This document shows positions 1 through 64,000 of a stretch of DNA of 64,000 bases, piece after piece. Made by a program: the position numbers and the translations under genes. Position 1 is the first letter of the stretch. Each line of letters begins with the position of its first letter. Origin of the DNA: an uncultured Candidatus Saccharibacteria bacterium (lineage in GTDB: Bacteria; Patescibacteriota; Doudnabacteria; UBA920); assembly GCA_964490395.1 (NCBI GenBank), contig CAZBAS010000001.1, positions 211,815 to 275,814 on the forward strand, in the 5' to 3' direction. A model generated the notes under the pieces. That model was not told the DNA's origin. It saw only the letters and a list, made by a program, of their open reading frames with translations, and made no database searches.

Positions 1-324
1 ACTGTTCTTCTTGTACTTCGGTTCCGCCGAAATCTGTCACAAACTGACGGATTTGGGACGCAACACCAGGTACCTGGTCGTCGCTCACTTGGGCGGCCAG
101 GATGTAACACAGCTCGTATCGTGGCATGAAAGGTGTCCTTCCATTTCTACTGTTCTTGCTTTTGATGGCTTTTGGCGCACCAGCCGCTCACACTAGAAAA
201 TCGAGTTAAATTGTAAATCTTCGCCAGAATTTGCCTTATTTCTGGCAAGTTGTTGTAATTTTACCATAGTATTTTGGTTTTGTCACTATTTTTTATTGCT
301 GCTATAGTGTTGTATTTCGCTAAC

Positions 325-349
325 AAAAAATGGCGTTGGCGCCATTTTT
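325..349. terminator. bidirectional intrinsic terminator hairpin (aatggcgttggcgccatt) flanked by A/T runs
   Basis: Perfect palindrome with T-run; sits 6 nt downstream of DUF1003 gene stop. Confidence 0.55.
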
Positions 350-354
350 ACACT

Positions 355-912
355 CTATTTTTCTATTTCATTCCTCAACTGTGTCTCAAGCTTTTCTTCC
401 ATAATGGGCTTAAGCATTTCTTGCAGTTCTGCATCTTTGGAAATATCTATGCCATTCTTCTCCATAAGCATTATTTGCAGCTGAATAAGTTTGGTAATTT
501 CTTTTTCTGCAATCAGGTTTATTTGTAAGTGCATTTCTTCACGTAGATCGTCTATTTTCCCTGCGCGATTTTGGGAGACCAAGACTATAATTGCGAGAAT
601 AATTGCTTCTAAAGAAACAATAGTAGTAAGCAGACTAAAAGGGAATGGATCGAATGGGCCAACTATGGAAAGTTTACCCGTGTTAATTAAAATCCATACC
701 GCAAAGAATGCTGTGTTAAAAGCAAGGAATGTAAAACTACCAGATATGGTGGTAATGAAATCCGCAACACGCTCGGTGAATGTTCTTTCTGCGTTCGCTT
801 TTGCCTTGAGTGTTGTAAGTAATTTCTTTTCGCGAAGGTCCGTGGTAAATAGCTGTAGCCACGTGTGGGGGAGTAGTTTCTCCGGGAAGGAGAGTTTTGG
901 AATTAAGCTCAT
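355..912 (-). CDS. DUF1003 family membrane protein
   Basis: Motif RTFTERVADFITTISGSFTFLAFNTAFFAVWILIN plus two TM helices and charged coiled tail, typical of DUF1003. Confidence 0.55.
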   Translation of the reverse strand: MSLIPKLSFPEKLLPHTWLQLFTTDLREKKLLTTLKAKANAERTFTERVADFITTISGSFTFLAFNTAFFAVWILINTGKLSIVGPFDPFPFSLLTTIVSLEAIILAIIVLVSQNRAGKIDDLREEMHLQINLIAEKEITKLIQLQIMLMEKNGIDISKDAELQEMLKPIMEEKLETQLRNEIEK

Positions 913-996
913 AAAATTATTAGCAAACTATAGGCGCTCTGGTAAGTCTTCTGTGGTTTAATTATCCGGATCATCCCTGTAAGGTGCCGGGACTAA

Positions 997-1284
997 TTAT
1001 TTTGCTGGTTTTGTAGGCGCAACTATTGGTGCGACTAAGGGGGGTACTTGTCGTGTCGCCCGAGTACGAGACGAAAGGATGAGCTGTAAAAGAACCATAC
1101 TACCAACTAGGCACGTTGCGGCTATTGCAATTGCCACGCGAGTGTTCTTAACGGGGGAGGCAATTTGACTTCTGGTGGATGCATCGGCTTCGCTTGGTTG
1201 CACTGCTTCTGGTAACGGCTGCTGAGAATGTTCTGCAAAATTCCTAAAGTCTGGTATTTGATTATTATTTATATTTTGGTCCAT
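997..1284 (-). CDS. hypothetical small membrane-anchored protein
   Basis: 95 aa ORF with single hydrophobic helix (VAIAIAATCLVGSMVLLQLIL); no recognisable domain. Confidence 0.3.
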   Translation of the reverse strand: MDQNINNNQIPDFRNFAEHSQQPLPEAVQPSEADASTRSQIASPVKNTRVAIAIAATCLVGSMVLLQLILSSRTRATRQVPPLVAPIVAPTKPAK

Positions 1285-1340
1285 ACGATGTAATTTATAA
1301 AGCAGCTTCTAGCCTACTGCGCGCGTGTGCGTACTGCCCA

Positions 1341-1874
1341 TTACCATGAACATGCGCTAGGGGAGTATACGGCCCATGCCCAGGGGGAGGCTCCATCTAG
1401 GGTGCAGTCAATGCTACCGCCGTCACGTCTGGGATCGACTAGGCCTCTTTGTGCGAGATATTCCGCTGCAGAATTTTCAGTGGCGTTGTGCACCAAGAAC
1501 TTATAATCGGTGCCATTGGAAGCGTATGTGTAACAACTCGTGGCAGCAGTTTTGTTCATGAGTGGGTCAGATGGGAACTTGGCCATGTAATTGGGAACCA
1601 GTCCTGGAATGACTGCACTTGGTGATAGAGAACCACCGTCGCTGCATTCATTTGCCCAGGTAAGGCCGTTGTTTGGGTAGCTATTGTTGTCTAAATAATA
1701 GAGTTCGAGAGCGGATTGGATTTGGTGAATATCGGCTACACGCTTCGCGTTCCTGGCTTTTTTTCTTGCAGAATTAAGTGAGACCAATACTACACTTGAG
1801 AGCAATCCAATAATCGCCACCACTACCAGTAGCTCTATTAATGTGAACCCTTCTGAGTCCCGAGTTTGTCGCAT
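1341..1874 (-). CDS. type IV pilin-like protein (prepilin N-terminal cleavage/methylation domain)
   Basis: Leader MRQTRDSEG / FTLIELLVVVAIIGLLSSVVLVSL is the canonical prepilin class III signal; start probably the internal Met at 1874. Confidence 0.7.
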   Translation of the reverse strand: MRQTRDSEGFTLIELLVVVAIIGLLSSVVLVSLNSARKKARNAKRVADIHQIQSALELYYLDNNSYPNNGLTWANECSDGGSLSPSAVIPGLVPNYMAKFPSDPLMNKTAATSCYTYASNGTDYKFLVHNATENSAAEYLAQRGLVDPRRDGGSIDCTLDGASPWAWAVYSPSACSW

Positions 1875-2023
1875 ACATATATTGTACATGAAAAAATAAG
1901 TAGAGTGAGCGTACTCCCAGTGTATATATGCAAGATTATACGATATGCTCAGGGATATGAACTACCCATAATAAAAAAGCGTAGCACTAGTGTAGAGTCT
2001 AGTGCTACGCGCTGCAATTAGTT

Positions 2024-3133
2024 TTATGGCGCGAATCTAAAATGTACTACATCGCCGTCTTGGACAATGTACTCTTTTCCTTCTACGCGAAGCCAGCCTT
2101 TTTCTTTGGCACCTACGTAGCCATTTGCTTCAAGGAGTTTATCCCACTGAATAACTTCTGCGCGAATGAATCCTTTTTCAAAGTCAGTGTGAATCTTTCC
2201 TGCTGCTTGTGGTGCTTTGCTTCCCGCTGTACAGGTCCATGCTTTGCTTTCTTTTGGTCCTGCAGTAATGAAGGTTATAAGTCCGAGTGTTTTATACGCC
2301 GCGTGAATAATTTTATCCAGCCCGCTTTCCGGTAGTCCAAGCTCTTTTAAGTATTCGCCGCGCTCTTCATCGGACAACTCAGATAGCTCAGATTCGAGTT
2401 GGGCATCTATGGGTATGGCATCAGAAATTGAAAATTGCCCCCCCGAGGCGGGTCCGCCTTGGGCGGAGATATTGGAAATTCCAAACTGTTTTTTATCCAT
2501 ATCGTACGAGCTGTTCGCAATGTACATGAATGGCTTTAGAGTAAGCAGCTGTATATCCTTACTATTCGCTTTTTCTTCATCACTTAACTCTACGGTGTTG
2601 GCCATGTGTCCTGCTTCAAGCGCTGCTTTGTATTTTTCTAGAACAGCCTTTTTTATTACAAACTCGCGGTCACCACTTTTTGCTTGTTTGGCTACCGACT
2701 CTATGCGTTTGTCCACGGTTTGCAAGTCTGCCAGTTGGAGTTCAATGGCAATGGTTTCCATGTCACGCACCGGGTCTACATTTCCATTAACGTGAATAAT
2801 GTCATCGTTTTTAAACACGCGCACCACTTCCATAATGGCGTCGACTTCTCGAATGTGCGAAAGGAACTGGTTGCCTAGGCCCTCACCTTTGTGTGCACCA
2901 GAAACCAAACCCGCAATGTCTACAAATTCTATAGTAGTTGGAACTACCTTTTCGCTGTGTTCTAGCTGGGCTAGTTTTTCTAACCGCTCATCGGGTACGG
3001 CAACAACGCCCACGTTTGGGTCTATGGTGGCAAAGGGGTAGTTCGCTGCCTCTACTTTGCTTTTGGTAATAGCGTTAAACAGGGTGGATTTACCTACATT
3101 TGGGAGGCCAACAATTCCAATTTGAAAAGACAT
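2024..3133 (-). CDS. ychF: ribosome-binding ATPase YchF (Obg-family GTPase)
   Basis: MSFQIGIVGLPNVGKSTLFNAIT P-loop, DxxG, NxxD motifs, C-terminal TGS domain (YIVQDGDVVHFRF). Confidence 0.9.
   Translation of the reverse strand: MSFQIGIVGLPNVGKSTLFNAITKSKVEAANYPFATIDPNVGVVAVPDERLEKLAQLEHSEKVVPTTIEFVDIAGLVSGAHKGEGLGNQFLSHIREVDAIMEVVRVFKNDDIIHVNGNVDPVRDMETIAIELQLADLQTVDKRIESVAKQAKSGDREFVIKKAVLEKYKAALEAGHMANTVELSDEEKANSKDIQLLTLKPFMYIANSSYDMDKKQFGISNISAQGGPASGGQFSISDAIPIDAQLESELSELSDEERGEYLKELGLPESGLDKIIHAAYKTLGLITFITAGPKESKAWTCTAGSKAPQAAGKIHTDFEKGFIRAEVIQWDKLLEANGYVGAKEKGWLRVEGKEYIVQDGDVVHFRFAP
2424..2482. repeat. GC-hairpin composite repeat, copy 1 (inside ychF reading frame)
   Basis: gaaattgaaaattg-CCCCCCGAGGCGGGTCCGCCTTGGGCGGAG-atattggaaattcc; near-identical core at 49765-49795 and related core at 3164-3193. 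Confidence 0.7.
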
Positions 3134-3139
3134 ATATAG

Positions 3140-3208
3140 TAAGAAATTTCTAATATCTAATTTCCCCGCCCACGGCGTGTCCGCCTGGGGCGGATAATAT
3201 CTAATGTA
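3140..3208. repeat. GC-hairpin composite repeat, copy 2 (ychF/pmm divergent intergenic)
   Basis: aaatttctaatatctaatttcc-CCGCCCACGGCGTGTCCGCCTGGGGCGG-ataatatctaatgtaag. Confidence 0.6.
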
Positions 3209-3292
3209 AGAAAGATATGAGAAAGCTTTCCATATTGTAGCGGAGTCAGGGGGTTCTGGCTACCTCTAAGGGGGTGGTGTAGAATAGAGTAT

Positions 3293-4681
3293 ATGACAAC
3301 ACTCAACAAATACATGTTTCGTGAATATGATGTGCGCGGACATGAAACAGATGATGAACTCAACGTTGACTCGGTCACCCTCATTGCTAAGGCCTATGGT
3401 ACCTTCCTGCAGGGCAGGGGAATAACAAATGCGGTCGTGGGTCACGATAATAGACAGATGTCGGAGGTATTTTACCGTACAGCAATTACTGCGCTACAAA
3501 GCACCGGTATACATGTTATTGGCATAGGTATGTCGCTAACACCGCAAATGTACTGGGCGCAGTATTACTTTAAAACCGAGGGCGGTCTCGCAATTACAGC
3601 AAGTCATAACCCCGTTGGTTGGAATGGCATGAAGATGGCGCTTGGTTATTCTGCCACATTAGACCAAGAACAGATTGCTGGCCTCTACACCATTGCTGAG
3701 TCTGGTCAATTCGCGAGCGGGGAAGGAAGTTTCAGAGAAGAAAATATAATTGAAGCGTGGATGAAGGATTTACTCAGCCGCGTTACATTGCACAGGCCGC
3801 TTAAAATACTTCTCAACACTGCAAATGCTACTTCAAGTTTTTTTTCGCCCGAACTATTTCGTCGGTTTGGGTGCGAAGTTGTGGAGTACAATACAAACCC
3901 AGATCCGAGTTACCCGCACTATCCACCGAACCCTGCTAACATAGACATGATTACTGACACAGGCAAAAAGACTCACGAAGTTGGCGCGGACGTAGGGATA
4001 GGTATAGATGCCGATGGCGACAGGCTTGGTGTAACCGATGAGCAGGGGAGTGTAATTTGGCCAGATAGGTACATGATTTTACTCTCGCGCTTAGTGCTGA
4101 AGGATCATCCTGGTGCGAATATAGTGTTTGACGTAAAGGTTTCTGAAAGTTTGCCAGAGGATATAGCGGCGCATGGGGGAGTGCCAGTTATGTGTACTAC
4201 AGGCAACCCGTACATAAAACGCAAGATAAAAGAAATAGGCGCACCATTTGGAGGAGAGCAGTCCGGGCATATATTTTTTACCGATAATTTTTACGGCTTT
4301 GACGATGGCAACTTTGCGGGGTTGAAATTGCTCGAATATATTTCTAGTCTCTCGGAGCCTTTGTCTAGAATTATGGAGAGTACCCCATACTATATTTCTA
4401 CCCATGCTATGTATGCCATGGCAACCGATGCGCGCAAGTATGAAATAGTGGAAGAAATAACTAAACAGTTTAAGAGCGAAGGATATAGAGTTATAGATAT
4501 AAATGGTGGTCGCGTCTATATGCACACAGGGTGGGGCCTTATTCGTGCTACTTCTAATTTGCCCGCTGTTGAGGTACGTTTTGAAGCGAAGACGCAAGAG
4601 GATCTGGAGAAAATAAAATCCGCATTTAAAGAGAAGCTTGCTCAGTTTCCAGAAGTTTCCTCAGAGTGGGGATCGGCGTAG
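3293..4681 (+). CDS. phosphomannomutase/phosphoglucomutase (alpha-D-phosphohexomutase family)
   Basis: TASHNPVGWNGMKM active-site serine loop, GIGIDADGDR metal loop, GGEQSGHIFF sugar-binding loop. Confidence 0.85.
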   Translation: MTTLNKYMFREYDVRGHETDDELNVDSVTLIAKAYGTFLQGRGITNAVVGHDNRQMSEVFYRTAITALQSTGIHVIGIGMSLTPQMYWAQYYFKTEGGLAITASHNPVGWNGMKMALGYSATLDQEQIAGLYTIAESGQFASGEGSFREENIIEAWMKDLLSRVTLHRPLKILLNTANATSSFFSPELFRRFGCEVVEYNTNPDPSYPHYPPNPANIDMITDTGKKTHEVGADVGIGIDADGDRLGVTDEQGSVIWPDRYMILLSRLVLKDHPGANIVFDVKVSESLPEDIAAHGGVPVMCTTGNPYIKRKIKEIGAPFGGEQSGHIFFTDNFYGFDDGNFAGLKLLEYISSLSEPLSRIMESTPYYISTHAMYAMATDARKYEIVEEITKQFKSEGYRVIDINGGRVYMHTGWGLIRATSNLPAVEVRFEAKTQEDLEKIKSAFKEKLAQFPEVSSEWGSA

Positions 4682-4694
4682 TGTGCGAAGCGCA

Positions 4695-4806
4695 GAATTA
4701 TGAATTAAGAATTATAGAATTAGGAATAACGATTCACACTACCCCTTTCCCTATGGAAAGGGGTAGTTATTTCTTAGTTCATAATTCTATAATTCTTAAT
4801 TCATAC
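4695..4806. repeat. AT-rich palindromic element (GAATTATGAATTAAGAATTATAGAATTAGG ... inverted copy) enclosing a terminator-like hairpin
   Basis: Arms 4695-4731 and 4768-4806 are reverse complements; central hairpin acccctttccctatggaaaggggt; family members at 14108-14210, 14441-14472, 30637-30690, 50921-51030, 51262-51374, 62736-62826. Confidence 0.6.
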
Positions 4807-4822
4807 TTTTTTGCTTGCAAAA

Positions 4823-4852
4823 AGCTGAAGGCTGTGCTATAATATATTTAAC
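4823..4852 (+). promoter_or_regulatory. sigma70-like promoter (TTGCAA-17-TATAAT)
   Basis: ttgcaaaaagctgaaggctgtgctataat upstream of the first FN3 secreted protein gene. Confidence 0.4.
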
Positions 4853-5013
4853 GTTTTCAAATTCCGCACTGCGGAGAGAAACAAAAATAAAATTTACATC
4901 ATTTTTTCAGGTAATCTTGGTACAGTTGTGTAAAAAGCAGCTCAGATTTCAAGATTATTTAGTAAAATCACTCGCCTCTAGTATAAAAAGAGACTTGTGG
5001 CGCACATAATTAT

Positions 5014-5952
5014 ATGAAAACTCGAACCATGCAAAAGGGATGGCAGGCCTCTATGAAACGTTCTCTAAGTTTTCTTGGCGTTCTGGTAGCCGCCGCTGGG
5101 TTGGTGGGGCCAAGTTTGGTACTTGCCCAGCCTGCAATATCTAGCGTGCAAGCTTCACAGATAACAGCGTCCAGCGCCGTTATCTCGTGGCAGACAGACG
5201 TTGCTTCTGACTCTTATGTTTCCTATGTAGGCGCAGACGACACAGATGCTCAGCTTGCAACAAATGACACCTTGGTTACGAGTCATAGCGTAACCCTCAC
5301 AGGACTCAAGGCAAATACCGTGTATTCGTTTGCAGTTAACTCTGCTGACGCGCAAGGGGATAACGCAGCGCTAAACGGCACTGACTTTACTACACTTGGT
5401 GTTGGAGGCGGTACGCCACCACCTACCCCTACCCCGGTTCCAGTTCCAACTCCTACCCCAACTCCTGTGCCTCCTGCAAACCCAGGACAGGGTACGGGCC
5501 TTACGGTACCAACTGGTCTCCAGTATCAGCCCCCAGTAGTAGTTACTCCGGTCTACCCAACGGCCACTCTAGCCAGAGAAAATGGTACCATCTATTTTAT
5601 AATGGGTAAGGATGGGGTAAAAGTACCTTTTACCACTATGGGTGCATTTACTGGGCTCGGCTATAAGCTAAGCAATGTGCGAGATTTAGACCTATCATCT
5701 TTTCGTTTGCCAGTTACGTATTTCATAGAAAATAGCGTGCAACAGCACCCTTGGGGTTCTATTGTTGAAAAGAATGGCACGCTTTACTACAGCCACATAT
5801 CTGGAATGATTCCTATTCCTTCTATGAATGTGTTTAACGCCAATGGTTTTACATCGGCCATGATAGTGCGCATGAATAGCGCCGATGAAGAAGTGCTTCA
5901 AAACTATCCTGTCGCATATCCGCTTGAATCGAACGACGATCGCATTATGTAA
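5014..5952 (+). CDS. secreted protein: signal peptide, fibronectin type III-like domain, Pro/Thr-rich linker, conserved C-terminal domain of unknown function
   Basis: Signal peptide MKRSLSFLGVLVAAAGLVGPSLVLAQP; FN3-like segment ISSVQASQITASSAVISWQT...YSFAVNSADAQG; linker GTPPPTPTPVPVPTPTPTPVPP; probable start at internal Met near 5053. Confidence 0.55.
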   Translation: MKTRTMQKGWQASMKRSLSFLGVLVAAAGLVGPSLVLAQPAISSVQASQITASSAVISWQTDVASDSYVSYVGADDTDAQLATNDTLVTSHSVTLTGLKANTVYSFAVNSADAQGDNAALNGTDFTTLGVGGGTPPPTPTPVPVPTPTPTPVPPANPGQGTGLTVPTGLQYQPPVVVTPVYPTATLARENGTIYFIMGKDGVKVPFTTMGAFTGLGYKLSNVRDLDLSSFRLPVTYFIENSVQQHPWGSIVEKNGTLYYSHISGMIPIPSMNVFNANGFTSAMIVRMNSADEEVLQNYPVAYPLESNDDRIM

Positions 5953-5963
5953 GACATGAAAGT

Positions 5964-6752
5964 GTGAGGGTTATGAAGTACGCTCGTATAATATACATCG
6001 CGGCATTTGCCTGTTTGTGCGTGGCCAGTATGCCAGCGCGCACGGCGCATGCCGCTATTTCTATCTCAAATGTAACAGTGCGGCCTGTAAGTAATACAAG
6101 CGTTACTATTACCTGGGATAGCAGCAAGGCAGGGGACTCCTGGGTGGGGTATACTGCTGCAGGCTCAACAAACCAGCAGTCTAAAGTGACTGTACTTTCG
6201 GTGCAGGCGCATAGCGTAACGCTCACAGACCTGCAGCCCGGCACTGAGTATACCTACGAAGTAAATACCCAAACCCCCCAAGGTGACATAGGCTTTATAG
6301 CCGGGCTCAAATTTACCACAACGGGGCAAACTGGTACTTTGCCTCTTAGTGCCCCGTGCGGTACTCTGGCAAAGTCTGGGTCAGGTATATTTTTTCTTAC
6401 GGGTAAAGATAAAGTAAAAATTCCGTTTACATCCATGGCGGCATTTACGGGTTTGGGGTATGATCTAAAAAATGTAAAAACCATGGATGTGTCCAGCTAT
6501 AAATCTTCCGGCAGCTATTACCTAAGCAGCGCTACTCAAGAACACCCATGGTGCAGCTGGATGAAGTGGAAAGATAATACCATTTATTATAGCCATCCCA
6601 GTGGCGCCATCCCCGTGCCAAGCTGGGACGTGTTTATAAACAATGGCGGTCGCGCAGACCTTATAGTTCCCATGAATGCTGCGGATGATGCTGTGTGGGC
6701 CAAGAATCCAAACCTACCAGTACTGCAGTTGAGTGACAGCCGAATACTATAA
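5964..6752 (+). CDS. secreted protein, paralog of 5014-5952 (FN3-like domain plus same C-terminal domain, no PT linker)
   Basis: Signal peptide; ISNVTVRPVSNTSVTITWDS FN3-like; C-terminal block GKDKVKIPFTSMAAFTGLGYDLKNV...HPW...YYSHPSGAIPVPS aligns to first paralog. Confidence 0.55.
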   Translation: MRVMKYARIIYIAAFACLCVASMPARTAHAAISISNVTVRPVSNTSVTITWDSSKAGDSWVGYTAAGSTNQQSKVTVLSVQAHSVTLTDLQPGTEYTYEVNTQTPQGDIGFIAGLKFTTTGQTGTLPLSAPCGTLAKSGSGIFFLTGKDKVKIPFTSMAAFTGLGYDLKNVKTMDVSSYKSSGSYYLSSATQEHPWCSWMKWKDNTIYYSHPSGAIPVPSWDVFINNGGRADLIVPMNAADDAVWAKNPNLPVLQLSDSRIL

Positions 6753-6753
6753 C

Positions 6754-6786
6754 CAAAAAAACCGCCACCCGGCGGTTTGTTTATCC
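6754..6786 (+). terminator. intrinsic terminator
   Basis: aaaaaaaccgccacccggcggtttgtttat: GC stem plus T-run after FN3 paralog 2. Confidence 0.6.
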
Positions 6787-6802
6787 CGTTAGGGATAATC
6801 CT

Positions 6803-6840
6803 GTTCCTCTCCCCAGGCCTGGGGAGAGGCTAGGAGAGAG
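6803..6840. repeat. CTCTCCCCAGGCCTGGGGAGAGG hairpin repeat, copy 1 (3' flank of DUF559 gene)
   Basis: Perfect palindrome cctctccccaggcctggggagagg followed by ctaggagagagg; same core at 48759-48781; variant at 7195-7227. Confidence 0.65.
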
Positions 6841-7192
6841 GTCGAAATGCTTGCTGTTTGATTACTTCTAGTACTCCCGCAATGTTGCTATCTACATCAT
6901 TATTCCAGAAGTGTAATACTGCGTATCCATTCTTTTCTAAGTATGTTTGCTTATCTGCATCTTTCTGTTTCTCTATCATCTCGCTATGTTGGCCACCGTC
7001 TAGTTCTATAATTAGCTTTTTCTCGTTGCAGCAGAAGTCAGCTATGTAAGGCCCGATCGGAACTTGGCGTTTAAACTTGAAACCATAGAAACGATTGCCG
7101 CGTAGGTAGTACCATAGTTTGGTCTCCCAGGGTGTTTGAGCAGTTCGTAGCTTTTTAGCATTTTCTAGATATATATGGTGCTTACTGTACAT
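6830..7192 (-). CDS. DUF559 endonuclease domain protein (Vsr-like PD-(D/E)xK fold)
   Basis: QVPIGPYIADFCCNEKKLIIELDGGQH and YAVLHFWNNDV motifs typical of DUF559; ORF extends to 7234 but the N-terminal 14 codons are read through the hairpin repeat, so the Met at 7192 is the likelier start. Confidence 0.65.
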   Translation of the reverse strand: MYSKHHIYLENAKKLRTAQTPWETKLWYYLRGNRFYGFKFKRQVPIGPYIADFCCNEKKLIIELDGGQHSEMIEKQKDADKQTYLEKNGYAVLHFWNNDVDSNIAGVLEVIKQQAFRPLS

Positions 7193-7194
7193 AC

Positions 7195-7227
7195 ACCTCT
7201 CCCAGCCCTCTCCAGGCAGGAGAGGGG
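7195..7227. repeat. hairpin repeat variant, copy 2 (5' flank of DUF559 gene)
   Basis: cctctcccagccctctccaggcaggagagggg: imperfect palindrome related to 6806-6830. Confidence 0.5.
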
Positions 7228-7236
7228 AATACATAA

Positions 7237-7259
7237 GACCGGCCTTTGTGGCCGGTCTT
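7237..7259. terminator. hairpin downstream of trpS (agaccggcctttgtggccggtct)
   Basis: 9 bp GC stem; weak T-run, so may be a processing or terminator stem. Confidence 0.35.
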
Positions 7260-7264
7260 AAAGA

Positions 7265-8275
7265 CTAGAAATATCCTATCTTCATGGCAGTGCGGACTTC
7301 ATGCATAGTTTTCTCGGCTTCGGCACGTGCTTTCTTTGTGCCTTCCGCGAGAATGTGTACGACTTCTTCGGGTTTTGCTGCCCACTCTTCTCTTCGTTGT
7401 CGAATAGGGGTGAGTATGGTTTCGAGTGTTTCAAATAACTTATTTTTTACCGCAACGTCGCCAAGTCCGCCCTTCGTGTATGCGGCTTTAAGTTCAGCAA
7501 CTTCTGTCTTGTCTGCATGGAACATGTCCAAATAACTAAACACTACGTTGCCTTCTACTTTGCCTGGGTCTTCAACACGTACATGTCCAGGATCTGTATA
7601 CGCAGACATTACTTTCTGTTTTACTACCTCTGTTGGGTCACTGAGGAAAATAGCATTGCCTAGTGACTTGCTCATCTTTGCTGTGCCATCAAGTCCTGGT
7701 AAGCGACTCTCTAGAGGATTCTGCGGAATGAGGTGCTCTACCGTTTTAAATACTGGTCCGTAGTACGAATTAAATTTGTGAGCTATTTCATTTGTTTGTT
7801 CTATCATAGGCGCTTGATCTGCACCTACGGGCACTAGGTCTGCTTTACAGAATAATATATCTGCAGCTTGACTCACCGGATAGCAGAGGAATCCTGCTGG
7901 TATATCCCGTTCGTATCCTTTTTGTTGTATTTCGGCTTTTACTGTTGGGTTCCGTTCTAGGCGTGCAACAGTAACTAAATTCAAAAAGAATATAGTGAGC
8001 TCGGCTATTTCCGGTACGAGAGATTGTATAAATATAGTAGTCTTTTCTGGGTCTATGCCAACAGCTAAATAGTCCAGGGCGACTTCAAAAATATTGTCGC
8101 GAACTTTTTGAGGGTTGTCGGCATTATCGGTCAGAGCTTGTACGTCGGCAAGCATTACAAACTGATTGTATTCATCTTGCAGCTTTACCCGGTTGCGGAG
8201 CGAGCCAACATAGTGGCCAAGGTGTAATTTACCGGTAGGTCTGTCCCCGGTGAGAATTCTCTTTTTTTCTTCCAT
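7265..8275 (-). CDS. trpS: tryptophanyl-tRNA synthetase
   Basis: [16 protein letters not shown] (HIGH), KMSKSLGN (KMSKS), class Ic aaRS length. Confidence 0.9.
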
Positions 8276-8452
8276 ATAAGTAGTATATTAGTTACTTTAT
8301 AAAAAGCAAAACACCCCCAGGGCGGGGGTGTTTTTGCATAACGCCAAAACACGCCTACCGCCAGAGTAGGCTGCGCCACCAAATGTTAGAATGCGTTTTC
8401 AGGTGTTTCATGTGGTTTGAGTATAGTTGACTATTGAGCTGCAGGCAAGTGG
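8276..8452 (-). promoter_or_regulatory. trpS 5' leader with terminator/antiterminator-like alternative hairpins (candidate attenuator or T-box-like)
   Basis: On minus strand: ...tttGGTGGcgcagcc...ggcgtgtttt...aaaaacacccccgccctgggggtgttttgcttttt immediately before the trpS start; ggcgtgtttt can pair with the 5' arm of the terminator. Confidence 0.35.
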
Positions 8453-9637
8453 TTGCAATCAACTACGGCGTGGTATAGTAATGGTATTATGTCAGAAATG
8501 AGACGCGGCACAGACCAAGAACCAGTAAACAATACTAATAAATTAGTCTCCCGGCGTTCCTTCCTAAAAGGTGTGGCAATTGCAGGGGCTGTTACGACGG
8601 CTGAACTCGGTCTGGGGAATGGAACCATTGAGCGAATTTCAAAGCCAGAAAGAAGAACACGCGAACAAGTAATTGATGCGGGAGAGCTCGCTGGTAAACC
8701 GTGCGATCATGAATTATTTCGGTTGTATTTTGGGCTGGAGGGTAAAACAATACCGGAAAAATTTAAGGTGAATTTTGTTTTTCAACTTGCACAGTTGGAT
8801 GCGGCTAAAAATAAATGGGCAAAAAATAATCCAGTCATAAAAGAGTTGGGCGAGCGGCACGTGGAAGAGTATAGCAAGTACGAGTCTGCGCCTTCGAGCA
8901 TAGAAGAGTTTATCGCTGAAGCCGGTAGTAATGAAATAACAAAACAGATAGATTGGGAAGCGCTTGGGGAAGGGCAGGGGTTGGGCGAGTCCGATACATT
9001 GCTGGTGCGCAGACTGGCAGAGGCTGTGAGCGGCCAAGACCTAATGGCGCTTTCTATTACCGAACTTATGCCTTCAAAAAATGCAGAGACAAATGTGCAA
9101 GCCATGGAGCTGCTTTTGCAGCATGCTGGTAAAGAATTTGTATATAGAATACCGGCCATATACGATACCCAGCTTTCATTTGGCCCATATCAATTTACAC
9201 CGTACGCCCTAGGCGAGAGGCGAGGGCAGAAGGTTGGTGCTTCTGTGATAAACCCATATGTACGTGAGGACGCACGGGTAACCGAAGACCTCCGAACACT
9301 GAGTGGGGTAGAGCATCATAAAGTTGCCATACTAAATTTAGTAGAAGATTTTTGTTTACTCGTAAAAAGTCTTCGCGTCGAGCCACGGGACGCAGCAGAG
9401 CTCCTGCAGAAATTGGAAACGATGCTAGAGTCGAGTCCAAAGCAAATAGCAGTCATTGCCGGTGCGGCGCATCATGCCCCCACTCATGCGGTGGAGGCCA
9501 TCAAAACATGGTTTCGGCAGAACATGAAAAAGTCATATGCAGAGTGTTGCGCAAATGAAGACCTAGGCAAGTATGCAGCTCGTATGCAGCGTAGTGTAGA
9601 AGCATTAGACGACTATCTTACACAAAAGCACCTGTAA
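8453..9637 (+). CDS. hypothetical exported protein with twin-arginine-like signal (SRRSFLKGVAIAGAVTTA)
   Basis: RRxFLK motif followed by hydrophobic stretch; no recognised catalytic motif. Confidence 0.45.
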   Translation: MQSTTAWYSNGIMSEMRRGTDQEPVNNTNKLVSRRSFLKGVAIAGAVTTAELGLGNGTIERISKPERRTREQVIDAGELAGKPCDHELFRLYFGLEGKTIPEKFKVNFVFQLAQLDAAKNKWAKNNPVIKELGERHVEEYSKYESAPSSIEEFIAEAGSNEITKQIDWEALGEGQGLGESDTLLVRRLAEAVSGQDLMALSITELMPSKNAETNVQAMELLLQHAGKEFVYRIPAIYDTQLSFGPYQFTPYALGERRGQKVGASVINPYVREDARVTEDLRTLSGVEHHKVAILNLVEDFCLLVKSLRVEPRDAAELLQKLETMLESSPKQIAVIAGAAHHAPTHAVEAIKTWFRQNMKKSYAECCANEDLGKYAARMQRSVEALDDYLTQKHL

Positions 9638-9657
9638 GGGTGCTTTTAATATGTAGT

Positions 9658-11337
9658 CTATACTTCAACAATTACCGGCAAGACCAGTGGCCTCCGATTG
9701 GTTTTTTGAAAAAGATAATCGCCTATGTGGGTGGTTATGTGTTCGCGCATGGTGTGCTTGTCTAACTGTGGGTCGCTGCATAGTTTCTTTACTTCGTGTT
9801 GTACTTCACGAATAATGTGCTCGTTACCTTTTACGTACATGAAACCGCGAGATACTATGGTTGGTTCGGTTACGAGTTTTCCCGTTGCTGTATTAAGGCT
9901 GGCGATAATGGTCACCATGCCTCCTGTGCGCATCTGTTCTTGGTCGTGAATCGTGTTCTGCTCAAGTACTGCATGGCCTATGTCATCTACATACATACGC
10001 TCAGCGGGTGCCACGCCTTTCTCTACTGTTGCGTTTCCGTTTGGGTGGAACACCACGGCATCTCCATTGTACGGAAGGAGTGCGGGTATGCCTAAACTGT
10101 TCGCAATTTTTGCATGAGCAGCAATCATGTGTCGCTCGCCATGTATGGGAATGAGGTGCTTTGGCTTCACCAGTCCCATCATGGTTTTATGCTCCTCCCT
10201 TTTTGCGTGGCCAGAAACGTGTATGTCGAGTGTGCCATTGTACACAACCTCTACGCCTTGCCGTTGCAGGTTCGACACCATACCGTAAAGAGCTGGTTCA
10301 TTTCCGGGGATGGGGTTCGCGGATACGACTGCAGTATCGCCGGGCTTTAGACTAATGCGGGGAAAGTCCCCACGTGCCATACGGGGGAGGCCTGAGCGCT
10401 CCTCGCCCTGTGCACCTGTGGTGAGAATGACCAGTCTGTGGTCTGGGATTTTACTTCGCATTCTACTGTCTATAAGTACATCTGCATCTACTTGCAGGTA
10501 ACCAAGTTGCATAGCAGTTTCAACATTTTGCGATATAGATCTGCCAGCGGTTATAACTTTGCGGTGGTACTTTTTCGCCGTGTCGAATACTCTTTGAATG
10601 CGCGGAAAGAGCTGCGAGTTACAGGTAAATATTATTCTCCCTGCGGCCCCTTGGAATACCGTATCTATGGTTGCGCTCAGTGTTTGTTCGGACGCAGTGT
10701 ACCCGCTACTTCCTGCATTGGTAGAATCGGAAAGCAATGCGAGTACGTTTCCTACTCCTCCCCAGAGTGCTAATTTATCTATTTCTGCTGGTGCTTCGTT
10801 TACGGGCGTCCAGTCAAACTTCCAATCGCCTGTGTGAATAACGCGGCCTAGTGGCGTAGAGATGGATACACCAATGGCGTCGGGTATGTTGTGATTGACT
10901 CGGTAAAATTCCACCGTACATTTTCCGAACTTCAGAACGTCATCTGGATGAATGGTGTGAATGCGTGCCGTGTGTTCAAGTCCGAACTCTTCTAAGCGTC
11001 TCGTAAGCAGGCCTGCAGTAAGCGGCATGGTGTAGATGGGTGGGTTCCCAATGTGAGGAAGTATATACCCTAAAGCACCAATGTGGTCTAAGTGGGCATG
11101 GGTCACCAGGATAGCGCGTATGCGTTCTTTGTGCTGGGTGAGCCAAGTGTAGTTCGGTAACATGTAATGTACAGATGGCATGCTTGGGCCGGGAAAACCA
11201 AAGCCAGCATCGACCACAATAAGGTCCTCGCCATATTCGTATACAGTCATGTTAATGCCAATTTCTTCTACGCCGCCAATGGTAATAATGCGTAATGGGG
11301 TTTCTTTCATATATGCAGACGCACCTAAGCTACGCAT
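9658..11337 (-). CDS. rnj: ribonuclease J (metallo-beta-lactamase/beta-CASP RNase), paralog 1
   Basis: VTHAHLDHIGALGY motif II, beta-CASP region, RNase J C-terminal domain; probable start at MKETPLRIITIGG (11310). Confidence 0.85.
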   Translation of the reverse strand: MRSLGASAYMKETPLRIITIGGVEEIGINMTVYEYGEDLIVVDAGFGFPGPSMPSVHYMLPNYTWLTQHKERIRAILVTHAHLDHIGALGYILPHIGNPPIYTMPLTAGLLTRRLEEFGLEHTARIHTIHPDDVLKFGKCTVEFYRVNHNIPDAIGVSISTPLGRVIHTGDWKFDWTPVNEAPAEIDKLALWGGVGNVLALLSDSTNAGSSGYTASEQTLSATIDTVFQGAAGRIIFTCNSQLFPRIQRVFDTAKKYHRKVITAGRSISQNVETAMQLGYLQVDADVLIDSRMRSKIPDHRLVILTTGAQGEERSGLPRMARGDFPRISLKPGDTAVVSANPIPGNEPALYGMVSNLQRQGVEVVYNGTLDIHVSGHAKREEHKTMMGLVKPKHLIPIHGERHMIAAHAKIANSLGIPALLPYNGDAVVFHPNGNATVEKGVAPAERMYVDDIGHAVLEQNTIHDQEQMRTGGMVTIIASLNTATGKLVTEPTIVSRGFMYVKGNEHIIREVQHEVKKLCSDPQLDKHTMREHITTHIGDYLFQKTNRRPLVLPVIVEV

Positions 11338-11552
11338 GCAAAAAAGCTTTGCATAACTTGGAACGCAATCGAATTAGTTATTAGGAAGGGTTGCTGTAGT
11401 AGTGACTTGTGCAGTCGACCACTGAGAGCGGTGTCGCACGGCATGTGGGCCTGCGAAAAGTATGTTTGATAACACTGTATATGCGTGCTAGCAATCAAAT
11501 AGTAACAACATTGGGTCCCTAATATTTGACTGATAGCAACATGTTTTGGGTG

Positions 11553-11656
11553 TAAGTGACAAAAGTTAAAAAAGTGACAAAAATGACAAAAGTAAAGAGA
11601 TAGCTCCGGAATATTTTTGTCATTTTTATTTATTTTTGTTCACTTTTGTCACTTAC
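11553..11656. repeat. TGACAAAA imperfect palindromic element, copy 1 (upstream of rnj paralog 1)
   Basis: gtaagtgacaaaagttaaaaaagtgacaaaaatgacaaaag ... ttttgtcatttttatttatttttgttcacttttgtcacttac; second copy at 58259-58348. Confidence 0.65.
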
Positions 11657-11680
11657 AGGAGGCACCCTTGGTGCGTATGT

Positions 11681-13576
11681 TTACACTTCTATAACCACTG
11701 GCAAGACCATGGGACGTCTGTTTGTCTTTTCAAATAAGTATTCGCCAATTTGGTCTCGAACGGCTTGGCGAAGGTAGGCATAGTTTGGCTCTACTTTTTC
11801 GCCAGATTTGCTTTCGCAAATTTTGCGCACCTCGTGCTTTACTTCCCTGAGGATGTCTTCGTTGCCCTTCATGTAAATAAAACCACGAGAAATTATATCT
11901 GGTTCGCTTATGAGCTTGCTTGTTTTGCGGTCGAGCGAGACTATGACCACAAACATACCGTCTTGAGACATGACTTGGCGGTCGCGAAGCACTACCTCTC
12001 CGACATCGCCAACTCCAAGACCATCTACATAAATGTAGCCAGCTTGCACTTTGGTGTCGAGGCGCTTTGCCTGACCAGCAGAGTTAAACTCAAGAACTGC
12101 ACCATTGTCTAAGGCAAATGTATTGTCTTCGGGTATACCTACGCTTTGGGCAATTTTGTTGTGCGCGACTAACATATGGTGTTCGCCGTGTATCGGAACA
12201 AAATACCGAGGTTTGGTAAGACCAAACATCATTTTTAGTTCTTCTTGTTGGGCGTGGCCAGATGCGTGAATGTCCAGTGTCTTATTGTAAATTACCTCAG
12301 CGCCTTGGCGGGTAAGATTGTCGAGTACTTCTACAACCGACCGTTCGTTTCCAGGAATAGGGGAAGCAGACACAACTACGGTGTCGCCAAGTTTTATGTG
12401 AATAGTTTTGTGCTCACCGCGAGATATGCGTGCAAGCGCAGAGGATTCTTCTCCCTGAGAGCCTGTAGTCAAAACAACTACTTGGTTCTCGGAGAACTTA
12501 GCCATGTCTTCCGATTTGATGAAAATTTTTGGTTGAATATGTAAATAGCCCATAGACAATGCTATTTCTATGGCATTTACCATGGAGCGGCCGGTAACCA
12601 CTATTTTTCGATTGTGCTTTGCTGCAGCATCGCACACCGATTGGATACGTGAAATAAGCTGGGAGAATGTGGCAAAGAGTATTCTGCCTTTTGCTTCTTG
12701 AAATATGTGATCGATTTTTTTAGAAAGCTCTTGTTCTGAAACGCAGTATCCTGGTTTGAGAGCATTGGTAGAGTCGCTCATAAGGAGCAGTACGCCCTCA
12801 CCACCAAACCGAGCAATTTTTTCGAATTCCGTTGGAAGGCCATCCATAGGAGTATGATCAAATTTCCAATCAGTAGCGTACATAACGTTACCAACAGGAG
12901 TTTTGATGCGAAGACCAATACAGTCCGGAATGTTGTGGTTTAAACGGAAAAAATCAACTGTAAAACAGCCGAGTTGTATGCTGGCGTCTTTGTCTATTGC
13001 ATGCAGTCGTGTGCGAGAAGCTAAGTTAAACTCCTCAAGTCGTTTCTTTATAAGACCAGCCGAAAGCGGCATGGTATAAATAGGCGGGTCACCAAGCTTG
13101 GTGAGCACGTAGGGGATTGCCCCTATGTGATCCAGGTGAGCATGGGTTACAAAGAGCCCGCGAATTTTTTTCTTGTTTTCTTCTAGATAATTAATATCGG
13201 GAATAATATAGTCTACTCCCGGCATGGTTTCATCTGGAAATGCCAAGCCCATGTCAACGATAATAATATCGTCGCCATATTCAAAGACCGTACAGTTTAT
13301 GCCCACTTCTTCTACGCCTCCTAAAGGAATAACGCGAAGGGTAGTGCGGCTTTGCGTGTACTGGCTTGTGGCCGGTGCAAGGCTAGGTTTTGTTAAGGTT
13401 GTGCGATCCATGGGCCTGCTCTGAGCAATCCCAGGGCGACTTGGGTTGGTACTGGGTCGGCTTTGTGCTGAACTAGGGGTGTTGCGGTTAAAATTTCTGC
13501 GAGGGCCGTTTTGGCTGCCTGGCGCCCCCATGGGACGTCGTGGCATAGATCCGGACGGAATATTCTTTCTCATCAT
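11681..13576 (-). CDS. rnj: ribonuclease J paralog 2 with ~90 aa low-complexity N-terminal extension
   Basis: VTHAHLDHIGAIPY, same domain order as paralog 1; N-terminus rich in P/S/R/N/Q. Confidence 0.85.
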   Translation of the reverse strand: MMRKNIPSGSMPRRPMGAPGSQNGPRRNFNRNTPSSAQSRPSTNPSRPGIAQSRPMDRTTLTKPSLAPATSQYTQSRTTLRVIPLGGVEEVGINCTVFEYGDDIIIVDMGLAFPDETMPGVDYIIPDINYLEENKKKIRGLFVTHAHLDHIGAIPYVLTKLGDPPIYTMPLSAGLIKKRLEEFNLASRTRLHAIDKDASIQLGCFTVDFFRLNHNIPDCIGLRIKTPVGNVMYATDWKFDHTPMDGLPTEFEKIARFGGEGVLLLMSDSTNALKPGYCVSEQELSKKIDHIFQEAKGRILFATFSQLISRIQSVCDAAAKHNRKIVVTGRSMVNAIEIALSMGYLHIQPKIFIKSEDMAKFSENQVVVLTTGSQGEESSALARISRGEHKTIHIKLGDTVVVSASPIPGNERSVVEVLDNLTRQGAEVIYNKTLDIHASGHAQQEELKMMFGLTKPRYFVPIHGEHHMLVAHNKIAQSVGIPEDNTFALDNGAVLEFNSAGQAKRLDTKVQAGYIYVDGLGVGDVGEVVLRDRQVMSQDGMFVVIVSLDRKTSKLISEPDIISRGFIYMKGNEDILREVKHEVRKICESKSGEKVEPNYAYLRQAVRDQIGEYLFEKTNRRPMVLPVVIEV

Positions 13577-14107
13577 GTGAAGGTAGGGTAGTGGTCGGTT
13601 CTTGTATCTAGTTCTGACTGCTTCGTCAAAAATACATGTTCACGAGTTTCAGCAGACGCAAGAAACCGACGTACCTATTACTTATGGTTCCTACAAATTA
13701 CGAATGATTACAGATATACAAACAGTACTGTAGTAAAGTCTGTATTTCGTTGATGCCTATAAGTAATCGTGTGTATCGTAACGACAGGAAGACTTACCAA
13801 TACAGTATGCGTATATCTGTATGTATCTGTAATCTGTAGGCTCTATTGTTATCGTGCATTACAAACCAAAGGTTTGCTTTTTATGTAGATCTATCTGTGC
13901 GTGGCGTATTCGGCCGCCGCGATAGGTAATGTCCTGTCTCTAAAAAGAGGCCGGGCACAATTAACAAATCAAAAATAAAAAAGACTTTTTTAGAACTGAT
14001 TTGCCAACTGTTAGAAGTTGTTTTGATTTCTCACGAATTCAACGTACAAGCATTATAGCGCACCCCAACTTATTTGTCAAACAAAGATGGCTAAAAATGG
14101 CTTATGT

Positions 14108-14210
14108 ATAGGGAATAATGAATTACGAATTAAGAATTATGAATCGGAATCAAACACTCGATTTTATCTTGTGCATGATTCATTATTCTATATTCTTAAT
14201 TCTATTTCTG
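14108..14210. repeat. AT-rich inverted-repeat element (gaattacgaattaagaattatgaatc ... gattcattattctatattcttaattc)
   Basis: Arms are reverse complements; same family as 4695-4806. Confidence 0.55.
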
Positions 14211-14253
14211 GTGCCTAGGAGAGGACTCGAGCCTCCACGGGATTGCTCCCACC
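14209..14253 (-). pseudogene. tRNA 3' fragment (variable arm + T-arm + acceptor 3' strand + CCA) lacking a 5' half
   Basis: Minus strand tgggagcaatcccgtggaggctcgagtcctctcctaggcacca; variable arm identical to the adjacent tRNA-Leu; no matching 5' acceptor strand. Confidence 0.3.
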
Positions 14254-14285
14254 CCGATATTGTATCGGAACGTGTTGTGTATAAA

Positions 14286-14372
14286 TGGTGGGCGTAGAGA
14301 GACTCGAACTCTCACGGGATTGCTCCCATACGCACCTGAAGCGTACGTGTATACCAATTCCACCATACGCCC
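14286..14372 (-). tRNA. tRNA-Leu (anticodon CAG), long variable arm, CCA encoded
   Basis: gggcgtatggtggaattggtatacacgtacgcttCAGgtgcgtatgggagcaatcccgtgagagttcgagtctctctacgcccacca; acceptor gggcgta/tacgccc pairs; close to E. coli leuU-type pattern. Confidence 0.75.
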
Positions 14373-14440
14373 ATCATTTATACGCTACGTGCCAGCTTGC
14401 CCTGCGTGGTATGTGGGGCCACCACTGGGGCACAGGATGT

Positions 14441-14472
14441 GAATCAAGAATTATGAATTACGAATCTTGCAG
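14441..14472. repeat. AT-rich repeat unit (tgaatcaagaattatgaattacgaatcttg)
   Basis: Same family as 4695-4806 and 14108-14210; flanks the tRNA-Leu locus. Confidence 0.5.
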
Positions 14473-14579
14473 TCCGGCTCTTGATTAAGCAATTATACCG
14501 GAGCCATAACATCCTGCCAAGTGTTTTAGCCTTTTGATTGCTTGACTCTTGATTCTTACTTCTTGATTCTGCGCTGCGC

Positions 14580-16274
14580 TTACTTCCACTTCCTCGTAGT
14601 ACGGATGTAAAACCGCGAGGCTTCTGCAAGACGCCAGCTGGGGTCCACCAGGGCAGTAAGTTCATTGCTTTGTATATCGCTGCTTAAAATGTAGGTATAT
14701 AGCGACTGGTTTATGTAAATAGCGGGGACGGTAGTATTTAGTATGTCCGCGAGTTTTGTGTACTGACCTTGACGCTCTGCTGTGTTGGTTGAACTACGCG
14801 CGTTTGTAATAAGGCTATCTACTTCGCCGGAAGTGAAGTTGGATACATTTAGACCAGGGTCTTTGGTTTGGCTAGAGTGCCAGAACGCAAATGGGTCGGG
14901 GTCCGCACCAGTGCGCTGAGAGAATAGGAGCGCGTCGTATTTGCGGGGTCGTACGTAATCGCTTATAAGCGCTGTTGTGGGAACGGATTGAACCTGTACT
15001 GCAACACCCAGGCCTTGCCAGGTCTGTGCAAGGAGCTGGCTTGCTACTACAAAGCTTGCGGTGTCGCTGGTAAGTAGCTTTATGCTTAAGGTGACTGCGC
15101 CTTTGCTTCGAATACCGTTTGCTTGTTTGACCCATCCCGCCTTATCCAAAAGCGCATTTGCTTCTGAGCTGTTTATAGAAGAAAGGATTGGCTCACTGGT
15201 TACGAGGCCGAGCGGGGGAGCAGTAATGGCTCGTGCGCGTTTTCCCCATGCAGCATCGGTGAGGGCCTTGCTGTCTACCACCAGCGCGAGCGCTTTTCGC
15301 ACTTCAACTTCGCTCAGTCCTGGGCTCTTGGTGTTGAGAAACACCGCTTGGTACTGAGGCAGAGCAACGCGGAACGTGCGGACATTGGGCCCGGTAGGCT
15401 CAGATGCAACATCGTTTGTTGCAAGGCCCATGCTGGATATTTCCTGCGCTGCATATCCTTGGCGCATATCGTCTACATTTGTATAAAACACCAACGTAAT
15501 ACCGTCAAGTCGTGAACGCAGCGGGTGGCCGGCGTAGCTCGCAAGGGCCATGCGCTTGGTACTGCCGTCTGGGTTTTTTTCTATCTGCCGTATAGCAAAG
15601 GGGCCGCTGCCCAAGGGTTGCAGGTTGAGCGGGCTACTGGCGTAACTTTCCGAAGACACGTTTTTCCACGCGTGTTCAGGAAGGAGTGGGACCGTAAGAT
15701 TTTGAATAAATGGTCCGCTTACATCTTTAGTTACAAATACCACGGTAAGCGGGTCTAGTTTTTGCACGCTCGTTGAGAGCCAAAGGTTTCTGAGTGGGCT
15801 TTGGACATTCTCGTCTTGAATTTTTGAAATAGTGAACAGAACATCGTCTGCCGTAAGGGGCTTGCCATCGTGCCAGGTAAGGTTTGGTCGCAAGTGGACG
15901 GTATAGTGTTTTTCGTCATTGCCTACTTCTGGCATTGCTGTAGCAAGCTCGGGTTCTATATTCCCTGCAGTGTCATAGCGATACAAACCACTGAATACAG
16001 CATGCACTATGGTTTCATCGGTTTGCGTGGTGGCAAGTATGGGATTGATAAAATGTGGCTGTCCTACCAGACCTTCCACGAGTTGGCCGCCGTCTGCGGG
16101 TACTTCAGTAGTGTGGTGAACGTAAAAAATATTCCAGTCCCAGTAAATGCCTATGACCGTTACCACTACCAACACTGCTACCAGCCATTTTTCCCAGGCA
16201 GCTAGTAATGAAAAAACTTTCCGCAAAGCGGAAAGGTTTAGGCTCGGTTTAGTTTTTATGCTATCTGTAGTCAC
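14580..16274 (-). CDS. ABC transporter substrate-binding protein, family 5 (oligopeptide/dipeptide/nickel OppA/DppA-like), membrane-anchored
   Basis: N-terminal TM anchor; LTWHDGKPLTADDV and GSGPF motifs typical of SBP family 5; no permease/ATPase genes adjacent. Confidence 0.7.
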   Translation of the reverse strand: MTTDSIKTKPSLNLSALRKVFSLLAAWEKWLVAVLVVVTVIGIYWDWNIFYVHHTTEVPADGGQLVEGLVGQPHFINPILATTQTDETIVHAVFSGLYRYDTAGNIEPELATAMPEVGNDEKHYTVHLRPNLTWHDGKPLTADDVLFTISKIQDENVQSPLRNLWLSTSVQKLDPLTVVFVTKDVSGPFIQNLTVPLLPEHAWKNVSSESYASSPLNLQPLGSGPFAIRQIEKNPDGSTKRMALASYAGHPLRSRLDGITLVFYTNVDDMRQGYAAQEISSMGLATNDVASEPTGPNVRTFRVALPQYQAVFLNTKSPGLSEVEVRKALALVVDSKALTDAAWGKRARAITAPPLGLVTSEPILSSINSSEANALLDKAGWVKQANGIRSKGAVTLSIKLLTSDTASFVVASQLLAQTWQGLGVAVQVQSVPTTALISDYVRPRKYDALLFSQRTGADPDPFAFWHSSQTKDPGLNVSNFTSGEVDSLITNARSSTNTAERQGQYTKLADILNTTVPAIYINQSLYTYILSSDIQSNELTALVDPSWRLAEASRFYIRTTRKWK

Positions 16275-16322
16275 AAAATTGGTGCTCCGTGAGAAGTACG
16301 AGTGGAGGAGCGAATAATAGTG

Positions 16323-16556
16323 CTATCGAGTTGCGAGAATAAGACTTGTTATGCTGAGGCCAGCAAAAATGATAGAGGCGGCAATGGTTGCATAGAACAA
16401 CCACTTTTCAAACCCGCGGCGAGTTGCTACTACACCACCGCTACCACCGAATACAGTAGAAAGACCCTGGGAGCGGTTTTGAAGAGTAATAAAGATAATA
16501 ATGAGAACCATTACTATAATGTTGGCAAGTTGGAGTATTTGAGGAAGGAGTTTCAT
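16323..16556 (-). CDS. secG: preprotein translocase subunit SecG
   Basis: 77 aa, two TM helices separated by Gly-rich loop (VFGGSGG), LQNRSQGLS motif. Confidence 0.65.
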   Translation of the reverse strand: MKLLPQILQLANIIVMVLIIIFITLQNRSQGLSTVFGGSGGVVATRRGFEKWLFYATIAASIIFAGLSITSLILATR

Positions 16557-16799
16557 AAGTGTGAAATAGAAAATGTATTGATGTTATAGTCCTGTATCTG
16601 TAGGTATCCGTAGATTCGGATAAATTTGTATATCAGGATTATAAATTGCCTCTTAAGAATACGAAAAATAGGGTCATTGGTCAACTTAGAAAGCTTAGCT
16701 GTTGCCCACGGATTTGTAGTTTGGGAGTCTGGTGCACTTTTATTGTAGCAAAATACTATATTTATGCTTTATGTAAGCCACATATCAAAATGATATATA

Positions 16800-16828
16800 T
16801 TGACATATAACAATAGATATTGTATAAT
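16800..16828 (+). promoter_or_regulatory. consensus sigma70 promoter TTGACA-17-TATAAT
   Basis: ttgacatataacaatagatattgtataat, ~155 nt upstream of the 16984 ORF (long 5' UTR). Confidence 0.45.
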
Positions 16829-16983
16829 AATTGGAATGTAAAATGATGTTTGAGCGTGGGAAATGAGGTGGAAATTCTTCCTTATTTCCTACCCCCAAAA
16901 TCTTCAAGCAGGCTAGAAAAAGGTGGTGGTAGGCCTTAACTCTAGCTTTCACTAAAACAACAACCAAATATAGGAGAAACCAG

Positions 16984-17562
16984 ATGAAATCTAACTGTCC
17001 GTACATCCGTTCTACAATCTTCGTGCTTGGCATTGCGCTGATCGCGCTCACAGCAAACAGCGCTTTCGCGCAAGCTACCAATCCATGGGATCTTTTGGGT
17101 ATTGCACAGCAGGAACTCAATCCCTCCCAAACAGCTTTTGTTGGGGTAGGTCAGCAAACCAAAGTTTTTGTTAGCAACGCAGCGACCGATCGTATGGCCC
17201 GGTGGAAGATTGTTAACGATAAGAAACAGGGGTTAAAAATTAGTAAGATGGCGAATCCAGACTTGCCAGATCTGGTTCCCTTTCTTTCCTCTGATGCGAA
17301 AGACCCCAATACCGAAGTGTACGTTGTCTCCTATGAAAATAATGAAGACGCTACCCTCGGTGCGGTTCCCGAAATCCGCGTTGTGGCGTTTCGAAAATCA
17401 GGGGGTGTAGCCCAAACGCGGATCTTCCAGCAGGGGAATGCATACACTTACCAAGCCCTTCCTTTCCAGAAGAAGCCCAGTTTCTTCAAAAAGGCGCTAG
17501 ATAAAACCAAAGAAGGGGCTGTCAAAGCGAAAGAAAAAGCTGAAAAGATCCGCAAGCCCTAG
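16984..17562 (+). CDS. hypothetical secreted protein (signal peptide, Lys-rich C-terminus)
   Basis: Signal peptide MKSNCPYIRSTIFVLGIALIALTANSAFAQA; no recognisable domain. Confidence 0.45.
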   Translation: MKSNCPYIRSTIFVLGIALIALTANSAFAQATNPWDLLGIAQQELNPSQTAFVGVGQQTKVFVSNAATDRMARWKIVNDKKQGLKISKMANPDLPDLVPFLSSDAKDPNTEVYVVSYENNEDATLGAVPEIRVVAFRKSGGVAQTRIFQQGNAYTYQALPFQKKPSFFKKALDKTKEGAVKAKEKAEKIRKP

Positions 17563-17701
17563 ATCCTGTTAGGGTCCCAGTCGGGCATCATCGACAAATA
17601 ATAATCAAGCAGAGAGGGGAAATGCAAACGGGTGTGGCCCGTGAGCAATGGACTGGTTACAATGTGCCTGCGGCAATATAACCAGTCTGTTTTTATTTCT
17701 G

Positions 17702-17730
17702 TTGACAAATATTTTAAATAGTTTATACTT
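17702..17730 (+). promoter_or_regulatory. sigma70-like promoter (TTGACA-16-TATACT)
   Basis: ttgacaaatattttaaatagtttatactt upstream of the structured element and YerC-like gene. Confidence 0.4.
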
Positions 17731-17773
17731 TATCTTACTAAAGTGCTTTACTTAGATAAAGTAACAATATTCC

Positions 17774-17870
17774 TCTGTCATTGCGAGCCGGCTTTGGGGC
17801 GCGGCAATCTCACACGTAGGTAAGCATAATATTATAGATTGCCACGTCGAGGACTCCTCGCAATGACAGA
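17774..17870 (+). ncRNA. structured element (14 bp outer stem + 8 bp inner stem) in the 5' leader of the TrpR/YerC-like gene; function unknown
   Basis: tctgtcattgcgag (17774-17787) pairs with ctcgcaatgacaga (17857-17870); inner ggcaatct/agattgcc; ends 13 nt before the start codon. Confidence 0.4.
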
Positions 17871-17882
17871 TAATACATTTTT

Positions 17883-18197
17883 ATGAAATGGGAAAGTGAA
17901 AAAACTGAAGAGTTGTTCCAGGCGGTGCTGGCTTTGCGGAATGCAGATGAAGCCAAGCGGTTTTTCCGTGACTTACTTACGGAAGCAGAGCTTATAGAGT
18001 TCGGCAATCGTTGGAAAGCTGCGCAAATGTTAGACCAAAACATTCCCTACACTGCCATCGTAGAAAAAACAGGCCTGAGCTCTGCCACCATTGCCCGTAT
18101 ATCCAAGTGGCTCAAATCCGGCAAAAACGGCTACCGCCTTATGCTGGACCGCTTAAACAAGCACCATCATACCCCTTCACTTTTGAGAAAGGGTTAG
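17883..18197 (+). CDS. TrpR-related YerC/YecD family DNA-binding protein
   Basis: 104 aa; FFRDLLTEAELIEFGNRWKAAQML...YTAIVEKTGLSSATIARISKWL matches TrpR/YerC HTH architecture. Confidence 0.65.
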   Translation: MKWESEKTEELFQAVLALRNADEAKRFFRDLLTEAELIEFGNRWKAAQMLDQNIPYTAIVEKTGLSSATIARISKWLKSGKNGYRLMLDRLNKHHHTPSLLRKG

Positions 18198-18225
18198 TTT
18201 AGTAGTGCATATGTACTAATAGCTT

Positions 18226-18260
18226 AACCTCTTCTCAAAAGAAGAGGTTTTTATTTTTTT
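18226..18260 (+). terminator. intrinsic terminator
   Basis: aacctcttctcaaaagaagaggtttttattttttt. Confidence 0.65.
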
Positions 18261-18514
18261 AGAGTTTTCGGATACTGATTTCAATGTTTTGAAGCTAGTA
18301 TCCGGCGACCCTGCCCAACATCTTTTGTGCCTTTGGGCGAATGCGAAAGATTATGTTGGCGGCAAGTCGGAAAGGAGGAGTTATGCACGACTAACTCTAA
18401 AACCGAGTAAAACTCGGTAGAACGAAACAGGGGCAGTTGATACAGGATGTAGTATCAACTGCCCACTGCCTTATTTCCAAGAACGTTTGTGCATGCTATA
18501 CCTATACTACTATT

Positions 18515-19477
18515 ATGGAACTCATATATCCTAGAAAACTAAATAAGGGAGATGTTATTCGAGTTATTGCGCCCTCGTGTGCCAGGTCTACTATTGATCC
18601 GCAGGTAATACAAAAAGCAGAGGGGCAGTTTGAAAAACTTGGCCTGCACGTAACGTGGGGAGCAAGCATTGGCGAGACAGATATCTTTGAGTGCGCGCCA
18701 ATTGCTGCACGTGTAGCTGACTTACACGATGCTTTCACCGACCCAAGTGTTAAGGGGGTGTTTGCAGTGCGCGGAGGGTGGAACGCAAACCAACTTTTGC
18801 AGTACATTGACTGGAGTTTGGTACGCGCGAATCCAAAAATTTTCTGTGGTTTTTCAGACATAACCATTTTACAAAACACCATGCTATCTCAAGCGGGTGT
18901 AGTGAGCTATTCGGGGCCGAATTTTGCCTCATTTGGGCGACCGGGTTTGCTGGAGTATACACTCGAGTATGTACAAAGGTGTTTATTTGAAAACGAGGTT
19001 TTTACTGTAGCGCCAAGTAAGGAATATTTTGATGCAGATGTGTTGGTGCCCAACCCTGGTTGGAAAGTATTTTCGGAAGGTGCTGCAGAGGGGCGCATTG
19101 TAGGAGGTAATTTGTGCACGTTGAATCTTTTGCATGGTACCCGCTACATGCCACGTTTGGTAGACAGCATATTGTTTTTGGAGGAAGATAGCGAGTCTAC
19201 TTACAAAACAGTAGATCGCGACTTTCAGTCTTTGCTGCATCTTCCCGATTTTAACCAAGTAAAAGGGTTGGTGCTTGGACGGTTCCAGCCGGGGACAGGT
19301 ATGAGTTCGGACCTTTTAGCGGAAATGATTCGAAGACGTCCAGAGCTGCAGCGCATGCCGGTTATAGCCAATGTGGACTTTGGTCACACCGAACCTAAAA
19401 TTACTTTTCCCATAGGCGGCGCTGTTCGGATTCGTGCTTCAGAAGATAACGCATCCATTGAAATTGTAAAACACTAA
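18515..19477 (+). CDS. LD-carboxypeptidase (peptidase S66, LdcA-like)
   Basis: N-terminal GDVIRVIAPS nucleophile-Ser region and C-terminal DFGHTEPKITFPIGG His motif; ORF opens at 18437 but the likely start is MELIYPRKL. Confidence 0.75.
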   Translation: MELIYPRKLNKGDVIRVIAPSCARSTIDPQVIQKAEGQFEKLGLHVTWGASIGETDIFECAPIAARVADLHDAFTDPSVKGVFAVRGGWNANQLLQYIDWSLVRANPKIFCGFSDITILQNTMLSQAGVVSYSGPNFASFGRPGLLEYTLEYVQRCLFENEVFTVAPSKEYFDADVLVPNPGWKVFSEGAAEGRIVGGNLCTLNLLHGTRYMPRLVDSILFLEEDSESTYKTVDRDFQSLLHLPDFNQVKGLVLGRFQPGTGMSSDLLAEMIRRRPELQRMPVIANVDFGHTEPKITFPIGGAVRIRASEDNASIEIVKH

Positions 19478-19508
19478 CCCTGCTTAACTTATACCCACCA
19501 GTATTTGA

Positions 19509-19550
19509 AAATACAACGTTTTTCGTGGCCACGAAAAACGTTGTATTTTG
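19509..19550. terminator. bidirectional intrinsic terminator between ldcA-like and uvrC (convergent)
   Basis: aatacaacgtttttcgtggccacgaaaaacgttgtatttt: 17 bp stem with T/A runs on both strands. Confidence 0.7.
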
Positions 19551-19570
19551 CTAGAGGCAATAGTGAAAGA

Positions 19571-21808
19571 CTACAGGCTTTTTTTAATTATTTCTGCTTT
19601 GGCTTTACCAACTAACTTTTCTAATTCTTCTAACTCTACTTCCTTTATTCTTGCTACTGAGCCAAACTTTAGTTTGAGGAGTTTTTTAGTTTTCGGGCCT
19701 ATGCCGGGGATGGTGTCGAGCGCAGATTTGGTCGCTTGTTTACTGCGAAGCTGGCGGTGGAAGGTTATACCAAAGCGGTGGGCTTCATCGCGTAGGCGCT
19801 GGAGTATCTGCAAGGCAAGTTCATCGTGACTAAGAATGATTGGTTCAGGGTTGTTAGGTAAAAATATTTCCTCAATGCGTTTTGCGAGGCCAATCATGGG
19901 AATAGCTGCTAGCTTAGAGCTGTTAGCTTCTAGTTCAGAGCCGTTATTGCTTTCTGCTTTTTCTTTCGCAGCTATCACTTCTGCCTGCGCTTCCAGCGCA
20001 GCGCTAAGCTGTCCTTTGCCACCATCTATAACTATTAAGTCCGGCCGCGGCCAGAGGTTTTGCCCCCCTCCTCTTGAGGAGGGGCTAGGGGAGGTCGTAG
20101 AGCTGTTTACTTTTTTGATCCGTTTACTATTTTTATCATCTGCTGTGACCCCCTCGAGCGCCCCCTCAAGAGGGGGAGGGCTCAGGTGCGCGAGTCTGCG
20201 AGTCAGTGTTTCCCGCATCATGGCAAAATCGTCCGGAGTGTCTTTGCTGCGGATTTTGAACTTACGATATTCTGACTTTGCTGGTTTGCCATCTATAAAC
20301 ACGACCATGCTGCCGACCGGGTTTGTTCCTTGGGTATTGGACATGTCGTAGCATTCAATGCGTCTGGGAAGCTCGGGCAGGCCCAGAAGCTTTTGAAGCT
20401 TTAGTAAGGCTTCGTGTAGTTTGTCTATATCTGTGGCGTCGCTTTCGAGCTGCTTGCGCACGCATTCCTCAGCGTTTAATTGTCCCAGTTTTATGAGTTG
20501 CAATAATTTTCCACGGTGGGGAATACTAATGGGGATACTCTTTCCTTTTCTTTGTGCAAGTAATTCAGTAATAAGTGAAAGTTCGGAAAGTGGGAACTGG
20601 GTGAAAATTTTATCAGGCAGGTCTGTGGTATCAGCGTAATACGTTTCCGAGAACGTTTGAATAATACGAGATTCCGTGTCTTGCTCTCCTCCTCTTGAGG
20701 AGGAGTTGGAGGAGGTCATAGAAACTTTTGATGTATTATTATGCTCTGCTACGACCTCACCTAGCCTCTCCTCAAGAGGAGAGGAACCAGACAAGATCGC
20801 TGGTGCGCCATACACAAAGTTTTCTTTGTCGGTGAGCCTACCGTCCCGTACTTTGAAAAGGTTTATGCAATACAGCCCACTTTGAATACCAAGTGAAATA
20901 AGATCGTAATTTACTTTGGTGGGGAACTGAGCTATTTGCCGCTCGTCTAGCAGCTCCAAAGCACGGAGCTGGTCGCGGAGCCTGGCTGCAAGCTCGAACC
21001 GGGTTTGTTCAGATGCTTCTTCCATGGCGCGCTGGACCTCTTGTTTTACTTCACGAGTCTTGCCATTTAAAAAGAGTTGTATGCGCTGCAAGTTTTTTTG
21101 ATACTCTTCAATGCTTATAGCTCCCACGCATATGCCAGGGCACCGATGTAGATGATAATAGAAACAGGGACGATTGCTAATTTCCGTGTTGGCGCAGTAG
21201 GGGAATATGCGGCGCACAAAATCGAGCGTCTCACGAATTTTGCGAACTGAAGAGTATGGCCCAAAGTACTGGTTATTTTTAGTGGGCGTGTGCAGAAGGG
21301 CATCTTCTGCAGCAGCTGCCCTTCTGGTCCCTGCTGCGGTTACGATTTTGCTCTTGACTTTCGACTTTATTATTTTCCGTTGGTGCTTGCCACTTCCCCA
21401 GGCAGCAGAAGGGTTTAAAAAGACTTGTAGCTCTCTATCTTCTTCAATTTTTCGCGCATAGCCTATTTGAGGGATTTGCGTGCCGTAGTCTATAACTATG
21501 AATGCATAGTTTTTGTCGTCTTTGAGTTTAATGTTGTACTTTGGCGAGTGTTTTTTTATGAGTGTGTTTTCCAGGAACAGCGCCTCTAGCTCGGTACGCG
21601 CAACTATGTAGTCTATGTCTCGTGCATCCTCTATTAAAAACGGCAACTGTGGTCGTTTATCCTGCCCAAAATACTGGCTTACGCGTTTGCGCAAGTCTTT
21701 GGCTTTGCCCACATATAAAACTAACCCAGCTGCATCTTTAAATAGATAGCACCCAGGGCTATGGGGAAAATGAGTAATTTGTTGCTTAAGTTCTGGCATT
21801 TGTGCCAT
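19571..21808 (-). CDS. uvrC: excinuclease ABC subunit C (UvrC) carrying two in-frame repeat-derived insertions
   Basis: GIY-YIG N-terminus (CYLFKDAAGLVLYVGKAKDLRKRVSQY), UvrBC, RNase H-like and C-terminal HhH domains; 745 aa versus ~600 typical. Confidence 0.9.
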   Translation of the reverse strand: MAQMPELKQQITHFPHSPGCYLFKDAAGLVLYVGKAKDLRKRVSQYFGQDKRPQLPFLIEDARDIDYIVARTELEALFLENTLIKKHSPKYNIKLKDDKNYAFIVIDYGTQIPQIGYARKIEEDRELQVFLNPSAAWGSGKHQRKIIKSKVKSKIVTAAGTRRAAAAEDALLHTPTKNNQYFGPYSSVRKIRETLDFVRRIFPYCANTEISNRPCFYYHLHRCPGICVGAISIEEYQKNLQRIQLFLNGKTREVKQEVQRAMEEASEQTRFELAARLRDQLRALELLDERQIAQFPTKVNYDLISLGIQSGLYCINLFKVRDGRLTDKENFVYGAPAILSGSSPLEERLGEVVAEHNNTSKVSMTSSNSSSRGGEQDTESRIIQTFSETYYADTTDLPDKIFTQFPLSELSLITELLAQRKGKSIPISIPHRGKLLQLIKLGQLNAEECVRKQLESDATDIDKLHEALLKLQKLLGLPELPRRIECYDMSNTQGTNPVGSMVVFIDGKPAKSEYRKFKIRSKDTPDDFAMMRETLTRRLAHLSPPPLEGALEGVTADDKNSKRIKKVNSSTTSPSPSSRGGGQNLWPRPDLIVIDGGKGQLSAALEAQAEVIAAKEKAESNNGSELEANSSKLAAIPMIGLAKRIEEIFLPNNPEPIILSHDELALQILQRLRDEAHRFGITFHRQLRSKQATKSALDTIPGIGPKTKKLLKLKFGSVARIKEVELEELEKLVGKAKAEIIKKSL
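20063..20180. repeat. ~115 bp palindromic element inserted in frame in uvrC, copy 1
   Basis: ccccctcctcttgaggaggggctaggggaggtcgtagag ... ctgctgtgaccccctcgagcgccccctcaagagggggaggg; encodes PPPLEGALEGV...SPSPSSRGGGQ. Confidence 0.65.
20684..20786. repeat. ~105 bp palindromic element inserted in frame in uvrC, copy 2
   Basis: ctctcctcctcttgaggaggagttggaggaggtcatagaaac ... ctgctacgacctcacctagcctctcctcaagaggagagg; encodes SSPLEERLGEVV...SSRGGEQ; termini are mutual reverse complements. Confidence 0.65.
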
Positions 21809-21898
21809 AATTATAGCAAATAAAGACCACTACGCGGTGGTCGATTTTATTGGTAAAGGGGGAACTTTTAAAGTTCTTTTTGTCTCTGGAGGATAAAG

Positions 21899-22219
21899 AT
21901 GATTGCATTTAGAGTAATTGCCTTAGTGTTAACCCTTTGGGCTTACTTTCTCGGCATTGTAGTCGTGGGTACAGGTAAACTGTCATTGGATGCCGGAGTG
22001 TTCTTTGGCGAGCCGTTATGGTATCAGTTGCCTCAGGCGTGGTCAGGACCGCAGCAGTTGTACCTAATTGTGCTTGGCGGCGCAGTGGGTTTTTTGGGGT
22101 CTATGATTTTTCCCAAAATGCGAGAGAACTCTATGTACTGGGGCCCCGTCACAATGTTGGTTGGCCTATCTGGGCCAGCAACGGCGATGATTTTGGGAAA
22201 CCTATTGCGGCCGCTTTAA
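21899..22219 (+). CDS. hypothetical small membrane protein (3 TM)
   Basis: 106 aa hydrophobic ORF, no recognised motif. Confidence 0.35.
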   Translation: MIAFRVIALVLTLWAYFLGIVVVGTGKLSLDAGVFFGEPLWYQLPQAWSGPQQLYLIVLGGAVGFLGSMIFPKMRENSMYWGPVTMLVGLSGPATAMILGNLLRPL

Positions 22220-22299
22220 GCGGTTTAGAAAGGAGGTCTGAGTGACCAGTGCGCTCAGGTAGTCCCTGATGCGACAAAAGATCTTTGCACGTAAGAGGG

Positions 22300-22333
22300 G
22301 CAGTGGAACGATGGCGTTCCACTTTTTTGTTTC
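22300..22333 (+). terminator. intrinsic terminator
   Basis: cagtggaacgatggcgttccacttttttgtttc. Confidence 0.55.
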
Positions 22334-22439
22334 TCCAGATGATATATTCCTGAGTAATTTATGATTGTACACAGGACTCTTGATAGTTTGCCAAATTTGT
22401 GCTAAGGTGTACATTAGTTCAATTAATGGCGACACGAAT

Positions 22440-22530
22440 CTACGAATATACCACCCTAATGACGCGAATAAATACAGCGTGATTGGGAATTATTCGTATC
22501 ATTCGTGTGCGATTCGTATATTGGGGTCGC
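22440..22530. promoter_or_regulatory. cluster of TACGAATA / TATTCGTA inverted motifs upstream of uvrA (candidate operator)
   Basis: tacgaatata (22444), cgaataaata ... aattattcgtatcattcgtgtgcgattcgtatat (22470-22525). Confidence 0.3.
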
Positions 22531-22533
22531 TTT

Positions 22534-25392
22534 ATGAGTAAAGAAACCAAAGATTCATCCAAATTCATTTGTATACGTGGCGCACGGCAGCACAACTTAA
22601 AGGGTATAGACATAGATCTGCCGCGCAATAAGCTGGTGGTTATAACGGGACTTTCCGGAAGCGGTAAGTCTAGTTTGGCGTTCGACACTATATATGCCGA
22701 AGGCCAGCGACGCTACGTAGAGTCGCTTTCCGCATATGCCCGCCAGTTTATTGGGCTGATGGATAAGCCGGATGTGGACAAGATTGAGGGGTTATCACCG
22801 GCAATATCCATAGATCAGAAATCTGCCTCACACAATCCTCGTTCTACCGTGGGTACGGTTACTGAAATATACGACTACATGAGACTGCTGTGGGCCCGCG
22901 TGGGTACGCCGCATTGTCCAGTGTGTGGAAAGAAAATAACTGGGCAAACTATAACATCCATGACAGACCAGCTTTTGGGCCTGTCCACTGGTACGCGCAT
23001 TATGCTGCTTGCGCCTTTTGTGCGTGACCAAAAAGGGGAGCACAAGTTGGTCTTTGAAAATGTCCGCAAGGCTGGTTTTGCTCGCGTGCGTGTTGATGGT
23101 GCAGTCATGGACCTAAACGAAGCGCTTACACTGAATTTAGATAAGCAAAAAAAGCATACTATAGAAGTAGTGGTGGACCGTATTGCCATTACCCCCGAAG
23201 ATAGGGGCCGTTTGGCTGAAAGTTTGGAGAAAGCAGCCGACCTTGGCGATGGCTTGGTAGTGGTGCTTACCGTAGACGAAAAAGGGAAAACGCTTGGTGA
23301 GTCGCTCATGTCGCAGAATTTTGCGTGTCCGGAAGGTCACATACAAATGACCGAACTTGACCCACGCAACTTTAGTTTTAATAGCCCCCACGGTGCCTGT
23401 GAAGAGTGTAAGGGTTTGGGTAACAAGCTCATAGTAGAACCGGAGTTAGTTATTCCAAATACCAAACTGACTTTAGCAGAAGGGGCCATACGCCCCTGGA
23501 GTAAAACCGTAGGCAGGCAAACCTGGTACATGCGCGTGCTTCAAGCCTTGAGCAAAGAGTATGGTTTTTCTATTGAGGTGAAAGTAAAGGACTTACCGAA
23601 AAAATATTTGGATATAGTACTCTACGGAACTGGTGAAAAGAAAATAAAAATGCCTATGGACTATGGGCAGAACTCATACGAAGCAGTATTCGAAGGAGTT
23701 ATTCCAAACCTTGAGCGTCGCTACCGCGAAACAGACTCCGACTTTATGCGCGGCGAAATAGAAAACTATATGCGCGTGCGGGTGTGTCCTACCTGTGGTG
23801 GTAAACGTTTGAAGCCCGAGGTGCTTGCGGTGACAGTCGGTGGTAAAGGCATAGTAGACGTATCTGCACTTAGCATAGAAAACAGCGCGGAGTACTTTGA
23901 AAAACTTCCCAAAGAACTTTCTGCTAAAGAACTGGCTATAGCAAAGCTTATTCTTAAAGAAATAAGCGCTCGCTTGTCGTTTTTGCTGAATGTGGGTTTG
24001 TCGTACCTCACGCTGGACCGTACCGCAGACACATTGAGCGGTGGTGAGGCGCAGCGCATTCGCTTGGCCACCCAGATTGGTAGCGGGCTTACGGGTGTGT
24101 TGTATATTCTCGATGAACCATCCATTGGTCTGCACCAGCGAGACAATACTCGCTTGCTTTCTACCCTCAAAAACCTGCGTGACCTTGGTAATACCGTAAT
24201 AGTAGTAGAGCACGATGAAGAGACCATGCGCGAAGCAGACTGGTTAGTAGACATAGGTCCTGGGGCCGGGAAGCACGGGGGAGAGTTAATCGCAGAAGGT
24301 ACGCCAAAGGAAGTAGAGAAGAATCCAAAGTCTGTAACTGGACAGTACCTCTCGGGTAAAGAATTTATAGACGTTCCTAGGCGGAGGCGTGCTGGCAACG
24401 GTCGCAAGTTGTCCATCATAGGCGCGTCCGAATTTAACTTAAAAGATGTAAACATAGATATACCGCTTGGTAAATTCATATGTATTACCGGTGTATCTGG
24501 CAGCGGTAAATCAACGCTCCTGAACGACATTTTAGCAAAACACCTTGGTAACTATTTCTACGACAGCAAAGACGAACCAGGCAAGTTTAAAAAAATACTG
24601 GGCATAGACAACATAGATAAGTTCATAAACATAGACCAGAGTCCCATTGGTCGTACTCCACGCAGCAACCCTGCTACGTACACGGGCCTGTTTACGCCTA
24701 TTCGCGACTTGTTTGCAGAGACTCGGGAAGCAAAAATGAAAGGCTATTCTGCTGGTCGTTTTAGCTTTAACGTCAAAGGCGGCCGCTGCGAAAAGTGTGC
24801 TGGCGATGGTGTTATAAAAGTAGAAATGAACTTCTTACCCGACGTGTACATTACGTGTGAAGAGTGTAAAGGCAAGCGCTATAATCGCGAGGCACTGGAA
24901 ATTCACTACAAAGAGAAAACCATTTCCGATATATTGGAAATGACGGTAGACGAAGGAGCTGCGTTCTTTGCGCACATTCCATCTATTAAAAAGAAACTCG
25001 AAACTCTTTCCGAAGTGGGTCTTGGGTATATGCACTTAGGACAGAATGCTACAACGCTTTCTGGTGGTGAGGCGCAGCGTATAAAACTCGCCACAGAGCT
25101 TTCACGTGCCTCTACCGGACAGACGCTCTATATACTCGACGAGCCTACCACCGGTCTCCACTTTGCAGATGTAAAGCGTTTAATTCATGTACTGAATAAA
25201 CTGGTTGAAAAAGGAAACACGGTAGTAGTGATTGAACATAACCTCGACATGATAAAAACTGCTGACTGGCTCATAGACCTTGGTCCTGAAGGGGGAGACA
25301 AAGGCGGACAAATTGTTGCAGTTGGCACCCCAGAAGATGTGGCGAAAGTAAAAGGTAGCTACACCGGTCAGTACTTGAAAAAGATGCTGTAG
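22534..25392 (+). CDS. uvrA: excinuclease ABC subunit A (UvrA)
   Basis: Two ABC ATPase modules ([20 protein letters not shown]; LSGGEAQR signatures x2), zinc-finger CxxC pairs; start at [23 protein letters not shown]. Confidence 0.92.
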
Positions 25393-25453
25393 TATGCTAT
25401 AATGCATAAAAGTTACCAAGCTTACAGAAACAAAAAATTAACTCTACAAATAT

Positions 25454-25876
25454 ATGGCAGAAGTATGGGACGCGAGTCGAGAGGCGGAAGCTGCTGAAAT
25501 CGCCAAGGGGTCACAGCTTAAGCATTCTGAATTCATTGGCAAGTTTGATGGTGAAGATAGAAATGAGGCTCGAAAGGCGGTTTGGGCGGCGAGGGACAAG
25601 CTGCAGGCAGAGAGGGCTCAACAGGGAGCAGAGTCAGTCAAGACTGATGAAGCGTTGGCGCAAGCTAGGGAGGTGATAAATAATGGACCGGAAGCGACAT
25701 CACTGACTCAAAGATTTGGTAAGCCCGAGCGGCTTGACCTATCGGTCGGTCAAGGTGCTGGTTTGATATATCGAAGCAGTGATAAAGGCACTGATCAGCG
25801 TAGAAATGCGCCTGCACAATTGCATAAAGATAGGCCTGATGATCCAACGGGTCGGTCTGCAGAACTTTATAACTAA
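25454..25876 (+). CDS. hypothetical charged protein, locally GC-rich relative to neighbours
   Basis: 140 aa, no motif recognised; followed by terminator. Confidence 0.35.
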   Translation: MAEVWDASREAEAAEIAKGSQLKHSEFIGKFDGEDRNEARKAVWAARDKLQAERAQQGAESVKTDEALAQAREVINNGPEATSLTQRFGKPERLDLSVGQGAGLIYRSSDKGTDQRRNAPAQLHKDRPDDPTGRSAELYN

Positions 25877-25887
25877 ATCATAAAAAA

Positions 25888-25917
25888 TAAAAACTACAGG
25901 AGTAGTTTTTATTTTTT
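25888..25917 (+). terminator. intrinsic terminator
   Basis: aaaaactacaggagtagtttttattttttat. Confidence 0.6.
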
Positions 25918-25997
25918 ATGATATGGATAAGCGCGCGAACAGTAGAGATTTCCTATGTTTGCATGCTTAGATGACGAAGTGTTTATATGAATAGTCT

Positions 25998-27638
25998 CTA
26001 TCCAAACGTAAACGTATAACCTTCGAACCCAGCTTCGGGAATAGTTATTTCAAGCACATGGTCACCATAATCTTCTGTGTCGAAGAGTGTGTAGAGACTT
26101 GCATCTTGAATATTTATAACGCGAGCAGGGTAGTTATCTACACGCACGGTTATACTTTGCGCTTTTGGGCTTGCTGCGACTAAATGTACTTTGCCAGCAT
26201 TGAAATGAAGTTTTATGGTGCCGTTATTTTTAGCGAGCACTATTTTTTCTGGCTGAATGTCCCAGGTGCCGCCAAGTGCGAATTTGTTTGGGGCTAAGTA
26301 GTTGGGAATAACAAAATCTTGTACGCCAGCTTGGTCTTTACGACCATTGCTGAGGAACTCTTGGCGGGAATAGCCAAAATATGTTTCCGGTGTTTTGGCT
26401 TTTCCTGGCCCGTCCGTTTTCACCTCTGTGAGTGGGCCGTGCATGCCAAGGAGCTGCTGAATTGCTTCTTCGGTTTTGTCGTAATTGCCTTCACCAAAAT
26501 GGGTTTCTACTATGGCGCCATCTTTATTTAGTAAATAGTGGGCGGGCCAGTAGTGGTTGTTATAAGCGGTCCACGTGCCGTAGTTATTGTCCTGCGCTAC
26601 TGGGTAGTGAATGCCGAATTGTTTTATGGCCTTGGCTACATTGTCCGTTTCTTTTTCAAAGGCAAATTCTGGGGTATGCACGCCTATCACTACAAAGCCT
26701 TGGTCTTTGTAGGTGTCGTACCACTTAGTTACATAGGGGAGTGTGCGTATACAGTTAATGCAGGAGTAGGTCCAAAAATCTATAAGTACGACTTTGCCTT
26801 TTAAGTCTTGCAAGGTCAGAGGCTTGTCTGTGTTGAGCCAATTCGTAATACCGGAAAATTCGGGTGCGGGACCTAAATTTTTTAGATCTGCGTCTTCTGC
26901 TTGTTGGGTATTGTTCAGCTTGTCCTGTATGGATTGTTCAAGTTTGGTACCAATTCCAGGGATTTTGTCGAGCAGAGCGCTTTGTAGTTTGGTGTCGTAT
27001 TGAAAATAGATAGCTACCGCGAGCAGTATAAGAATTACTCCAAACACTTGCTGAAGTCTGGTCGCATATTTTGCTATGCCCCGTACGCGTGTAGTTACAG
27101 CCTGACCACCATAGGCAATGGCAAGCATGGGCAGGCCTGCGCCTACCGCGTATGCAAGGAGGAGAAGTGCAGCTTTCCCAAAATTTGCTTGTTGAGCTAT
27201 GAGCGTTAAAATAGACGCCAAAATAGGTCCAGCACACGGTGCCCAGACAATGCCTATAACTACTCCTGTAATGAAGCCGCCAAAGTTTCCTGTACCTGCC
27301 TCTTTGCTTGTTTGTGCAGCTTTATTAATGAGCCCAGTCATATGGGCTGTAAGCTTTTCAAAAGGAGTCGGCCAAATCATGAATACCGCAAACAATGCGA
27401 GTAGCACTGCCCCTGCATTATGTATAGTTGTGGCCGATACTCCCAAGTGTTGCACAATGTAGTTAATTCCAATGCCGAGGACGGCAAACGTAACCACGAA
27501 ACCCGCTGTTATAAACAATGGTCGTGTTTTACTTTTTTGTCCCACCGAAGACCCTAAGAGGATAGGAAGGGGAAGGAGTATGCATGGTGCGGCAATAGTG
27601 AGTATGCCGGCGACTAGGGCGAGAAGGATCTCAATCAT
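25998..27638 (-). CDS. fused cytochrome c biogenesis CcdA/DsbD-type membrane thiol-disulfide transporter + TlpA/ResA-like thioredoxin domain + C-terminal domain
   Basis: CcdA cysteines AAPCILLP and WAPCAGPIL in TM region; periplasmic thioredoxin fold with WTYSCINC active site. Confidence 0.7.
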   Translation of the reverse strand: MIEILLALVAGILTIAAPCILLPLPILLGSSVGQKSKTRPLFITAGFVVTFAVLGIGINYIVQHLGVSATTIHNAGAVLLALFAVFMIWPTPFEKLTAHMTGLINKAAQTSKEAGTGNFGGFITGVVIGIVWAPCAGPILASILTLIAQQANFGKAALLLLAYAVGAGLPMLAIAYGGQAVTTRVRGIAKYATRLQQVFGVILILLAVAIYFQYDTKLQSALLDKIPGIGTKLEQSIQDKLNNTQQAEDADLKNLGPAPEFSGITNWLNTDKPLTLQDLKGKVVLIDFWTYSCINCIRTLPYVTKWYDTYKDQGFVVIGVHTPEFAFEKETDNVAKAIKQFGIHYPVAQDNNYGTWTAYNNHYWPAHYLLNKDGAIVETHFGEGNYDKTEEAIQQLLGMHGPLTEVKTDGPGKAKTPETYFGYSRQEFLSNGRKDQAGVQDFVIPNYLAPNKFALGGTWDIQPEKIVLAKNNGTIKLHFNAGKVHLVAASPKAQSITVRVDNYPARVINIQDASLYTLFDTEDYGDHVLEITIPEAGFEGYTFTFG

Positions 27639-27643
27639 AGGTT

Positions 27644-27661
27644 AGAGGTTACAGGTTAGAG
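27644..27661. repeat. 18 bp inverted repeat, left arm (agaggttacaggttagag)
   Basis: Perfect reverse complement of 28043-28060. Confidence 0.7.
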
Positions 27662-27677
27662 GGTAGAGTGAAAGACT

Positions 27678-28028
27678 TTAATGATTTTTTAATTTACTAA
27701 TCATGGAATACAGCATTCTTTGGATTTCATCTAATGTTTTCTCTGCGTTAGTGCAGTCAATATTAGTGTATCGATTCTTACTAATAATGATCTGGGTTTC
27801 GAGTTCGGCTGCTGAGGCAATCGCAATGGAGAGAAATTGGATATACTCTGGCTTATGGCCTCGTCTGCTGCCTTCGGCGATATTTGAAGGAATTGAAATA
27901 GCGGCGCGCAGCATTTGGCTTACCAAAATATATAACTCATGCTTGGGGAGTTGGTCAGAGATTTTATAAATTTCATCAACTAAATTTATAGATTTCTGCC
28001 ACACTATCAAATCTTTAAATGATTGCAT
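27678..28028 (-). CDS. four-helix-bundle protein (family of 23S rRNA intervening-sequence proteins, TIGR02436-like)
   Basis: 116 aa; FKDLIVWQKSINLVDEIYKISDQLPKHELYILVSQMLRAAISIPSNIAEGSRRGHKPEYIQFLSIAIASAAELETQI is the characteristic pattern. Confidence 0.6.
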   Translation of the reverse strand: MQSFKDLIVWQKSINLVDEIYKISDQLPKHELYILVSQMLRAAISIPSNIAEGSRRGHKPEYIQFLSIAIASAAELETQIIISKNRYTNIDCTNAEKTLDEIQRMLYSMISKLKNH

Positions 28029-28042
28029 AAGTATTTCATTAC

Positions 28043-28060
28043 TCTAACCTGTAACCTCTC
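28043..28060. repeat. 18 bp inverted repeat, right arm (ctctaacctgtaacctct)
   Basis: Perfect reverse complement of 27644-27661. Confidence 0.7.
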
Positions 28061-28070
28061 TTGCTCAAAC

Positions 28071-28619
28071 CTACTTAAGGTATTTTTTTAAATTCTCTAC
28101 ATCGCCGCCGGCCCATTTACTAACCAGGTTTCCGTTTGCGTCTATCTGCACGAAAGTGTGTTGGTATGTGATTATATATTTTTTCTTGAGTGCTGACTCG
28201 GTATCGTAGTTGGTCTTAAGAACTGTTACGCCTTGGGGAATTTGATCAAGTTTTGCTTTAAATTGCTTATCTGCTTCTACACAGAACGGACACCAATCTG
28301 CATAAAAAAACAAAACCACTTTTCTTCCATTTTTGTGCGCAGCTGTTACTGCTTCTTGTGAATAATCGGCGTAAGCTCCTGCCTGACTTATGGGCGCAGT
28401 TTCGTTTTGCTGTTGCTCTGGTGGTGGTCCAAGGTTGGTAGGGGAGGAGCCTGCGTTATTTTGGTTGGGCATGTCCTTACTGAGCATGGTAGAGCCGTCT
28501 GGCATTACCATGGTTCCCATATCTTTCGTTTCTGTTTGTGGTGGGGTTTTGGCAGTACATCCTGCGCTAAGGAGGGTGGTGGCAATGCAGATTATTAGTA
28601 ATTTATAGTTGTTTTTCAT
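28071..28619 (-). CDS. thioredoxin-family lipoprotein (thiol-disulfide oxidoreductase)
   Basis: Signal/lipobox LLSAGCTA; VVLFFYADWCPFCVEADKQF CxxC thioredoxin motif. Confidence 0.7.
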   Translation of the reverse strand: MKNNYKLLIICIATTLLSAGCTAKTPPQTETKDMGTMVMPDGSTMLSKDMPNQNNAGSSPTNLGPPPEQQQNETAPISQAGAYADYSQEAVTAAHKNGRKVVLFFYADWCPFCVEADKQFKAKLDQIPQGVTVLKTNYDTESALKKKYIITYQHTFVQIDANGNLVSKWAGGDVENLKKYLK

Positions 28620-28679
28620 ATGGTCGGTTCTTTATGCGTTCAAGAAAGCCCGTTTGCCTTAGTATGTATAGTATACCAG

Positions 28680-28706
28680 TTATCACTCTACTTGACAGAG
28701 TGCTAG
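28680..28706 (+). promoter_or_regulatory. CIRCE operator (HrcA binding site)
   Basis: TTATCACTC-tacttgaca-GAGTGCTAG versus consensus TTAGCACTC-N9-GAGTGCTAA; 22 nt upstream of hrcA. Confidence 0.7.
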
Positions 28707-28728
28707 TTTTTTTATACTCTAAATACAT

Positions 28729-29481
28729 ATGGCAGATTATCCTGAAATTACGTCCCGCCAAGCTAAGATACTCGCGGCTATAGTCAAAGAAAACTGCGAC
28801 ACTGGTGTGCCTGTGGCAAGTAAAGACTTAGTAGATAAAGACTACTTTGACCTTTCTGGTGCTAGCATTCGCAATGAAATGCAGGTGTTAGAAAAGCTTG
28901 GGTACATTCAGCAGCCGCATACTTCAGCTGGGCGAGTACCAACTGACATGGGCTTTCGCTATTTTGTGAGCGAACTCATGGAACGGGTAAAGCTGTCCAT
29001 GAAAGAGCAGGACCATTTGCGTAAGGAAGTGCTAAAGCTGCAGGCTGTAAATGTTGAGATAGGCCGCAGGCTTGCAAAGCTCCTTGCAGAAAGCAGTGAG
29101 CAAGCAAGCTTTACGCTCCTGCCAGGGCAGTCCTCTGCAGTGGGTATGGCAAATATTTTAGATAACCCCGCCCTTCCTCCAGAAGACGCAAAAGAGATAG
29201 CCCGTTTCTTTGACAACATAGACGAGCATGCAGACCAGATGATTAAAGACTACGCCGATGGTAGCCCTAAAGCGGTCATTGGTAAAGAAATTCAGCTCTC
29301 GGAAAAGTCAGACTACTCTATGATAGTTTCCGGTCTCCAGCTTCCATCGGGCAAAAAAGGTGTTATTGGTCTTATAGGACCAAAGAACATGAAGTACGAG
29401 AAGAATATGGGCCTGATGGAGTATATAGCTAAGCTTATAGGCGGCGGCGCAGCAGTAATGATATTAATGCTAATTAAGTAA
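28729..29481 (+). CDS. hrcA: heat-inducible transcription repressor HrcA (short form, 250 aa)
   Basis: N-terminal winged helix (SRQAKILAAIVKE...VASKDL), SIRNEMQVLEKLGYIQQPHTSAGRVPTDMGFRYFV signature. Confidence 0.75.
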   Translation: MADYPEITSRQAKILAAIVKENCDTGVPVASKDLVDKDYFDLSGASIRNEMQVLEKLGYIQQPHTSAGRVPTDMGFRYFVSELMERVKLSMKEQDHLRKEVLKLQAVNVEIGRRLAKLLAESSEQASFTLLPGQSSAVGMANILDNPALPPEDAKEIARFFDNIDEHADQMIKDYADGSPKAVIGKEIQLSEKSDYSMIVSGLQLPSGKKGVIGLIGPKNMKYEKNMGLMEYIAKLIGGGAAVMILMLIK

Positions 29482-29566
29482 AATTTTTAATTTTTAATTT
29501 CCAATTTTCAAAATAATACAATTGAGAATTCATTAAAAATTATAAAATTAAAAATTGAAAATTATG
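29482..29566. repeat. AT-rich inverted repeat in hrcA-grpE spacer
   Basis: aaatttttaatttttaatttccaattttcaaaat ... aaaaattataaaattaaaaattgaaaatt. Confidence 0.4.
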
Positions 29567-30097
29567 GATGATCAGATATTAGACGAAACCGAATCCTCAG
29601 AGGAAGCTTCCCATATCAGTCTGCCTCTAGAGCAACAGCTTGAAGAGGCAAAGGCTGAGGCGGAAAAAAATCTAAACGGTTGGAGGCGGAGCGAAGCTGA
29701 CTTTCGGAACTATCAGACTCGGAAAGAAGCTGAGAATAAAGATTTGGTAGATTTTGCCCGCGAGGTTGCAGTTGCGAAGCTGCTGCCCAGCCTAGATACC
29801 TTATCGCAGGCGCTGGTGCATCGGCCGCAGGTAGATAGCCCGCAGTTAACAGAAGAGTATGAGAAGTGGCAAGGCGGTTTAGATGGCTTGGTTAAGCAAT
29901 TGGATAAGGCGCTGGAAGAATTGGGTGTAAAGAAAATTGAAGCCATTGGCAAAAAGTTCGACCCGAATTTTCATGAAGCAGTTCGCGAGGTTCCAGGCGA
30001 GGAAGATGGAGTGGTAGTGGAAGAATATCAAACCGGCTTTGAACTCAATGGTAAAGTTATTCGTCCAAGCCAGGTGGCAATCTCTAAAAAGCAATAA
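29555..30097 (+). CDS. grpE: nucleotide exchange factor GrpE
   Basis: Coiled-coil N-terminus then GLDGLVKQLDKALEELGVKKIEAIGKKFDPNFHEAV core. Confidence 0.85.
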   Translation: MKIMDDQILDETESSEEASHISLPLEQQLEEAKAEAEKNLNGWRRSEADFRNYQTRKEAENKDLVDFAREVAVAKLLPSLDTLSQALVHRPQVDSPQLTEEYEKWQGGLDGLVKQLDKALEELGVKKIEAIGKKFDPNFHEAVREVPGEEDGVVVEEYQTGFELNGKVIRPSQVAISKKQ

Positions 30098-30143
30098 GTA
30101 TATAAGCGCTATATTGTAGAAGTAGCAGAAAGAAATAACCGGT

Positions 30144-30437
30144 ATGCAGATTAAGGATATGTTTGAAGTGGGGGAGATAATGGAGTGGGAAGATAAAGCA
30201 AAAGACATTAAAACGCTGAGTGCCGATGACTGCGTGATAACTGGGAAGATACTAAACAAGAACAAGATTATCTTGCACATGAAGCGCGAAAGCGACGACT
30301 CAGAAGGAAATGTCTTTGTGAAATTGCGCGATGAATTTCATGACCAGTTTACTACTTCACGGAAGTTGCTAGGCAGTAAAAAAATTATTGGTCTTTCGCT
30401 TAATCAATTCTCAAAGTTAGATATTGATGAGCTCTAG
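30144..30437 (+). CDS. hypothetical protein inserted between grpE and dnaK
   Basis: 97 aa, acidic, no recognised domain. Confidence 0.4.
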   Translation: MQIKDMFEVGEIMEWEDKAKDIKTLSADDCVITGKILNKNKIILHMKRESDDSEGNVFVKLRDEFHDQFTTSRKLLGSKKIIGLSLNQFSKLDIDEL

Positions 30438-30455
30438 ACTACGGAGAACTACACA

Positions 30456-30626
30456 TGCCGTTGCCCGATCCATTTACAGAACGTGGGGTGAATATTCCAA
30501 AAGAAGTTTTGGGAGGTTCGGTTGGCCAAGAGCCTGGCCGGTTGTGGCAGAGTAAAAATTTTAAACTTGCTGCAATTATTGCAATCTTTGCAGCGTTAGC
30601 CGGAGTTATTATTGGTCTGCTGTGAT
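30456..30626 (+). CDS. hypothetical small protein with C-terminal TM helix
   Basis: 56 aa ORF (not in the 60 aa track): MPLPDPFTERGV...LAAIIAIFAALAGVIIGLL. Confidence 0.3.
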
Positions 30627-30636
30627 GTGCGGGACA

Positions 30637-30690
30637 AGAATTACGAAGTAGATAGTATTCATGGTGCTTAGTATTTACTTCGTAATTCTT
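30637..30690. repeat. AT-rich inverted repeat upstream of dnaK (agaattacgaagta ... tacttcgtaattct)
   Basis: 14 bp arms, same GAATTACGAA family. Confidence 0.5.
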
Positions 30691-30752
30691 AACCTCACAC
30701 GCAGAGAGTAATTACATACGTTTAATATATATCACTATAAGGAGAACAATAT

Positions 30753-32648
30753 ATGAGTAAAATTATAGGTATAGATTTAGGAACTTCAAACAGTGCTGCT
30801 TCTGTTATGGAAGGTGGCAAGGCAGTTATTATCCCTGCTGCAGAAGGCGCAAGCCTTGGCGGTAAGGCATTTCCTTCCTACGTTGCGTTTACTAAAGAAG
30901 GCGAGCTTCTTGTGGGTGAACCAGCACGTCGGCAGGCAGTTACGAATCCAGATGGTACAATTTTTGAAGCAAAGCGCAAGATGGGTACTTCGTTCAAATA
31001 TAGTGTGAACGGTAAGGACTATGCGCCAGAGCAGATTAGCGCATTCATCTTACAAAAGATAAAGCGCGATGCGGAAGCCTACACCGGCGATAAAGTAGAT
31101 AAGGCTGTTATTACTGTGCCAGCGTATTTTGATGATGCTCAGCGCCAAGCTACTAAGAACGCGGGTGAAATCGCCGGTCTTGAAGTTGTTCGTGTTATAA
31201 ACGAGCCTACTGCTGCTGCATTTGCATATGGCTTGGATAAAACCTCCGCAAAAGATCAGAAGATTTTAGTGTTTGACCTTGGTGGTGGTACGTTGGATGT
31301 AACCATAATGGATTTCTCCGAAGTAGATAACCAGGCAACCTTTGAGGTGCTCTCTACTTCCGGTGACACGCAGCTTGGTGGTAAAGATATGGACGCTGCA
31401 CTCATTGGCTACATAACCGATACCTTTAAGCAGGAAAATGGCATAGACATCACTGCAGACCGCATGGCTATGAACCGTGTACGTGAAGCAGCTGAAAAGA
31501 CTAAGATAGAGCTTTCTACTACCTTAGAAACTGAGATTAATTTACCGTTCATTACAGCAGACGCAAGCGGACCAAAACACTTGCAGATGAAAATTACACG
31601 CGCGAAACTCGAAGACCTTATTAAGCCTATAGTCGAGCGCATGCGCCAGCCAGTAACCCAGGCTTTGGGTGACGCAAAACTTACTCCTCCACAAATAGAT
31701 AAGATTATTCTTATTGGCGGTCCAACTCGCATGCCCATAGTGCAGAAGTTCGTAGAAGACTTCATTGGCAAGCAGGTAGAGCGTGGTGTAGACCCTATGG
31801 AAGCTGTGGCGAAAGGTGCTGCTATCCAGGCTGGTATTTTGAGTGGTGACGTGCAAGGTAAAGAAATTTTGCTTTTGGACGTTACACCGCTTACACTTGG
31901 TCTTGAAACCATGGGCGGTATTCGTACTCCTTTGATAGACCGAAACACCACTGTGCCGACATCTAAGTCTCAAGTGTTTTCTACTGCAGCAGATAACCAG
32001 ACCTCTGTAGAGATAAACGTACTTCAGGGCGAACGCGAGTTTGCAGCAGACAATAAATCCCTTGGTAAATTCATACTCGATGGTATGCCACCAGCTCCTC
32101 GCGGTGTGCCACAGGTAGAAGTTACGTTCGATATAGACGCAAATGGTATTTTGACTGTGAAAGCAAAAGATAAAGCAAGTGGCAAAGAGCAGCACATTAC
32201 CATTCAGGGCTCTTCAAATCTTTCTAAAGATGAGGTAGAGCGCATGAAGAAAGAAGCTGAAACTCATGCCTCAGACGATAAAAAGCGTCGCGAAGTGATA
32301 GACCTCCGCAACCAGGCTGACCAGCTCATAAGCGTTTCCGAGAAGACTCTGAAGGACGCTGGCGACAAAGCCAAGGCGGAAGATAAAGCCGAAGTAGAAG
32401 AAAAGGTAAAGGCCTTAAAGGAGGTAAAGGATAAGGAAGACACTACCGCTATACAAACTGCTATGCAGGCACTTTCCGATGCTATTCAGAAAGTTGGTGC
32501 TGCTATGTATGCTGAAGCAAAGCCAGAGAGTGGACAGGGTACAGGTGACAGTGAACAGACAGGAGCTGGACAGGCTGAAGGTGGTGCGGGCGCGTCATCC
32601 GGTGATGGCAATCCAACTGTAGACGCAGAGTTTAAAGAGAAGGAATAA
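30753..32648 (+). CDS. dnaK: molecular chaperone DnaK (Hsp70)
   Basis: [37 protein letters not shown] signatures; SD AAGGAG upstream. Confidence 0.95.
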
Positions 32649-32893
32649 AAAACAGAGGCGGCGCGCAAGAAAGAGTTCTTGCGGGCCGCCTTGCAGCGCT
32701 GGCTTGTTAGGCCGCATCGCTTTTGTAGTTTCCCAAATTTTCCTCTCCCCGGAAGTAAGGGGCAGGTTATTAGCCTGCGGGTTGCCGCGTTAACGGCGAA
32801 ATAGGGAACTCCTTATGGAAAGCTGCGTTGATATCCTCCCTAAAGATGGAGTAATTGTTATCAGTATACAATAAATAGAAAGATATAAAACTT

Positions 32894-33190
32894 ATGAACG
32901 AAAATCAGCCCCAGGGCCAGCAAATGCAGGTAAAAGTGAGTGATGATATGCTTAAGGGCAGCTACGCTAACATGGCGCAGGTGGCGCACACTCCCGAAGA
33001 GTTTGTGGTAGACTTTATGAACCTTTTTCCACCAACTGGTGTAGTAACCGCACGCGTTATACTGAGTCCTGCCCACATGAAACGCATAGTTGCAGCGCTT
33101 CAGGAAAATGTTAAACGCTACGAAGAACAGTTTGGTGAAATAAAAGGTGGTAGCGATGTTGCACCGCATATTGGTTTTAGGACGGAATAA
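32894..33190 (+). CDS. DUF3467-like protein
   Basis: 98 aa; VSDDMLKGSYANMAQVAHTPEEFVVDF pattern matches my recollection of DUF3467. Confidence 0.5.
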   Translation: MNENQPQGQQMQVKVSDDMLKGSYANMAQVAHTPEEFVVDFMNLFPPTGVVTARVILSPAHMKRIVAALQENVKRYEEQFGEIKGGSDVAPHIGFRTE

Positions 33191-33256
33191 ATATATAACA
33201 TAAAGCATGTAACATAGAGCATGAGATTGTGCTTTGTGTTACATGATATATGCTCC

Positions 33257-34408
33257 ATGGCTAACTATTACGACATTTTAGGGGTTTCAAAATCTGCTTC
33301 TGCAGATGAAATTAAGCGTGCCTACAGAAAAAAGGCGCACGAGTTTCATCCAGACAAGGGTAGTGGTAATGAAGCCAAGTTTAAAGAGGTGAACGAGGCG
33401 TACCAGGTGCTGTCCGACCAGGGCAAGCGCAGCCAGTATGATCGGTTCGGCGATAACTATCAGTCCGCCCAATCCGCCCAGGGCGGATGGGGCGGGCAAG
33501 CGGGCGGCGCTGGGTTTAACCCATTTGAAGGTTTCGGCGGGTTTGGTGGCCAGGGCGGAGTTGAGTTTGATTTAGGTGATATTTTTTCCGATATTTTTGG
33601 CGGGCGCGAACAACGCCAGACTCGCAGAACTCGTGGGGTGGATTTAGAAATGCCACTTACCATTAGTTTTGAAGAGGCGGTGCATGGTGTGACTAAATCT
33701 GTGACTATAGAAAAACAAGATAAGTGCCATGTCTGCCAAGGTAGTGGTGCTGCACCCGGCGCAAAAGTAGTAACGTGTCCTCAGTGTCATGGGCAGGGGC
33801 AAATTATTACACAACGTCGCACCGTGTTTGGTAATATGCAGTCTGCAAGTACGTGTGACCGGTGTGATGGAGATGGTAAAATACCCGAAACTCCATGCAG
33901 TGTATGTCATGGGGGTGGAATACTGCGACGGCCAAAGACTTTAGAAGTGAAGATTCCTGCCGGCATAGATAACGGACAGCGAGTGCGTATGCAAGGCGAG
34001 GGGGAAGTGGGGTACAGGGGGTCAAATCCAGGTGACCTATACATAACCATTCGCGTAACTCCCTCAAAAGAATTTGTTCGGGACGGCCACAACCTTCACA
34101 AAGAAGTGCCCATAAGTTTCATCCAAGCTTCTCTCGGAACAAAGCTAGACGTAAAAACAATAGACGGGAACATAGAGGTAAAAGTGCCAGCTGGTACGCA
34201 GCCCGGAACTATACTTAAAGTGACTGGCAAGGGCGTGCCAATTGTAAATTCTGGTCGGCATGGCGACTTACTCCTCACAGTGAGAGTGATTATCCCTCAC
34301 AAGCTTTCCAAGCAAGAAAAAGAACTTATAGAACAACTTGCCGCTCTGAATGGCGAATCCGTAGAAGTGAACAAAAGCTTCTGGGAAAACATAAAAGACA
34401 GCTTCTAG
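33257..34408 (+). CDS. dnaJ: molecular chaperone DnaJ
   Basis: J-domain YYDILGV...HPDK, G/F-rich region, four CxxCxGxG zinc repeats. Confidence 0.92.
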
Positions 34409-34591
34409 TGAAGCTGTCTTCTTGTTCTGCTTGAGTTTCCTTTAGTTCAAGCCCAATACCCGATCTATTAAACCAGGATGGTGCTTTTCCATATACCCGA
34501 GAATTACTAGGGCAACGATAGCAAATAAAATTGTTATCGCAAGTATGTAAAATGCGCGGTCTTTCATGCATCTCCTTTTGCTGCTTACCTT

Positions 34592-34903
34592 TTAGTTCTC
34601 AGGCTTTAGCTCGATATAGGTCCGCGGGTCATCATCGCTACCCCAAAATGACAAACCTCCCTCAACGTATGTTGCTCTAAATTTTTGACCCACGAACTTT
34701 CCGCGGGTGGCGGGAGTATCGTACTGCAAAACCAGACCGTTTGTCGCAGTGTAGGTGGGAGGGTTGAGGGACGTGAGGGTCATAATTTGACCGTCGAACT
34801 GTTTAATTGCGGCTTCGGCCTCTTTGGGCGGTACATGGGAGCATCCAGATGCCATTAGCGCCAAGAGTATTAGGGCTATTGTGAATAGAAATAAGCGTTT
34901 CAT
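34592..34903 (-). CDS. hypothetical lipoprotein
   Basis: Signal peptide with lipobox LMASGCSH. Confidence 0.45.
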   Translation of the reverse strand: MKRLFLFTIALILLALMASGCSHVPPKEAEAAIKQFDGQIMTLTSLNPPTYTATNGLVLQYDTPATRGKFVGQKFRATYVEGGLSFWGSDDDPRTYIELKPEN

Positions 34904-35067
34904 TTTTCCTCCAGTCCATGGTGTTGGTCGAAATTATTTTCGACTACCCATTCTATATAATTATTAGAAATATTCATATATATGGAACTAAGAGTTTTAT
35001 ATATATATCCTTTATATAAAGGTTATAATAATAATTAGTCATTAATATTGACTAATTATCAGACTTT

Positions 35068-35841
35068 TTGTACCATGCGTACATGGAACAATTGTCAGAA
35101 ATTTTAGAATATTTTGCTCTGTCTAAAGTTGAAGTCGGTGTCTACCTGGCCAGCTTGCAGGTGGGGCGTGGTACAGCGTATGAAATCGCAAAAAAAGCAG
35201 GTATAAAGCGACCAACAGGATATGCAGTGGCGAGTGGTTTGGTTTCGAAGGGCTTAATGACTAGCCAGGAAGAAAAGAACAAAACGTGGTACGCACCAAT
35301 CCCACCTGCTCGTCTAATTGAAATGTGGCGAGGTCGATTAGCTGTACTTGAAGCAACTGTTCCGGATTTAAATGCACTTTATAGGACTGGAACAGAGAAG
35401 CCATTTGTACAAACATTTGAAGGCAGAATTGGCGTAGACGCGGTCTATAATGAAATGATAGGTGTTCGGGGCACAAAAGGTGATTATATTCGACTTATTA
35501 CAAACATCGCCGCTGTGCGGAGAGACTTTGATTACTTAGTTGCTCCGTGGCAGAAAGCTGCAAAAGATAAACGTAACAAGGTTCATGAGTTACTAAATAA
35601 AGGGATTGGTACACTTGAATATGCAGAGAGTATACGAGCTTTGGGTAATCCAAATTATACCCTGCGTCAAACCAAGGCAGATATATTAGGACAGGGTGAT
35701 AATTATATCTATAAAAATAAAGTAGCTATTATATCCTTAAAAAAGGAAGATTTGTTTGCGACGGTCATTGAATCCGAACAAGTAGCTAAAACATATAAGG
35801 CCTTGTTTGATATGGCTTGGGAGTCAGCAGAAGAAATATAA
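35068..35841 (+). CDS. TrmB-family transcriptional regulator-like protein
   Basis: N-terminal wHTH (GVYLASLQVGRGTAYEIAKKAGIKRPTGYAVASGLVSKGLM) and TrmB-like C-terminal domain. Confidence 0.5.
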   Translation: MYHAYMEQLSEILEYFALSKVEVGVYLASLQVGRGTAYEIAKKAGIKRPTGYAVASGLVSKGLMTSQEEKNKTWYAPIPPARLIEMWRGRLAVLEATVPDLNALYRTGTEKPFVQTFEGRIGVDAVYNEMIGVRGTKGDYIRLITNIAAVRRDFDYLVAPWQKAAKDKRNKVHELLNKGIGTLEYAESIRALGNPNYTLRQTKADILGQGDNYIYKNKVAIISLKKEDLFATVIESEQVAKTYKALFDMAWESAEEI

Positions 35842-35858
35842 GTTTTGCTTTGTTTTCT

Positions 35859-36533
35859 ATGACGCAACGAAGCCAGAACAAAGAAATTTTGGATATAGAA
35901 ATCCCTGAGCAGGGGGAGTTTTTGAAGGTGATGAAACGCTTGGCATGGCAGAACAGAGTAACGGGGAATAATTTTTTAATATATAGGTATGTCCGCAAAC
36001 TCATTGCTCACAGTACGAACGTAACTGTGGCAGATGTAGGAACTGGTTTGGGGGATATACCCGTGTATATTGCACGTAAACTAAGCCGCGATGGTATAAC
36101 TGCTTCCATTACGGGCATTGATGCAAACCCAGAAGTCCTGGAATTGGCGCGGCAACAACAGTTGCCACGGGGGGTGAGTTTTAAGCAGGAGAGTGCTGGA
36201 AGTTTTGCCGATAACTACGACATTATTATTGCTTCTCAGATGTTGCACCATATAACACCAACTGAGGCCGGGGAGTTTCTGCGTACGGCATATGCTCACG
36301 CAAAGATAGGGCTGGTTATATCAGATTTAGAACGAAGTTGGTTAGTATATGGGTTTGTTAAGTTGTTTATGTATATGACATGCGCAGACCGTATAAACAG
36401 AAATGATGGGCCGCTGTCGGTACTGCGTGCGTACTCAAATGCCGAGCTTCGAGATATACTCCACCATGCCGGTATAGAACACTACCGGATACATAGCTAT
36501 ATATTTCGAAAAATAGTTATTATCTGGAAATAA
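35859..36533 (+). CDS. class I SAM-dependent methyltransferase
   Basis: VADVGTGLGDIPVYIARKL motif I, IIIASQMLHHI motif; start taken as the Met after the upstream stop. Confidence 0.65.
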   Translation: MTQRSQNKEILDIEIPEQGEFLKVMKRLAWQNRVTGNNFLIYRYVRKLIAHSTNVTVADVGTGLGDIPVYIARKLSRDGITASITGIDANPEVLELARQQQLPRGVSFKQESAGSFADNYDIIIASQMLHHITPTEAGEFLRTAYAHAKIGLVISDLERSWLVYGFVKLFMYMTCADRINRNDGPLSVLRAYSNAELRDILHHAGIEHYRIHSYIFRKIVIIWK

Positions 36534-37395
36534 CTGAAAGAGTTACTACGGCGGCGACTACCACGCAGATGCCTACCATTTGATGGGCACGAACCTTTTC
36601 TCTATTGGCATACATACCGAGTAGCACCGCAAAAGCTATATAGGCTTCGCTTATAGCTGTTGTGAGGCCAATGGGTATAAGGCTCGCGCTTTTTATAAAG
36701 CTGCTCCAGGCTATAACATCCGCTACAGACAGCGCAAGTGCGAGTTTGGGGTTAGTGCGTATGGCTTGTATAACATGCTTCATTTTGCCGGCCACGAGCA
36801 AATATATGCCCGTACACACCGCAAGTCCCATGTAGGAAAACCAATTTGCTAGAACTGGGCTGCCAATTCTGCCGCCATACGCACTCAGAAAGTTAACCCC
36901 GGCCATAAAGAATATGGAAACGAGTGCCATGCGCACGCCTCGCTCCCAGCGAATATTTTTTAATCCCCTGAACGATTGTGCAGCAACAAGAAACATGCCG
37001 CAAACAATGACTGCTATCAATAGCAACTGTGCTGTTCCCAGGGTTTCGTGAATGACTATGTATGAAAGAAAAAGAGTGAGCGGGACTTCGAGGGCGTAGA
37101 GGGGATCTATGGTTGAGAGTTTGCCAATGCGGAGCGCTTCAAAGTCTGCCAATGCAGCAATGAGTGTTACTACGACCGTACCACAGAGCACCCATAAGAG
37201 ACTGCTCGCCCCTGACCAGAGCTGAGTGCTGGATAGGGCAGGGTAGGCAAAGGGGAATAAAACAATAGTGCCAAAAACAGAAAGGCAAAACAGAGCACCC
37301 GCATCTCCCAATTTTTTTGTACTGCGCCCAATAAAAAAGTCATCAAACGCCCACGCCACCAAGGCGACAAACGCCAGTGCAATACCTGTGTTCAT
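36520..37395 (-). CDS. EamA/DMT-superfamily transporter
   Basis: 10 predicted TM helices in two 5-TM halves. Confidence 0.6.
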   Translation of the reverse strand: MNTGIALAFVALVAWAFDDFFIGRSTKKLGDAGALFCLSVFGTIVLFPFAYPALSSTQLWSGASSLLWVLCGTVVVTLIAALADFEALRIGKLSTIDPLYALEVPLTLFLSYIVIHETLGTAQLLLIAVIVCGMFLVAAQSFRGLKNIRWERGVRMALVSIFFMAGVNFLSAYGGRIGSPVLANWFSYMGLAVCTGIYLLVAGKMKHVIQAIRTNPKLALALSVADVIAWSSFIKSASLIPIGLTTAISEAYIAFAVLLGMYANREKVRAHQMVGICVVVAAVVTLSVISR

Positions 37396-37461
37396 AGTAT
37401 TTGTAGTATACCGTATTACCGAAAGATTCTACCGTGCTAGTCATGATATACTGTTTTTACT

Positions 37462-38328
37462 ATGAATGAATCAACAGAATCCTCTCCGGTCACCGAGACC
37501 GGTCCTGTTCCGTCGGTATTCCAAAAAGTTAAAGCTCGACATTTAATAGGTTGGCTCCTGGCGACCTTTCCTATATTAATCATATATACCATATATGTTA
37601 CTGCTGCATTGTGGCAGTCAGTTGGCGTATATGTATGGGTATACGGCGTGCCTGCGCTGTGGTATTTTGTGCGGGTTCGTCCTCGGGGTGTGCGGCTGCG
37701 CGCCTTTGCAGGTCATCTTCCCGAGAGTAAGAAATGGCTTACCTATGTGTTGCTCAATGTGCCCATTTTTATGTTATCTATTGGGTCCATAATAGTCATA
37801 TACAGTCTCATAGCGCGTATAGACCCCCAAACTGTAGAGAGTCTGCTTTCTAAACCTGTTTCTGAGGTTCAGGCTGCAGTTACCTATCCCTTGTGGGCCA
37901 CCCTGCTGGAGCTCCTCGGGGCCCTTATCCTCGCCCCCATAGCGGAGGAGTTTATTTTTCGCGGTTTCCTCTTGCACCGTTTTGCTGAGAAGTGGGGGGT
38001 CGTAAAGGCAATACTAGTGGTTTCTGTTATATTCGGCGTGCTGCATATAAATTTCTTTGGGGCGGCGGCATTTTCCATGGTACTCTGCGTCGTATATTTG
38101 CACACAAAAAGCATTTGGCCTTCGGTGCTGCTTCATTTTGTAAATAACGTATTTTCGAGCTGGCCTACCCACGGTTCATCCGATGGTGCACTTCGTACTG
38201 CAGATCTCCAGCAGTCATATGTTGTAGGGTGGGTGTTTACTATAGTTGCCCTACCAATTTTGATTTGGTTTATAAAAAAGCACTGGCCCAAAAAAGATGT
38301 GGTGCTCCCGTATTTTCGTTTTTTTTAA
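37462..38328 (+). CDS. CPBP-family intramembrane metalloprotease (CAAX protease/Abi)
   Basis: EEFIFRGFLLHRF (motif 1), FGVLHINF (motif 2), HFVNN (motif 3) in polytopic membrane protein. Confidence 0.7.
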   Translation: MNESTESSPVTETGPVPSVFQKVKARHLIGWLLATFPILIIYTIYVTAALWQSVGVYVWVYGVPALWYFVRVRPRGVRLRAFAGHLPESKKWLTYVLLNVPIFMLSIGSIIVIYSLIARIDPQTVESLLSKPVSEVQAAVTYPLWATLLELLGALILAPIAEEFIFRGFLLHRFAEKWGVVKAILVVSVIFGVLHINFFGAAAFSMVLCVVYLHTKSIWPSVLLHFVNNVFSSWPTHGSSDGALRTADLQQSYVVGWVFTIVALPILIWFIKKHWPKKDVVLPYFRFF

Positions 38329-38346
38329 AGCCCTGGACTAGGGCTT

Positions 38347-39168
38347 TTATTTTTTTCCGGCCTTGGCAATGGGCCAGAGTAGTTCAAATATTTGACGATG
38401 GGTGTTTGCAAATACTTGGCTTTCAATAATCATGCCAATGAGTTCTTTGTCGACTAAGGAAACCATTGCGACCTTGTTTTTATAGATGTTTATTTCTACC
38501 TGTTCCGTGAATCGATAAGGGGTAAGAGTGCGCGTTTCTCGGAGTTCAATTTTATCTCGGCCCGCTACAGCTAACCCACCAGGTGTGGCAGGGGTGATGG
38601 CACGCATATGTATACCCAGTTTTACCCTACGCTTAATGTACCAGTCTCTAAATCGAGGGATTGTCGTTTCTACAGCTTGTGCATGTCCAAGGGCAAGTAT
38701 TTCTGATCCTGTTTCAAGAAGCAGTGATTCCTCGTATACAGCAGTAATTCCAGGTTTGCCTGTGAAGAAGCGTACTGAAGGTTTGGCAGCGGCGTTGCTC
38801 GCAAGCCCTAGTAGTCCCGGAAGGGCAAATTCCAAATTTGCTATTTTGGCTTTTTCGAGTGCCAGTAGCTTCTGAGGAGAGAGTGGGTTGTAGAGCTTTT
38901 TCTTACCTGAGGCAGCTGATACAAAACCTTTCTGTTCAAGTTCGGCTAACACAAAGTAGGCAGTGGAACGGTGGATACCTGCCTCTTTTGCAATGTCCGA
39001 TACTTCCGCCTGGCCTAATATTAAGAGTGCTAAATACAACGCACTCTCTTTTTCCTCAAGTCCTAGTTGTTGTAGAGTGGTACTATATGCATTCATGTTG
39101 TCCGTAGTATAAACAGAAATATGTATATTGGTCAATATAACGCTTATATAAGATATATAAAGAGTCAT
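38347..39168 (-). CDS. TrmB-family transcriptional regulator-like protein (paralog of 35068)
   Basis: LYLALLILGQAEVSDIAKEAGIHRSTAYFVLAELEQKGFV wHTH; likely start MNAYSTT (39096). Confidence 0.5.
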   Translation of the reverse strand: MTLYISYISVILTNIHISVYTTDNMNAYSTTLQQLGLEEKESALYLALLILGQAEVSDIAKEAGIHRSTAYFVLAELEQKGFVSAASGKKKLYNPLSPQKLLALEKAKIANLEFALPGLLGLASNAAAKPSVRFFTGKPGITAVYEESLLLETGSEILALGHAQAVETTIPRFRDWYIKRRVKLGIHMRAITPATPGGLAVAGRDKIELRETRTLTPYRFTEQVEINIYKNKVAMVSLVDKELIGMIIESQVFANTHRQIFELLWPIAKAGKK

Positions 39169-39219
39169 ACAATTAATATTCCTAGCATTTTATATTATAG
39201 TTTTTCCGGAGGTGTGATA

Positions 39220-39327
39220 TGAAAATCGTTTTGATTGGAGTGGCACTATGCGTGGCCCTGGCGTATATATACGCGTATCGTCACGGCACCAAAATGGGTG
39301 GCGGTAAAAATACCGTTGGCCTGTAAA
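39220..39327 (+). CDS. small hydrophobic peptide (35 aa)
   Basis: Strong RBS ccGGAGGTGtgat-ATG; MKIVLIGVALCVALAYIYAYRHGTKMGGGKNTVGL. Confidence 0.3.
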
Positions 39328-39359
39328 CCCTGGGGGAGTAATCCCCCTTATTAATAATT

Positions 39360-40253
39360 GTGACTATGTATTCCGAAATAATTTCCGCTGAAGACTATGT
39401 ACGTATTATGAGCCAGCATGTGTACATGCAACAGGCAGACGAGCTAGTTGCAGCTACTGCAGTGTGGTGGGCGCGCAGGTTTTCGGGCGCTGCTGCAACG
39501 AGTATGCTTGATATGGGTTGTGGGCCTGGGCGCATTACCAAATTACTGTGGCAGCAGAGAGATATCGGTGTGTGTGGAATAGATATTGATGGCACTTTTT
39601 TAAGCTATGCCAGGGGAGATATGCCCGATACCATGTTTATAGAAGCAGATGCGCTAACGTACAAACACCCTTACCAGGTGCCAGTAATAGTTAGCCATGG
39701 GTTAGACCACCATATTGCGCCGGAATATTTGTCACGGGTACACTCAAATTTACAGACGGGCGGTGTGTATGTAGTGGGCGATGAGTTTTTGCCTTACTAT
39801 GAGACCAATGAAGAGCGTAAAAAGCGCGCCGTAGTGTGGTATGCGCATGTAATTAGTCATGCCACGTATCACCACCATGCATATTTGGCGCAAGAAGAGG
39901 CAAAGACATTACTAGATGATTTGGCCTACGGAAATATTACAGACAGGAAGAACGCAAAACAAATAGAGGCTGTGTTGAGTTCGGCTATAGATATTGACGA
40001 GGCGGTAAAAGCCCAGCACTGGTCCATGGTAAATGATATGGCCAATGGATTACTCCAGCGGTTGCACGCTTGTGTCAGTGAAGATGTTGAAGTAGATGCA
40101 ACCATTTCTCTGTCACGGGGTGACTACAAAGTATGCCATGCAGAATTTGCAAAAAAAGTTGAGCAATATGGTTTTAAGGTAGCGAGTGTTCAAACTATTG
40201 GCCCAGTGAATGCTGTTGGGGGTTTTGGTGTGTATGTATTACTAAAAGTGTAG
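39360..40253 (+). CDS. class I SAM-dependent methyltransferase with C-terminal extension
   Basis: MLDMGCGPGRITKLL motif I, GIDIDGTFLSYAR, FIEADALTY. Confidence 0.65.
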   Translation: MTMYSEIISAEDYVRIMSQHVYMQQADELVAATAVWWARRFSGAAATSMLDMGCGPGRITKLLWQQRDIGVCGIDIDGTFLSYARGDMPDTMFIEADALTYKHPYQVPVIVSHGLDHHIAPEYLSRVHSNLQTGGVYVVGDEFLPYYETNEERKKRAVVWYAHVISHATYHHHAYLAQEEAKTLLDDLAYGNITDRKNAKQIEAVLSSAIDIDEAVKAQHWSMVNDMANGLLQRLHACVSEDVEVDATISLSRGDYKVCHAEFAKKVEQYGFKVASVQTIGPVNAVGGFGVYVLLKV

Positions 40254-40348
40254 TTATCTGCGTACACAAAAAACTACGAACTTTACGAGTTCGTGGTTTT
40301 TTGTGGTAAAATACTAATAACTACCAAGCGAGCAGCAAGAAAACAAAC

Positions 40349-40897
40349 ATGGATAAATATATAGAATTACAGCACTTAATACGCAGTTTTAACTGGTATT
40401 CCCCAAGTTGGGACTTGTTTATAGTTTTGTTTTGGCTGGTGGCCGCAGTGTTGTATGCCTTTGCGTCGGGTCGGGGGAGAATACTCTCCATCCTTGTATC
40501 GGTATACATGGCCAAGCTATTAGTTATAGAGGCGCCCTTCTTGCAGAAGATAGTCAATGCGAAACTGAGCATTGTGACCGTATCGCTCCAACACCTAGCG
40601 TTGTTCGGCGGTCTTTTTCTGGTGTTATTCTTCTTTCTATCTAAGTATGGATTTCGAACAGCTGCTGAGGGAAAAAGCGGGGCGCATTTGGTTTTTGGGG
40701 TGCCGTTTTCAATTTTGCAGATAGGGCTACTTATAAACATTGTCCTGAGTTTTCTACCTGTACCAGTCCAAGACTCGCTCCACCCGCTTGTTCGATTTAT
40801 CTTTTTGCAGCCCGGTGCCAATTTTGTATGGCTTATTGCACCGGTCATATATTTAATTGTTTTCGGAAGATTTGTGTCGCATCGTAGCGATGCCTAA
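40349..40897 (+). CDS. CvpA-like membrane protein (putative)
   Basis: 182 aa, 4 TM helices. Confidence 0.35.
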   Translation: MDKYIELQHLIRSFNWYSPSWDLFIVLFWLVAAVLYAFASGRGRILSILVSVYMAKLLVIEAPFLQKIVNAKLSIVTVSLQHLALFGGLFLVLFFFLSKYGFRTAAEGKSGAHLVFGVPFSILQIGLLINIVLSFLPVPVQDSLHPLVRFIFLQPGANFVWLIAPVIYLIVFGRFVSHRSDA

Positions 40898-40918
40898 TGT
40901 TTTATTTATTGAACATAT

Positions 40919-41662
40919 ATGGATCAAGCGTCTTCAGTTCCCACCACTGCCACCCCTCAATTACCAGGAGTGGGCGAGCTTCTGAGTATCTCACTGCATG
41001 AAACCAAGTCACGATATGCCTCCATGCTCGGTTTGAGCGCATTGCCAACGACAGCAGTGATTGTGGCGATTTTTGTGGGTGCGCTGCTTTTTTGGTCAAC
41101 CAAGTCAACCGCGGTAGTTACGGTATTTGGTATTGTAGCGTTTGTCACGTTGCTGGTTGTGGGACTTTGTGCACAAGCGGGTAGCGTGGCAGCTGCTTTG
41201 GTCCCTGCTCATAGTAAAACCTTTATCGAGCTACTCTCGGGTGGCCGGAAACATGCAGGGAGTTTGTTCGTAGTAAGTTTTATATATAGCATTGGTGTTG
41301 CTGTAGGGTTTATGTTTTTAGTGTTTCCTGGTATTTGGCTTGCTTTGCGGTATAGTATGGCGTTTTTTATTGTGGTGGATGAAAATGTTGGCGCACGAGA
41401 AGCTTTGAAGCGCAGCGTAGTGCTCACAAAAGGCCATTTGCGAGCGTTGTTCGTGCGCTTCTTGGTGTATATATTTATCTATATTATTTTGGCAGGGATT
41501 GCAGGCTATGTCTGGCATGTAGCAAACATGAATGGGGTGTCTGCCCCCGATAATTTTAACCCGGTTTCCCTGATAAACATTTTTCTTGCCCCCTGGTATA
41601 TAGTCTATGCAGCAGTATTGTATAGAGCTCTGCAAATAACAAAGGCACAGAGAAGTTTGTAG
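40919..41662 (+). CDS. hypothetical polytopic membrane protein
   Basis: 247 aa, ~5 TM helices. Confidence 0.4.
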   Translation: MDQASSVPTTATPQLPGVGELLSISLHETKSRYASMLGLSALPTTAVIVAIFVGALLFWSTKSTAVVTVFGIVAFVTLLVVGLCAQAGSVAAALVPAHSKTFIELLSGGRKHAGSLFVVSFIYSIGVAVGFMFLVFPGIWLALRYSMAFFIVVDENVGAREALKRSVVLTKGHLRALFVRFLVYIFIYIILAGIAGYVWHVANMNGVSAPDNFNPVSLINIFLAPWYIVYAAVLYRALQITKAQRSL

Positions 41663-41695
41663 GGTTTGCGTTAGCCGATATTCATATTTTTTTAA

Positions 41696-41878
41696 GTGTG
41701 GTGTGGTATGGTAGAAGTAATTAATCGGTACACGCCCATGAACACTCACGCATATAAATTTATTTGTGACTCGTGTGGAGCAGCTTCTGCGCGATACCGT
41801 TTTTGCACAGGCTGTGGAGTGCCTATGACAATGTATAGTCGTCGCGCACATAGCCCCCACCCGGTCACGTATATATAA
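41696..41878 (+). CDS. small zinc-ribbon protein
   Basis: CDSCG ... CTGCG paired CxxC. Confidence 0.35.
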   Translation: MWCGMVEVINRYTPMNTHAYKFICDSCGAASARYRFCTGCGVPMTMYSRRAHSPHPVTYI

Positions 41879-41911
41879 AAAAATCCCGCACGAATGTGCG
41901 GGATTTTTTTA
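41878..41911. terminator. bidirectional intrinsic terminator
   Basis: aaaaaaatcccgcacgaatgtgcgggattttttt between convergent ORF 41696 and the cysteine desulfurase. Confidence 0.7.
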
Positions 41912-41916
41912 TATAC

Positions 41917-43182
41917 CTATACTAGTTGTTGAGTTGTGCTACGCAATTGTTTTACCAGATTGGTGAGCTGCTGAAGGGTGTAATTGAGCTCCGCTTTAGT
42001 CGTGTATTTTCCTAGGGTAAAACGAATACTTCCGCGCATATATGCGTCTGAAAGCCCGATTGCCTGGAGCACGTGGGATGGGTCTGTACTCTGCGAGGTG
42101 CAAGCACTACCCGTGGCCACAGCTATGTTGCATGCGTCCAGATAAATAACGAGCGCTTCTCCGTCTATGCCCGCAAACGAGACATTGATGTTGTTAGCCA
42201 AGCGGTGGGGGTGTTGTTTAAGGGCTTTGCTATCGCCAAGCTGAACGGCTGGGCCATTGAGTACGGTGTGGGGGATTACCTTTTGTACACGGGAAATGAA
42301 ATAATCGCGCAATACTTCTAGTCGCGCTACTTCTTTTTTTTGTTCTGTATGGGCAAGTGTGAGTGCTTTGGCGAAACCAACTACGCCTGGAACATTTTCA
42401 GTGCCGCTCCGTAAGTTTTTCTCTTGCCCACCACCATATATGATGGGTTCAAGATGCACTCCTTTTCGTACAAATAAACATCCGGTCTGCTTAGGACCAT
42501 AGAGTTTGCTGCCGTTGAGCGTAAGTAGGTCAACGTGAAGCTTTTGTACATCAACATCCAAATAGCCTCCTGCTTGGCAGGCGTCAGTGTGGAATAGAAT
42601 ATTGGTAGTCGGTTGTCGGTTGCCGGTAATCGGTTGCTTCGATCGCTTCGCGTTCTCCGTGCGGATAATTTTGCCAATCTCGGCAATGGGTTCTATGGTA
42701 CCAATTTCGTTGTTGGCATACATGAGACTTACCAGAAAAGTATCGGGGCGTATGGCCTTCTTAAGCTCGTCGAGCCTAAAAAAACCTTCGGAGTCCACGC
42801 CAATTTTGGTTACCGCAAAGCCTTGTTTTTCCAGTGCGTCTAGTGCATGTAGCACGGCGTGGTGCTCCATGGTAGAAGTAATAATATGCCCGCCAGACTT
42901 GTGATTATTCCGATAGCTATTCGCAGCACCTACAATAGCAAGATTAATGCTTTCGCTGCCTCCTGCAGTAAATACTATTTCATCTGGGCGGCAGTTCAGC
43001 ACAGCCGCAATGGAGCTGCGACAGCTTCTGAGAGCTTCCGCAGCGCCTAGGCCGAGCTTATACAATGCGGAAGGGTTGCCAAATTGCTTAGTCCAAAAAG
43101 GCGCCATTGCTTTAAGCACCTCAGGTCGTACTGGGGTCGTAGCAGCGTAGTCTAGGTAAATTTGTTTACGGTTCGACTTCAT
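41917..43182 (-). CDS. cysteine desulfurase (IscS/NifS family, PLP-dependent)
   Basis: YLDYAATTP, PLP-lysine region LNGSKLYGPKQTG, GSACTS active Cys; likely start MKSNRKQIYL. Confidence 0.88.
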   Translation of the reverse strand: MKSNRKQIYLDYAATTPVRPEVLKAMAPFWTKQFGNPSALYKLGLGAAEALRSCRSSIAAVLNCRPDEIVFTAGGSESINLAIVGAANSYRNNHKSGGHIITSTMEHHAVLHALDALEKQGFAVTKIGVDSEGFFRLDELKKAIRPDTFLVSLMYANNEIGTIEPIAEIGKIIRTENAKRSKQPITGNRQPTTNILFHTDACQAGGYLDVDVQKLHVDLLTLNGSKLYGPKQTGCLFVRKGVHLEPIIYGGGQEKNLRSGTENVPGVVGFAKALTLAHTEQKKEVARLEVLRDYFISRVQKVIPHTVLNGPAVQLGDSKALKQHPHRLANNINVSFAGIDGEALVIYLDACNIAVATGSACTSQSTDPSHVLQAIGLSDAYMRGSIRFTLGKYTTKAELNYTLQQLTNLVKQLRSTTQQLV

Positions 43183-43352
43183 ACTGGTTGATAATGGATA
43201 TGGAGTGTGCAAAGAGTAAGAGAAATTCCAAATCACACATAACAAGTTCCACATAAATTCCAACCCCCAAACTCATATGAGACTGTATTATCAAAAAATT
43301 GGCAATTGGATATTGGTAATTATGTATGGTATGGTGCTTGATGCTTGGGGCT

Positions 43353-44288
43353 TTATTTTTGAGCGTGCCACCGTGCTGCTATGCCCGTAGACACGAGGCG
43401 GCCATCGGTTTGTTTAAGGCAAAGTTCGCCCGCTTCAATGGAACCACCCTTTTTTAGTTTTAGATTCGATGGTAATACAGGGGAGACAATAGCATCCTCT
43501 ACCATATTTTGCAGTGCCAGAGCAGAGGAGTTGGTGGCGTAGGCGTTTATTAGTAAAAATTGTGCAGATGGTGAAAGAAGTTGCGCTATGTCTTCTAAGA
43601 GCTTTGGCAGGTCATCCGCAAATTTCCATGTTTTGCCATCGGGGGAGTGGCCAAATGCTGGCGGGTCCATGAGGATGCCGTCATACTGAGCGCCGCGCTT
43701 GAGCTCGCGCCTAACAAACTTCACTGCATCGTCTAGGATCCAACGAATAGAATCTTCGGGTAAGTTATTTAGGGCTTGGTTTTCTTTGGCCCACCCTATA
43801 GCAGGCTTGCTGGCATCTACATGCGTAACAAAGCACCCGAGTTTGGCAAGCAAAATACTCGCCCCTCCGGTATACCCAAACAAGTTCAGAATTTTCGGCC
43901 TGTCATTTGTCACTTGTAACTTGCCACTCTGCACTTGTCCGCACAGCCATTCCCAGTTTGCTGCTTGCTCGGCAAAAATACCAGTATGTTTAAAAGCAGA
44001 GAGGCGAGCGTTGAGTTTAACATCCCAATCACCAGTCTTAGTTTCGCCCCTCTGTAAAGGAAGGGGGAAACGAATGGTCCATGGCTGCTCAACAACGGTG
44101 CGAATGTGCCACCGGCCATCGAATATTGCATCCGCTTTCGTCCATTCCTCTTCTGGGAGGTGGCGTTTCCAGATGGCTTGAGGGTCTGGGCGGGCGAGTC
44201 GGTATGTGCCCCAGCGTTCCAGGCGGTACCCGCGGCCAGAGTCAAGGAGCTCGAAGTCAGGAAAGTTTTTTACAGTCTCTAAAAGCAT
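43353..44288 (-). CDS. class I SAM-dependent RNA methyltransferase (RlmI/RlmK-like catalytic domain)
   Basis: ILNLFGYTGGASILLAKLG motif I, GILMDPPAFG motif IV. Confidence 0.65.
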   Translation of the reverse strand: MLLETVKNFPDFELLDSGRGYRLERWGTYRLARPDPQAIWKRHLPEEEWTKADAIFDGRWHIRTVVEQPWTIRFPLPLQRGETKTGDWDVKLNARLSAFKHTGIFAEQAANWEWLCGQVQSGKLQVTNDRPKILNLFGYTGGASILLAKLGCFVTHVDASKPAIGWAKENQALNNLPEDSIRWILDDAVKFVRRELKRGAQYDGILMDPPAFGHSPDGKTWKFADDLPKLLEDIAQLLSPSAQFLLINAYATNSSALALQNMVEDAIVSPVLPSNLKLKKGGSIEAGELCLKQTDGRLVSTGIAARWHAQK

Positions 44289-44363
44289 GTCAGTATTGTA
44301 CCAACCTTATCCTTGAAAAGAAAGCCTTATTACTATATAATATCGAGGCATTCATACAAATAT

Positions 44364-44439
44364 GGGTCTGTAGCTCAGTTGGTAGAGCAGTGGCCTTTTA
44401 AGCCAACGGTCGCGGGTTCGACTCCCGCCGGACCCACCA
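44364..44439 (+). tRNA. tRNA-Lys (anticodon UUU), CCA encoded
   Basis: gggtctgtagctcagttggtagagcagtggcctTTTaagccaacggtcgcgggttcgactcccgccggacccacca. Confidence 0.85.
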
Positions 44440-44517
44440 AAACGCCCCCTAGGGCGTTTTTATTTAATTTCCAGTATGCTATAATGCTAATAACATAAGT
44501 ACTTGATGTGAAATAAA

Positions 44518-44997
44518 ATGAGACAAAAGAATAAAGGTTTTACCCTTATAGAACTATTGGTAGTTATTGCAATTATTGGTTTACTGAGCTCCGTTATTTT
44601 GGTGGCGGTTTACAATGCCCGCGCTAAAAGCCGCGATGCAAAGCGTGTGGGGGATATGAGTCGTATGCCTACTGCGTTTGAGCTGTTCAACTCAACTAAC
44701 AAAGGATATCCACCTGCAACCGGGACCGGTCTTCCTGACTATATGTCGCCCACGTATGTAGCCAGTCTTCCAGTAACTTCGCTTCCAGCAGATGGGGACT
44801 GCGCCACTACAAACCCGACAACTGGCCAGCCTGGAAACCAGTATTATTATGTTCCTACTGGTACTGTATCTACGGCGGTTATTAATGGATCAAATGTAAA
44901 CGTATATTCAGACTATAGCTACTATTTCTGTCTGGGTTCAAAAACAGGAGATTTGTCCGCAGGTATCCATTACCTAACACCAAAGGGTATTCGATAG
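44518..44997 (+). CDS. type IV pilin-like protein (prepilin N-terminal methylation domain)
   Basis: MRQKNKGFTLIELLVVIAIIGLLSSVILVAV. Confidence 0.7.
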   Translation: MRQKNKGFTLIELLVVIAIIGLLSSVILVAVYNARAKSRDAKRVGDMSRMPTAFELFNSTNKGYPPATGTGLPDYMSPTYVASLPVTSLPADGDCATTNPTTGQPGNQYYYVPTGTVSTAVINGSNVNVYSDYSYYFCLGSKTGDLSAGIHYLTPKGIR

Positions 44998-45063
44998 CAT
45001 TATAGATCAAGTAGTATACTGTATGGGCAGGGCTTTGAGTCTTGCCTTTTTTAATGTATTTGT

Positions 45064-45564
45064 ATGACCACTAAAGATATTTTAGACTTCATAAAGGAAT
45101 GCGATGTAACTCTTCCGCACTTTTCCGGTGGGAGAATAGATTATACTACGGCCCCTAAGTGCCCGGTGATAAACGTAATTGTGGTGTACAAGCAACGGGC
45201 GCTACTGCTGAAAAGGAGTGATAAAGTTATGGCGTACAAAGGTAAGTGGAATTGCTTGGGAGGATTTCTGGATGAAGTGGGTACTATAGAGGATAAAATA
45301 CATGAGGAGCTTCGAGAAGAGCTGTCGGTACTGCCCACATTGGTAGAACGAATTGCCTATGTTGATCCAATTGAAGTTGTGGATTCAGTTATCGGCCGCA
45401 CCTGGCTTATTCAACCTGCCGTAGTGGTGCTTAAGGAGCAGCCTATTATTACGTTGGACTGGGAACATACAGACTATGCCTGGGTCACGGAAGACGAAAT
45501 AAAAAAATATGATACGGTAGAGGGCTTGGATAAGTTAATTGAAAAAGCATTCGCTGCGCTCTAA
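45064..45564 (+). CDS. NUDIX hydrolase
   Basis: Nudix box GGFLDEVGTIEDKIHEELREELSV. Confidence 0.7.
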   Translation: MTTKDILDFIKECDVTLPHFSGGRIDYTTAPKCPVINVIVVYKQRALLLKRSDKVMAYKGKWNCLGGFLDEVGTIEDKIHEELREELSVLPTLVERIAYVDPIEVVDSVIGRTWLIQPAVVVLKEQPIITLDWEHTDYAWVTEDEIKKYDTVEGLDKLIEKAFAAL

Positions 45565-45614
45565 TACAGTTATATAGGACAGATAGGACGCATAAAATAG
45601 ATAGAATGAATGGG

Positions 45615-45650
45615 ACAAATAAAAAACCGCGGAGCTAGAGCTCGGCGGTT
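45615..45650 (-). terminator. intrinsic terminator of topA (overlaps stop codon)
   Basis: Minus strand aaccgccgagctctagctccgcggtttttt. Confidence 0.55.
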
Positions 45651-48010
45651 TCTGGTTCTGCAGATTTTTTGGTTGCTGATTTCTTTGTAGAGGATTTTTT
45701 TGTGATAGCTTTGCGTGTAAATCTTTTACTCGTTTTAGGCTTGTCCTTATTTTCGAGCCAGAGTTTGTATTGCTCTTGAAGTTGCTCTTCAGATTCTGGC
45801 TTTAGGTTTATTATGAATTCACAGTCAGGCCAGCGGGTGCAGGCAAAGAACGGTTTACCGCGGCCACGGGATTTCTTTTCAACCACATCACCCGGTTTGT
45901 CTTTTCGGCTATCGGATGCGAGGCACGATGGACACTTGAACCCGGTTTTGTTCCAAATTTTTGCTATACCTTTGCATTTTGGGTAGTCTACACAGCCTAA
46001 GAAGTAGCCGAAACGTCCGCGTTTAACTTCCATTGCTTTACCGCAAATGGGGCATATTTCACCTTTGGTCTTTTCGGTAAGTTCGGCAATCTTTGCAGCT
46101 TCTTCTGGAAGCGGCATAGTAACTTTGCTTTCTGGGTCGGGACAGGCAAGAAACTTACCCATGCGGCCAAACTTAATAAGCATCATCTTACCGCAATGAG
46201 GGCAGGGGGTAGTGGAAGTCTCTACCTGTTTTTCTACAGTCTCTTCTTTTTCTGCTAAATGTTTTTTAAATGGAGTATAAAAATTTCGAATAACCGGCAC
46301 CCATTCTTCTTCGCCTTCAGCAATTTTGTCAAAGTCGGCTTCTACTTTGGCGGTGAAGTTTATGTCTACTATTTCCGGGAAGTTTTCCACGAGCATGTCG
46401 TTCACTAAGTAGCCAACCTCAGTCGGCGCGTACTTTTTATCTTCCTTGGTAACGTAATCGCGTTCCTGGATGGTTGCTAAGGTAGGCGCATAGGTGGAAG
46501 GACGACCAATGCCGTGGGCTTCAAGTGCTTTGACTAGCGTAGCATCGGTATACCGCGCAGGTGGTTCGGTAAAATGCTGGAGAGGGAGTAGCTCGCGCAA
46601 TTTGAGTTTCTCTTCTATAGATAGCTCAGGGAGTACACCTTCTATTTCGTCCTCTGCTTTTTCATCGAGTCCTTCGGTGTAGGCACGAATAAATCCGTCG
46701 AATTTTACTACTTGTCCGTTTGCTCGGAAAACATAGCTTCTAGCTTCTAGCTTCAAGCTGCTAGCTGAGATGTCTACTGAAGTTTGGTCGAATACTGCCT
46801 GCTGCATTTGAGAGGCAATGGTACGTTTCCAAATGAGATCGTATAGTTTGCCATGGCCTTTATCTGCGGTGCCTGCTTTGAAGTCTTGGGGTAGCATGGC
46901 CAAGTTGGTCGGACGGATAGCTTCGTGTGCTTCTTGCGCGCCTTTGGATTTGTTTGTAAACGTGCGGGGAGCTGAAAGGCCGTATTGTTTTCCAAACTCG
47001 GATGCAATAACCTCTTGGGCCTGCGTGAGGGCGCTAGCGGCCAAATTTAAGCTGTCAGTACGCATGTAGGTGATGTGCCCATGCTCGTAGAGCTGTTGGG
47101 CAATCATCATGGTCTGTTTGGCAGAGAAGCCTAATTTTCGCGCTGCTTCTTGCTGGAGAGTAGAGGTGGTGAAAGGCGCTGAAGGGTTTCGTTTAACTTC
47201 CTTTTTTTGAATATCTTTAACAACGTACGATGCGCCCTCAAGGTCTGTGACAATAGTCTTGGCATCTTTTTCTGAACCTATGTCCATCTTGCTCACAGAC
47301 TTATCATTTATTTTTGAGAGCTTGCCTGTAAATGTTTGTTCGCTATCCAATTTCGAAAGTGCTGCTTCTATGCTCCAGTATTCTTCACTTTTGAAAGCTT
47401 GTATTTCTCGTTCACGCTCTACAACGAGTCGTACAGCAACACTCTGAACTCGGCCGGCAGAAAGACCGTAGCGAATTTTGCGCCACAAAAATGGGGATAG
47501 TTCATAACCAACGAGTCTGTCTAAAACCCGGCGCGCCTGCTGCGCGTCTACAAGGTTTTGATCGATAGAGCGAGGGTGGGCGAGCGCTTCTTCTATGGCT
47601 GTTTTGGTAATTTCATGAAATACAATGCGCTTCACCCTGTCCGTATCTACCTTTACCTCATCCGTTTTCGAGTCATCTGCTTTTGCCTTCTTCTTGGGTT
47701 TGCTTTCGTCCAAGTCGAGGGCTTGTACTAAGTGCCAGGCAATGGATTCACCTTCGCGGTCTTCATCACTAGCCAATATAATTTCCGGCGCATGTTTTGC
47801 CAGTGCCTTGAGTTTATCTACTGTTTCCTGTGCCTTTGGGGGAATGACATATTTAGGCTCGAAGTCGTGTTCGGTGTCTATGGATATTTTTGACTTTGGT
47901 AAGTCGCGAATATGACCAAAAGACGCCTCAACATCGTACTTTCCGGCGAGGAATTTGCTAATGGTTTTCGCCTTGGTCGGCGACTCTACTATTATTAAAG
48001 GTTTGGACAT
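45635..48010 (-). CDS. topA: DNA topoisomerase I with C-terminal zinc-ribbon repeats and Lys-rich tail
   Basis: TOPRIM N-terminus (LIIVESPTKAKTISKFL), active-site region, C4 zinc ribbons (CPHCG..CP..; CPICG..C), KKSxTKKS tail. Confidence 0.92.
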   Translation of the reverse strand: MSKPLIIVESPTKAKTISKFLAGKYDVEASFGHIRDLPKSKISIDTEHDFEPKYVIPPKAQETVDKLKALAKHAPEIILASDEDREGESIAWHLVQALDLDESKPKKKAKADDSKTDEVKVDTDRVKRIVFHEITKTAIEEALAHPRSIDQNLVDAQQARRVLDRLVGYELSPFLWRKIRYGLSAGRVQSVAVRLVVEREREIQAFKSEEYWSIEAALSKLDSEQTFTGKLSKINDKSVSKMDIGSEKDAKTIVTDLEGASYVVKDIQKKEVKRNPSAPFTTSTLQQEAARKLGFSAKQTMMIAQQLYEHGHITYMRTDSLNLAASALTQAQEVIASEFGKQYGLSAPRTFTNKSKGAQEAHEAIRPTNLAMLPQDFKAGTADKGHGKLYDLIWKRTIASQMQQAVFDQTSVDISASSLKLEARSYVFRANGQVVKFDGFIRAYTEGLDEKAEDEIEGVLPELSIEEKLKLRELLPLQHFTEPPARYTDATLVKALEAHGIGRPSTYAPTLATIQERDYVTKEDKKYAPTEVGYLVNDMLVENFPEIVDINFTAKVEADFDKIAEGEEEWVPVIRNFYTPFKKHLAEKEETVEKQVETSTTPCPHCGKMMLIKFGRMGKFLACPDPESKVTMPLPEEAAKIAELTEKTKGEICPICGKAMEVKRGRFGYFLGCVDYPKCKGIAKIWNKTGFKCPSCLASDSRKDKPGDVVEKKSRGRGKPFFACTRWPDCEFIINLKPESEEQLQEQYKLWLENKDKPKTSKRFTRKAITKKSSTKKSATKKSAEPETAEL

Positions 48011-48202
48011 AAGCTAGCTGTAAGCAGTAAGTTGTAAAGTTGTAAGCAAAAACCAGAGACACTAGATACAACTATAGTAAGTGACAATGGCAATTTTAAC
48101 CATGAAGTGTTGGTCTTGTCAAATAGTGGGGGATATTGTAGAATCATTCAGCCCATAAATGGTGCGTAATTTTCCAATAAAACGTAGACGAGGAGAAATT
48201 GT

Positions 48203-48382
48203 ATGGCAAACAATATTTCGCTTAAGTGCTGCCATTGTGGAGAGGACATAAAGCCTGAAGAGAAAACTGCGCAATGTTTTTTCTGCAGGAGAGATAGAAA
48301 AAATAATTGCACAACTCACAATGGATGCGGCCATCCCGAGGAGCCAAGGCCCGTACAGACTCAGCTAAAAAAAGCGGCATAG
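48203..48382 (+). CDS. orphan small Cys-rich zinc-ribbon-like protein (59 aa)
   Basis: RBS GAGGAGaaattgt-ATG; MANNISLKCCHCGEDIKPEEKTAQCFFCRRDRKNNCTTHNGCGHPEEP; below the 60 aa track cutoff. Confidence 0.4.
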   Translation: MANNISLKCCHCGEDIKPEEKTAQCFFCRRDRKNNCTTHNGCGHPEEPRPVQTQLKKAA

Positions 48383-48397
48383 GCTAAGTGGTTGGCA

Positions 48398-48448
48398 TAC
48401 TGTCAGGATTACTTTTAAATTGTAATCCCGATGGTATGCTTTTTTTAT
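48398..48448. terminator. hairpin + T-run (gcatactgtcagg ... ggtatgcttttttt)
   Basis: Follows the small Cys-rich ORF; also abuts the CapA gene stop on the other strand. Confidence 0.4.
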
Positions 48449-49701
48449 TTGGATGCGGATGGACAACAGTTTTCTTTTATATAAAGCGGGAGTTCTTCTA
48501 TGCTTTGGATTGTAGTGATGGGTAGCTGAACGCCGCCTGACGGCTGGAGGTCGGAAATGGTTGCGCTGTTATTAATAGACGAAGTTTTCGGTATTGCGGC
48601 GGTTGGTTTGGTAAGGGTAATTTTAAGGGCAAGGCCTTTTTTAGTTTCCGCGCTCCAGTCTTGGTCAAAGATAAAATTTCCTAGAGAATAATAGATGGGT
48701 TTGCAATTGGGATTTCGGTTTATCTCTTGTGGTGTAGATTCGTTCGACCTCTCTCCATCTCTCCCCAGGCCTGGGGAGAGGGCCGGAGCCGAGCCGTTAT
48801 ACTCGGAAATCGTACTAGTTCTTGGGCAATATATTTCTTTATTTTGGACCCAGTGCGGGTGAGCGCCTATGACTATATCTGCACCAGCGTCTATGGCTGC
48901 ATGGGCAAAGTCTATTTGATCTTGGTTTGCTTTGGGGGTGTATTCTGTTCCGGCGTGCATAGTCACGACTAGGAAGTCGATTTTAGATTTCAGATTGTAG
49001 ATTGCAGATTTAAGACGCTCGACATCTTCAATTCGAGCTACATAACTATTTATAGTTTTACCGCCATCGTTTACAGAAGAATACGAAGCACCAATGAATC
49101 CTATTTTAATGCCATTCTTTTCTATAATGGCCGGAGTCCATGCTTCGTCGAGTGTTTTGCCAGTACCCATGTGCAGTAGTCCATTATCATTGAGCACTTT
49201 TTCAGTAGTAGTAATGCCGTCTAGTCCTTGGTCAAACGCATGATTGTTTGCAAGGTTCAGTACAGCAAAATTGTATTCTTTCAGGCCAGCGACATTTGTT
49301 TTGGGCGCGTTAAACACAAGTGTGTTTTTTGCAGTAAACGCATCGGTTTTTGAGAAGGGCGACTCAAGATTGGCAAAGTTAAAGTCAGAAGACTTGAGCA
49401 AGCCCACTATATTATGGAAAGGGTACAGAGGGTCTTTTTTTGCTTGTATGGTTGCGGCAACGCTTCGAGAAAGAGAGATATCGCCAAATGCTAAAAAGGT
49501 TACGGTGCTTGGTTGTTGCTGCGTAAGATTGGTTGCTGCTGCGTTCTGGCCTTGCGTATAAAAATCTTGAAATGACTTATCTTGGTTAGCAGCAGAATTG
49601 TGGGTAAGCGGTGAGCCGTGGTTAAGTTGAAAAACACCAAGTATAGTGGCGGCTATGACGACTATTAGTATGGGAGTGAAGACAAGGACTTTACGAGTCA
49701 T
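48445..49701 (-). CDS. CapA family protein (poly-gamma-glutamate/capsule biosynthesis metallophosphatase-like), N-terminal membrane anchor
   Basis: DFNFANLESPF, LANNHAFDQG, VTMHAGTEY, GAHPHWVQ, YSLGNFIFDQ; ORF opens at 49755, likely start MTRKVLVF. Confidence 0.8.
   Translation of the reverse strand: MTRKVLVFTPILIVVIAATILGVFQLNHGSPLTHNSAANQDKSFQDFYTQGQNAAATNLTQQQPSTVTFLAFGDISLSRSVAATIQAKKDPLYPFHNIVGLLKSSDFNFANLESPFSKTDAFTAKNTLVFNAPKTNVAGLKEYNFAVLNLANNHAFDQGLDGITTTEKVLNDNGLLHMGTGKTLDEAWTPAIIEKNGIKIGFIGASYSSVNDGGKTINSYVARIEDVERLKSAIYNLKSKIDFLVVTMHAGTEYTPKANQDQIDFAHAAIDAGADIVIGAHPHWVQNKEIYCPRTSTISEYNGSAPALSPGLGRDGERSNESTPQEINRNPNCKPIYYSLGNFIFDQDWSAETKKGLALKITLTKPTAAIPKTSSINNSATISDLQPSGGVQLPITTIQSIEELPLYIKENCCPSASK
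48748..48790. repeat. CTCTCCCCAGGCCTGGGGAGAGG hairpin repeat, copy 3 (in frame inside CapA gene)
   Basis: gacctctctccatctctccccaggcctggggagagggccggagc encoding ...APALSPGLGRDGERS... Confidence 0.65.
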
Positions 49702-49751
49702 GGCTTGGTAAGAAATGTCTAATAAAAAACAAATAGCCAATTCTGGTCCGG

Positions 49752-49822
49752 GCATTAGTAATTACCCGCCCAAGGCGGGTCCGCCTTGGGCGGAGATATT
49801 GGAAATTAGACATTAGGAATTG
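49752..49822. repeat. GC-hairpin composite repeat, copy 3 (capA-dprA spacer)
   Basis: gcattagtaattaCCCGCCCAAGGCGGGTCCGCCTTGGGCGGAGatattggaaattagacattaggaattg. Confidence 0.7.
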
Positions 49823-49832
49823 TATTCGCGTG

Positions 49833-50918
49833 CTACCGCACACGAATATACTGCTGTGCGCCAACATTTTTAATAACGCCTTTCATTTCCAAAAAACTGA
49901 GTGCAGTAGACACAGCTGCTGTTTCGAGTCCGGTTTGTTTTACTAGCGCATCGCTTGAGAGGGGGCTACTTGTTAGTATACCAAGAAGTAGTGCTTCTGT
50001 GGGGGTGGTGGCCGCTAACTCTGCGTCTATGGTAAGTTCGGGGCTAATGTTTAAGTCTTGCAAAATATCTGCTGCGTCGGTAACAGGCTGTGCTCCCATC
50101 TTGAGTAAATTATTTGGCCCTTGTGACTCATGCGCATAAATTTGCCCAGGCACCGCGTATACACGTCGGTTTTGCTCCAGTGCGTACTGGGCAGTTATGA
50201 GCGAGCCACTTTTAAGACTGCATTCTATAACAAGTGTGCCCATGGAAAGCCCAGAAATGATTCTGTTTCGAGCAATGAAGTTTTGTTTATACCCTGGTGT
50301 TCCTGGCGCGTATTCGCTCATGAGACAGCCACCCGCATTGAGGATCGCGTCCGCAAGGAGTACGTGCTCTTTGGGGTAGAGTGATTTTTCATCCAGTCCC
50401 GAGCCCAGTACTGCAATGGTAGGTAGCCCTTGTTCAATTGCTTGTGTGTGCACCAGCGCATCTACGCCATACGCCATACCAGACACAATCGTAATTCCTG
50501 CACTGACTAAGGGAGAGATGATGTGGGGGACGACACTCCGGCCATAGGTAGTAATTTTGCGCGTGCCAATTGCAGCAAGCATAATTGCGTCTGCGGCTGG
50601 CAGTGCTCCGCGGTAATATAAAATAACCGGAGGGTCGGCTATCTCTGTAAGAAGTTGCGGGTAGCGTCGGTCGCCGAGTGCGAGCACATGTATGCCCAAG
50701 GTGTGCAATGTTTCTTGCTCGTTCGCCGGAGAAATGGGCGTGCGGAAAGCGCTAAACTGCTCGGCAATGTCCAAGCTTATGCCTGCGCTGCATAGTTCAC
50801 CAATGGAAGCATTGAATGCTTGCTCAAATGTTTCAAAAAATTGGCTCAATACGAGCAGTCTTTTCGGGCCAAATTTTGGAAACAGGTTGAGGCAGTGGAG
50901 ATAGATGGTGTCATTCAT
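49833..50918 (-). CDS. dprA: DNA processing protein DprA (Smf)
   Basis: Rossmann-like core IVSGMAYGVDALVHTQAIEQGLPTIAVLGSGLD and C-terminal wH. Confidence 0.85.
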   Translation of the reverse strand: MNDTIYLHCLNLFPKFGPKRLLVLSQFFETFEQAFNASIGELCSAGISLDIAEQFSAFRTPISPANEQETLHTLGIHVLALGDRRYPQLLTEIADPPVILYYRGALPAADAIMLAAIGTRKITTYGRSVVPHIISPLVSAGITIVSGMAYGVDALVHTQAIEQGLPTIAVLGSGLDEKSLYPKEHVLLADAILNAGGCLMSEYAPGTPGYKQNFIARNRIISGLSMGTLVIECSLKSGSLITAQYALEQNRRVYAVPGQIYAHESQGPNNLLKMGAQPVTDAADILQDLNISPELTIDAELAATTPTEALLLGILTSSPLSSDALVKQTGLETAAVSTALSFLEMKGVIKNVGAQQYIRVR

Positions 50919-50920
50919 AT

Positions 50921-51030
50921 GAGTGAATAACGAATCTAGAATTATGAATTAAGAATAATACTTGTTAAGGCTGCAGGCCTTAAAAAGCCAATTTTCATAA
51001 TTCTTTATTCATAATTCTATATTCTTGCTA
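50921..51030. repeat. AT-rich inverted-repeat element (gaatctagaattatgaattaagaataatac ... ttcataattctttattcataattctatattcttg)
   Basis: Same family as 4695-4806; central ggctgcaggcc palindrome. Confidence 0.55.
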
Positions 51031-51036
51031 GCTATT

Positions 51037-51065
51037 GACAAGATTGGCTGAAAGGGGTATAATGT
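51037..51065 (+). promoter_or_regulatory. consensus sigma70 promoter TTGACA-17-TATAAT
   Basis: ttgacaagattggctgaaaggggtataat. Confidence 0.55.
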
Positions 51066-51071
51066 AGAAGT

Positions 51072-51257
51072 AAGAGTTAGATTTGCTTGAGAAAGCTTTG
51101 TTTCTAGCATCCTGCTTGCAAGTGCGAACGTAGAAGTCATCCCTCCTACCTTCTGCTACTAGCATCAAGTAAAGATTTATAGGCGATTGTCTGTGATCTT
51201 TCACTTGCAGGTGGGGTAGTAGAAACAAGCAAAAATCCGCGAAAGCGGATTTTTTTA
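51072..51257 (+). ncRNA. candidate small ncRNA (~186 nt; 6S-like size) bounded by consensus promoter and intrinsic terminator
   Basis: No credible ORF; internal imperfect long stem gtttctagcatcctgcttgcaagtg / cacttgcaggtggggtagtagaaac; terminator atccgcgaaagcggattttttt. Confidence 0.45.
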
Positions 51258-51261
51258 ATGT

Positions 51262-51374
51262 CCAATTCCTAATTTCCAATTTCTAAAGACCAGATATGCG
51301 CTGCGGGTGCAGCGCTGTAATAATACTGAATTGCTATTTGCATTAGACATTAGAAATTAGACATTAGAAATTTT
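51262..51374. repeat. AT-rich tandem/inverted units (ccaattcctaatttccaatttctaaag; cattagacattagaaattagacattagaaatt)
   Basis: CATTAGAAATTAG motif family shared with 49796-49822 and 62736-62826. Confidence 0.5.
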
Positions 51375-51933
51375 AGCCCATGATGAACTGCTCCATGGTC
51401 TTTTTGACCTCTGGGAATATGGTCTCTTGCAACGAACTTAGCTCAGCACTGGAGAATGGGCTCAACACATATTCATCAGTTGGGCTTTCAAGCTTAGACT
51501 TTCTTGATTCAGCACCTATGCGAACGCGATGAAACTGTTGGGTGCCAAGCTGCTCAATAATACTTTTAACACCGTTGTGTCCTGCTGGCCTCGAGTCAAA
51601 GGCAAGTTTCCAAAACCCAAATTTCAAATCTATCTCATCGTGTATTACAAGCAAATCTTTGGTGGGGTCTACTTTATAAAATTTCACAATTTCTGCTACC
51701 GCATCACCAGAGCGATTCATGTACGTTTGTGGCTTTACAAAAAAAGTCTTTACGGGCCCACCCTTGCCATTCTGTGCGGTAAAGTGCACTTCGCACACCT
51801 GTCCCTGGAAGCGTGAGCTGCAAGAAATAGTTTCTATATCTTTTAAACAATAATCAATGGCCATAAACCCGGCATTATGCCTGGTGTGCTCATATTTTTT
51901 TCCTGGATTTCCAAGGCCAACTATTAACTTCAT
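51373..51933 (-). CDS. pth: peptidyl-tRNA hydrolase
   Basis: MKLIVGLGNPGKKYEHTRHNAGF, HNG catalytic His motif. Confidence 0.92.
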   Translation of the reverse strand: MKLIVGLGNPGKKYEHTRHNAGFMAIDYCLKDIETISCSSRFQGQVCEVHFTAQNGKGGPVKTFFVKPQTYMNRSGDAVAEIVKFYKVDPTKDLLVIHDEIDLKFGFWKLAFDSRPAGHNGVKSIIEQLGTQQFHRVRIGAESRKSKLESPTDEYVLSPFSSAELSSLQETIFPEVKKTMEQFIMG

Positions 51934-52021
51934 GTTTTTATTATAGCAGGAGTTTATATTTCAGGTGTGTGGAGTATAGTGGTATACAAGATACAGACTT
52001 AAGTTCCTGAAGGAGGGTGCG

Positions 52022-52276
52022 ATGAATTGCGAAGAAAAATATCTTAAAACTACTATCACTTGTCCGACGTGCAATGGTGCATGCCAGGTAAACCCAACTC
52101 CTTATGATTGGGGGTGGGAGACTTGTTATGACTGTACAGGGGCTGGCAGAGTGCCAAAGCGGAAGACCCGTATGATATGGCTTTGGGTGCTGATCGTAGC
52201 AGTATTGGCCTTGCTACTCTTTTGGGCCAGTAGTATTAAAACCCCGGGAACAATAGTTCTCGGGGTAACTTTTTAA
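52022..52276 (+). CDS. small zinc-ribbon protein with C-terminal TM helix
   Basis: CPTCNG ... CYDCTG then hydrophobic segment. Confidence 0.4.
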   Translation: MNCEEKYLKTTITCPTCNGACQVNPTPYDWGWETCYDCTGAGRVPKRKTRMIWLWVLIVAVLALLLFWASSIKTPGTIVLGVTF

Positions 52277-53667
52277 AGCTTTTTTACTTTGTGCACTTTA
52301 ATGGGGGTCCCCCAAAAGTCTAGGTCTTTGATGATGGCGTTTTCTATAGTTTTGCGGAAAGTTTCTTGTATGGCTGGAGTATGGTTTACGAGGATTTCAA
52401 ATTTTGGTGGGTCAGTGGCTATTTGCTTAAGACCGTAGGCCTTTGGTTCTTTTTGGTCGAGTAAGCGCTTGGGTGGGGCAATCTTCATCCACTTCTTAAA
52501 GAGCGCATCCAATTCTTCCTGGCTTACTTCTTTATGCCGTCGCTGGTAAATAGGTTTTATATTTTTAAGAGCGTCAGTAATGCCTTCTCCTGTAAGTCCT
52601 GATACGAAATACACGGGACACATCCAGAGAAAAGGGAAGTTATGGCTAATGTACGCTTGCAGGCTGCCTACCTCTGACTCGGTAATGGTAGAATCTTTGC
52701 TTTTCTTTCCAGCTCCAGCGGTACCTTTTCTTTTTGAGTCTTTGAGATAGGCATCTATCTTGGTGGCAAGAATAATGCAGCCTTTTTCTTGGTCTATAAT
52801 TTCTGCTGCAATGGCTTGGTCCTGGCTAGTTACCGGTTGGCTCGCATCTATAACAAACAAACAGACGTCGCTTCGGCGAATGGATTTATATGTTTGAAAA
52901 CCAGAGTATATGTCGGGCCGTGCCTGACGATGTTCTTTCTTCTTAAGACCAGCAGTATCTATAAAGGTGTACTCGTCTCCGTCTATGACAACCTTGCTAT
53001 CTATGGCAGTTCTGGTGGTACCGGGCACGTCTGATACTACCACGCGTTCATCATCTACAATTTGATTGAAGATGCTGGATTTGCCCACGTTTGGTTTGCC
53101 CACTATTGCAACATGAATACCGTTGTCAGTAGTCAGTTGTCGGTTGTCAGTATTGGATGCGGCTGGGGGAAGGAGGGAGACAACGTGGTCAAGGAGGTCG
53201 CCAATACCGCGGCCAGTAACGCTGGAGATGGGGAAGACCGCCTTAATACCTAGTTTGTAAAAAGGAGCAGTAATGCTTTCCAAGTCTTTAGGTGAGTCAA
53301 GTTTATTTACTGCGAGTATGACCGGTTTCTTTATTTTACGAAATGCGAGCAGTACAGAACGGTCCATGGTATCCACACCAGCTTTACCATCTACCAACAA
53401 TACAAGCACGTCTGCTTCCTTGGTAGCTATGTCTATCTGTTTTTTGACCGAGCGCTCCAGCTCGTTTTCATCTCCAAAAAATGCGAGCCCTGCGGTGTCG
53501 GTCATGTTAAAGACACTGCCATTCCAAGGTACTTCCGCATATTGTCGGTCGCGAGTAGTACCAGCAACTTCGGAGGTAACAGCGACTTGACCGCCTACTA
53601 TTTTATTAAAGAATGTGGATTTGCCCGCGTTGGGTAGTCCGACTATGGCGACTATTGGTAGAGACAT
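52273..53667 (-). CDS. der: ribosome biogenesis GTPase Der (EngA), tandem GTPase domains + KH-like domain
   Basis: GLPNAGKSTFFN and GKPNVGKSSIFN P-loops, two DTAG motifs; inter-domain linker contains the low-complexity NTDNRQLTTDNG. Confidence 0.92.
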   Translation of the reverse strand: MSLPIVAIVGLPNAGKSTFFNKIVGGQVAVTSEVAGTTRDRQYAEVPWNGSVFNMTDTAGLAFFGDENELERSVKKQIDIATKEADVLVLLVDGKAGVDTMDRSVLLAFRKIKKPVILAVNKLDSPKDLESITAPFYKLGIKAVFPISSVTGRGIGDLLDHVVSLLPPAASNTDNRQLTTDNGIHVAIVGKPNVGKSSIFNQIVDDERVVVSDVPGTTRTAIDSKVVIDGDEYTFIDTAGLKKKEHRQARPDIYSGFQTYKSIRRSDVCLFVIDASQPVTSQDQAIAAEIIDQEKGCIILATKIDAYLKDSKRKGTAGAGKKSKDSTITESEVGSLQAYISHNFPFLWMCPVYFVSGLTGEGITDALKNIKPIYQRRHKEVSQEELDALFKKWMKIAPPKRLLDQKEPKAYGLKQIATDPPKFEILVNHTPAIQETFRKTIENAIIKDLDFWGTPIKVHKVKKL

Positions 53668-53677
53668 ATGGGTACAA

Positions 53678-53752
53678 GTTAAAAGTTTATAAAGTTCTTT
53701 TAGTTTGTAAAGTAGTTCCTGACTTTATGAACTGTATAACTTTATAAACTTG
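53678..53752. repeat. AGTTTATAAAG palindromic intergenic module, copy 1 (der/LCP spacer)
   Basis: aagtttataaagttcttttagtttgtaaagtagttcctgactttatgaactgtataactttataaactt; copies at 57817, 58767, 59290. Confidence 0.65.
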
Positions 53753-53757
53753 ACGGA

Positions 53758-55263
53758 CTATTGAATTGCTTCAGGGGAAGGTGGGGTTATTGGGGGAGTT
53801 ACTTTTTGGGTTGTTGCAGGGATAGGCTTGGTGAAGCGCTCGGGTATGTTATTTCCGAGAATGAGTATGATGTCGCTTCTAGTTGCGTCTATTTTTATGT
53901 TAGGTGGTGGTACAGTGACCTCGCGCGCTCCCAAAGTGGCCTTAATGTATTCGCTGGTCGCGGGTTTTGCATTTATTTCATAAATGACGCTTTGGTCGGG
54001 CTCCACATCGTTATAGGCAATAGGCCAAACAGTAAGCCCTGCCTGCTGGAGGTCACTTTCGACACGTTTGTAAACAGACGACTTGGGGTTTGCCGTTGCA
54101 ATCCATACTACGCTTTTTTCTTTAGCGAGTTTACCAATGGCAAGAGCATTTTTGAAATAACTTTGAATGTCATCCGTAGACTTACCAGCGCAGGGAGCAA
54201 GAATGTAAGCTTTGGTTTCCTCGGTAATCTGCGGACATACCAGGCCAGTGATGGGGTCGAGACTGGTTGCGACAACACTACTTGCATCCATTTTTTGGCC
54301 AATCCGCGCTAGTCGCAATATTTGGCCAGGGGTGAAGTTCGTATGAAAGTGTGAGGCGAACGTTTGCAAGAGCGTAGCAAGCTGTCCACTGTCCGTGACG
54401 AGGTTAAGTTTTTGCACTTTTTCTCGGAACGCCTGGATAATTTTTTGCTGGCGTTGGCTTCGGGAAAAATCTGAGCCTTCGGGTCCAGCCGCGTGTCTTG
54501 ACCGTGCAAAAATGAGAGCCTGATTGCCGTTGAAATGCTGTGGTCCCGCGGTAAACGTCTGGGGTGGCAAATAGCCATTGGTGCTATTTGGGTATTGATA
54601 GTCTGTAAAAGTGCGATCCACAACCACGTCTACTCCGCCCACTTGGTCCACTGCTTGCTCGAAGCCGCTAAAATCCACTACGGCAAAGTAGGGGAGATCC
54701 AGGCCAGACAATTTACTTACTGCATCGCGTGCCCATCGTCCTGCTTCGTCCCAATCTTTGTGCTGATAGTATCCTTCCGCAAACGCCGCGTTAATTTTCC
54801 TGTACTCGCCACTTTGTAGCTTTACTTGGTAATCGCGGGGGATGCTCGTAAGCGAAACTTCATTAGTATCTAATTTAATTTGTGCCACAATAATAGTATC
54901 TGACAAGTAAGGACCATCGTGTCCTTCGCCGCCAATCCCCAGCAGGAGTATGCGTACGACGCCAGATTTTTCTCCCTCAATTGGCACTTGGCCGGTAGAC
55001 CCCTGAATAAGATCTTTAGCGCCTCCAAAAAAACCACCTTGGTTGCCTACAAAACTGAGCTTTGACCATTTGCGAGCTGCGATAAATGCGGCGGTGGTAA
55101 CACCAAGGAGGAGGCCAAGGATAATTATTGCAGTCCAAAGCAGCCAGCGTCTTTTACGCGGTGCGTGTTTTGGCTTACCATGATATACCGATATTTGTGG
55201 GGCTTTGTAAGCACTATCCAGCGAATGCTCTATATGGGGTTCATTCATATGCACCGGGGGCAA
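53758..55263 (-). CDS. LytR-CpsA-Psr (LCP) family protein with N-terminal TM anchor
   Basis: LLLGIGGEGHDGPYLSDTIIVAQIKLDTNEVSLTSIPRD signature LCP core. Confidence 0.8.
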   Translation of the reverse strand: MPPVHMNEPHIEHSLDSAYKAPQISVYHGKPKHAPRKRRWLLWTAIIILGLLLGVTTAAFIAARKWSKLSFVGNQGGFFGGAKDLIQGSTGQVPIEGEKSGVVRILLLGIGGEGHDGPYLSDTIIVAQIKLDTNEVSLTSIPRDYQVKLQSGEYRKINAAFAEGYYQHKDWDEAGRWARDAVSKLSGLDLPYFAVVDFSGFEQAVDQVGGVDVVVDRTFTDYQYPNSTNGYLPPQTFTAGPQHFNGNQALIFARSRHAAGPEGSDFSRSQRQQKIIQAFREKVQKLNLVTDSGQLATLLQTFASHFHTNFTPGQILRLARIGQKMDASSVVATSLDPITGLVCPQITEETKAYILAPCAGKSTDDIQSYFKNALAIGKLAKEKSVVWIATANPKSSVYKRVESDLQQAGLTVWPIAYNDVEPDQSVIYEINAKPATSEYIKATLGAREVTVPPPNIKIDATRSDIILILGNNIPERFTKPIPATTQKVTPPITPPSPEAIQ

Positions 55264-55449
55264 TAAAATAAGCCTTTTGCAAATCTCTCAGTGTTGCACC
55301 ATTCTATTGCTCCTCAAAGGCGCAGACGGAGACACGCAGGGCCAGGTAATTTAGCACTAATCTATGGGCGCTAGTTTTTATCAGAAAATTGCGAACCTTT
55401 GTACAGTATAGCAAATATTGCGCTTTTTGTGCGGGTTTTTGTCTTGCAT

Positions 55450-55480
55450 TGTTCTAATGCGAATGATATAGTGGGTGTAA
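55450..55480 (+). promoter_or_regulatory. sigma70-like promoter upstream of tRNA-Val (TTGCAT-17-TATAGT)
   Basis: ttgcattgttctaatgcgaatgatatagt. Confidence 0.35.
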
Positions 55481-55564
55481 CCTATTATGTGCTGAAATCC
55501 TACCTTTTATAGTGGGTTATTGTGAGAGAAGTGCAGTGAGTACTTGCCCGCACTGAGTGGTGGA

Positions 55565-55641
55565 GGATGATTAGCTCAGCTGGTTAGAGCGCTGCATTCA
55601 CATTGCAGAGGTCAGTGGTCCGAGTCCACTATCATCCACCA
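55565..55641 (+). tRNA. tRNA-Val (anticodon CAC), CCA encoded
   Basis: ggatgattagctcagctggttagagcgctgcattCACattgcagaggtcagtggtccgagtccactatcatccacca. Confidence 0.85.
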
Positions 55642-55694
55642 GTCAGTGCCGGGTTAAGGCGAGTTCGAATCCCATAGCGTCCACCGCGCTCAGC

Positions 55695-56426
55695 GTGGCG
55701 ATGAGCGCACTTGGCCCGTCCATTATATGCAACGTTAAGAACTGGTATGGGCATTTTCACTCAATTTATAATTTCCTTTCATTACATACAGTGAATACTC
55801 AAAACACATTGCCTGAAGAAAATAAAACACCAACTGAGGAAGAGGCCGAGGTAACTACGACGGTAAAGTCCATTGCTGTGTTTATTTGGGACTTGGTAAA
55901 GGTATTCTTTACTGCGTTTGTACTGGTATGGCTTATTATCCGCCCTTTTATAGCGGAGCCGTTTGTTGTGTCCGGGTCTTCTATGGTGCCCAATTTTCAC
56001 AATCGTGAATATTTGATAATTCAGAAGTTGTCCTACAGATTCCACGAACCGGAGAGGGGTGACGTTATAGTGTTTAAATATCCGGTTGACCCTGACCAGT
56101 ACTTTATTAAACGTATTATTGGTCTGCCTGGGGAGCGTGTGAGTGTACAACAAGGCAGGGTCGTAATTATAAATGCTGAACATCCAAGCGGTTTTGTCTT
56201 AGATGAACCGTATCTGCCAAATCAAAATGTTACGCTTGGGAGGCCTGACATTGTAGAACTTGGGCAAAACCAGTATTTTGTCTTAGGCGACAATCGTTTG
56301 CAAAGCAGTGATTCGCGTGTATGGGGAGCATTGCCTAAGTCAGATATTGTTGGTAAGGTTTGGCTCAGAGTGCTGCCGCTTCGATTGTTTGGAATTATCC
56401 CGCATTATTCATATTCTGCGAAATAG
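55695..56426 (+). CDS. lepB: signal peptidase I
   Basis: VSGSSMVPNF (Ser nucleophile box), GDVIVFKYP, YFIKRIIGLPGERV (Lys box), VLGDNRLQSSDSRVWG. Confidence 0.85.
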   Translation: MAMSALGPSIICNVKNWYGHFHSIYNFLSLHTVNTQNTLPEENKTPTEEEAEVTTTVKSIAVFIWDLVKVFFTAFVLVWLIIRPFIAEPFVVSGSSMVPNFHNREYLIIQKLSYRFHEPERGDVIVFKYPVDPDQYFIKRIIGLPGERVSVQQGRVVIINAEHPSGFVLDEPYLPNQNVTLGRPDIVELGQNQYFVLGDNRLQSSDSRVWGALPKSDIVGKVWLRVLPLRLFGIIPHYSYSAK

Positions 56427-56507
56427 AATATGCAACAGATTAGCAAAAGAAAGATTGCATAGGGCCTTTGCCCCCACAGCTGTGCTGTAAAACTTGTCAT
56501 TAGAATA

Positions 56508-57815
56508 GTGCAATCACTACTCATTACCATGGAGAAAAAAATAGCTACTACCCCTGCCGTTAAAAAAGCCGCGAGCCTTCCTGGCAATTTTGATATCGTG
56601 ACGAGTCAGGACGTGGTATGGCAATCGTTATTGTCTGCCTTTGATAGGTATACACATCAGTACGGGTTTACTCGAGTAGAATTACCTATTATTGAAGACC
56701 CGTCACTATACGCTCTTGTACACGGGACTGCATCTGAACGGGTGACTCAGCTGGTAGTTACAGAAGCCGCGGGAAGAAACATTGCGCTTCGTTCCAGCCT
56801 CTTGCCGTCGTTGCTCAGAGTTTTGGCTCAAACGAAACAGGGAGAACCCCAGCTAACAAAATGGGGCTATAGTGGTTCGTGCACCTGGGCCGCTCCTAAA
56901 CAGTTAGAGACAGATTATGAGTTTGGCCTGGAAGTCTGGGGGACGTTTAATCATCTCACTGAAGCCCAGGTCTTGGGGGCTGCGTGGCAACTGTTTGCCG
57001 CGCTTGGCTTAACCGATGTGGTGTTCGAGGTTAATACCTGCGGCAATAGCATAAGCCAGGAAAGCTACCAGTCAGTACTCCGCGACTTTTTAAAGAGCAA
57101 ACGGTACGAACTCTGTGACGCGTGTGCCGATAAAATTGCTGACCGGCCTTTGGAGGTATTGAGGTGTGGTAAATTGGACTGTCAGTCGGTTTTGTCAGAT
57201 GCTCCTACCATACTGGACCATTTAGATGAGGCGTCTAGAAAGGCGTTTACTAACCTCCTCGAGGCCCTTGAGGAGCTTCAAATTCCGTATCAGCTCAATC
57301 CTTTATTGGCTGGAGCGGAAGGTGCGGTGGGGACCGTTGCTTGTTTGAAACTGAAAATAGATAATCATGCGCATGTGGTTGCTGAAGCTGAAGGGCATAC
57401 GGGCCTGCTTCAACGATTGGGCGGTAAAAATATTCACGCGTTTGGACTGCATGGAAGTTTAAGACTGCTTCACCGCGCTCTCGTTGAGCGGCAATCTGCA
57501 CCCGCGCCAGCACCGGTACGAAGACCTGCTGAAGTATATTTAGTACCTCTTGGTGAGCTTGCAGCAAAAAGAAGCCTCCGATTGTTCCGAGATTTAGTAG
57601 AAGCAGGAGTCACGGTGTTCGATTATTTTGGATATGCTGGAGTGAAGAACCAACTTAAAGCTGCTCAGGAGGCGAGCAGTCCTATAGCGCTTATTCTTGG
57701 ACAAAAGGAAGCAGTGGATGAAGTGGTTATATTGCGCGATGTAAAGAGCGGCATGCAAGAGGTGTTTAGTTATGATAAAATTGTAGATGAAGTAAAGAAG
57801 CGCCTTGGGCACTAA
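56508..57815 (+). CDS. hisS: histidyl-tRNA synthetase-like class II aaRS (divergent HisS, possibly HisZ-like)
   Basis: Class II core with HisRS-type C-terminal anticodon-binding domain (VYLVPLGELAAKRSLRLFRDL...ALILGQKEAVDEVVILRD); motifs divergent. Confidence 0.65.
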   Translation: MQSLLITMEKKIATTPAVKKAASLPGNFDIVTSQDVVWQSLLSAFDRYTHQYGFTRVELPIIEDPSLYALVHGTASERVTQLVVTEAAGRNIALRSSLLPSLLRVLAQTKQGEPQLTKWGYSGSCTWAAPKQLETDYEFGLEVWGTFNHLTEAQVLGAAWQLFAALGLTDVVFEVNTCGNSISQESYQSVLRDFLKSKRYELCDACADKIADRPLEVLRCGKLDCQSVLSDAPTILDHLDEASRKAFTNLLEALEELQIPYQLNPLLAGAEGAVGTVACLKLKIDNHAHVVAEAEGHTGLLQRLGGKNIHAFGLHGSLRLLHRALVERQSAPAPAPVRRPAEVYLVPLGELAAKRSLRLFRDLVEAGVTVFDYFGYAGVKNQLKAAQEASSPIALILGQKEAVDEVVILRDVKSGMQEVFSYDKIVDEVKKRLGH

Positions 57816-57816
57816 T

Positions 57817-57893
57817 TAGTTGAAAGTTTATAAAGTTCGTAAAGTTTATAAAGTCGGACTTTAAGAACTTTCTACTTTATGAACTTTACGAAC
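57817..57893. repeat. AGTTTATAAAG palindromic intergenic module, copy 2 (ends 4 nt before HIT start)
   Basis: agttgaaagtttataaagttcgtaaagtttataaagtcggactttaagaactttctactttatgaactttacgaacc. Confidence 0.7.
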
Positions 57894-57897
57894 CCCT

Positions 57898-58239
57898 ATG
57901 GAAACAGACGATTGCGTATTTTGTAACATAGCTCAGCACAAAGTTCCTGCTAAAATTTTCTACGAGGACAAGGATCTGTTGGTTATCCAAGATATCCTCC
58001 CCAAGGCACCTGTGCACGTGCTCGTTATTAGCCAAGAGCATATCCCTTCCGTAAATGACATGACGGACGCTCATCAAAGCTTGCTTGGTAAAATGATCCT
58101 AACCGGAAAGCGTGTTGCAGATGAAAGGGGTGCTGGCCAAACAGGGTATAGGCTCTCTTTCAATGTGGGGAGAGAAGGCGGGCAAATAGTTCCCCATGTG
58201 CATTTGCATGTTATGGGTGGGAAACAGTTGCCGGAATAG
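57898..58239 (+). CDS. HIT-family (histidine triad) nucleotide hydrolase
   Basis: HVHLHVMGG histidine triad. Confidence 0.85.
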   Translation: METDDCVFCNIAQHKVPAKIFYEDKDLLVIQDILPKAPVHVLVISQEHIPSVNDMTDAHQSLLGKMILTGKRVADERGAGQTGYRLSFNVGREGGQIVPHVHLHVMGGKQLPE

Positions 58240-58258
58240 TTTTGCAAATAACAAGTGT

Positions 58259-58348
58259 TAAAAAAGTGAACAAATGACAAAAATCCAATGCTTTAACGCA
58301 TTGCACTTTTGTCATTTTTGTTCGTTTTTGATCATTTTTGTCATTTTA
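58259..58348. repeat. TGACAAAA imperfect palindromic element, copy 2 (upstream of rpsU)
   Basis: aaaaaagtgaacaaatgacaaaaatcc ... cacttttgtcatttttgttcgtttttgatcatttttgtcatttt; matches reverse complement of 11553-11656. Confidence 0.65.
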
Positions 58349-58518
58349 CCCAATGTCATGCTGAAATTATGGCTGGGCTTTGCCACTTTATTGACCAGTT
58401 TCGGCCAATTGTGGTACAGTTTATAAAGGCCGGTAACAATTATGTGCCTAAATATAGTGCTTTTCGGATTGTACTTCCAATTGTTACTATAACTCCGGTC
58501 AATATTTTAGAGAGAGAG

Positions 58519-58761
58519 GTGAGTACTTTGGTAGAAGTTAAACGTAAAGATAACGAAACATTTGAAAGTTTGCTCAGGCGTTTCAACCGTAAAATTCAAC
58601 AAAGCGGTATTTTAGTGCGTGCTCGAAAAACTCGTTTTTTTGAACCAGGTAAGAGCCGCAATTTATTGCGCGTCGCAGCACGACGCCGCTCTGAACTTCG
58701 CGAACTCCGTGAAGAACTAAAGAAAATGGGTAAGCCCGTAAAACGTCCGGGTAGACGCTAA
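58519..58761 (+). CDS. rpsU: 30S ribosomal protein S21
   Basis: VEVKRKDNETFESLLRRFNRKIQQSGILVRARKTRFFEPGKS...RRRSELR; GTG start at 58519 after AGAGAGAG; the long upstream ORF extension is non-coding. Confidence 0.75.
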   Translation: MSTLVEVKRKDNETFESLLRRFNRKIQQSGILVRARKTRFFEPGKSRNLLRVAARRRSELRELREELKKMGKPVKRPGRR

Positions 58762-58766
58762 ACTCT

Positions 58767-58845
58767 TAGTTGAAAGTTTATAAGGTTCATAAAGTTTACA
58801 AAGTCTGACTTTAAGAACTTTTTACTTTATGAACTTTATAAGCTT
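58767..58845. repeat. AGTTTATAAAG palindromic intergenic module, copy 3 (ends 6 nt before GatB/YqeY start)
   Basis: agttgaaagtttataaggttcataaagtttacaaagtctgactttaagaactttttactttatgaactttataagc; ~85% identical to copy 2. Confidence 0.7.
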
Positions 58846-58851
58846 ATATAC

Positions 58852-59289
58852 ATGACTTTAACTGAATTAGAACAAGCCTCTATTGTTGCTATGAAGGCGC
58901 GCGACAGCGTCACTTCTCGAACGTTGCGCATGCTTTTGGCTCGGCTAAAAAATGAACGCATATCTGCGGGCCACGAACTTGAAACCGGAGAAATAGAGCA
59001 CATTATACAGTCCGAATATAAACGCCGAAAAGAAGCAGCGGCGGAATTTGAAAAAGGCAATCGCCAAGAACTTGCTCAAACAGAACTAGAAGAGGCCGAT
59101 GTCCTTGCTCGCTTCTTGCCAGCTCAGGTGAGTGCAGCAGATATTGCTACAGTGGTAGATGAACTTGTAAGCACGCACGGATGGACTTCGAAAGACTTCG
59201 GAGTAGCAATGAAGTCTTTAAAAGATCGTTTTGGAGCTTCTGCAGACGGAAGTGTTCTTGCTCAAGTACTTAAAGAAAAACTAAATTAG
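58852..59289 (+). CDS. GatB/YqeY domain protein
   Basis: MTLTELEQASIVAMKARDSVTSRTLRMLLARLKNE ... characteristic YqeY helices. Confidence 0.8.
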   Translation: MTLTELEQASIVAMKARDSVTSRTLRMLLARLKNERISAGHELETGEIEHIIQSEYKRRKEAAAEFEKGNRQELAQTELEEADVLARFLPAQVSAADIATVVDELVSTHGWTSKDFGVAMKSLKDRFGASADGSVLAQVLKEKLN

Positions 59290-59365
59290 TTTATAAAGTC
59301 CATCTAGTTATAAAGTGTATAAAGTCGTGTAACTTTAAAAACTTTATGAACCTTATAAACTTTTA
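59290..59365. repeat. AGTTTATAAAG palindromic intergenic module, copy 4 (ends 7 nt before ftsA start)
   Basis: agtttataaagtccatctagttataaagtgtataaagtcgtgtaactttaaaaactttatgaaccttataaactt. Confidence 0.6.
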
Positions 59366-59372
59366 ACTTATC

Positions 59373-60617
59373 ATGGCTAAAGACCGTTACATTGCTGGAA
59401 TTGATATTGGCACTCACGCCGTTCGTGTGGTTCAGGTGAAGCTTGATCCAGAGGGCGGGGAACCGGCAGTAATTGGTGCGGTGTCCGTACCTTCAGCGGG
59501 GCTCCGTCGTGGAGTCATAGTAGACCTAGACGAGGCTGTCTCGTCTATTTCAACGGTTTTAGAAAAAGTTGAACGCATGACCGCGGTCCCCGTGGATTCT
59601 TGTTTGGTTGCAGTTGGGGGGAGTCATATTGCATCCCTTACGTCAAAGGGAGTAATTGCCGTGTCCAAAGCAGATGGAGAAGTAAGCGAAGCAGACATAG
59701 TCAGGGTTATTGATGCGGCTCAGGCCGTGTCTATACCGCCAAATAGAGAAGTGATACATGTTATTCCTAAGGCCTTTGTCCTGGATGGGCAAGAAGGCAT
59801 AAAGGATCCTCTCGGTATGACAGGTGTGCGCCTTGAGGTAGATACGACCATTGTGCACGGATCCAGTCCGCTCATAAAAAATCTGCATCGTGTGGCGAGC
59901 CAAGCAGGACTTGCAGTGGAGGAACTTGTGGTGGCGCCTTTGGCATCTGCTCAGGCGGTCTTGAGTCGTAAGCAAAAAGAGCTTGGCGTGGTAGTGGTAG
60001 ACATTGGCGCGGGTACAACGAGCGTTGCAGTATACGAAGAGAATACCCTGCTGCATACGGCAATATTGCCCATTGGCGGGCTGCATATAACCAATGATTT
60101 GGCTATAGGACTACGGACAAGCATAGAAACAGCTGAGCGTGTAAAAATTCTCTATGGGCATGCAAACAAAGATGCCGTAGACGCGCACCAGCAAATTGAT
60201 TTAGGAAAAATAGACGAGTCAGAAACCGAACAGATAGCGAGAATGGACATTGTGGACATAATTGAAGCTCGTCTGGCTGAAATATTTGAATACGTAAGCA
60301 AAGAGTTAAAAGCAATAAACAGAGATGGGAAGCTTCCGGCAGGTGTAGTGCTTGTGGGTGGCACCAGTAATCTGCCAGGCATAGTTGAGTACGCCAAGGT
60401 CGCGTTACGACTTCCTGCGAGTTTGGGGAGTTTGCAAGGCCTTAAAACTATTATTGATAAAGTGGAAGACCCTTCATTTGCTGCGGTCTGCGGTCTTATC
60501 ATGTGGTCGCGGGCCTATGCAACAGGTGGCGCGGGCGGAAGTGGTGGAGCAAACAAGCTAATGGAGCACGCAAATGTGCTTAAACTGAAGCGGTGGTTTA
60601 AATCGTTTTTGCCCTAG
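59373..60617 (+). CDS. ftsA: cell division protein FtsA (actin-like ATPase)
   Basis: IAGIDIGTHAVRVV phosphate-1, VVDIGAGTTSVAVY phosphate-2, LVGGTSNLPGI adenosine motif. Confidence 0.9.
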   Translation: MAKDRYIAGIDIGTHAVRVVQVKLDPEGGEPAVIGAVSVPSAGLRRGVIVDLDEAVSSISTVLEKVERMTAVPVDSCLVAVGGSHIASLTSKGVIAVSKADGEVSEADIVRVIDAAQAVSIPPNREVIHVIPKAFVLDGQEGIKDPLGMTGVRLEVDTTIVHGSSPLIKNLHRVASQAGLAVEELVVAPLASAQAVLSRKQKELGVVVVDIGAGTTSVAVYEENTLLHTAILPIGGLHITNDLAIGLRTSIETAERVKILYGHANKDAVDAHQQIDLGKIDESETEQIARMDIVDIIEARLAEIFEYVSKELKAINRDGKLPAGVVLVGGTSNLPGIVEYAKVALRLPASLGSLQGLKTIIDKVEDPSFAAVCGLIMWSRAYATGGAGGSGGANKLMEHANVLKLKRWFKSFLP

Positions 60618-60756
60618 TTTTGTAGGGCGATTCAACGAATATACGAAGCAATGGTTGTATTATTGGTATAATTTGTTATGATTTGTATATTCGCATACAT
60701 TCGCCAGCCTGTGCCGACGAACCGCGAGCCTGTACAGGTTATTATGATCGCGTTAC

Positions 60757-61923
60757 ATGAAGAAAACAATGGAAGTTAAGCCAAAAATTGAAACCTTTGC
60801 ACGAATTAAAGTACTGGGTGTTGGTGGTGGTGGTGGAAACGCCGTAAATCGAATGACCGAACTTGGCATTCGGGGTGTTGAATTTATCTCAATCAATACT
60901 GACGCGCAAGCACTTCACAACAATGCCGCGGATAAAAAAGTCCATATTGGTAAAAGCATTACCAAGGGTCTTGGCAGTGGCATGAACCCAGAGGTTGGTC
61001 GCCAGGCAGCAGAGGAATCTCAGGAAGAAATTGAAGAAGTGATTGCCAATGCCGACATGGTCTTCATTACCTGTGGTCTGGGAGGCGGAACAGGCAGTGG
61101 TGCTGCTCCTATAGTCGCAGAGTTGGCCAAGAGCAGGGGTATATTGACCGTGGCGGTGGTTACGAAGCCATTTACCTTTGAAGGCTTGAAACGAAAAGAA
61201 GTTGCTGAAATGGCTTATGCTAATTTGAAGGATAAAGTAGATGCCATCATCTCTATTCATAACGACCGCATACTGCAAATTATAGATAAAAAGACATCGC
61301 TTATAGACTCCTTCCGCACTGTTGATGATATTTTGCGCCAAGGTATTGCTGGTATTTCCGACCTCATAACCAGCCATGGTGTGGTAAACGCAGACTTTGC
61401 AGATGTGCGGAGTATTATGCAAGACGCGGGGACTGCGCTTATGGGTATAGGTCGTGCCAGTGGCGAAAACCGCGCTCAAGACGCTGCTCGCATGGCCGTA
61501 AACTCCCCATTGCTTGAACTGTCTATCGATGGAGCTAAGGGAGTGCTGTTTAACATTACCGGTGGTCCGTCTTTGGGTATGTTTGAGATAGATGAAGCAG
61601 CCAAGACCATTACGAAGAGCATAGATCCTGAGGCGCGGGTTAAATTTGGTGCGGTTATTGACGAAGAAATGGGCGATGAAATCCGCATTACGGTTATTGC
61701 AACGGGTTTTGACGAACATGCTCGCAGGCCAGAGCCAGTGTCTGTCCCTGCTGCAGTAGAGGAGCGACGTGCATACGTGCCCCCAGCTCCAGCACCAGTA
61801 GTGGAACAGCGCCCTGAGGTGCGCCGCCCCCAATTTACCCCCATTAGCGAAGCTCCTGCGGTAAATAGCGATACTGACGATGAAATAGATATTCCTGCAT
61901 TTATACGACGGAAAATGAAATAG
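60757..61923 (+). CDS. ftsZ: cell division GTPase FtsZ
   Basis: GVGGGGGNAVNRM, tubulin signature GGGTGSGAAP, T7 loop NxDFAD, Pro-rich C-terminal linker and conserved tail. Confidence 0.95.
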   Translation: MKKTMEVKPKIETFARIKVLGVGGGGGNAVNRMTELGIRGVEFISINTDAQALHNNAADKKVHIGKSITKGLGSGMNPEVGRQAAEESQEEIEEVIANADMVFITCGLGGGTGSGAAPIVAELAKSRGILTVAVVTKPFTFEGLKRKEVAEMAYANLKDKVDAIISIHNDRILQIIDKKTSLIDSFRTVDDILRQGIAGISDLITSHGVVNADFADVRSIMQDAGTALMGIGRASGENRAQDAARMAVNSPLLELSIDGAKGVLFNITGGPSLGMFEIDEAAKTITKSIDPEARVKFGAVIDEEMGDEIRITVIATGFDEHARRPEPVSVPAAVEERRAYVPPAPAPVVEQRPEVRRPQFTPISEAPAVNSDTDDEIDIPAFIRRKMK

Positions 61924-61956
61924 TATTCTCGGACCATTTTTCACTTTTGTATACAT

Positions 61957-61986
61957 AACCTACCAACCCTGGTAGGTTTTTATTTT
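61957..61986 (+). terminator. intrinsic terminator after ftsZ
   Basis: aacctaccaaccctggtaggtttttatttt. Confidence 0.6.
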
Positions 61987-62103
61987 GGCATTGTGGATAA
62001 CGGAATCAGCTCCGCACATACACGCCAATTTTTTTTGCGCACTGGGTGAGTAGAGTACGCTATACTAAATTTACTAGATGTAGTGGTTAGGAACATCATT
62101 GAA

Positions 62104-62119
62104 ACACAATATATAGTGT
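62104..62119. promoter_or_regulatory. NrdR-box-like palindrome
   Basis: acacaatatatagtgt versus consensus acaCwAtATaTwGtgt; ~100 nt upstream of nrdR. Confidence 0.45.
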
Positions 62120-62222
62120 ATTAAGGCATCCGAGCGGCAAGATAAAAGCGTAAAGTTTGTAAAATAAAGCCAATGTGCACATCCCGCGTTAGGCGGGATG
62201 CTTGTACTCAGAAACAAACCCT

Positions 62223-62669
62223 ATGAAATGCCCGAAATGCTTAAAAGACGAGACCAAAGTAGTTGACTCGAGGCCGGTTGAGGAAGAAGACGCTATCCGC
62301 CGCAGGCGAGAATGCGAAGCATGCGGTTTCCGCTTCTCTACGTATGAGCAGATTGAAATTCTGGACTTAACCATACTAAAACGAGATGGTCGAAGAGAGT
62401 TGTATACTCGAGAGAAAGTAGAGCGGGGGGTGCGCCAAGCGTTTTGGAAGCTTCCTCATACCGACGAAACCTTACGCAAGATAATATCGGGTATAGAGCA
62501 AGATATTCAAAAAAAATCTGTTAACTCGGAAATTAGTAGTGGTGATGTGGGTGATATTGTTATGAAGCGGCTGAAGCGGGTGAGCAAGGCAGCCTATATC
62601 CGCTTTGCGGCAGTGTATAGAGTGTTTGAGGATATAGAAGATTTTAAGGCAGAAATAAATAAGCTGTAA
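62223..62669 (+). CDS. nrdR: transcriptional repressor NrdR (zinc ribbon + ATP-cone)
   Basis: MKCPKCLKDETKVVDSRPV...RRRECEACGFRFSTYE; ORF opens at 62202 but MKCPKC is the canonical start. Confidence 0.88.
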   Translation: MKCPKCLKDETKVVDSRPVEEEDAIRRRRECEACGFRFSTYEQIEILDLTILKRDGRRELYTREKVERGVRQAFWKLPHTDETLRKIISGIEQDIQKKSVNSEISSGDVGDIVMKRLKRVSKAAYIRFAAVYRVFEDIEDFKAEINKL

Positions 62670-62735
62670 CACTTCTGTACCGCAGAATATGTTTACTAGT
62701 TTTCATTAATAATGTATTTACTTAGTAATTAATTA

Positions 62736-62826
62736 CCAATTCCTAATGCCTAATTTCTAATGAAATGCCCAAACGTGGCCCTATTGGACCTTTCATTAGA
62801 AATTAGTAATTGGATATTGGAAATTC
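62736..62826. repeat. AT-rich inverted-repeat element in the 5' region of the RNR gene
   Basis: ccaattcctaatgcctaatttctaatgaaatg ... ctttcattagaaattagtaattggatattggaaattcc. Confidence 0.55.
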
Positions 62827-62833
62827 CTTTTTT

Positions 62834-64000
62834 ATGTACACAGCATTAACTCAAGTAAAAAAACGCAGTGGTGATATAGTCGCATTTGATCCCCAGAAAA
62901 TAATGCAAGCTGTACGCGCTGCGTATTTGCAAGTATACGGCGGTCCAAACGATGTCCTCGTTCAGTCTGTTGTTGAAAAAGTGATCCAAGGGTTGGACGC
63001 TACTTTTAGCGGACGTATGCCCGGGGTGGAGGATGTGCAGAATGCTGTGGAGCGCGAGCTTATGGCGGCAGAGCAATTTGATGTTGCTAAGGCGTACATA
63101 ATTTACCGATACGAGCATACAAAAAAACGCGAAGAGCAAAAAGCAGAAGTACTTAAAAAAATTGAAAAGCAAGGATTGACCATTGTGAAGCGCTCCGGTC
63201 AGAAAGAGGCATTTTCTGCAGAAAAATTGGCGAGTAGTCTTAAGCTGCTCTTGGGCGAGCTAGCTGTAGATATAGACGTTGCCATGGTTGTGGCCCAGGT
63301 CCAACTAGAAGTGCATGAAGACATGTCTACGAGCGATATAGAGCGCGCTATCATTATGGTGCTTCGTTCGTTTATAGAACGTGATCCTGCTTACTCATAT
63401 GGCGCGGCGCGGGCTTTGTTAATGCGTCTGTACAAAGGCATTCTTGGCAAAGAGCAGGTGAAGTATGATCAGCTTGCTGAGCAGCTGCAGAGCGTATTCC
63501 CTAAGTCTATTCAGCGAGGTGTCTCTTTGGGTCGCTTGGACTCCCGCTTGCTTACGTTTGATTTGAACCGTCTTGCAGGGGAGCTCGTGGTTGAAAACGA
63601 CCATTTATTCCATTATCTTGCAGCACAGACACTCGCGGATAGATATTTGGTAAAAGATATTCAGTCGAAAGATATTCTAGAAACGCCACAGTTTTTCTGG
63701 ATGCGGGTTGCCATGGGTGTAGCGTTAAAAGAGGACAAAAAAGAAGAGCGAGCAATTGAGTTTTATCGCATGATGTCCACACTGCGGTATGTGCCTTCGA
63801 GCCCAACCCTGTTTAATTCGGGCATGATACACTCTCAGCTTTCTTCGTGCTTCCTCAACACTGTTCCCGATGACCTCCATCTTATATTTAAATCGTATAG
63901 TGATAATGCGCAGCTTCTGAAGTACACCGGAGGCTGTGGTACGGATTGGACCCCTGTTCGCGGCACCGGTGCGGTCATTAAGACTACTGCTGTTGAAAGC
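62834..64000 (+). CDS. ribonucleotide reductase large (catalytic) subunit with two N-terminal ATP-cone domains; 3' end outside window
   Basis: VKKRSGDIVAFDPQKI and VKRSGQKEAFSAEKL ATP-cones; RYVPSSPTLFNSG catalytic-domain signature; class (Ia vs II) not determinable from the partial sequence. Confidence 0.85.
   Translation, partial: MYTALTQVKKRSGDIVAFDPQKIMQAVRAAYLQVYGGPNDVLVQSVVEKVIQGLDATFSGRMPGVEDVQNAVERELMAAEQFDVAKAYIIYRYEHTKKREEQKAEVLKKIEKQGLTIVKRSGQKEAFSAEKLASSLKLLLGELAVDIDVAMVVAQVQLEVHEDMSTSDIERAIIMVLRSFIERDPAYSYGAARALLMRLYKGILGKEQVKYDQLAEQLQSVFPKSIQRGVSLGRLDSRLLTFDLNRLAGELVVENDHLFHYLAAQTLADRYLVKDIQSKDILETPQFFWMRVAMGVALKEDKKEERAIEFYRMMSTLRYVPSSPTLFNSGMIHSQLSSCFLNTVPDDLHLIFKSYSDNAQLLKYTGGCGTDWTPVRGTGAVIKTTAVES

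Follow-up and report, generated by a model that had tools for sequence, protein, structure and literature searches.

What kind of gene occupies the short interval between dprA and pth in a genome of the Candidatus Doudnabacteria, and what might its product do? In the 64-kb stretch of DNA analysed here (the window), the interval had been read in a first-pass annotation as a promoter-to-terminator unit for a non-coding small RNA of about 186 nt, either 6S-like or of another kind. On its two sides are dprA (49833-50918) and pth (51373-51933), both on the minus strand, the unit being divergent from the former and convergent with the latter; der and a gene of the PGA_cap family are found further out. 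It opens with a sigma-70-type promoter on the plus strand that matches the consensus in 12 of 12 positions, with the -35 hexamer TTGACA at 51035-51040, a 17-nt spacer and the -10 hexamer TATAAT at 51058-51063. The perfect promoter had been recognised correctly from the start, but its placement at 51037-51065 had not, as the actual site (51035-51063) lies 2 nt to the left. A promoter scan found it to be the sole 12/12 TTGACA-17-TATAAT site within 49500-53000 and one of just three such sites in the whole window. In addition, its spacer contains, just upstream of the -10, the motif AAAGGnG, which is conserved family-wide and was not found in the other strong promoters of the window. The start site would fall at about 51069-51071, approximately 7 nt past the -10, giving a predicted transcript of about 187 nt (51070-51256). 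The putative 5′ leader (51070-51096, plus strand) differs from one relative to the next: between the -10 and the first helix, P1, the homologues have 14 to 69 nt, and the sequence of this stretch is not conserved.

Perfect promoters are found also elsewhere in the window. One of them, with its -35 at 14080 on the minus strand, is followed by about 470 nt free of ORFs before an RNase J-like gene (11681-13576); the region in between (13577-14080, minus strand) has no match in Rfam and may serve as a long 5′ leader with a regulatory role or harbour another non-coding RNA. A second one, at 16800 on the plus strand, stands about 150 nt ahead of an ORF at 16984 led by a Shine-Dalgarno (SD) sequence.

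The unit ends at a canonical intrinsic terminator (51230-51257, plus strand), as originally described: an A-run is followed by a hairpin at 51235-51250, in which ATCCGC (51235-51240) and GCGGAT (51245-51250) enclose GAAA, and by a T-run at 51250-51256. A terminator scan calls the same element on the minus strand as well; since five A's precede the stem, it can work both ways, and it is probably bidirectional and common to the convergent pth. Most of the distinct homologues carry a 12/12 TTGACA-17-TATAAT promoter upstream of the RNA, and most have a GC hairpin followed by a T-run at the same place, with stem sequences that are unrelated. In other words, the comparison indicates that promoter and terminator are conserved by function, the terminator not in sequence. 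As for coding potential, no plus-strand ORF initiated by ATG exists between promoter and terminator, and the only longer ORF at the locus is an antisense one of 83 aa with a TTG start (51028-51279), whose frame stays open in just 7 of the 36 distinct homologues; none of the frames is open throughout the family. The earlier view that the interval holds no plausible ORF is borne out by these counts, and so is the more general view of a non-coding promoter-to-terminator unit, as the homologues in 48 related contigs keep promoter, structure and terminator, with no conserved ORF. Judged by this conservation, the locus is an independent structured non-coding RNA gene of about 187 nt, with its own promoter and its own intrinsic terminator.

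The AT-rich repeats reported on both flanks of the unit are present, as inverted repeats at 50932-50959/50997-51024 and at 51252-51286/51342-51372. The two arrays differ from each other in sequence, similar heptamer arrays occur in many other intergenic regions, and the flanking arrays are not part of the RNA. Hence, a small-protein gene, a hairpin due to chance or a piece of some repeat or mobile element is hardly a credible reading of the locus: the mechanical antisense ORF and the repeats on the two flanks would speak for it, whereas the absence of a family-wide open frame, the substitutions in the stems (compensatory and not codon-like, as described below), the dissimilarity of the two arrays and their commonness elsewhere, the single copy in the window, the synteny in all relatives and the lack of members in viral contigs speak against it.

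The repeats of the window deserve a description in their own right. Paired inverted AT-rich arrays with a 7-nt period, often as 14-nt double units, are found in many intergenic regions, with a different heptamer in each region and the ability to form long AT-rich hairpins; besides the two pairs just mentioned they lie at 4694-4727/4767-4802, 14120-14144/14184-14209, 14440-14465/14534-14570, 29482-29564, 43296-43353 and 62795-62825. Heptamers of the AATTTCC/AATTTCA type also occur past the RNA terminator in L082, L089, L097, L098 and L134, loci of the family. An assignment of the flanking repeats to TIGR-Tas arrays was discarded on inspection, the flanks being two-unit 14-nt repeats in inverted pairs with no long arrays. 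A second type of repeat, with a 9-nt period (AACTTTATA / AAAGTTTAT), is found at 53722-53747, 57823-57854, 58773-58839 and 59331-59363, upstream of der and several other genes, and der has an upstream string, TTATAAACTTTTAACTT, in common with the ORF at 59373-60617; these repeats and the string could be a shared operator or promoter module. Finally, GC-rich palindromes built as CCCCTCCT-loop-AGGAGGGG, with (CT)AGGGGAGG after them, recur at 20066-20096 of the window and in relatives (L004, ~147-190; L088, ~125-170; L102, ~591-640; L103, ~3106-3250, in tandem copies).

The distribution of the RNA was followed through its neighbours. The best relatives of the Pth protein among species-representative genomes are Candidatus Doudnabacteria MAGs, with 48-83% protein identity, and searches with nhmmer and blastn found the RNA in all six of the loci selected in this way (L001-L006), downstream of pth and on the opposite strand. 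The nucleotide identity of the RNA core in these loci is 75-92%, even where the Pth protein is only 48% identical. A metagenome scan with a three-block pattern, which included part of the apical loop of helix P2, returned 40 contigs; a covariance model built from seven sequences (the window and L001-L006) matches 34 of them full-length with about 86-150 bits, and never exceeds 41 bits on the reverse strand of the metagenome loci. The other six pattern matches (L083, L085, L086, L094, L110 and L120) are unrelated and due to chance. Because the scan pattern held part of the loop, an independent sample was drawn through DprA homologues (L131-L138), and the RNA is present between pth and dprA in all eight of these contigs, with 103-150 bits. 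Conversely, it was absent from 74 pth loci of other bacteria and other phyla of the Candidate Phyla Radiation (CPR), and a loop-independent pattern gave 10 chance matches and no family member in viral contigs. Taken at face value, these searches place the RNA in every relative examined from Candidatus Doudnabacteria (14/14 chosen through neighbouring proteins) and, as far as could be seen, make it specific to this CPR lineage.

The transcript is predicted to be highly structured. Specifically, the minimum free energy of 51070-51257 (188 nt) is -69.9 kcal/mol, compared with -44.7 +/- 3.9 in 200 dinucleotide shuffles (z = -6.43), none of which folds as well. The RNA core comprises 138 nt, and the RNAalifold consensus contains 49 pairs, all features lying on the plus strand: a closing stem P1 of 26 bp with one unpaired position per strand (51097-51123 with 51203-51229), which a repeat search also returned as long inverted repeat arms at 51098-51124/51202-51228; a junction J1/2 (GCGAAC, 51124-51129), whose G51124-C51125 can pair with G51162-C51163 in a 2-bp junction helix; a hairpin P2 (51130-51156), with a 7-bp stem (51130-51136 with 51150-51156) and a 13-nt loop (51137-51149); a junction J2/3 (UACUAGCAUCAA, 51157-51168), mostly unpaired in the consensus and with A71, G72 and C73 nearly invariant; and a hairpin P3 (51169-51202) of 14 bp with a 4-nt loop of variable sequence, which abuts the P1 3′ strand. 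In the consensus, no nucleotide is left unpaired between the 3′ strands of P3 and P1, and therefore P1 and P3 can stack as a rod from which P2 branches off.

Comparative folding of the relatives at the dprA-pth locus, the check that the first-pass annotation had called for, gave a structure supported by covariation. In P1, 17 of 26 pairs have changed on both sides and 94.6% of the cells are paired; the 2-bp junction helix, with nearly invariant G/C, is paired in 95.9% of the cells; the P2 stem is paired in 100%, with compensatory changes in six of its seven pairs, a result that is the same in the pattern-independent set; P3 shows compensatory changes in 7 of 14 pairs, with 96.5% of the cells paired. 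Over the whole core, the 37 distinct sequences have 96.0% of the cells paired and compensatory changes in 31 of 49 pairs, against 39-47% paired in slid controls, and the 14 distinct pattern-independent sequences have 96.1% and 23 of 49, against 40-45%; in neither case did any of 500 shuffles reach the observed values, which are to be read with the bias toward the structure that comes from both alignments having been fitted to the model. An alifold based on a MAFFT alignment of seven sequences already contains 16 compensatory pairs. The covariation argues firmly that the core is a three-way junction of P1, P2 and P3. An alternative in which the 3′ strand of P1 (AGGUGGGGU) pairs with the loop of P2 or the CAAGU of J2/3 was also considered and rejected, because in the alignment the variable positions of that strand covary with the P1 5′ strand and not with either of these partners; the output of an all-against-all column scan for pseudoknot or tertiary pairs was dominated by noise.

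This architecture bears directly on the suggestion of a 6S-like RNA, which had leaned on size and on a long imperfect stem with an internal bubble. The stem is there, but the two-stranded bubble is not: what had been taken for it is the three-way junction, with a covarying hairpin on the 5′ side. That the transcript is the 6S RNA of this lineage, or a functional analogue binding RNA polymerase as a mimic of an open promoter, appears highly improbable, even if the inferred length of about 187 nt, the rod given by coaxial P1 and P3 and the strong promoter are all in line with it; that no 6S gene lies in the 64-kb window is formally in its favour and uninformative for a genome of about 1 Mb. Against it, the 3′ strand runs from P3 into P1 without a single unpaired nucleotide, the 5′ side folds into a conserved hairpin, and a downstream duplex arm of the 6S type is lacking. 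Moreover, the Rfam comparison that had been proposed for the locus, with 6S, SRP and other models, assigns it to no family: there is no match at the gathering threshold, and even with the cutoff relaxed (E <= 10 for 50850-51450, E <= 5 for ten homologues) RF00013 and the other 6S models as well as SRP, tmRNA, RNase P and Y RNA gave none. Membership of the 6S family was accordingly rejected, for want of an RF00013-type score and of a large central bubble single-stranded on both strands, and SRP RNA (4.5S), tmRNA and RNase P RNA were set aside for lack of an Rfam match; ARAGORN finds only three tRNAs in the window, and the loop of P3 is variable and not a conserved GNRA tetraloop. The weak Rfam matches that did appear (rnk leader, FtrA, Leu leader, miRNAs) were dismissed as inconsistent and driven by the terminator. 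Of the first suggestion, it is the fallback to another sRNA that stands.

A different possibility is that the element acts in cis. The genes around it (dprA, pth, der and topA) serve ordinary housekeeping functions and keep a conserved order, and almost all members have the RNA at the same place between dprA and pth. In addition, the -35 of the RNA promoter (TTGACAA) reads TTGTCAA on the opposite strand, where together with TAGAAT it forms a predicted minus-strand promoter (51041->51014) with 10/12 matches, facing dprA back-to-back and with a -35 region that would be common to both. Still, a role as leader, as riboswitch or in the control of dprA or pth by antisense or interference is very unlikely. 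The fixed position, the overlap of the -35 region with the predicted promoter facing dprA and a terminator that can serve both convergent genes would fit with it; on the other hand, no same-strand gene precedes the terminator, transcription runs away from dprA and stops short of pth, and promoter interference would leave the invariant apical loop unexplained. Furthermore, in three loci (L107, L108 and L119) topA takes the place of dprA and an unrelated ORF separates the RNA, itself intact, from pth. A riboswitch or 5′ leader was also rejected on its own account, as the unit has no same-strand gene downstream and its terminator is followed by the convergent pth.

The feature that any functional reading has to explain is the loop of P2. 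Its C-rich decamer, AUCCCUCCUA (51139-51148, plus strand), occurs once in the window and is the same, letter for letter, in all of the 15 members retrieved independently of that motif, namely the window, L001-L006 and L131-L138; only these 15 sequences bear on the invariance, because the metagenome members were retrieved by a pattern holding part of the loop. Around the unchanged loop the P2 stem varies at every position, and the neighbouring AGUAAAG motif is changed to AGCAAAG in five of the eight members selected through DprA. This pattern shows an absolute sequence constraint on the loop. The loop is anti-SD-like, holding the anti-SD core CCUCC, and equals the canonical 16S tail AUCACCUCCU, taken here as the reference, minus one A; the likeness is short and was spotted by eye. 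A canonical tail in the clade is assumed because the rare long SDs of relatives (AAGGAGGTGAT) and GAGAGGTGA upstream of rpsU imply it.

The use of SD sequences in these genomes is sparse. An SD-like motif precedes only 4 of the 48 long ORFs of the window, and distinct starts led by GGAGG number just 12 among 675 candidate starts in the family loci. Conversely, 8 of 33 genes (24%) have a -10 hexamer 4-12 nt ahead of the ATG, compared with 3.7% of control ATGs; examples are pth itself, with its start at 51933 (CTGCTATAATAAAAAC followed by ATG), the genes at 43353-44288 and 36520-37395 on the minus strand and that starting at 37462 on the plus strand. This suggests widespread leaderless or very short-leader mRNAs in the host genome. 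The few SD-led genes have strong SDs, as for example AAGGAGGGTGCG before the ATG at 52011-52024 of the window or AAGGAGGTGAT in relatives, and the exceptions comprise rpsU, small Cys-rich ORFs such as 52022-52276 near pth, and small membrane ORFs. The ORF at 52022-52276 (plus strand), divergent from pth, encodes 84 aa and is Cys-rich and zinc-ribbon-like, with a hydrophobic C-terminal segment; its SD (GAAGGAGGGTGCG before ATG) is among the strongest in the window and has 7 nt complementary to the RNA loop. Similar small Cys-rich SD-led ORFs are present in L001-L003. The rpsU gene (bS21; 58528-58647, plus strand) has in its upstream region (~58505-58527) an SD, G(A/G)GGTGA, about 7 nt before the start, which is kept in six genomes (the window, L097, L102, L106, L109 and L119), though most genes have none. 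This is reminiscent of the SD-dependent autoregulation of rpsU in SD-poor Bacteroidia.

With these elements in hand, the reading tentatively preferred here, with less than even confidence, is that of a lineage-specific sRNA acting through its C-rich loop on G-rich, SD-like RNA. Sequences of this kind are the known targets of C-rich-loop sRNAs of Gram-positive bacteria (Firmicutes), which act on G-rich ribosome-binding sites. According to this model, the RNA would be made constitutively and abundantly, as could be expected from its perfect consensus promoter; P1 and P3 would form a rigid rod displaying the P2 loop; and the loop, as the working part, would find its partners in other RNAs, at G-rich SD-like sequences (AGGAGGG or, with one bulge, AGGAGG-U-GAU), and by base-pairing with them would block the access of ribosomes or alter the stability of the target. 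Since SDs are rare and many genes are apparently leaderless, the pool of targets would be the small minority of SD-led mRNAs. A search for such targets found no enrichment of loop complements in the 64-kb window (44 matches versus 40 expected), and in the family loci, which amount to about 325 kb, no complementary site was seen to recur at a conserved gene. In rpsU, the only conserved SD-led gene found, the SD pairs better with the canonical anti-SD than with the RNA loop. It is because of the missing enriched or conserved target and of the better fit of rpsU to the canonical anti-SD that the pairing mechanism is put forward only tentatively. A further point against pairing is that the 49-bp architecture is kept over a clade in which DprA and Pth are only about 40-60% identical; conservation of architecture to such a depth is more usual in housekeeping RNAs that bind proteins than in sRNAs that act by base-pairing.

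The RNA might then be a protein-binding or scaffold housekeeping RNA, with the invariant loop serving as a protein recognition site and not as a pairing seed. By itself this explanation is somewhat unlikely, and yet it is nearly as likely as that of a loop-pairing sRNA. It would account for a three-way junction that is deeply conserved as a whole and covaries in every helix, for a perfect consensus promoter as in stable RNAs, for the presence in 14/14 relatives chosen via neighbouring proteins, and for the failure of any pairing target to turn up in the window or the family loci. In one version, the RNA may mimic the 3′ tail of 16S rRNA (AUCACCUCCU versus the loop AUC-CCUCCU) and bind or titrate a factor that recognises that tail; Era recognises GAUCACCUCC through its KH domain, and in SD-poor Bacteroidia the anti-SD is covered by bS21. 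That the loop is one A short of the canonical tail, as inferred from the SDs of the clade, fits with this version, whereas the shortness of the likeness, which was noted by eye, weakens it, and no gene for a partner protein is conserved next to the RNA.

A bolder extension, which we regard as unlikely, sees in this gene a housekeeping free anti-Shine-Dalgarno RNA of CPR bacteria, whose translation starts mostly without SDs; the RNA would be abundant, and its rigidly held loop would closely copy the 3′ tail of 16S rRNA (CCCUCCU). If this were true, the RNA would compete with ribosomes for the rare SD-led mRNAs, that is, those for bS21, small Cys-rich and membrane proteins and possibly foreign genes; alternatively, it would titrate a factor binding the 16S tail, such as Era or bS21.

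Whichever function is considered, the question of how far the family extends is touched by a single contig outside the lineage. In L053, from the candidate division CPR2 bacterium GW2011_GWC2_39_10, a promoter-hairpin-terminator unit convergent with pth lies at 4600-4830 on the minus strand, in the gene order der, pth, RNA candidate, two inserted genes and dprA, with position and orientation as in Doudnabacteria. Its promoter reads TTGACA-17-TAAAAT; a long stem, whose 5′ arm contains AAUCCUGCU as in P1 of the window RNA, ends in an apical loop of 9 nt (CCACCCUCC), a terminator is present, and the fold has z = -6.7. When the covariance model was run with filters off on the pth loci of other CPR phyla, L053 alone gave a score, of only 20 bits and nearly equal on both strands, as for a generic hairpin. 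This unit may be a miniature relative of the Doudnabacteria RNA, a lead and not a finding, with L053 as the single example; the matches obtained when CPR2 relatives were sought through Pth homologues were Firmicutes-like or lay where the contig ended. If the relation were true, the RNA family would be wider than Doudnabacteria. In the same contig, a c-di-GMP-II riboswitch (6465-6550, minus strand; 56.7 bits, above the gathering score) precedes an ORF of 319 aa, which is inserted between the RNA candidate and dprA.

The RNA locus is more conserved than the adjoining proteins and therefore marks a function important enough for retention in every Doudnabacteria genome sampled. To our knowledge, the CPR or Patescibacteria represent a large share of bacterial diversity, with tiny genomes, few recognisable regulators and non-coding RNAs that are essentially uncharted. 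In this context, an invariant anti-SD-like loop in an SD-poor genome offers a testable link to the control of translation initiation in a lineage with unusual ribosomes, and the covariance model and alignment would allow the annotation of the RNA family in metagenomes.

How does this RNA compare, then, with the systems already known? A literature search found no relevant paper on it, and the comparative data indicate that it is a genuine new family of structured sRNA, and not 6S. A retron msr-msd RNA was rejected, as no reverse transcriptase is present in any gene table of the loci, where the neighbours are dprA or topA, pth, der and PGA_cap. With 6S RNA (RF00013) it has in common the length (about 187 nt, against about 180-200 nt), the 5′ and 3′ parts joined in a long closing stem, the rod-like shape and the strong constitutive expression expected for both; the two differ in the interior, which in the Doudnabacteria RNA is a three-way junction with a branch carrying an invariant loop and with no downstream duplex arm of the 6S type. 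Bacterial Y RNA (YrlA) and other rod-plus-module RNP RNAs likewise have their 5′ and 3′ ends in a long stem that carries a structured module, and are of a lineage-restricted housekeeping type. The difference here is that the Doudnabacteria RNA has no Rfam match, no tRNA-like module according to ARAGORN and Rfam and no Ro/Rsr gene in the loci viewed. The 3′ tail of 16S rRNA, with its anti-SD AUCACCUCCUUA, is resembled by the loop AUC-CCUCCUA, which has both AUC and CCUCCU and could pair with the same SDs bar one bulged base; in contrast to the tail, the RNA presents this sequence in a closed 13-nt hairpin loop and not in a free 3′ end beside helix 45, and one A is missing. The likeness to RsaE/RoxS and the other C-rich-loop sRNAs of Firmicutes is one of design: the gene stands alone, with a promoter and a Rho-independent terminator to itself, a hairpin loop exposes a conserved and unpaired C-rich motif, for which G-rich ribosome-binding sites could be the partners, and the conservation is unusually deep for an sRNA. 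In the locus and ten homologues, the Rfam comparison reveals no similarity to them in sequence or covariance model. Moreover, the Doudnabacteria RNA has one C-rich loop and not several UCCC motifs, it is built on a much larger core, a 49-bp three-way junction closed by a 26-bp stem, and it belongs to a host very poor in SDs.
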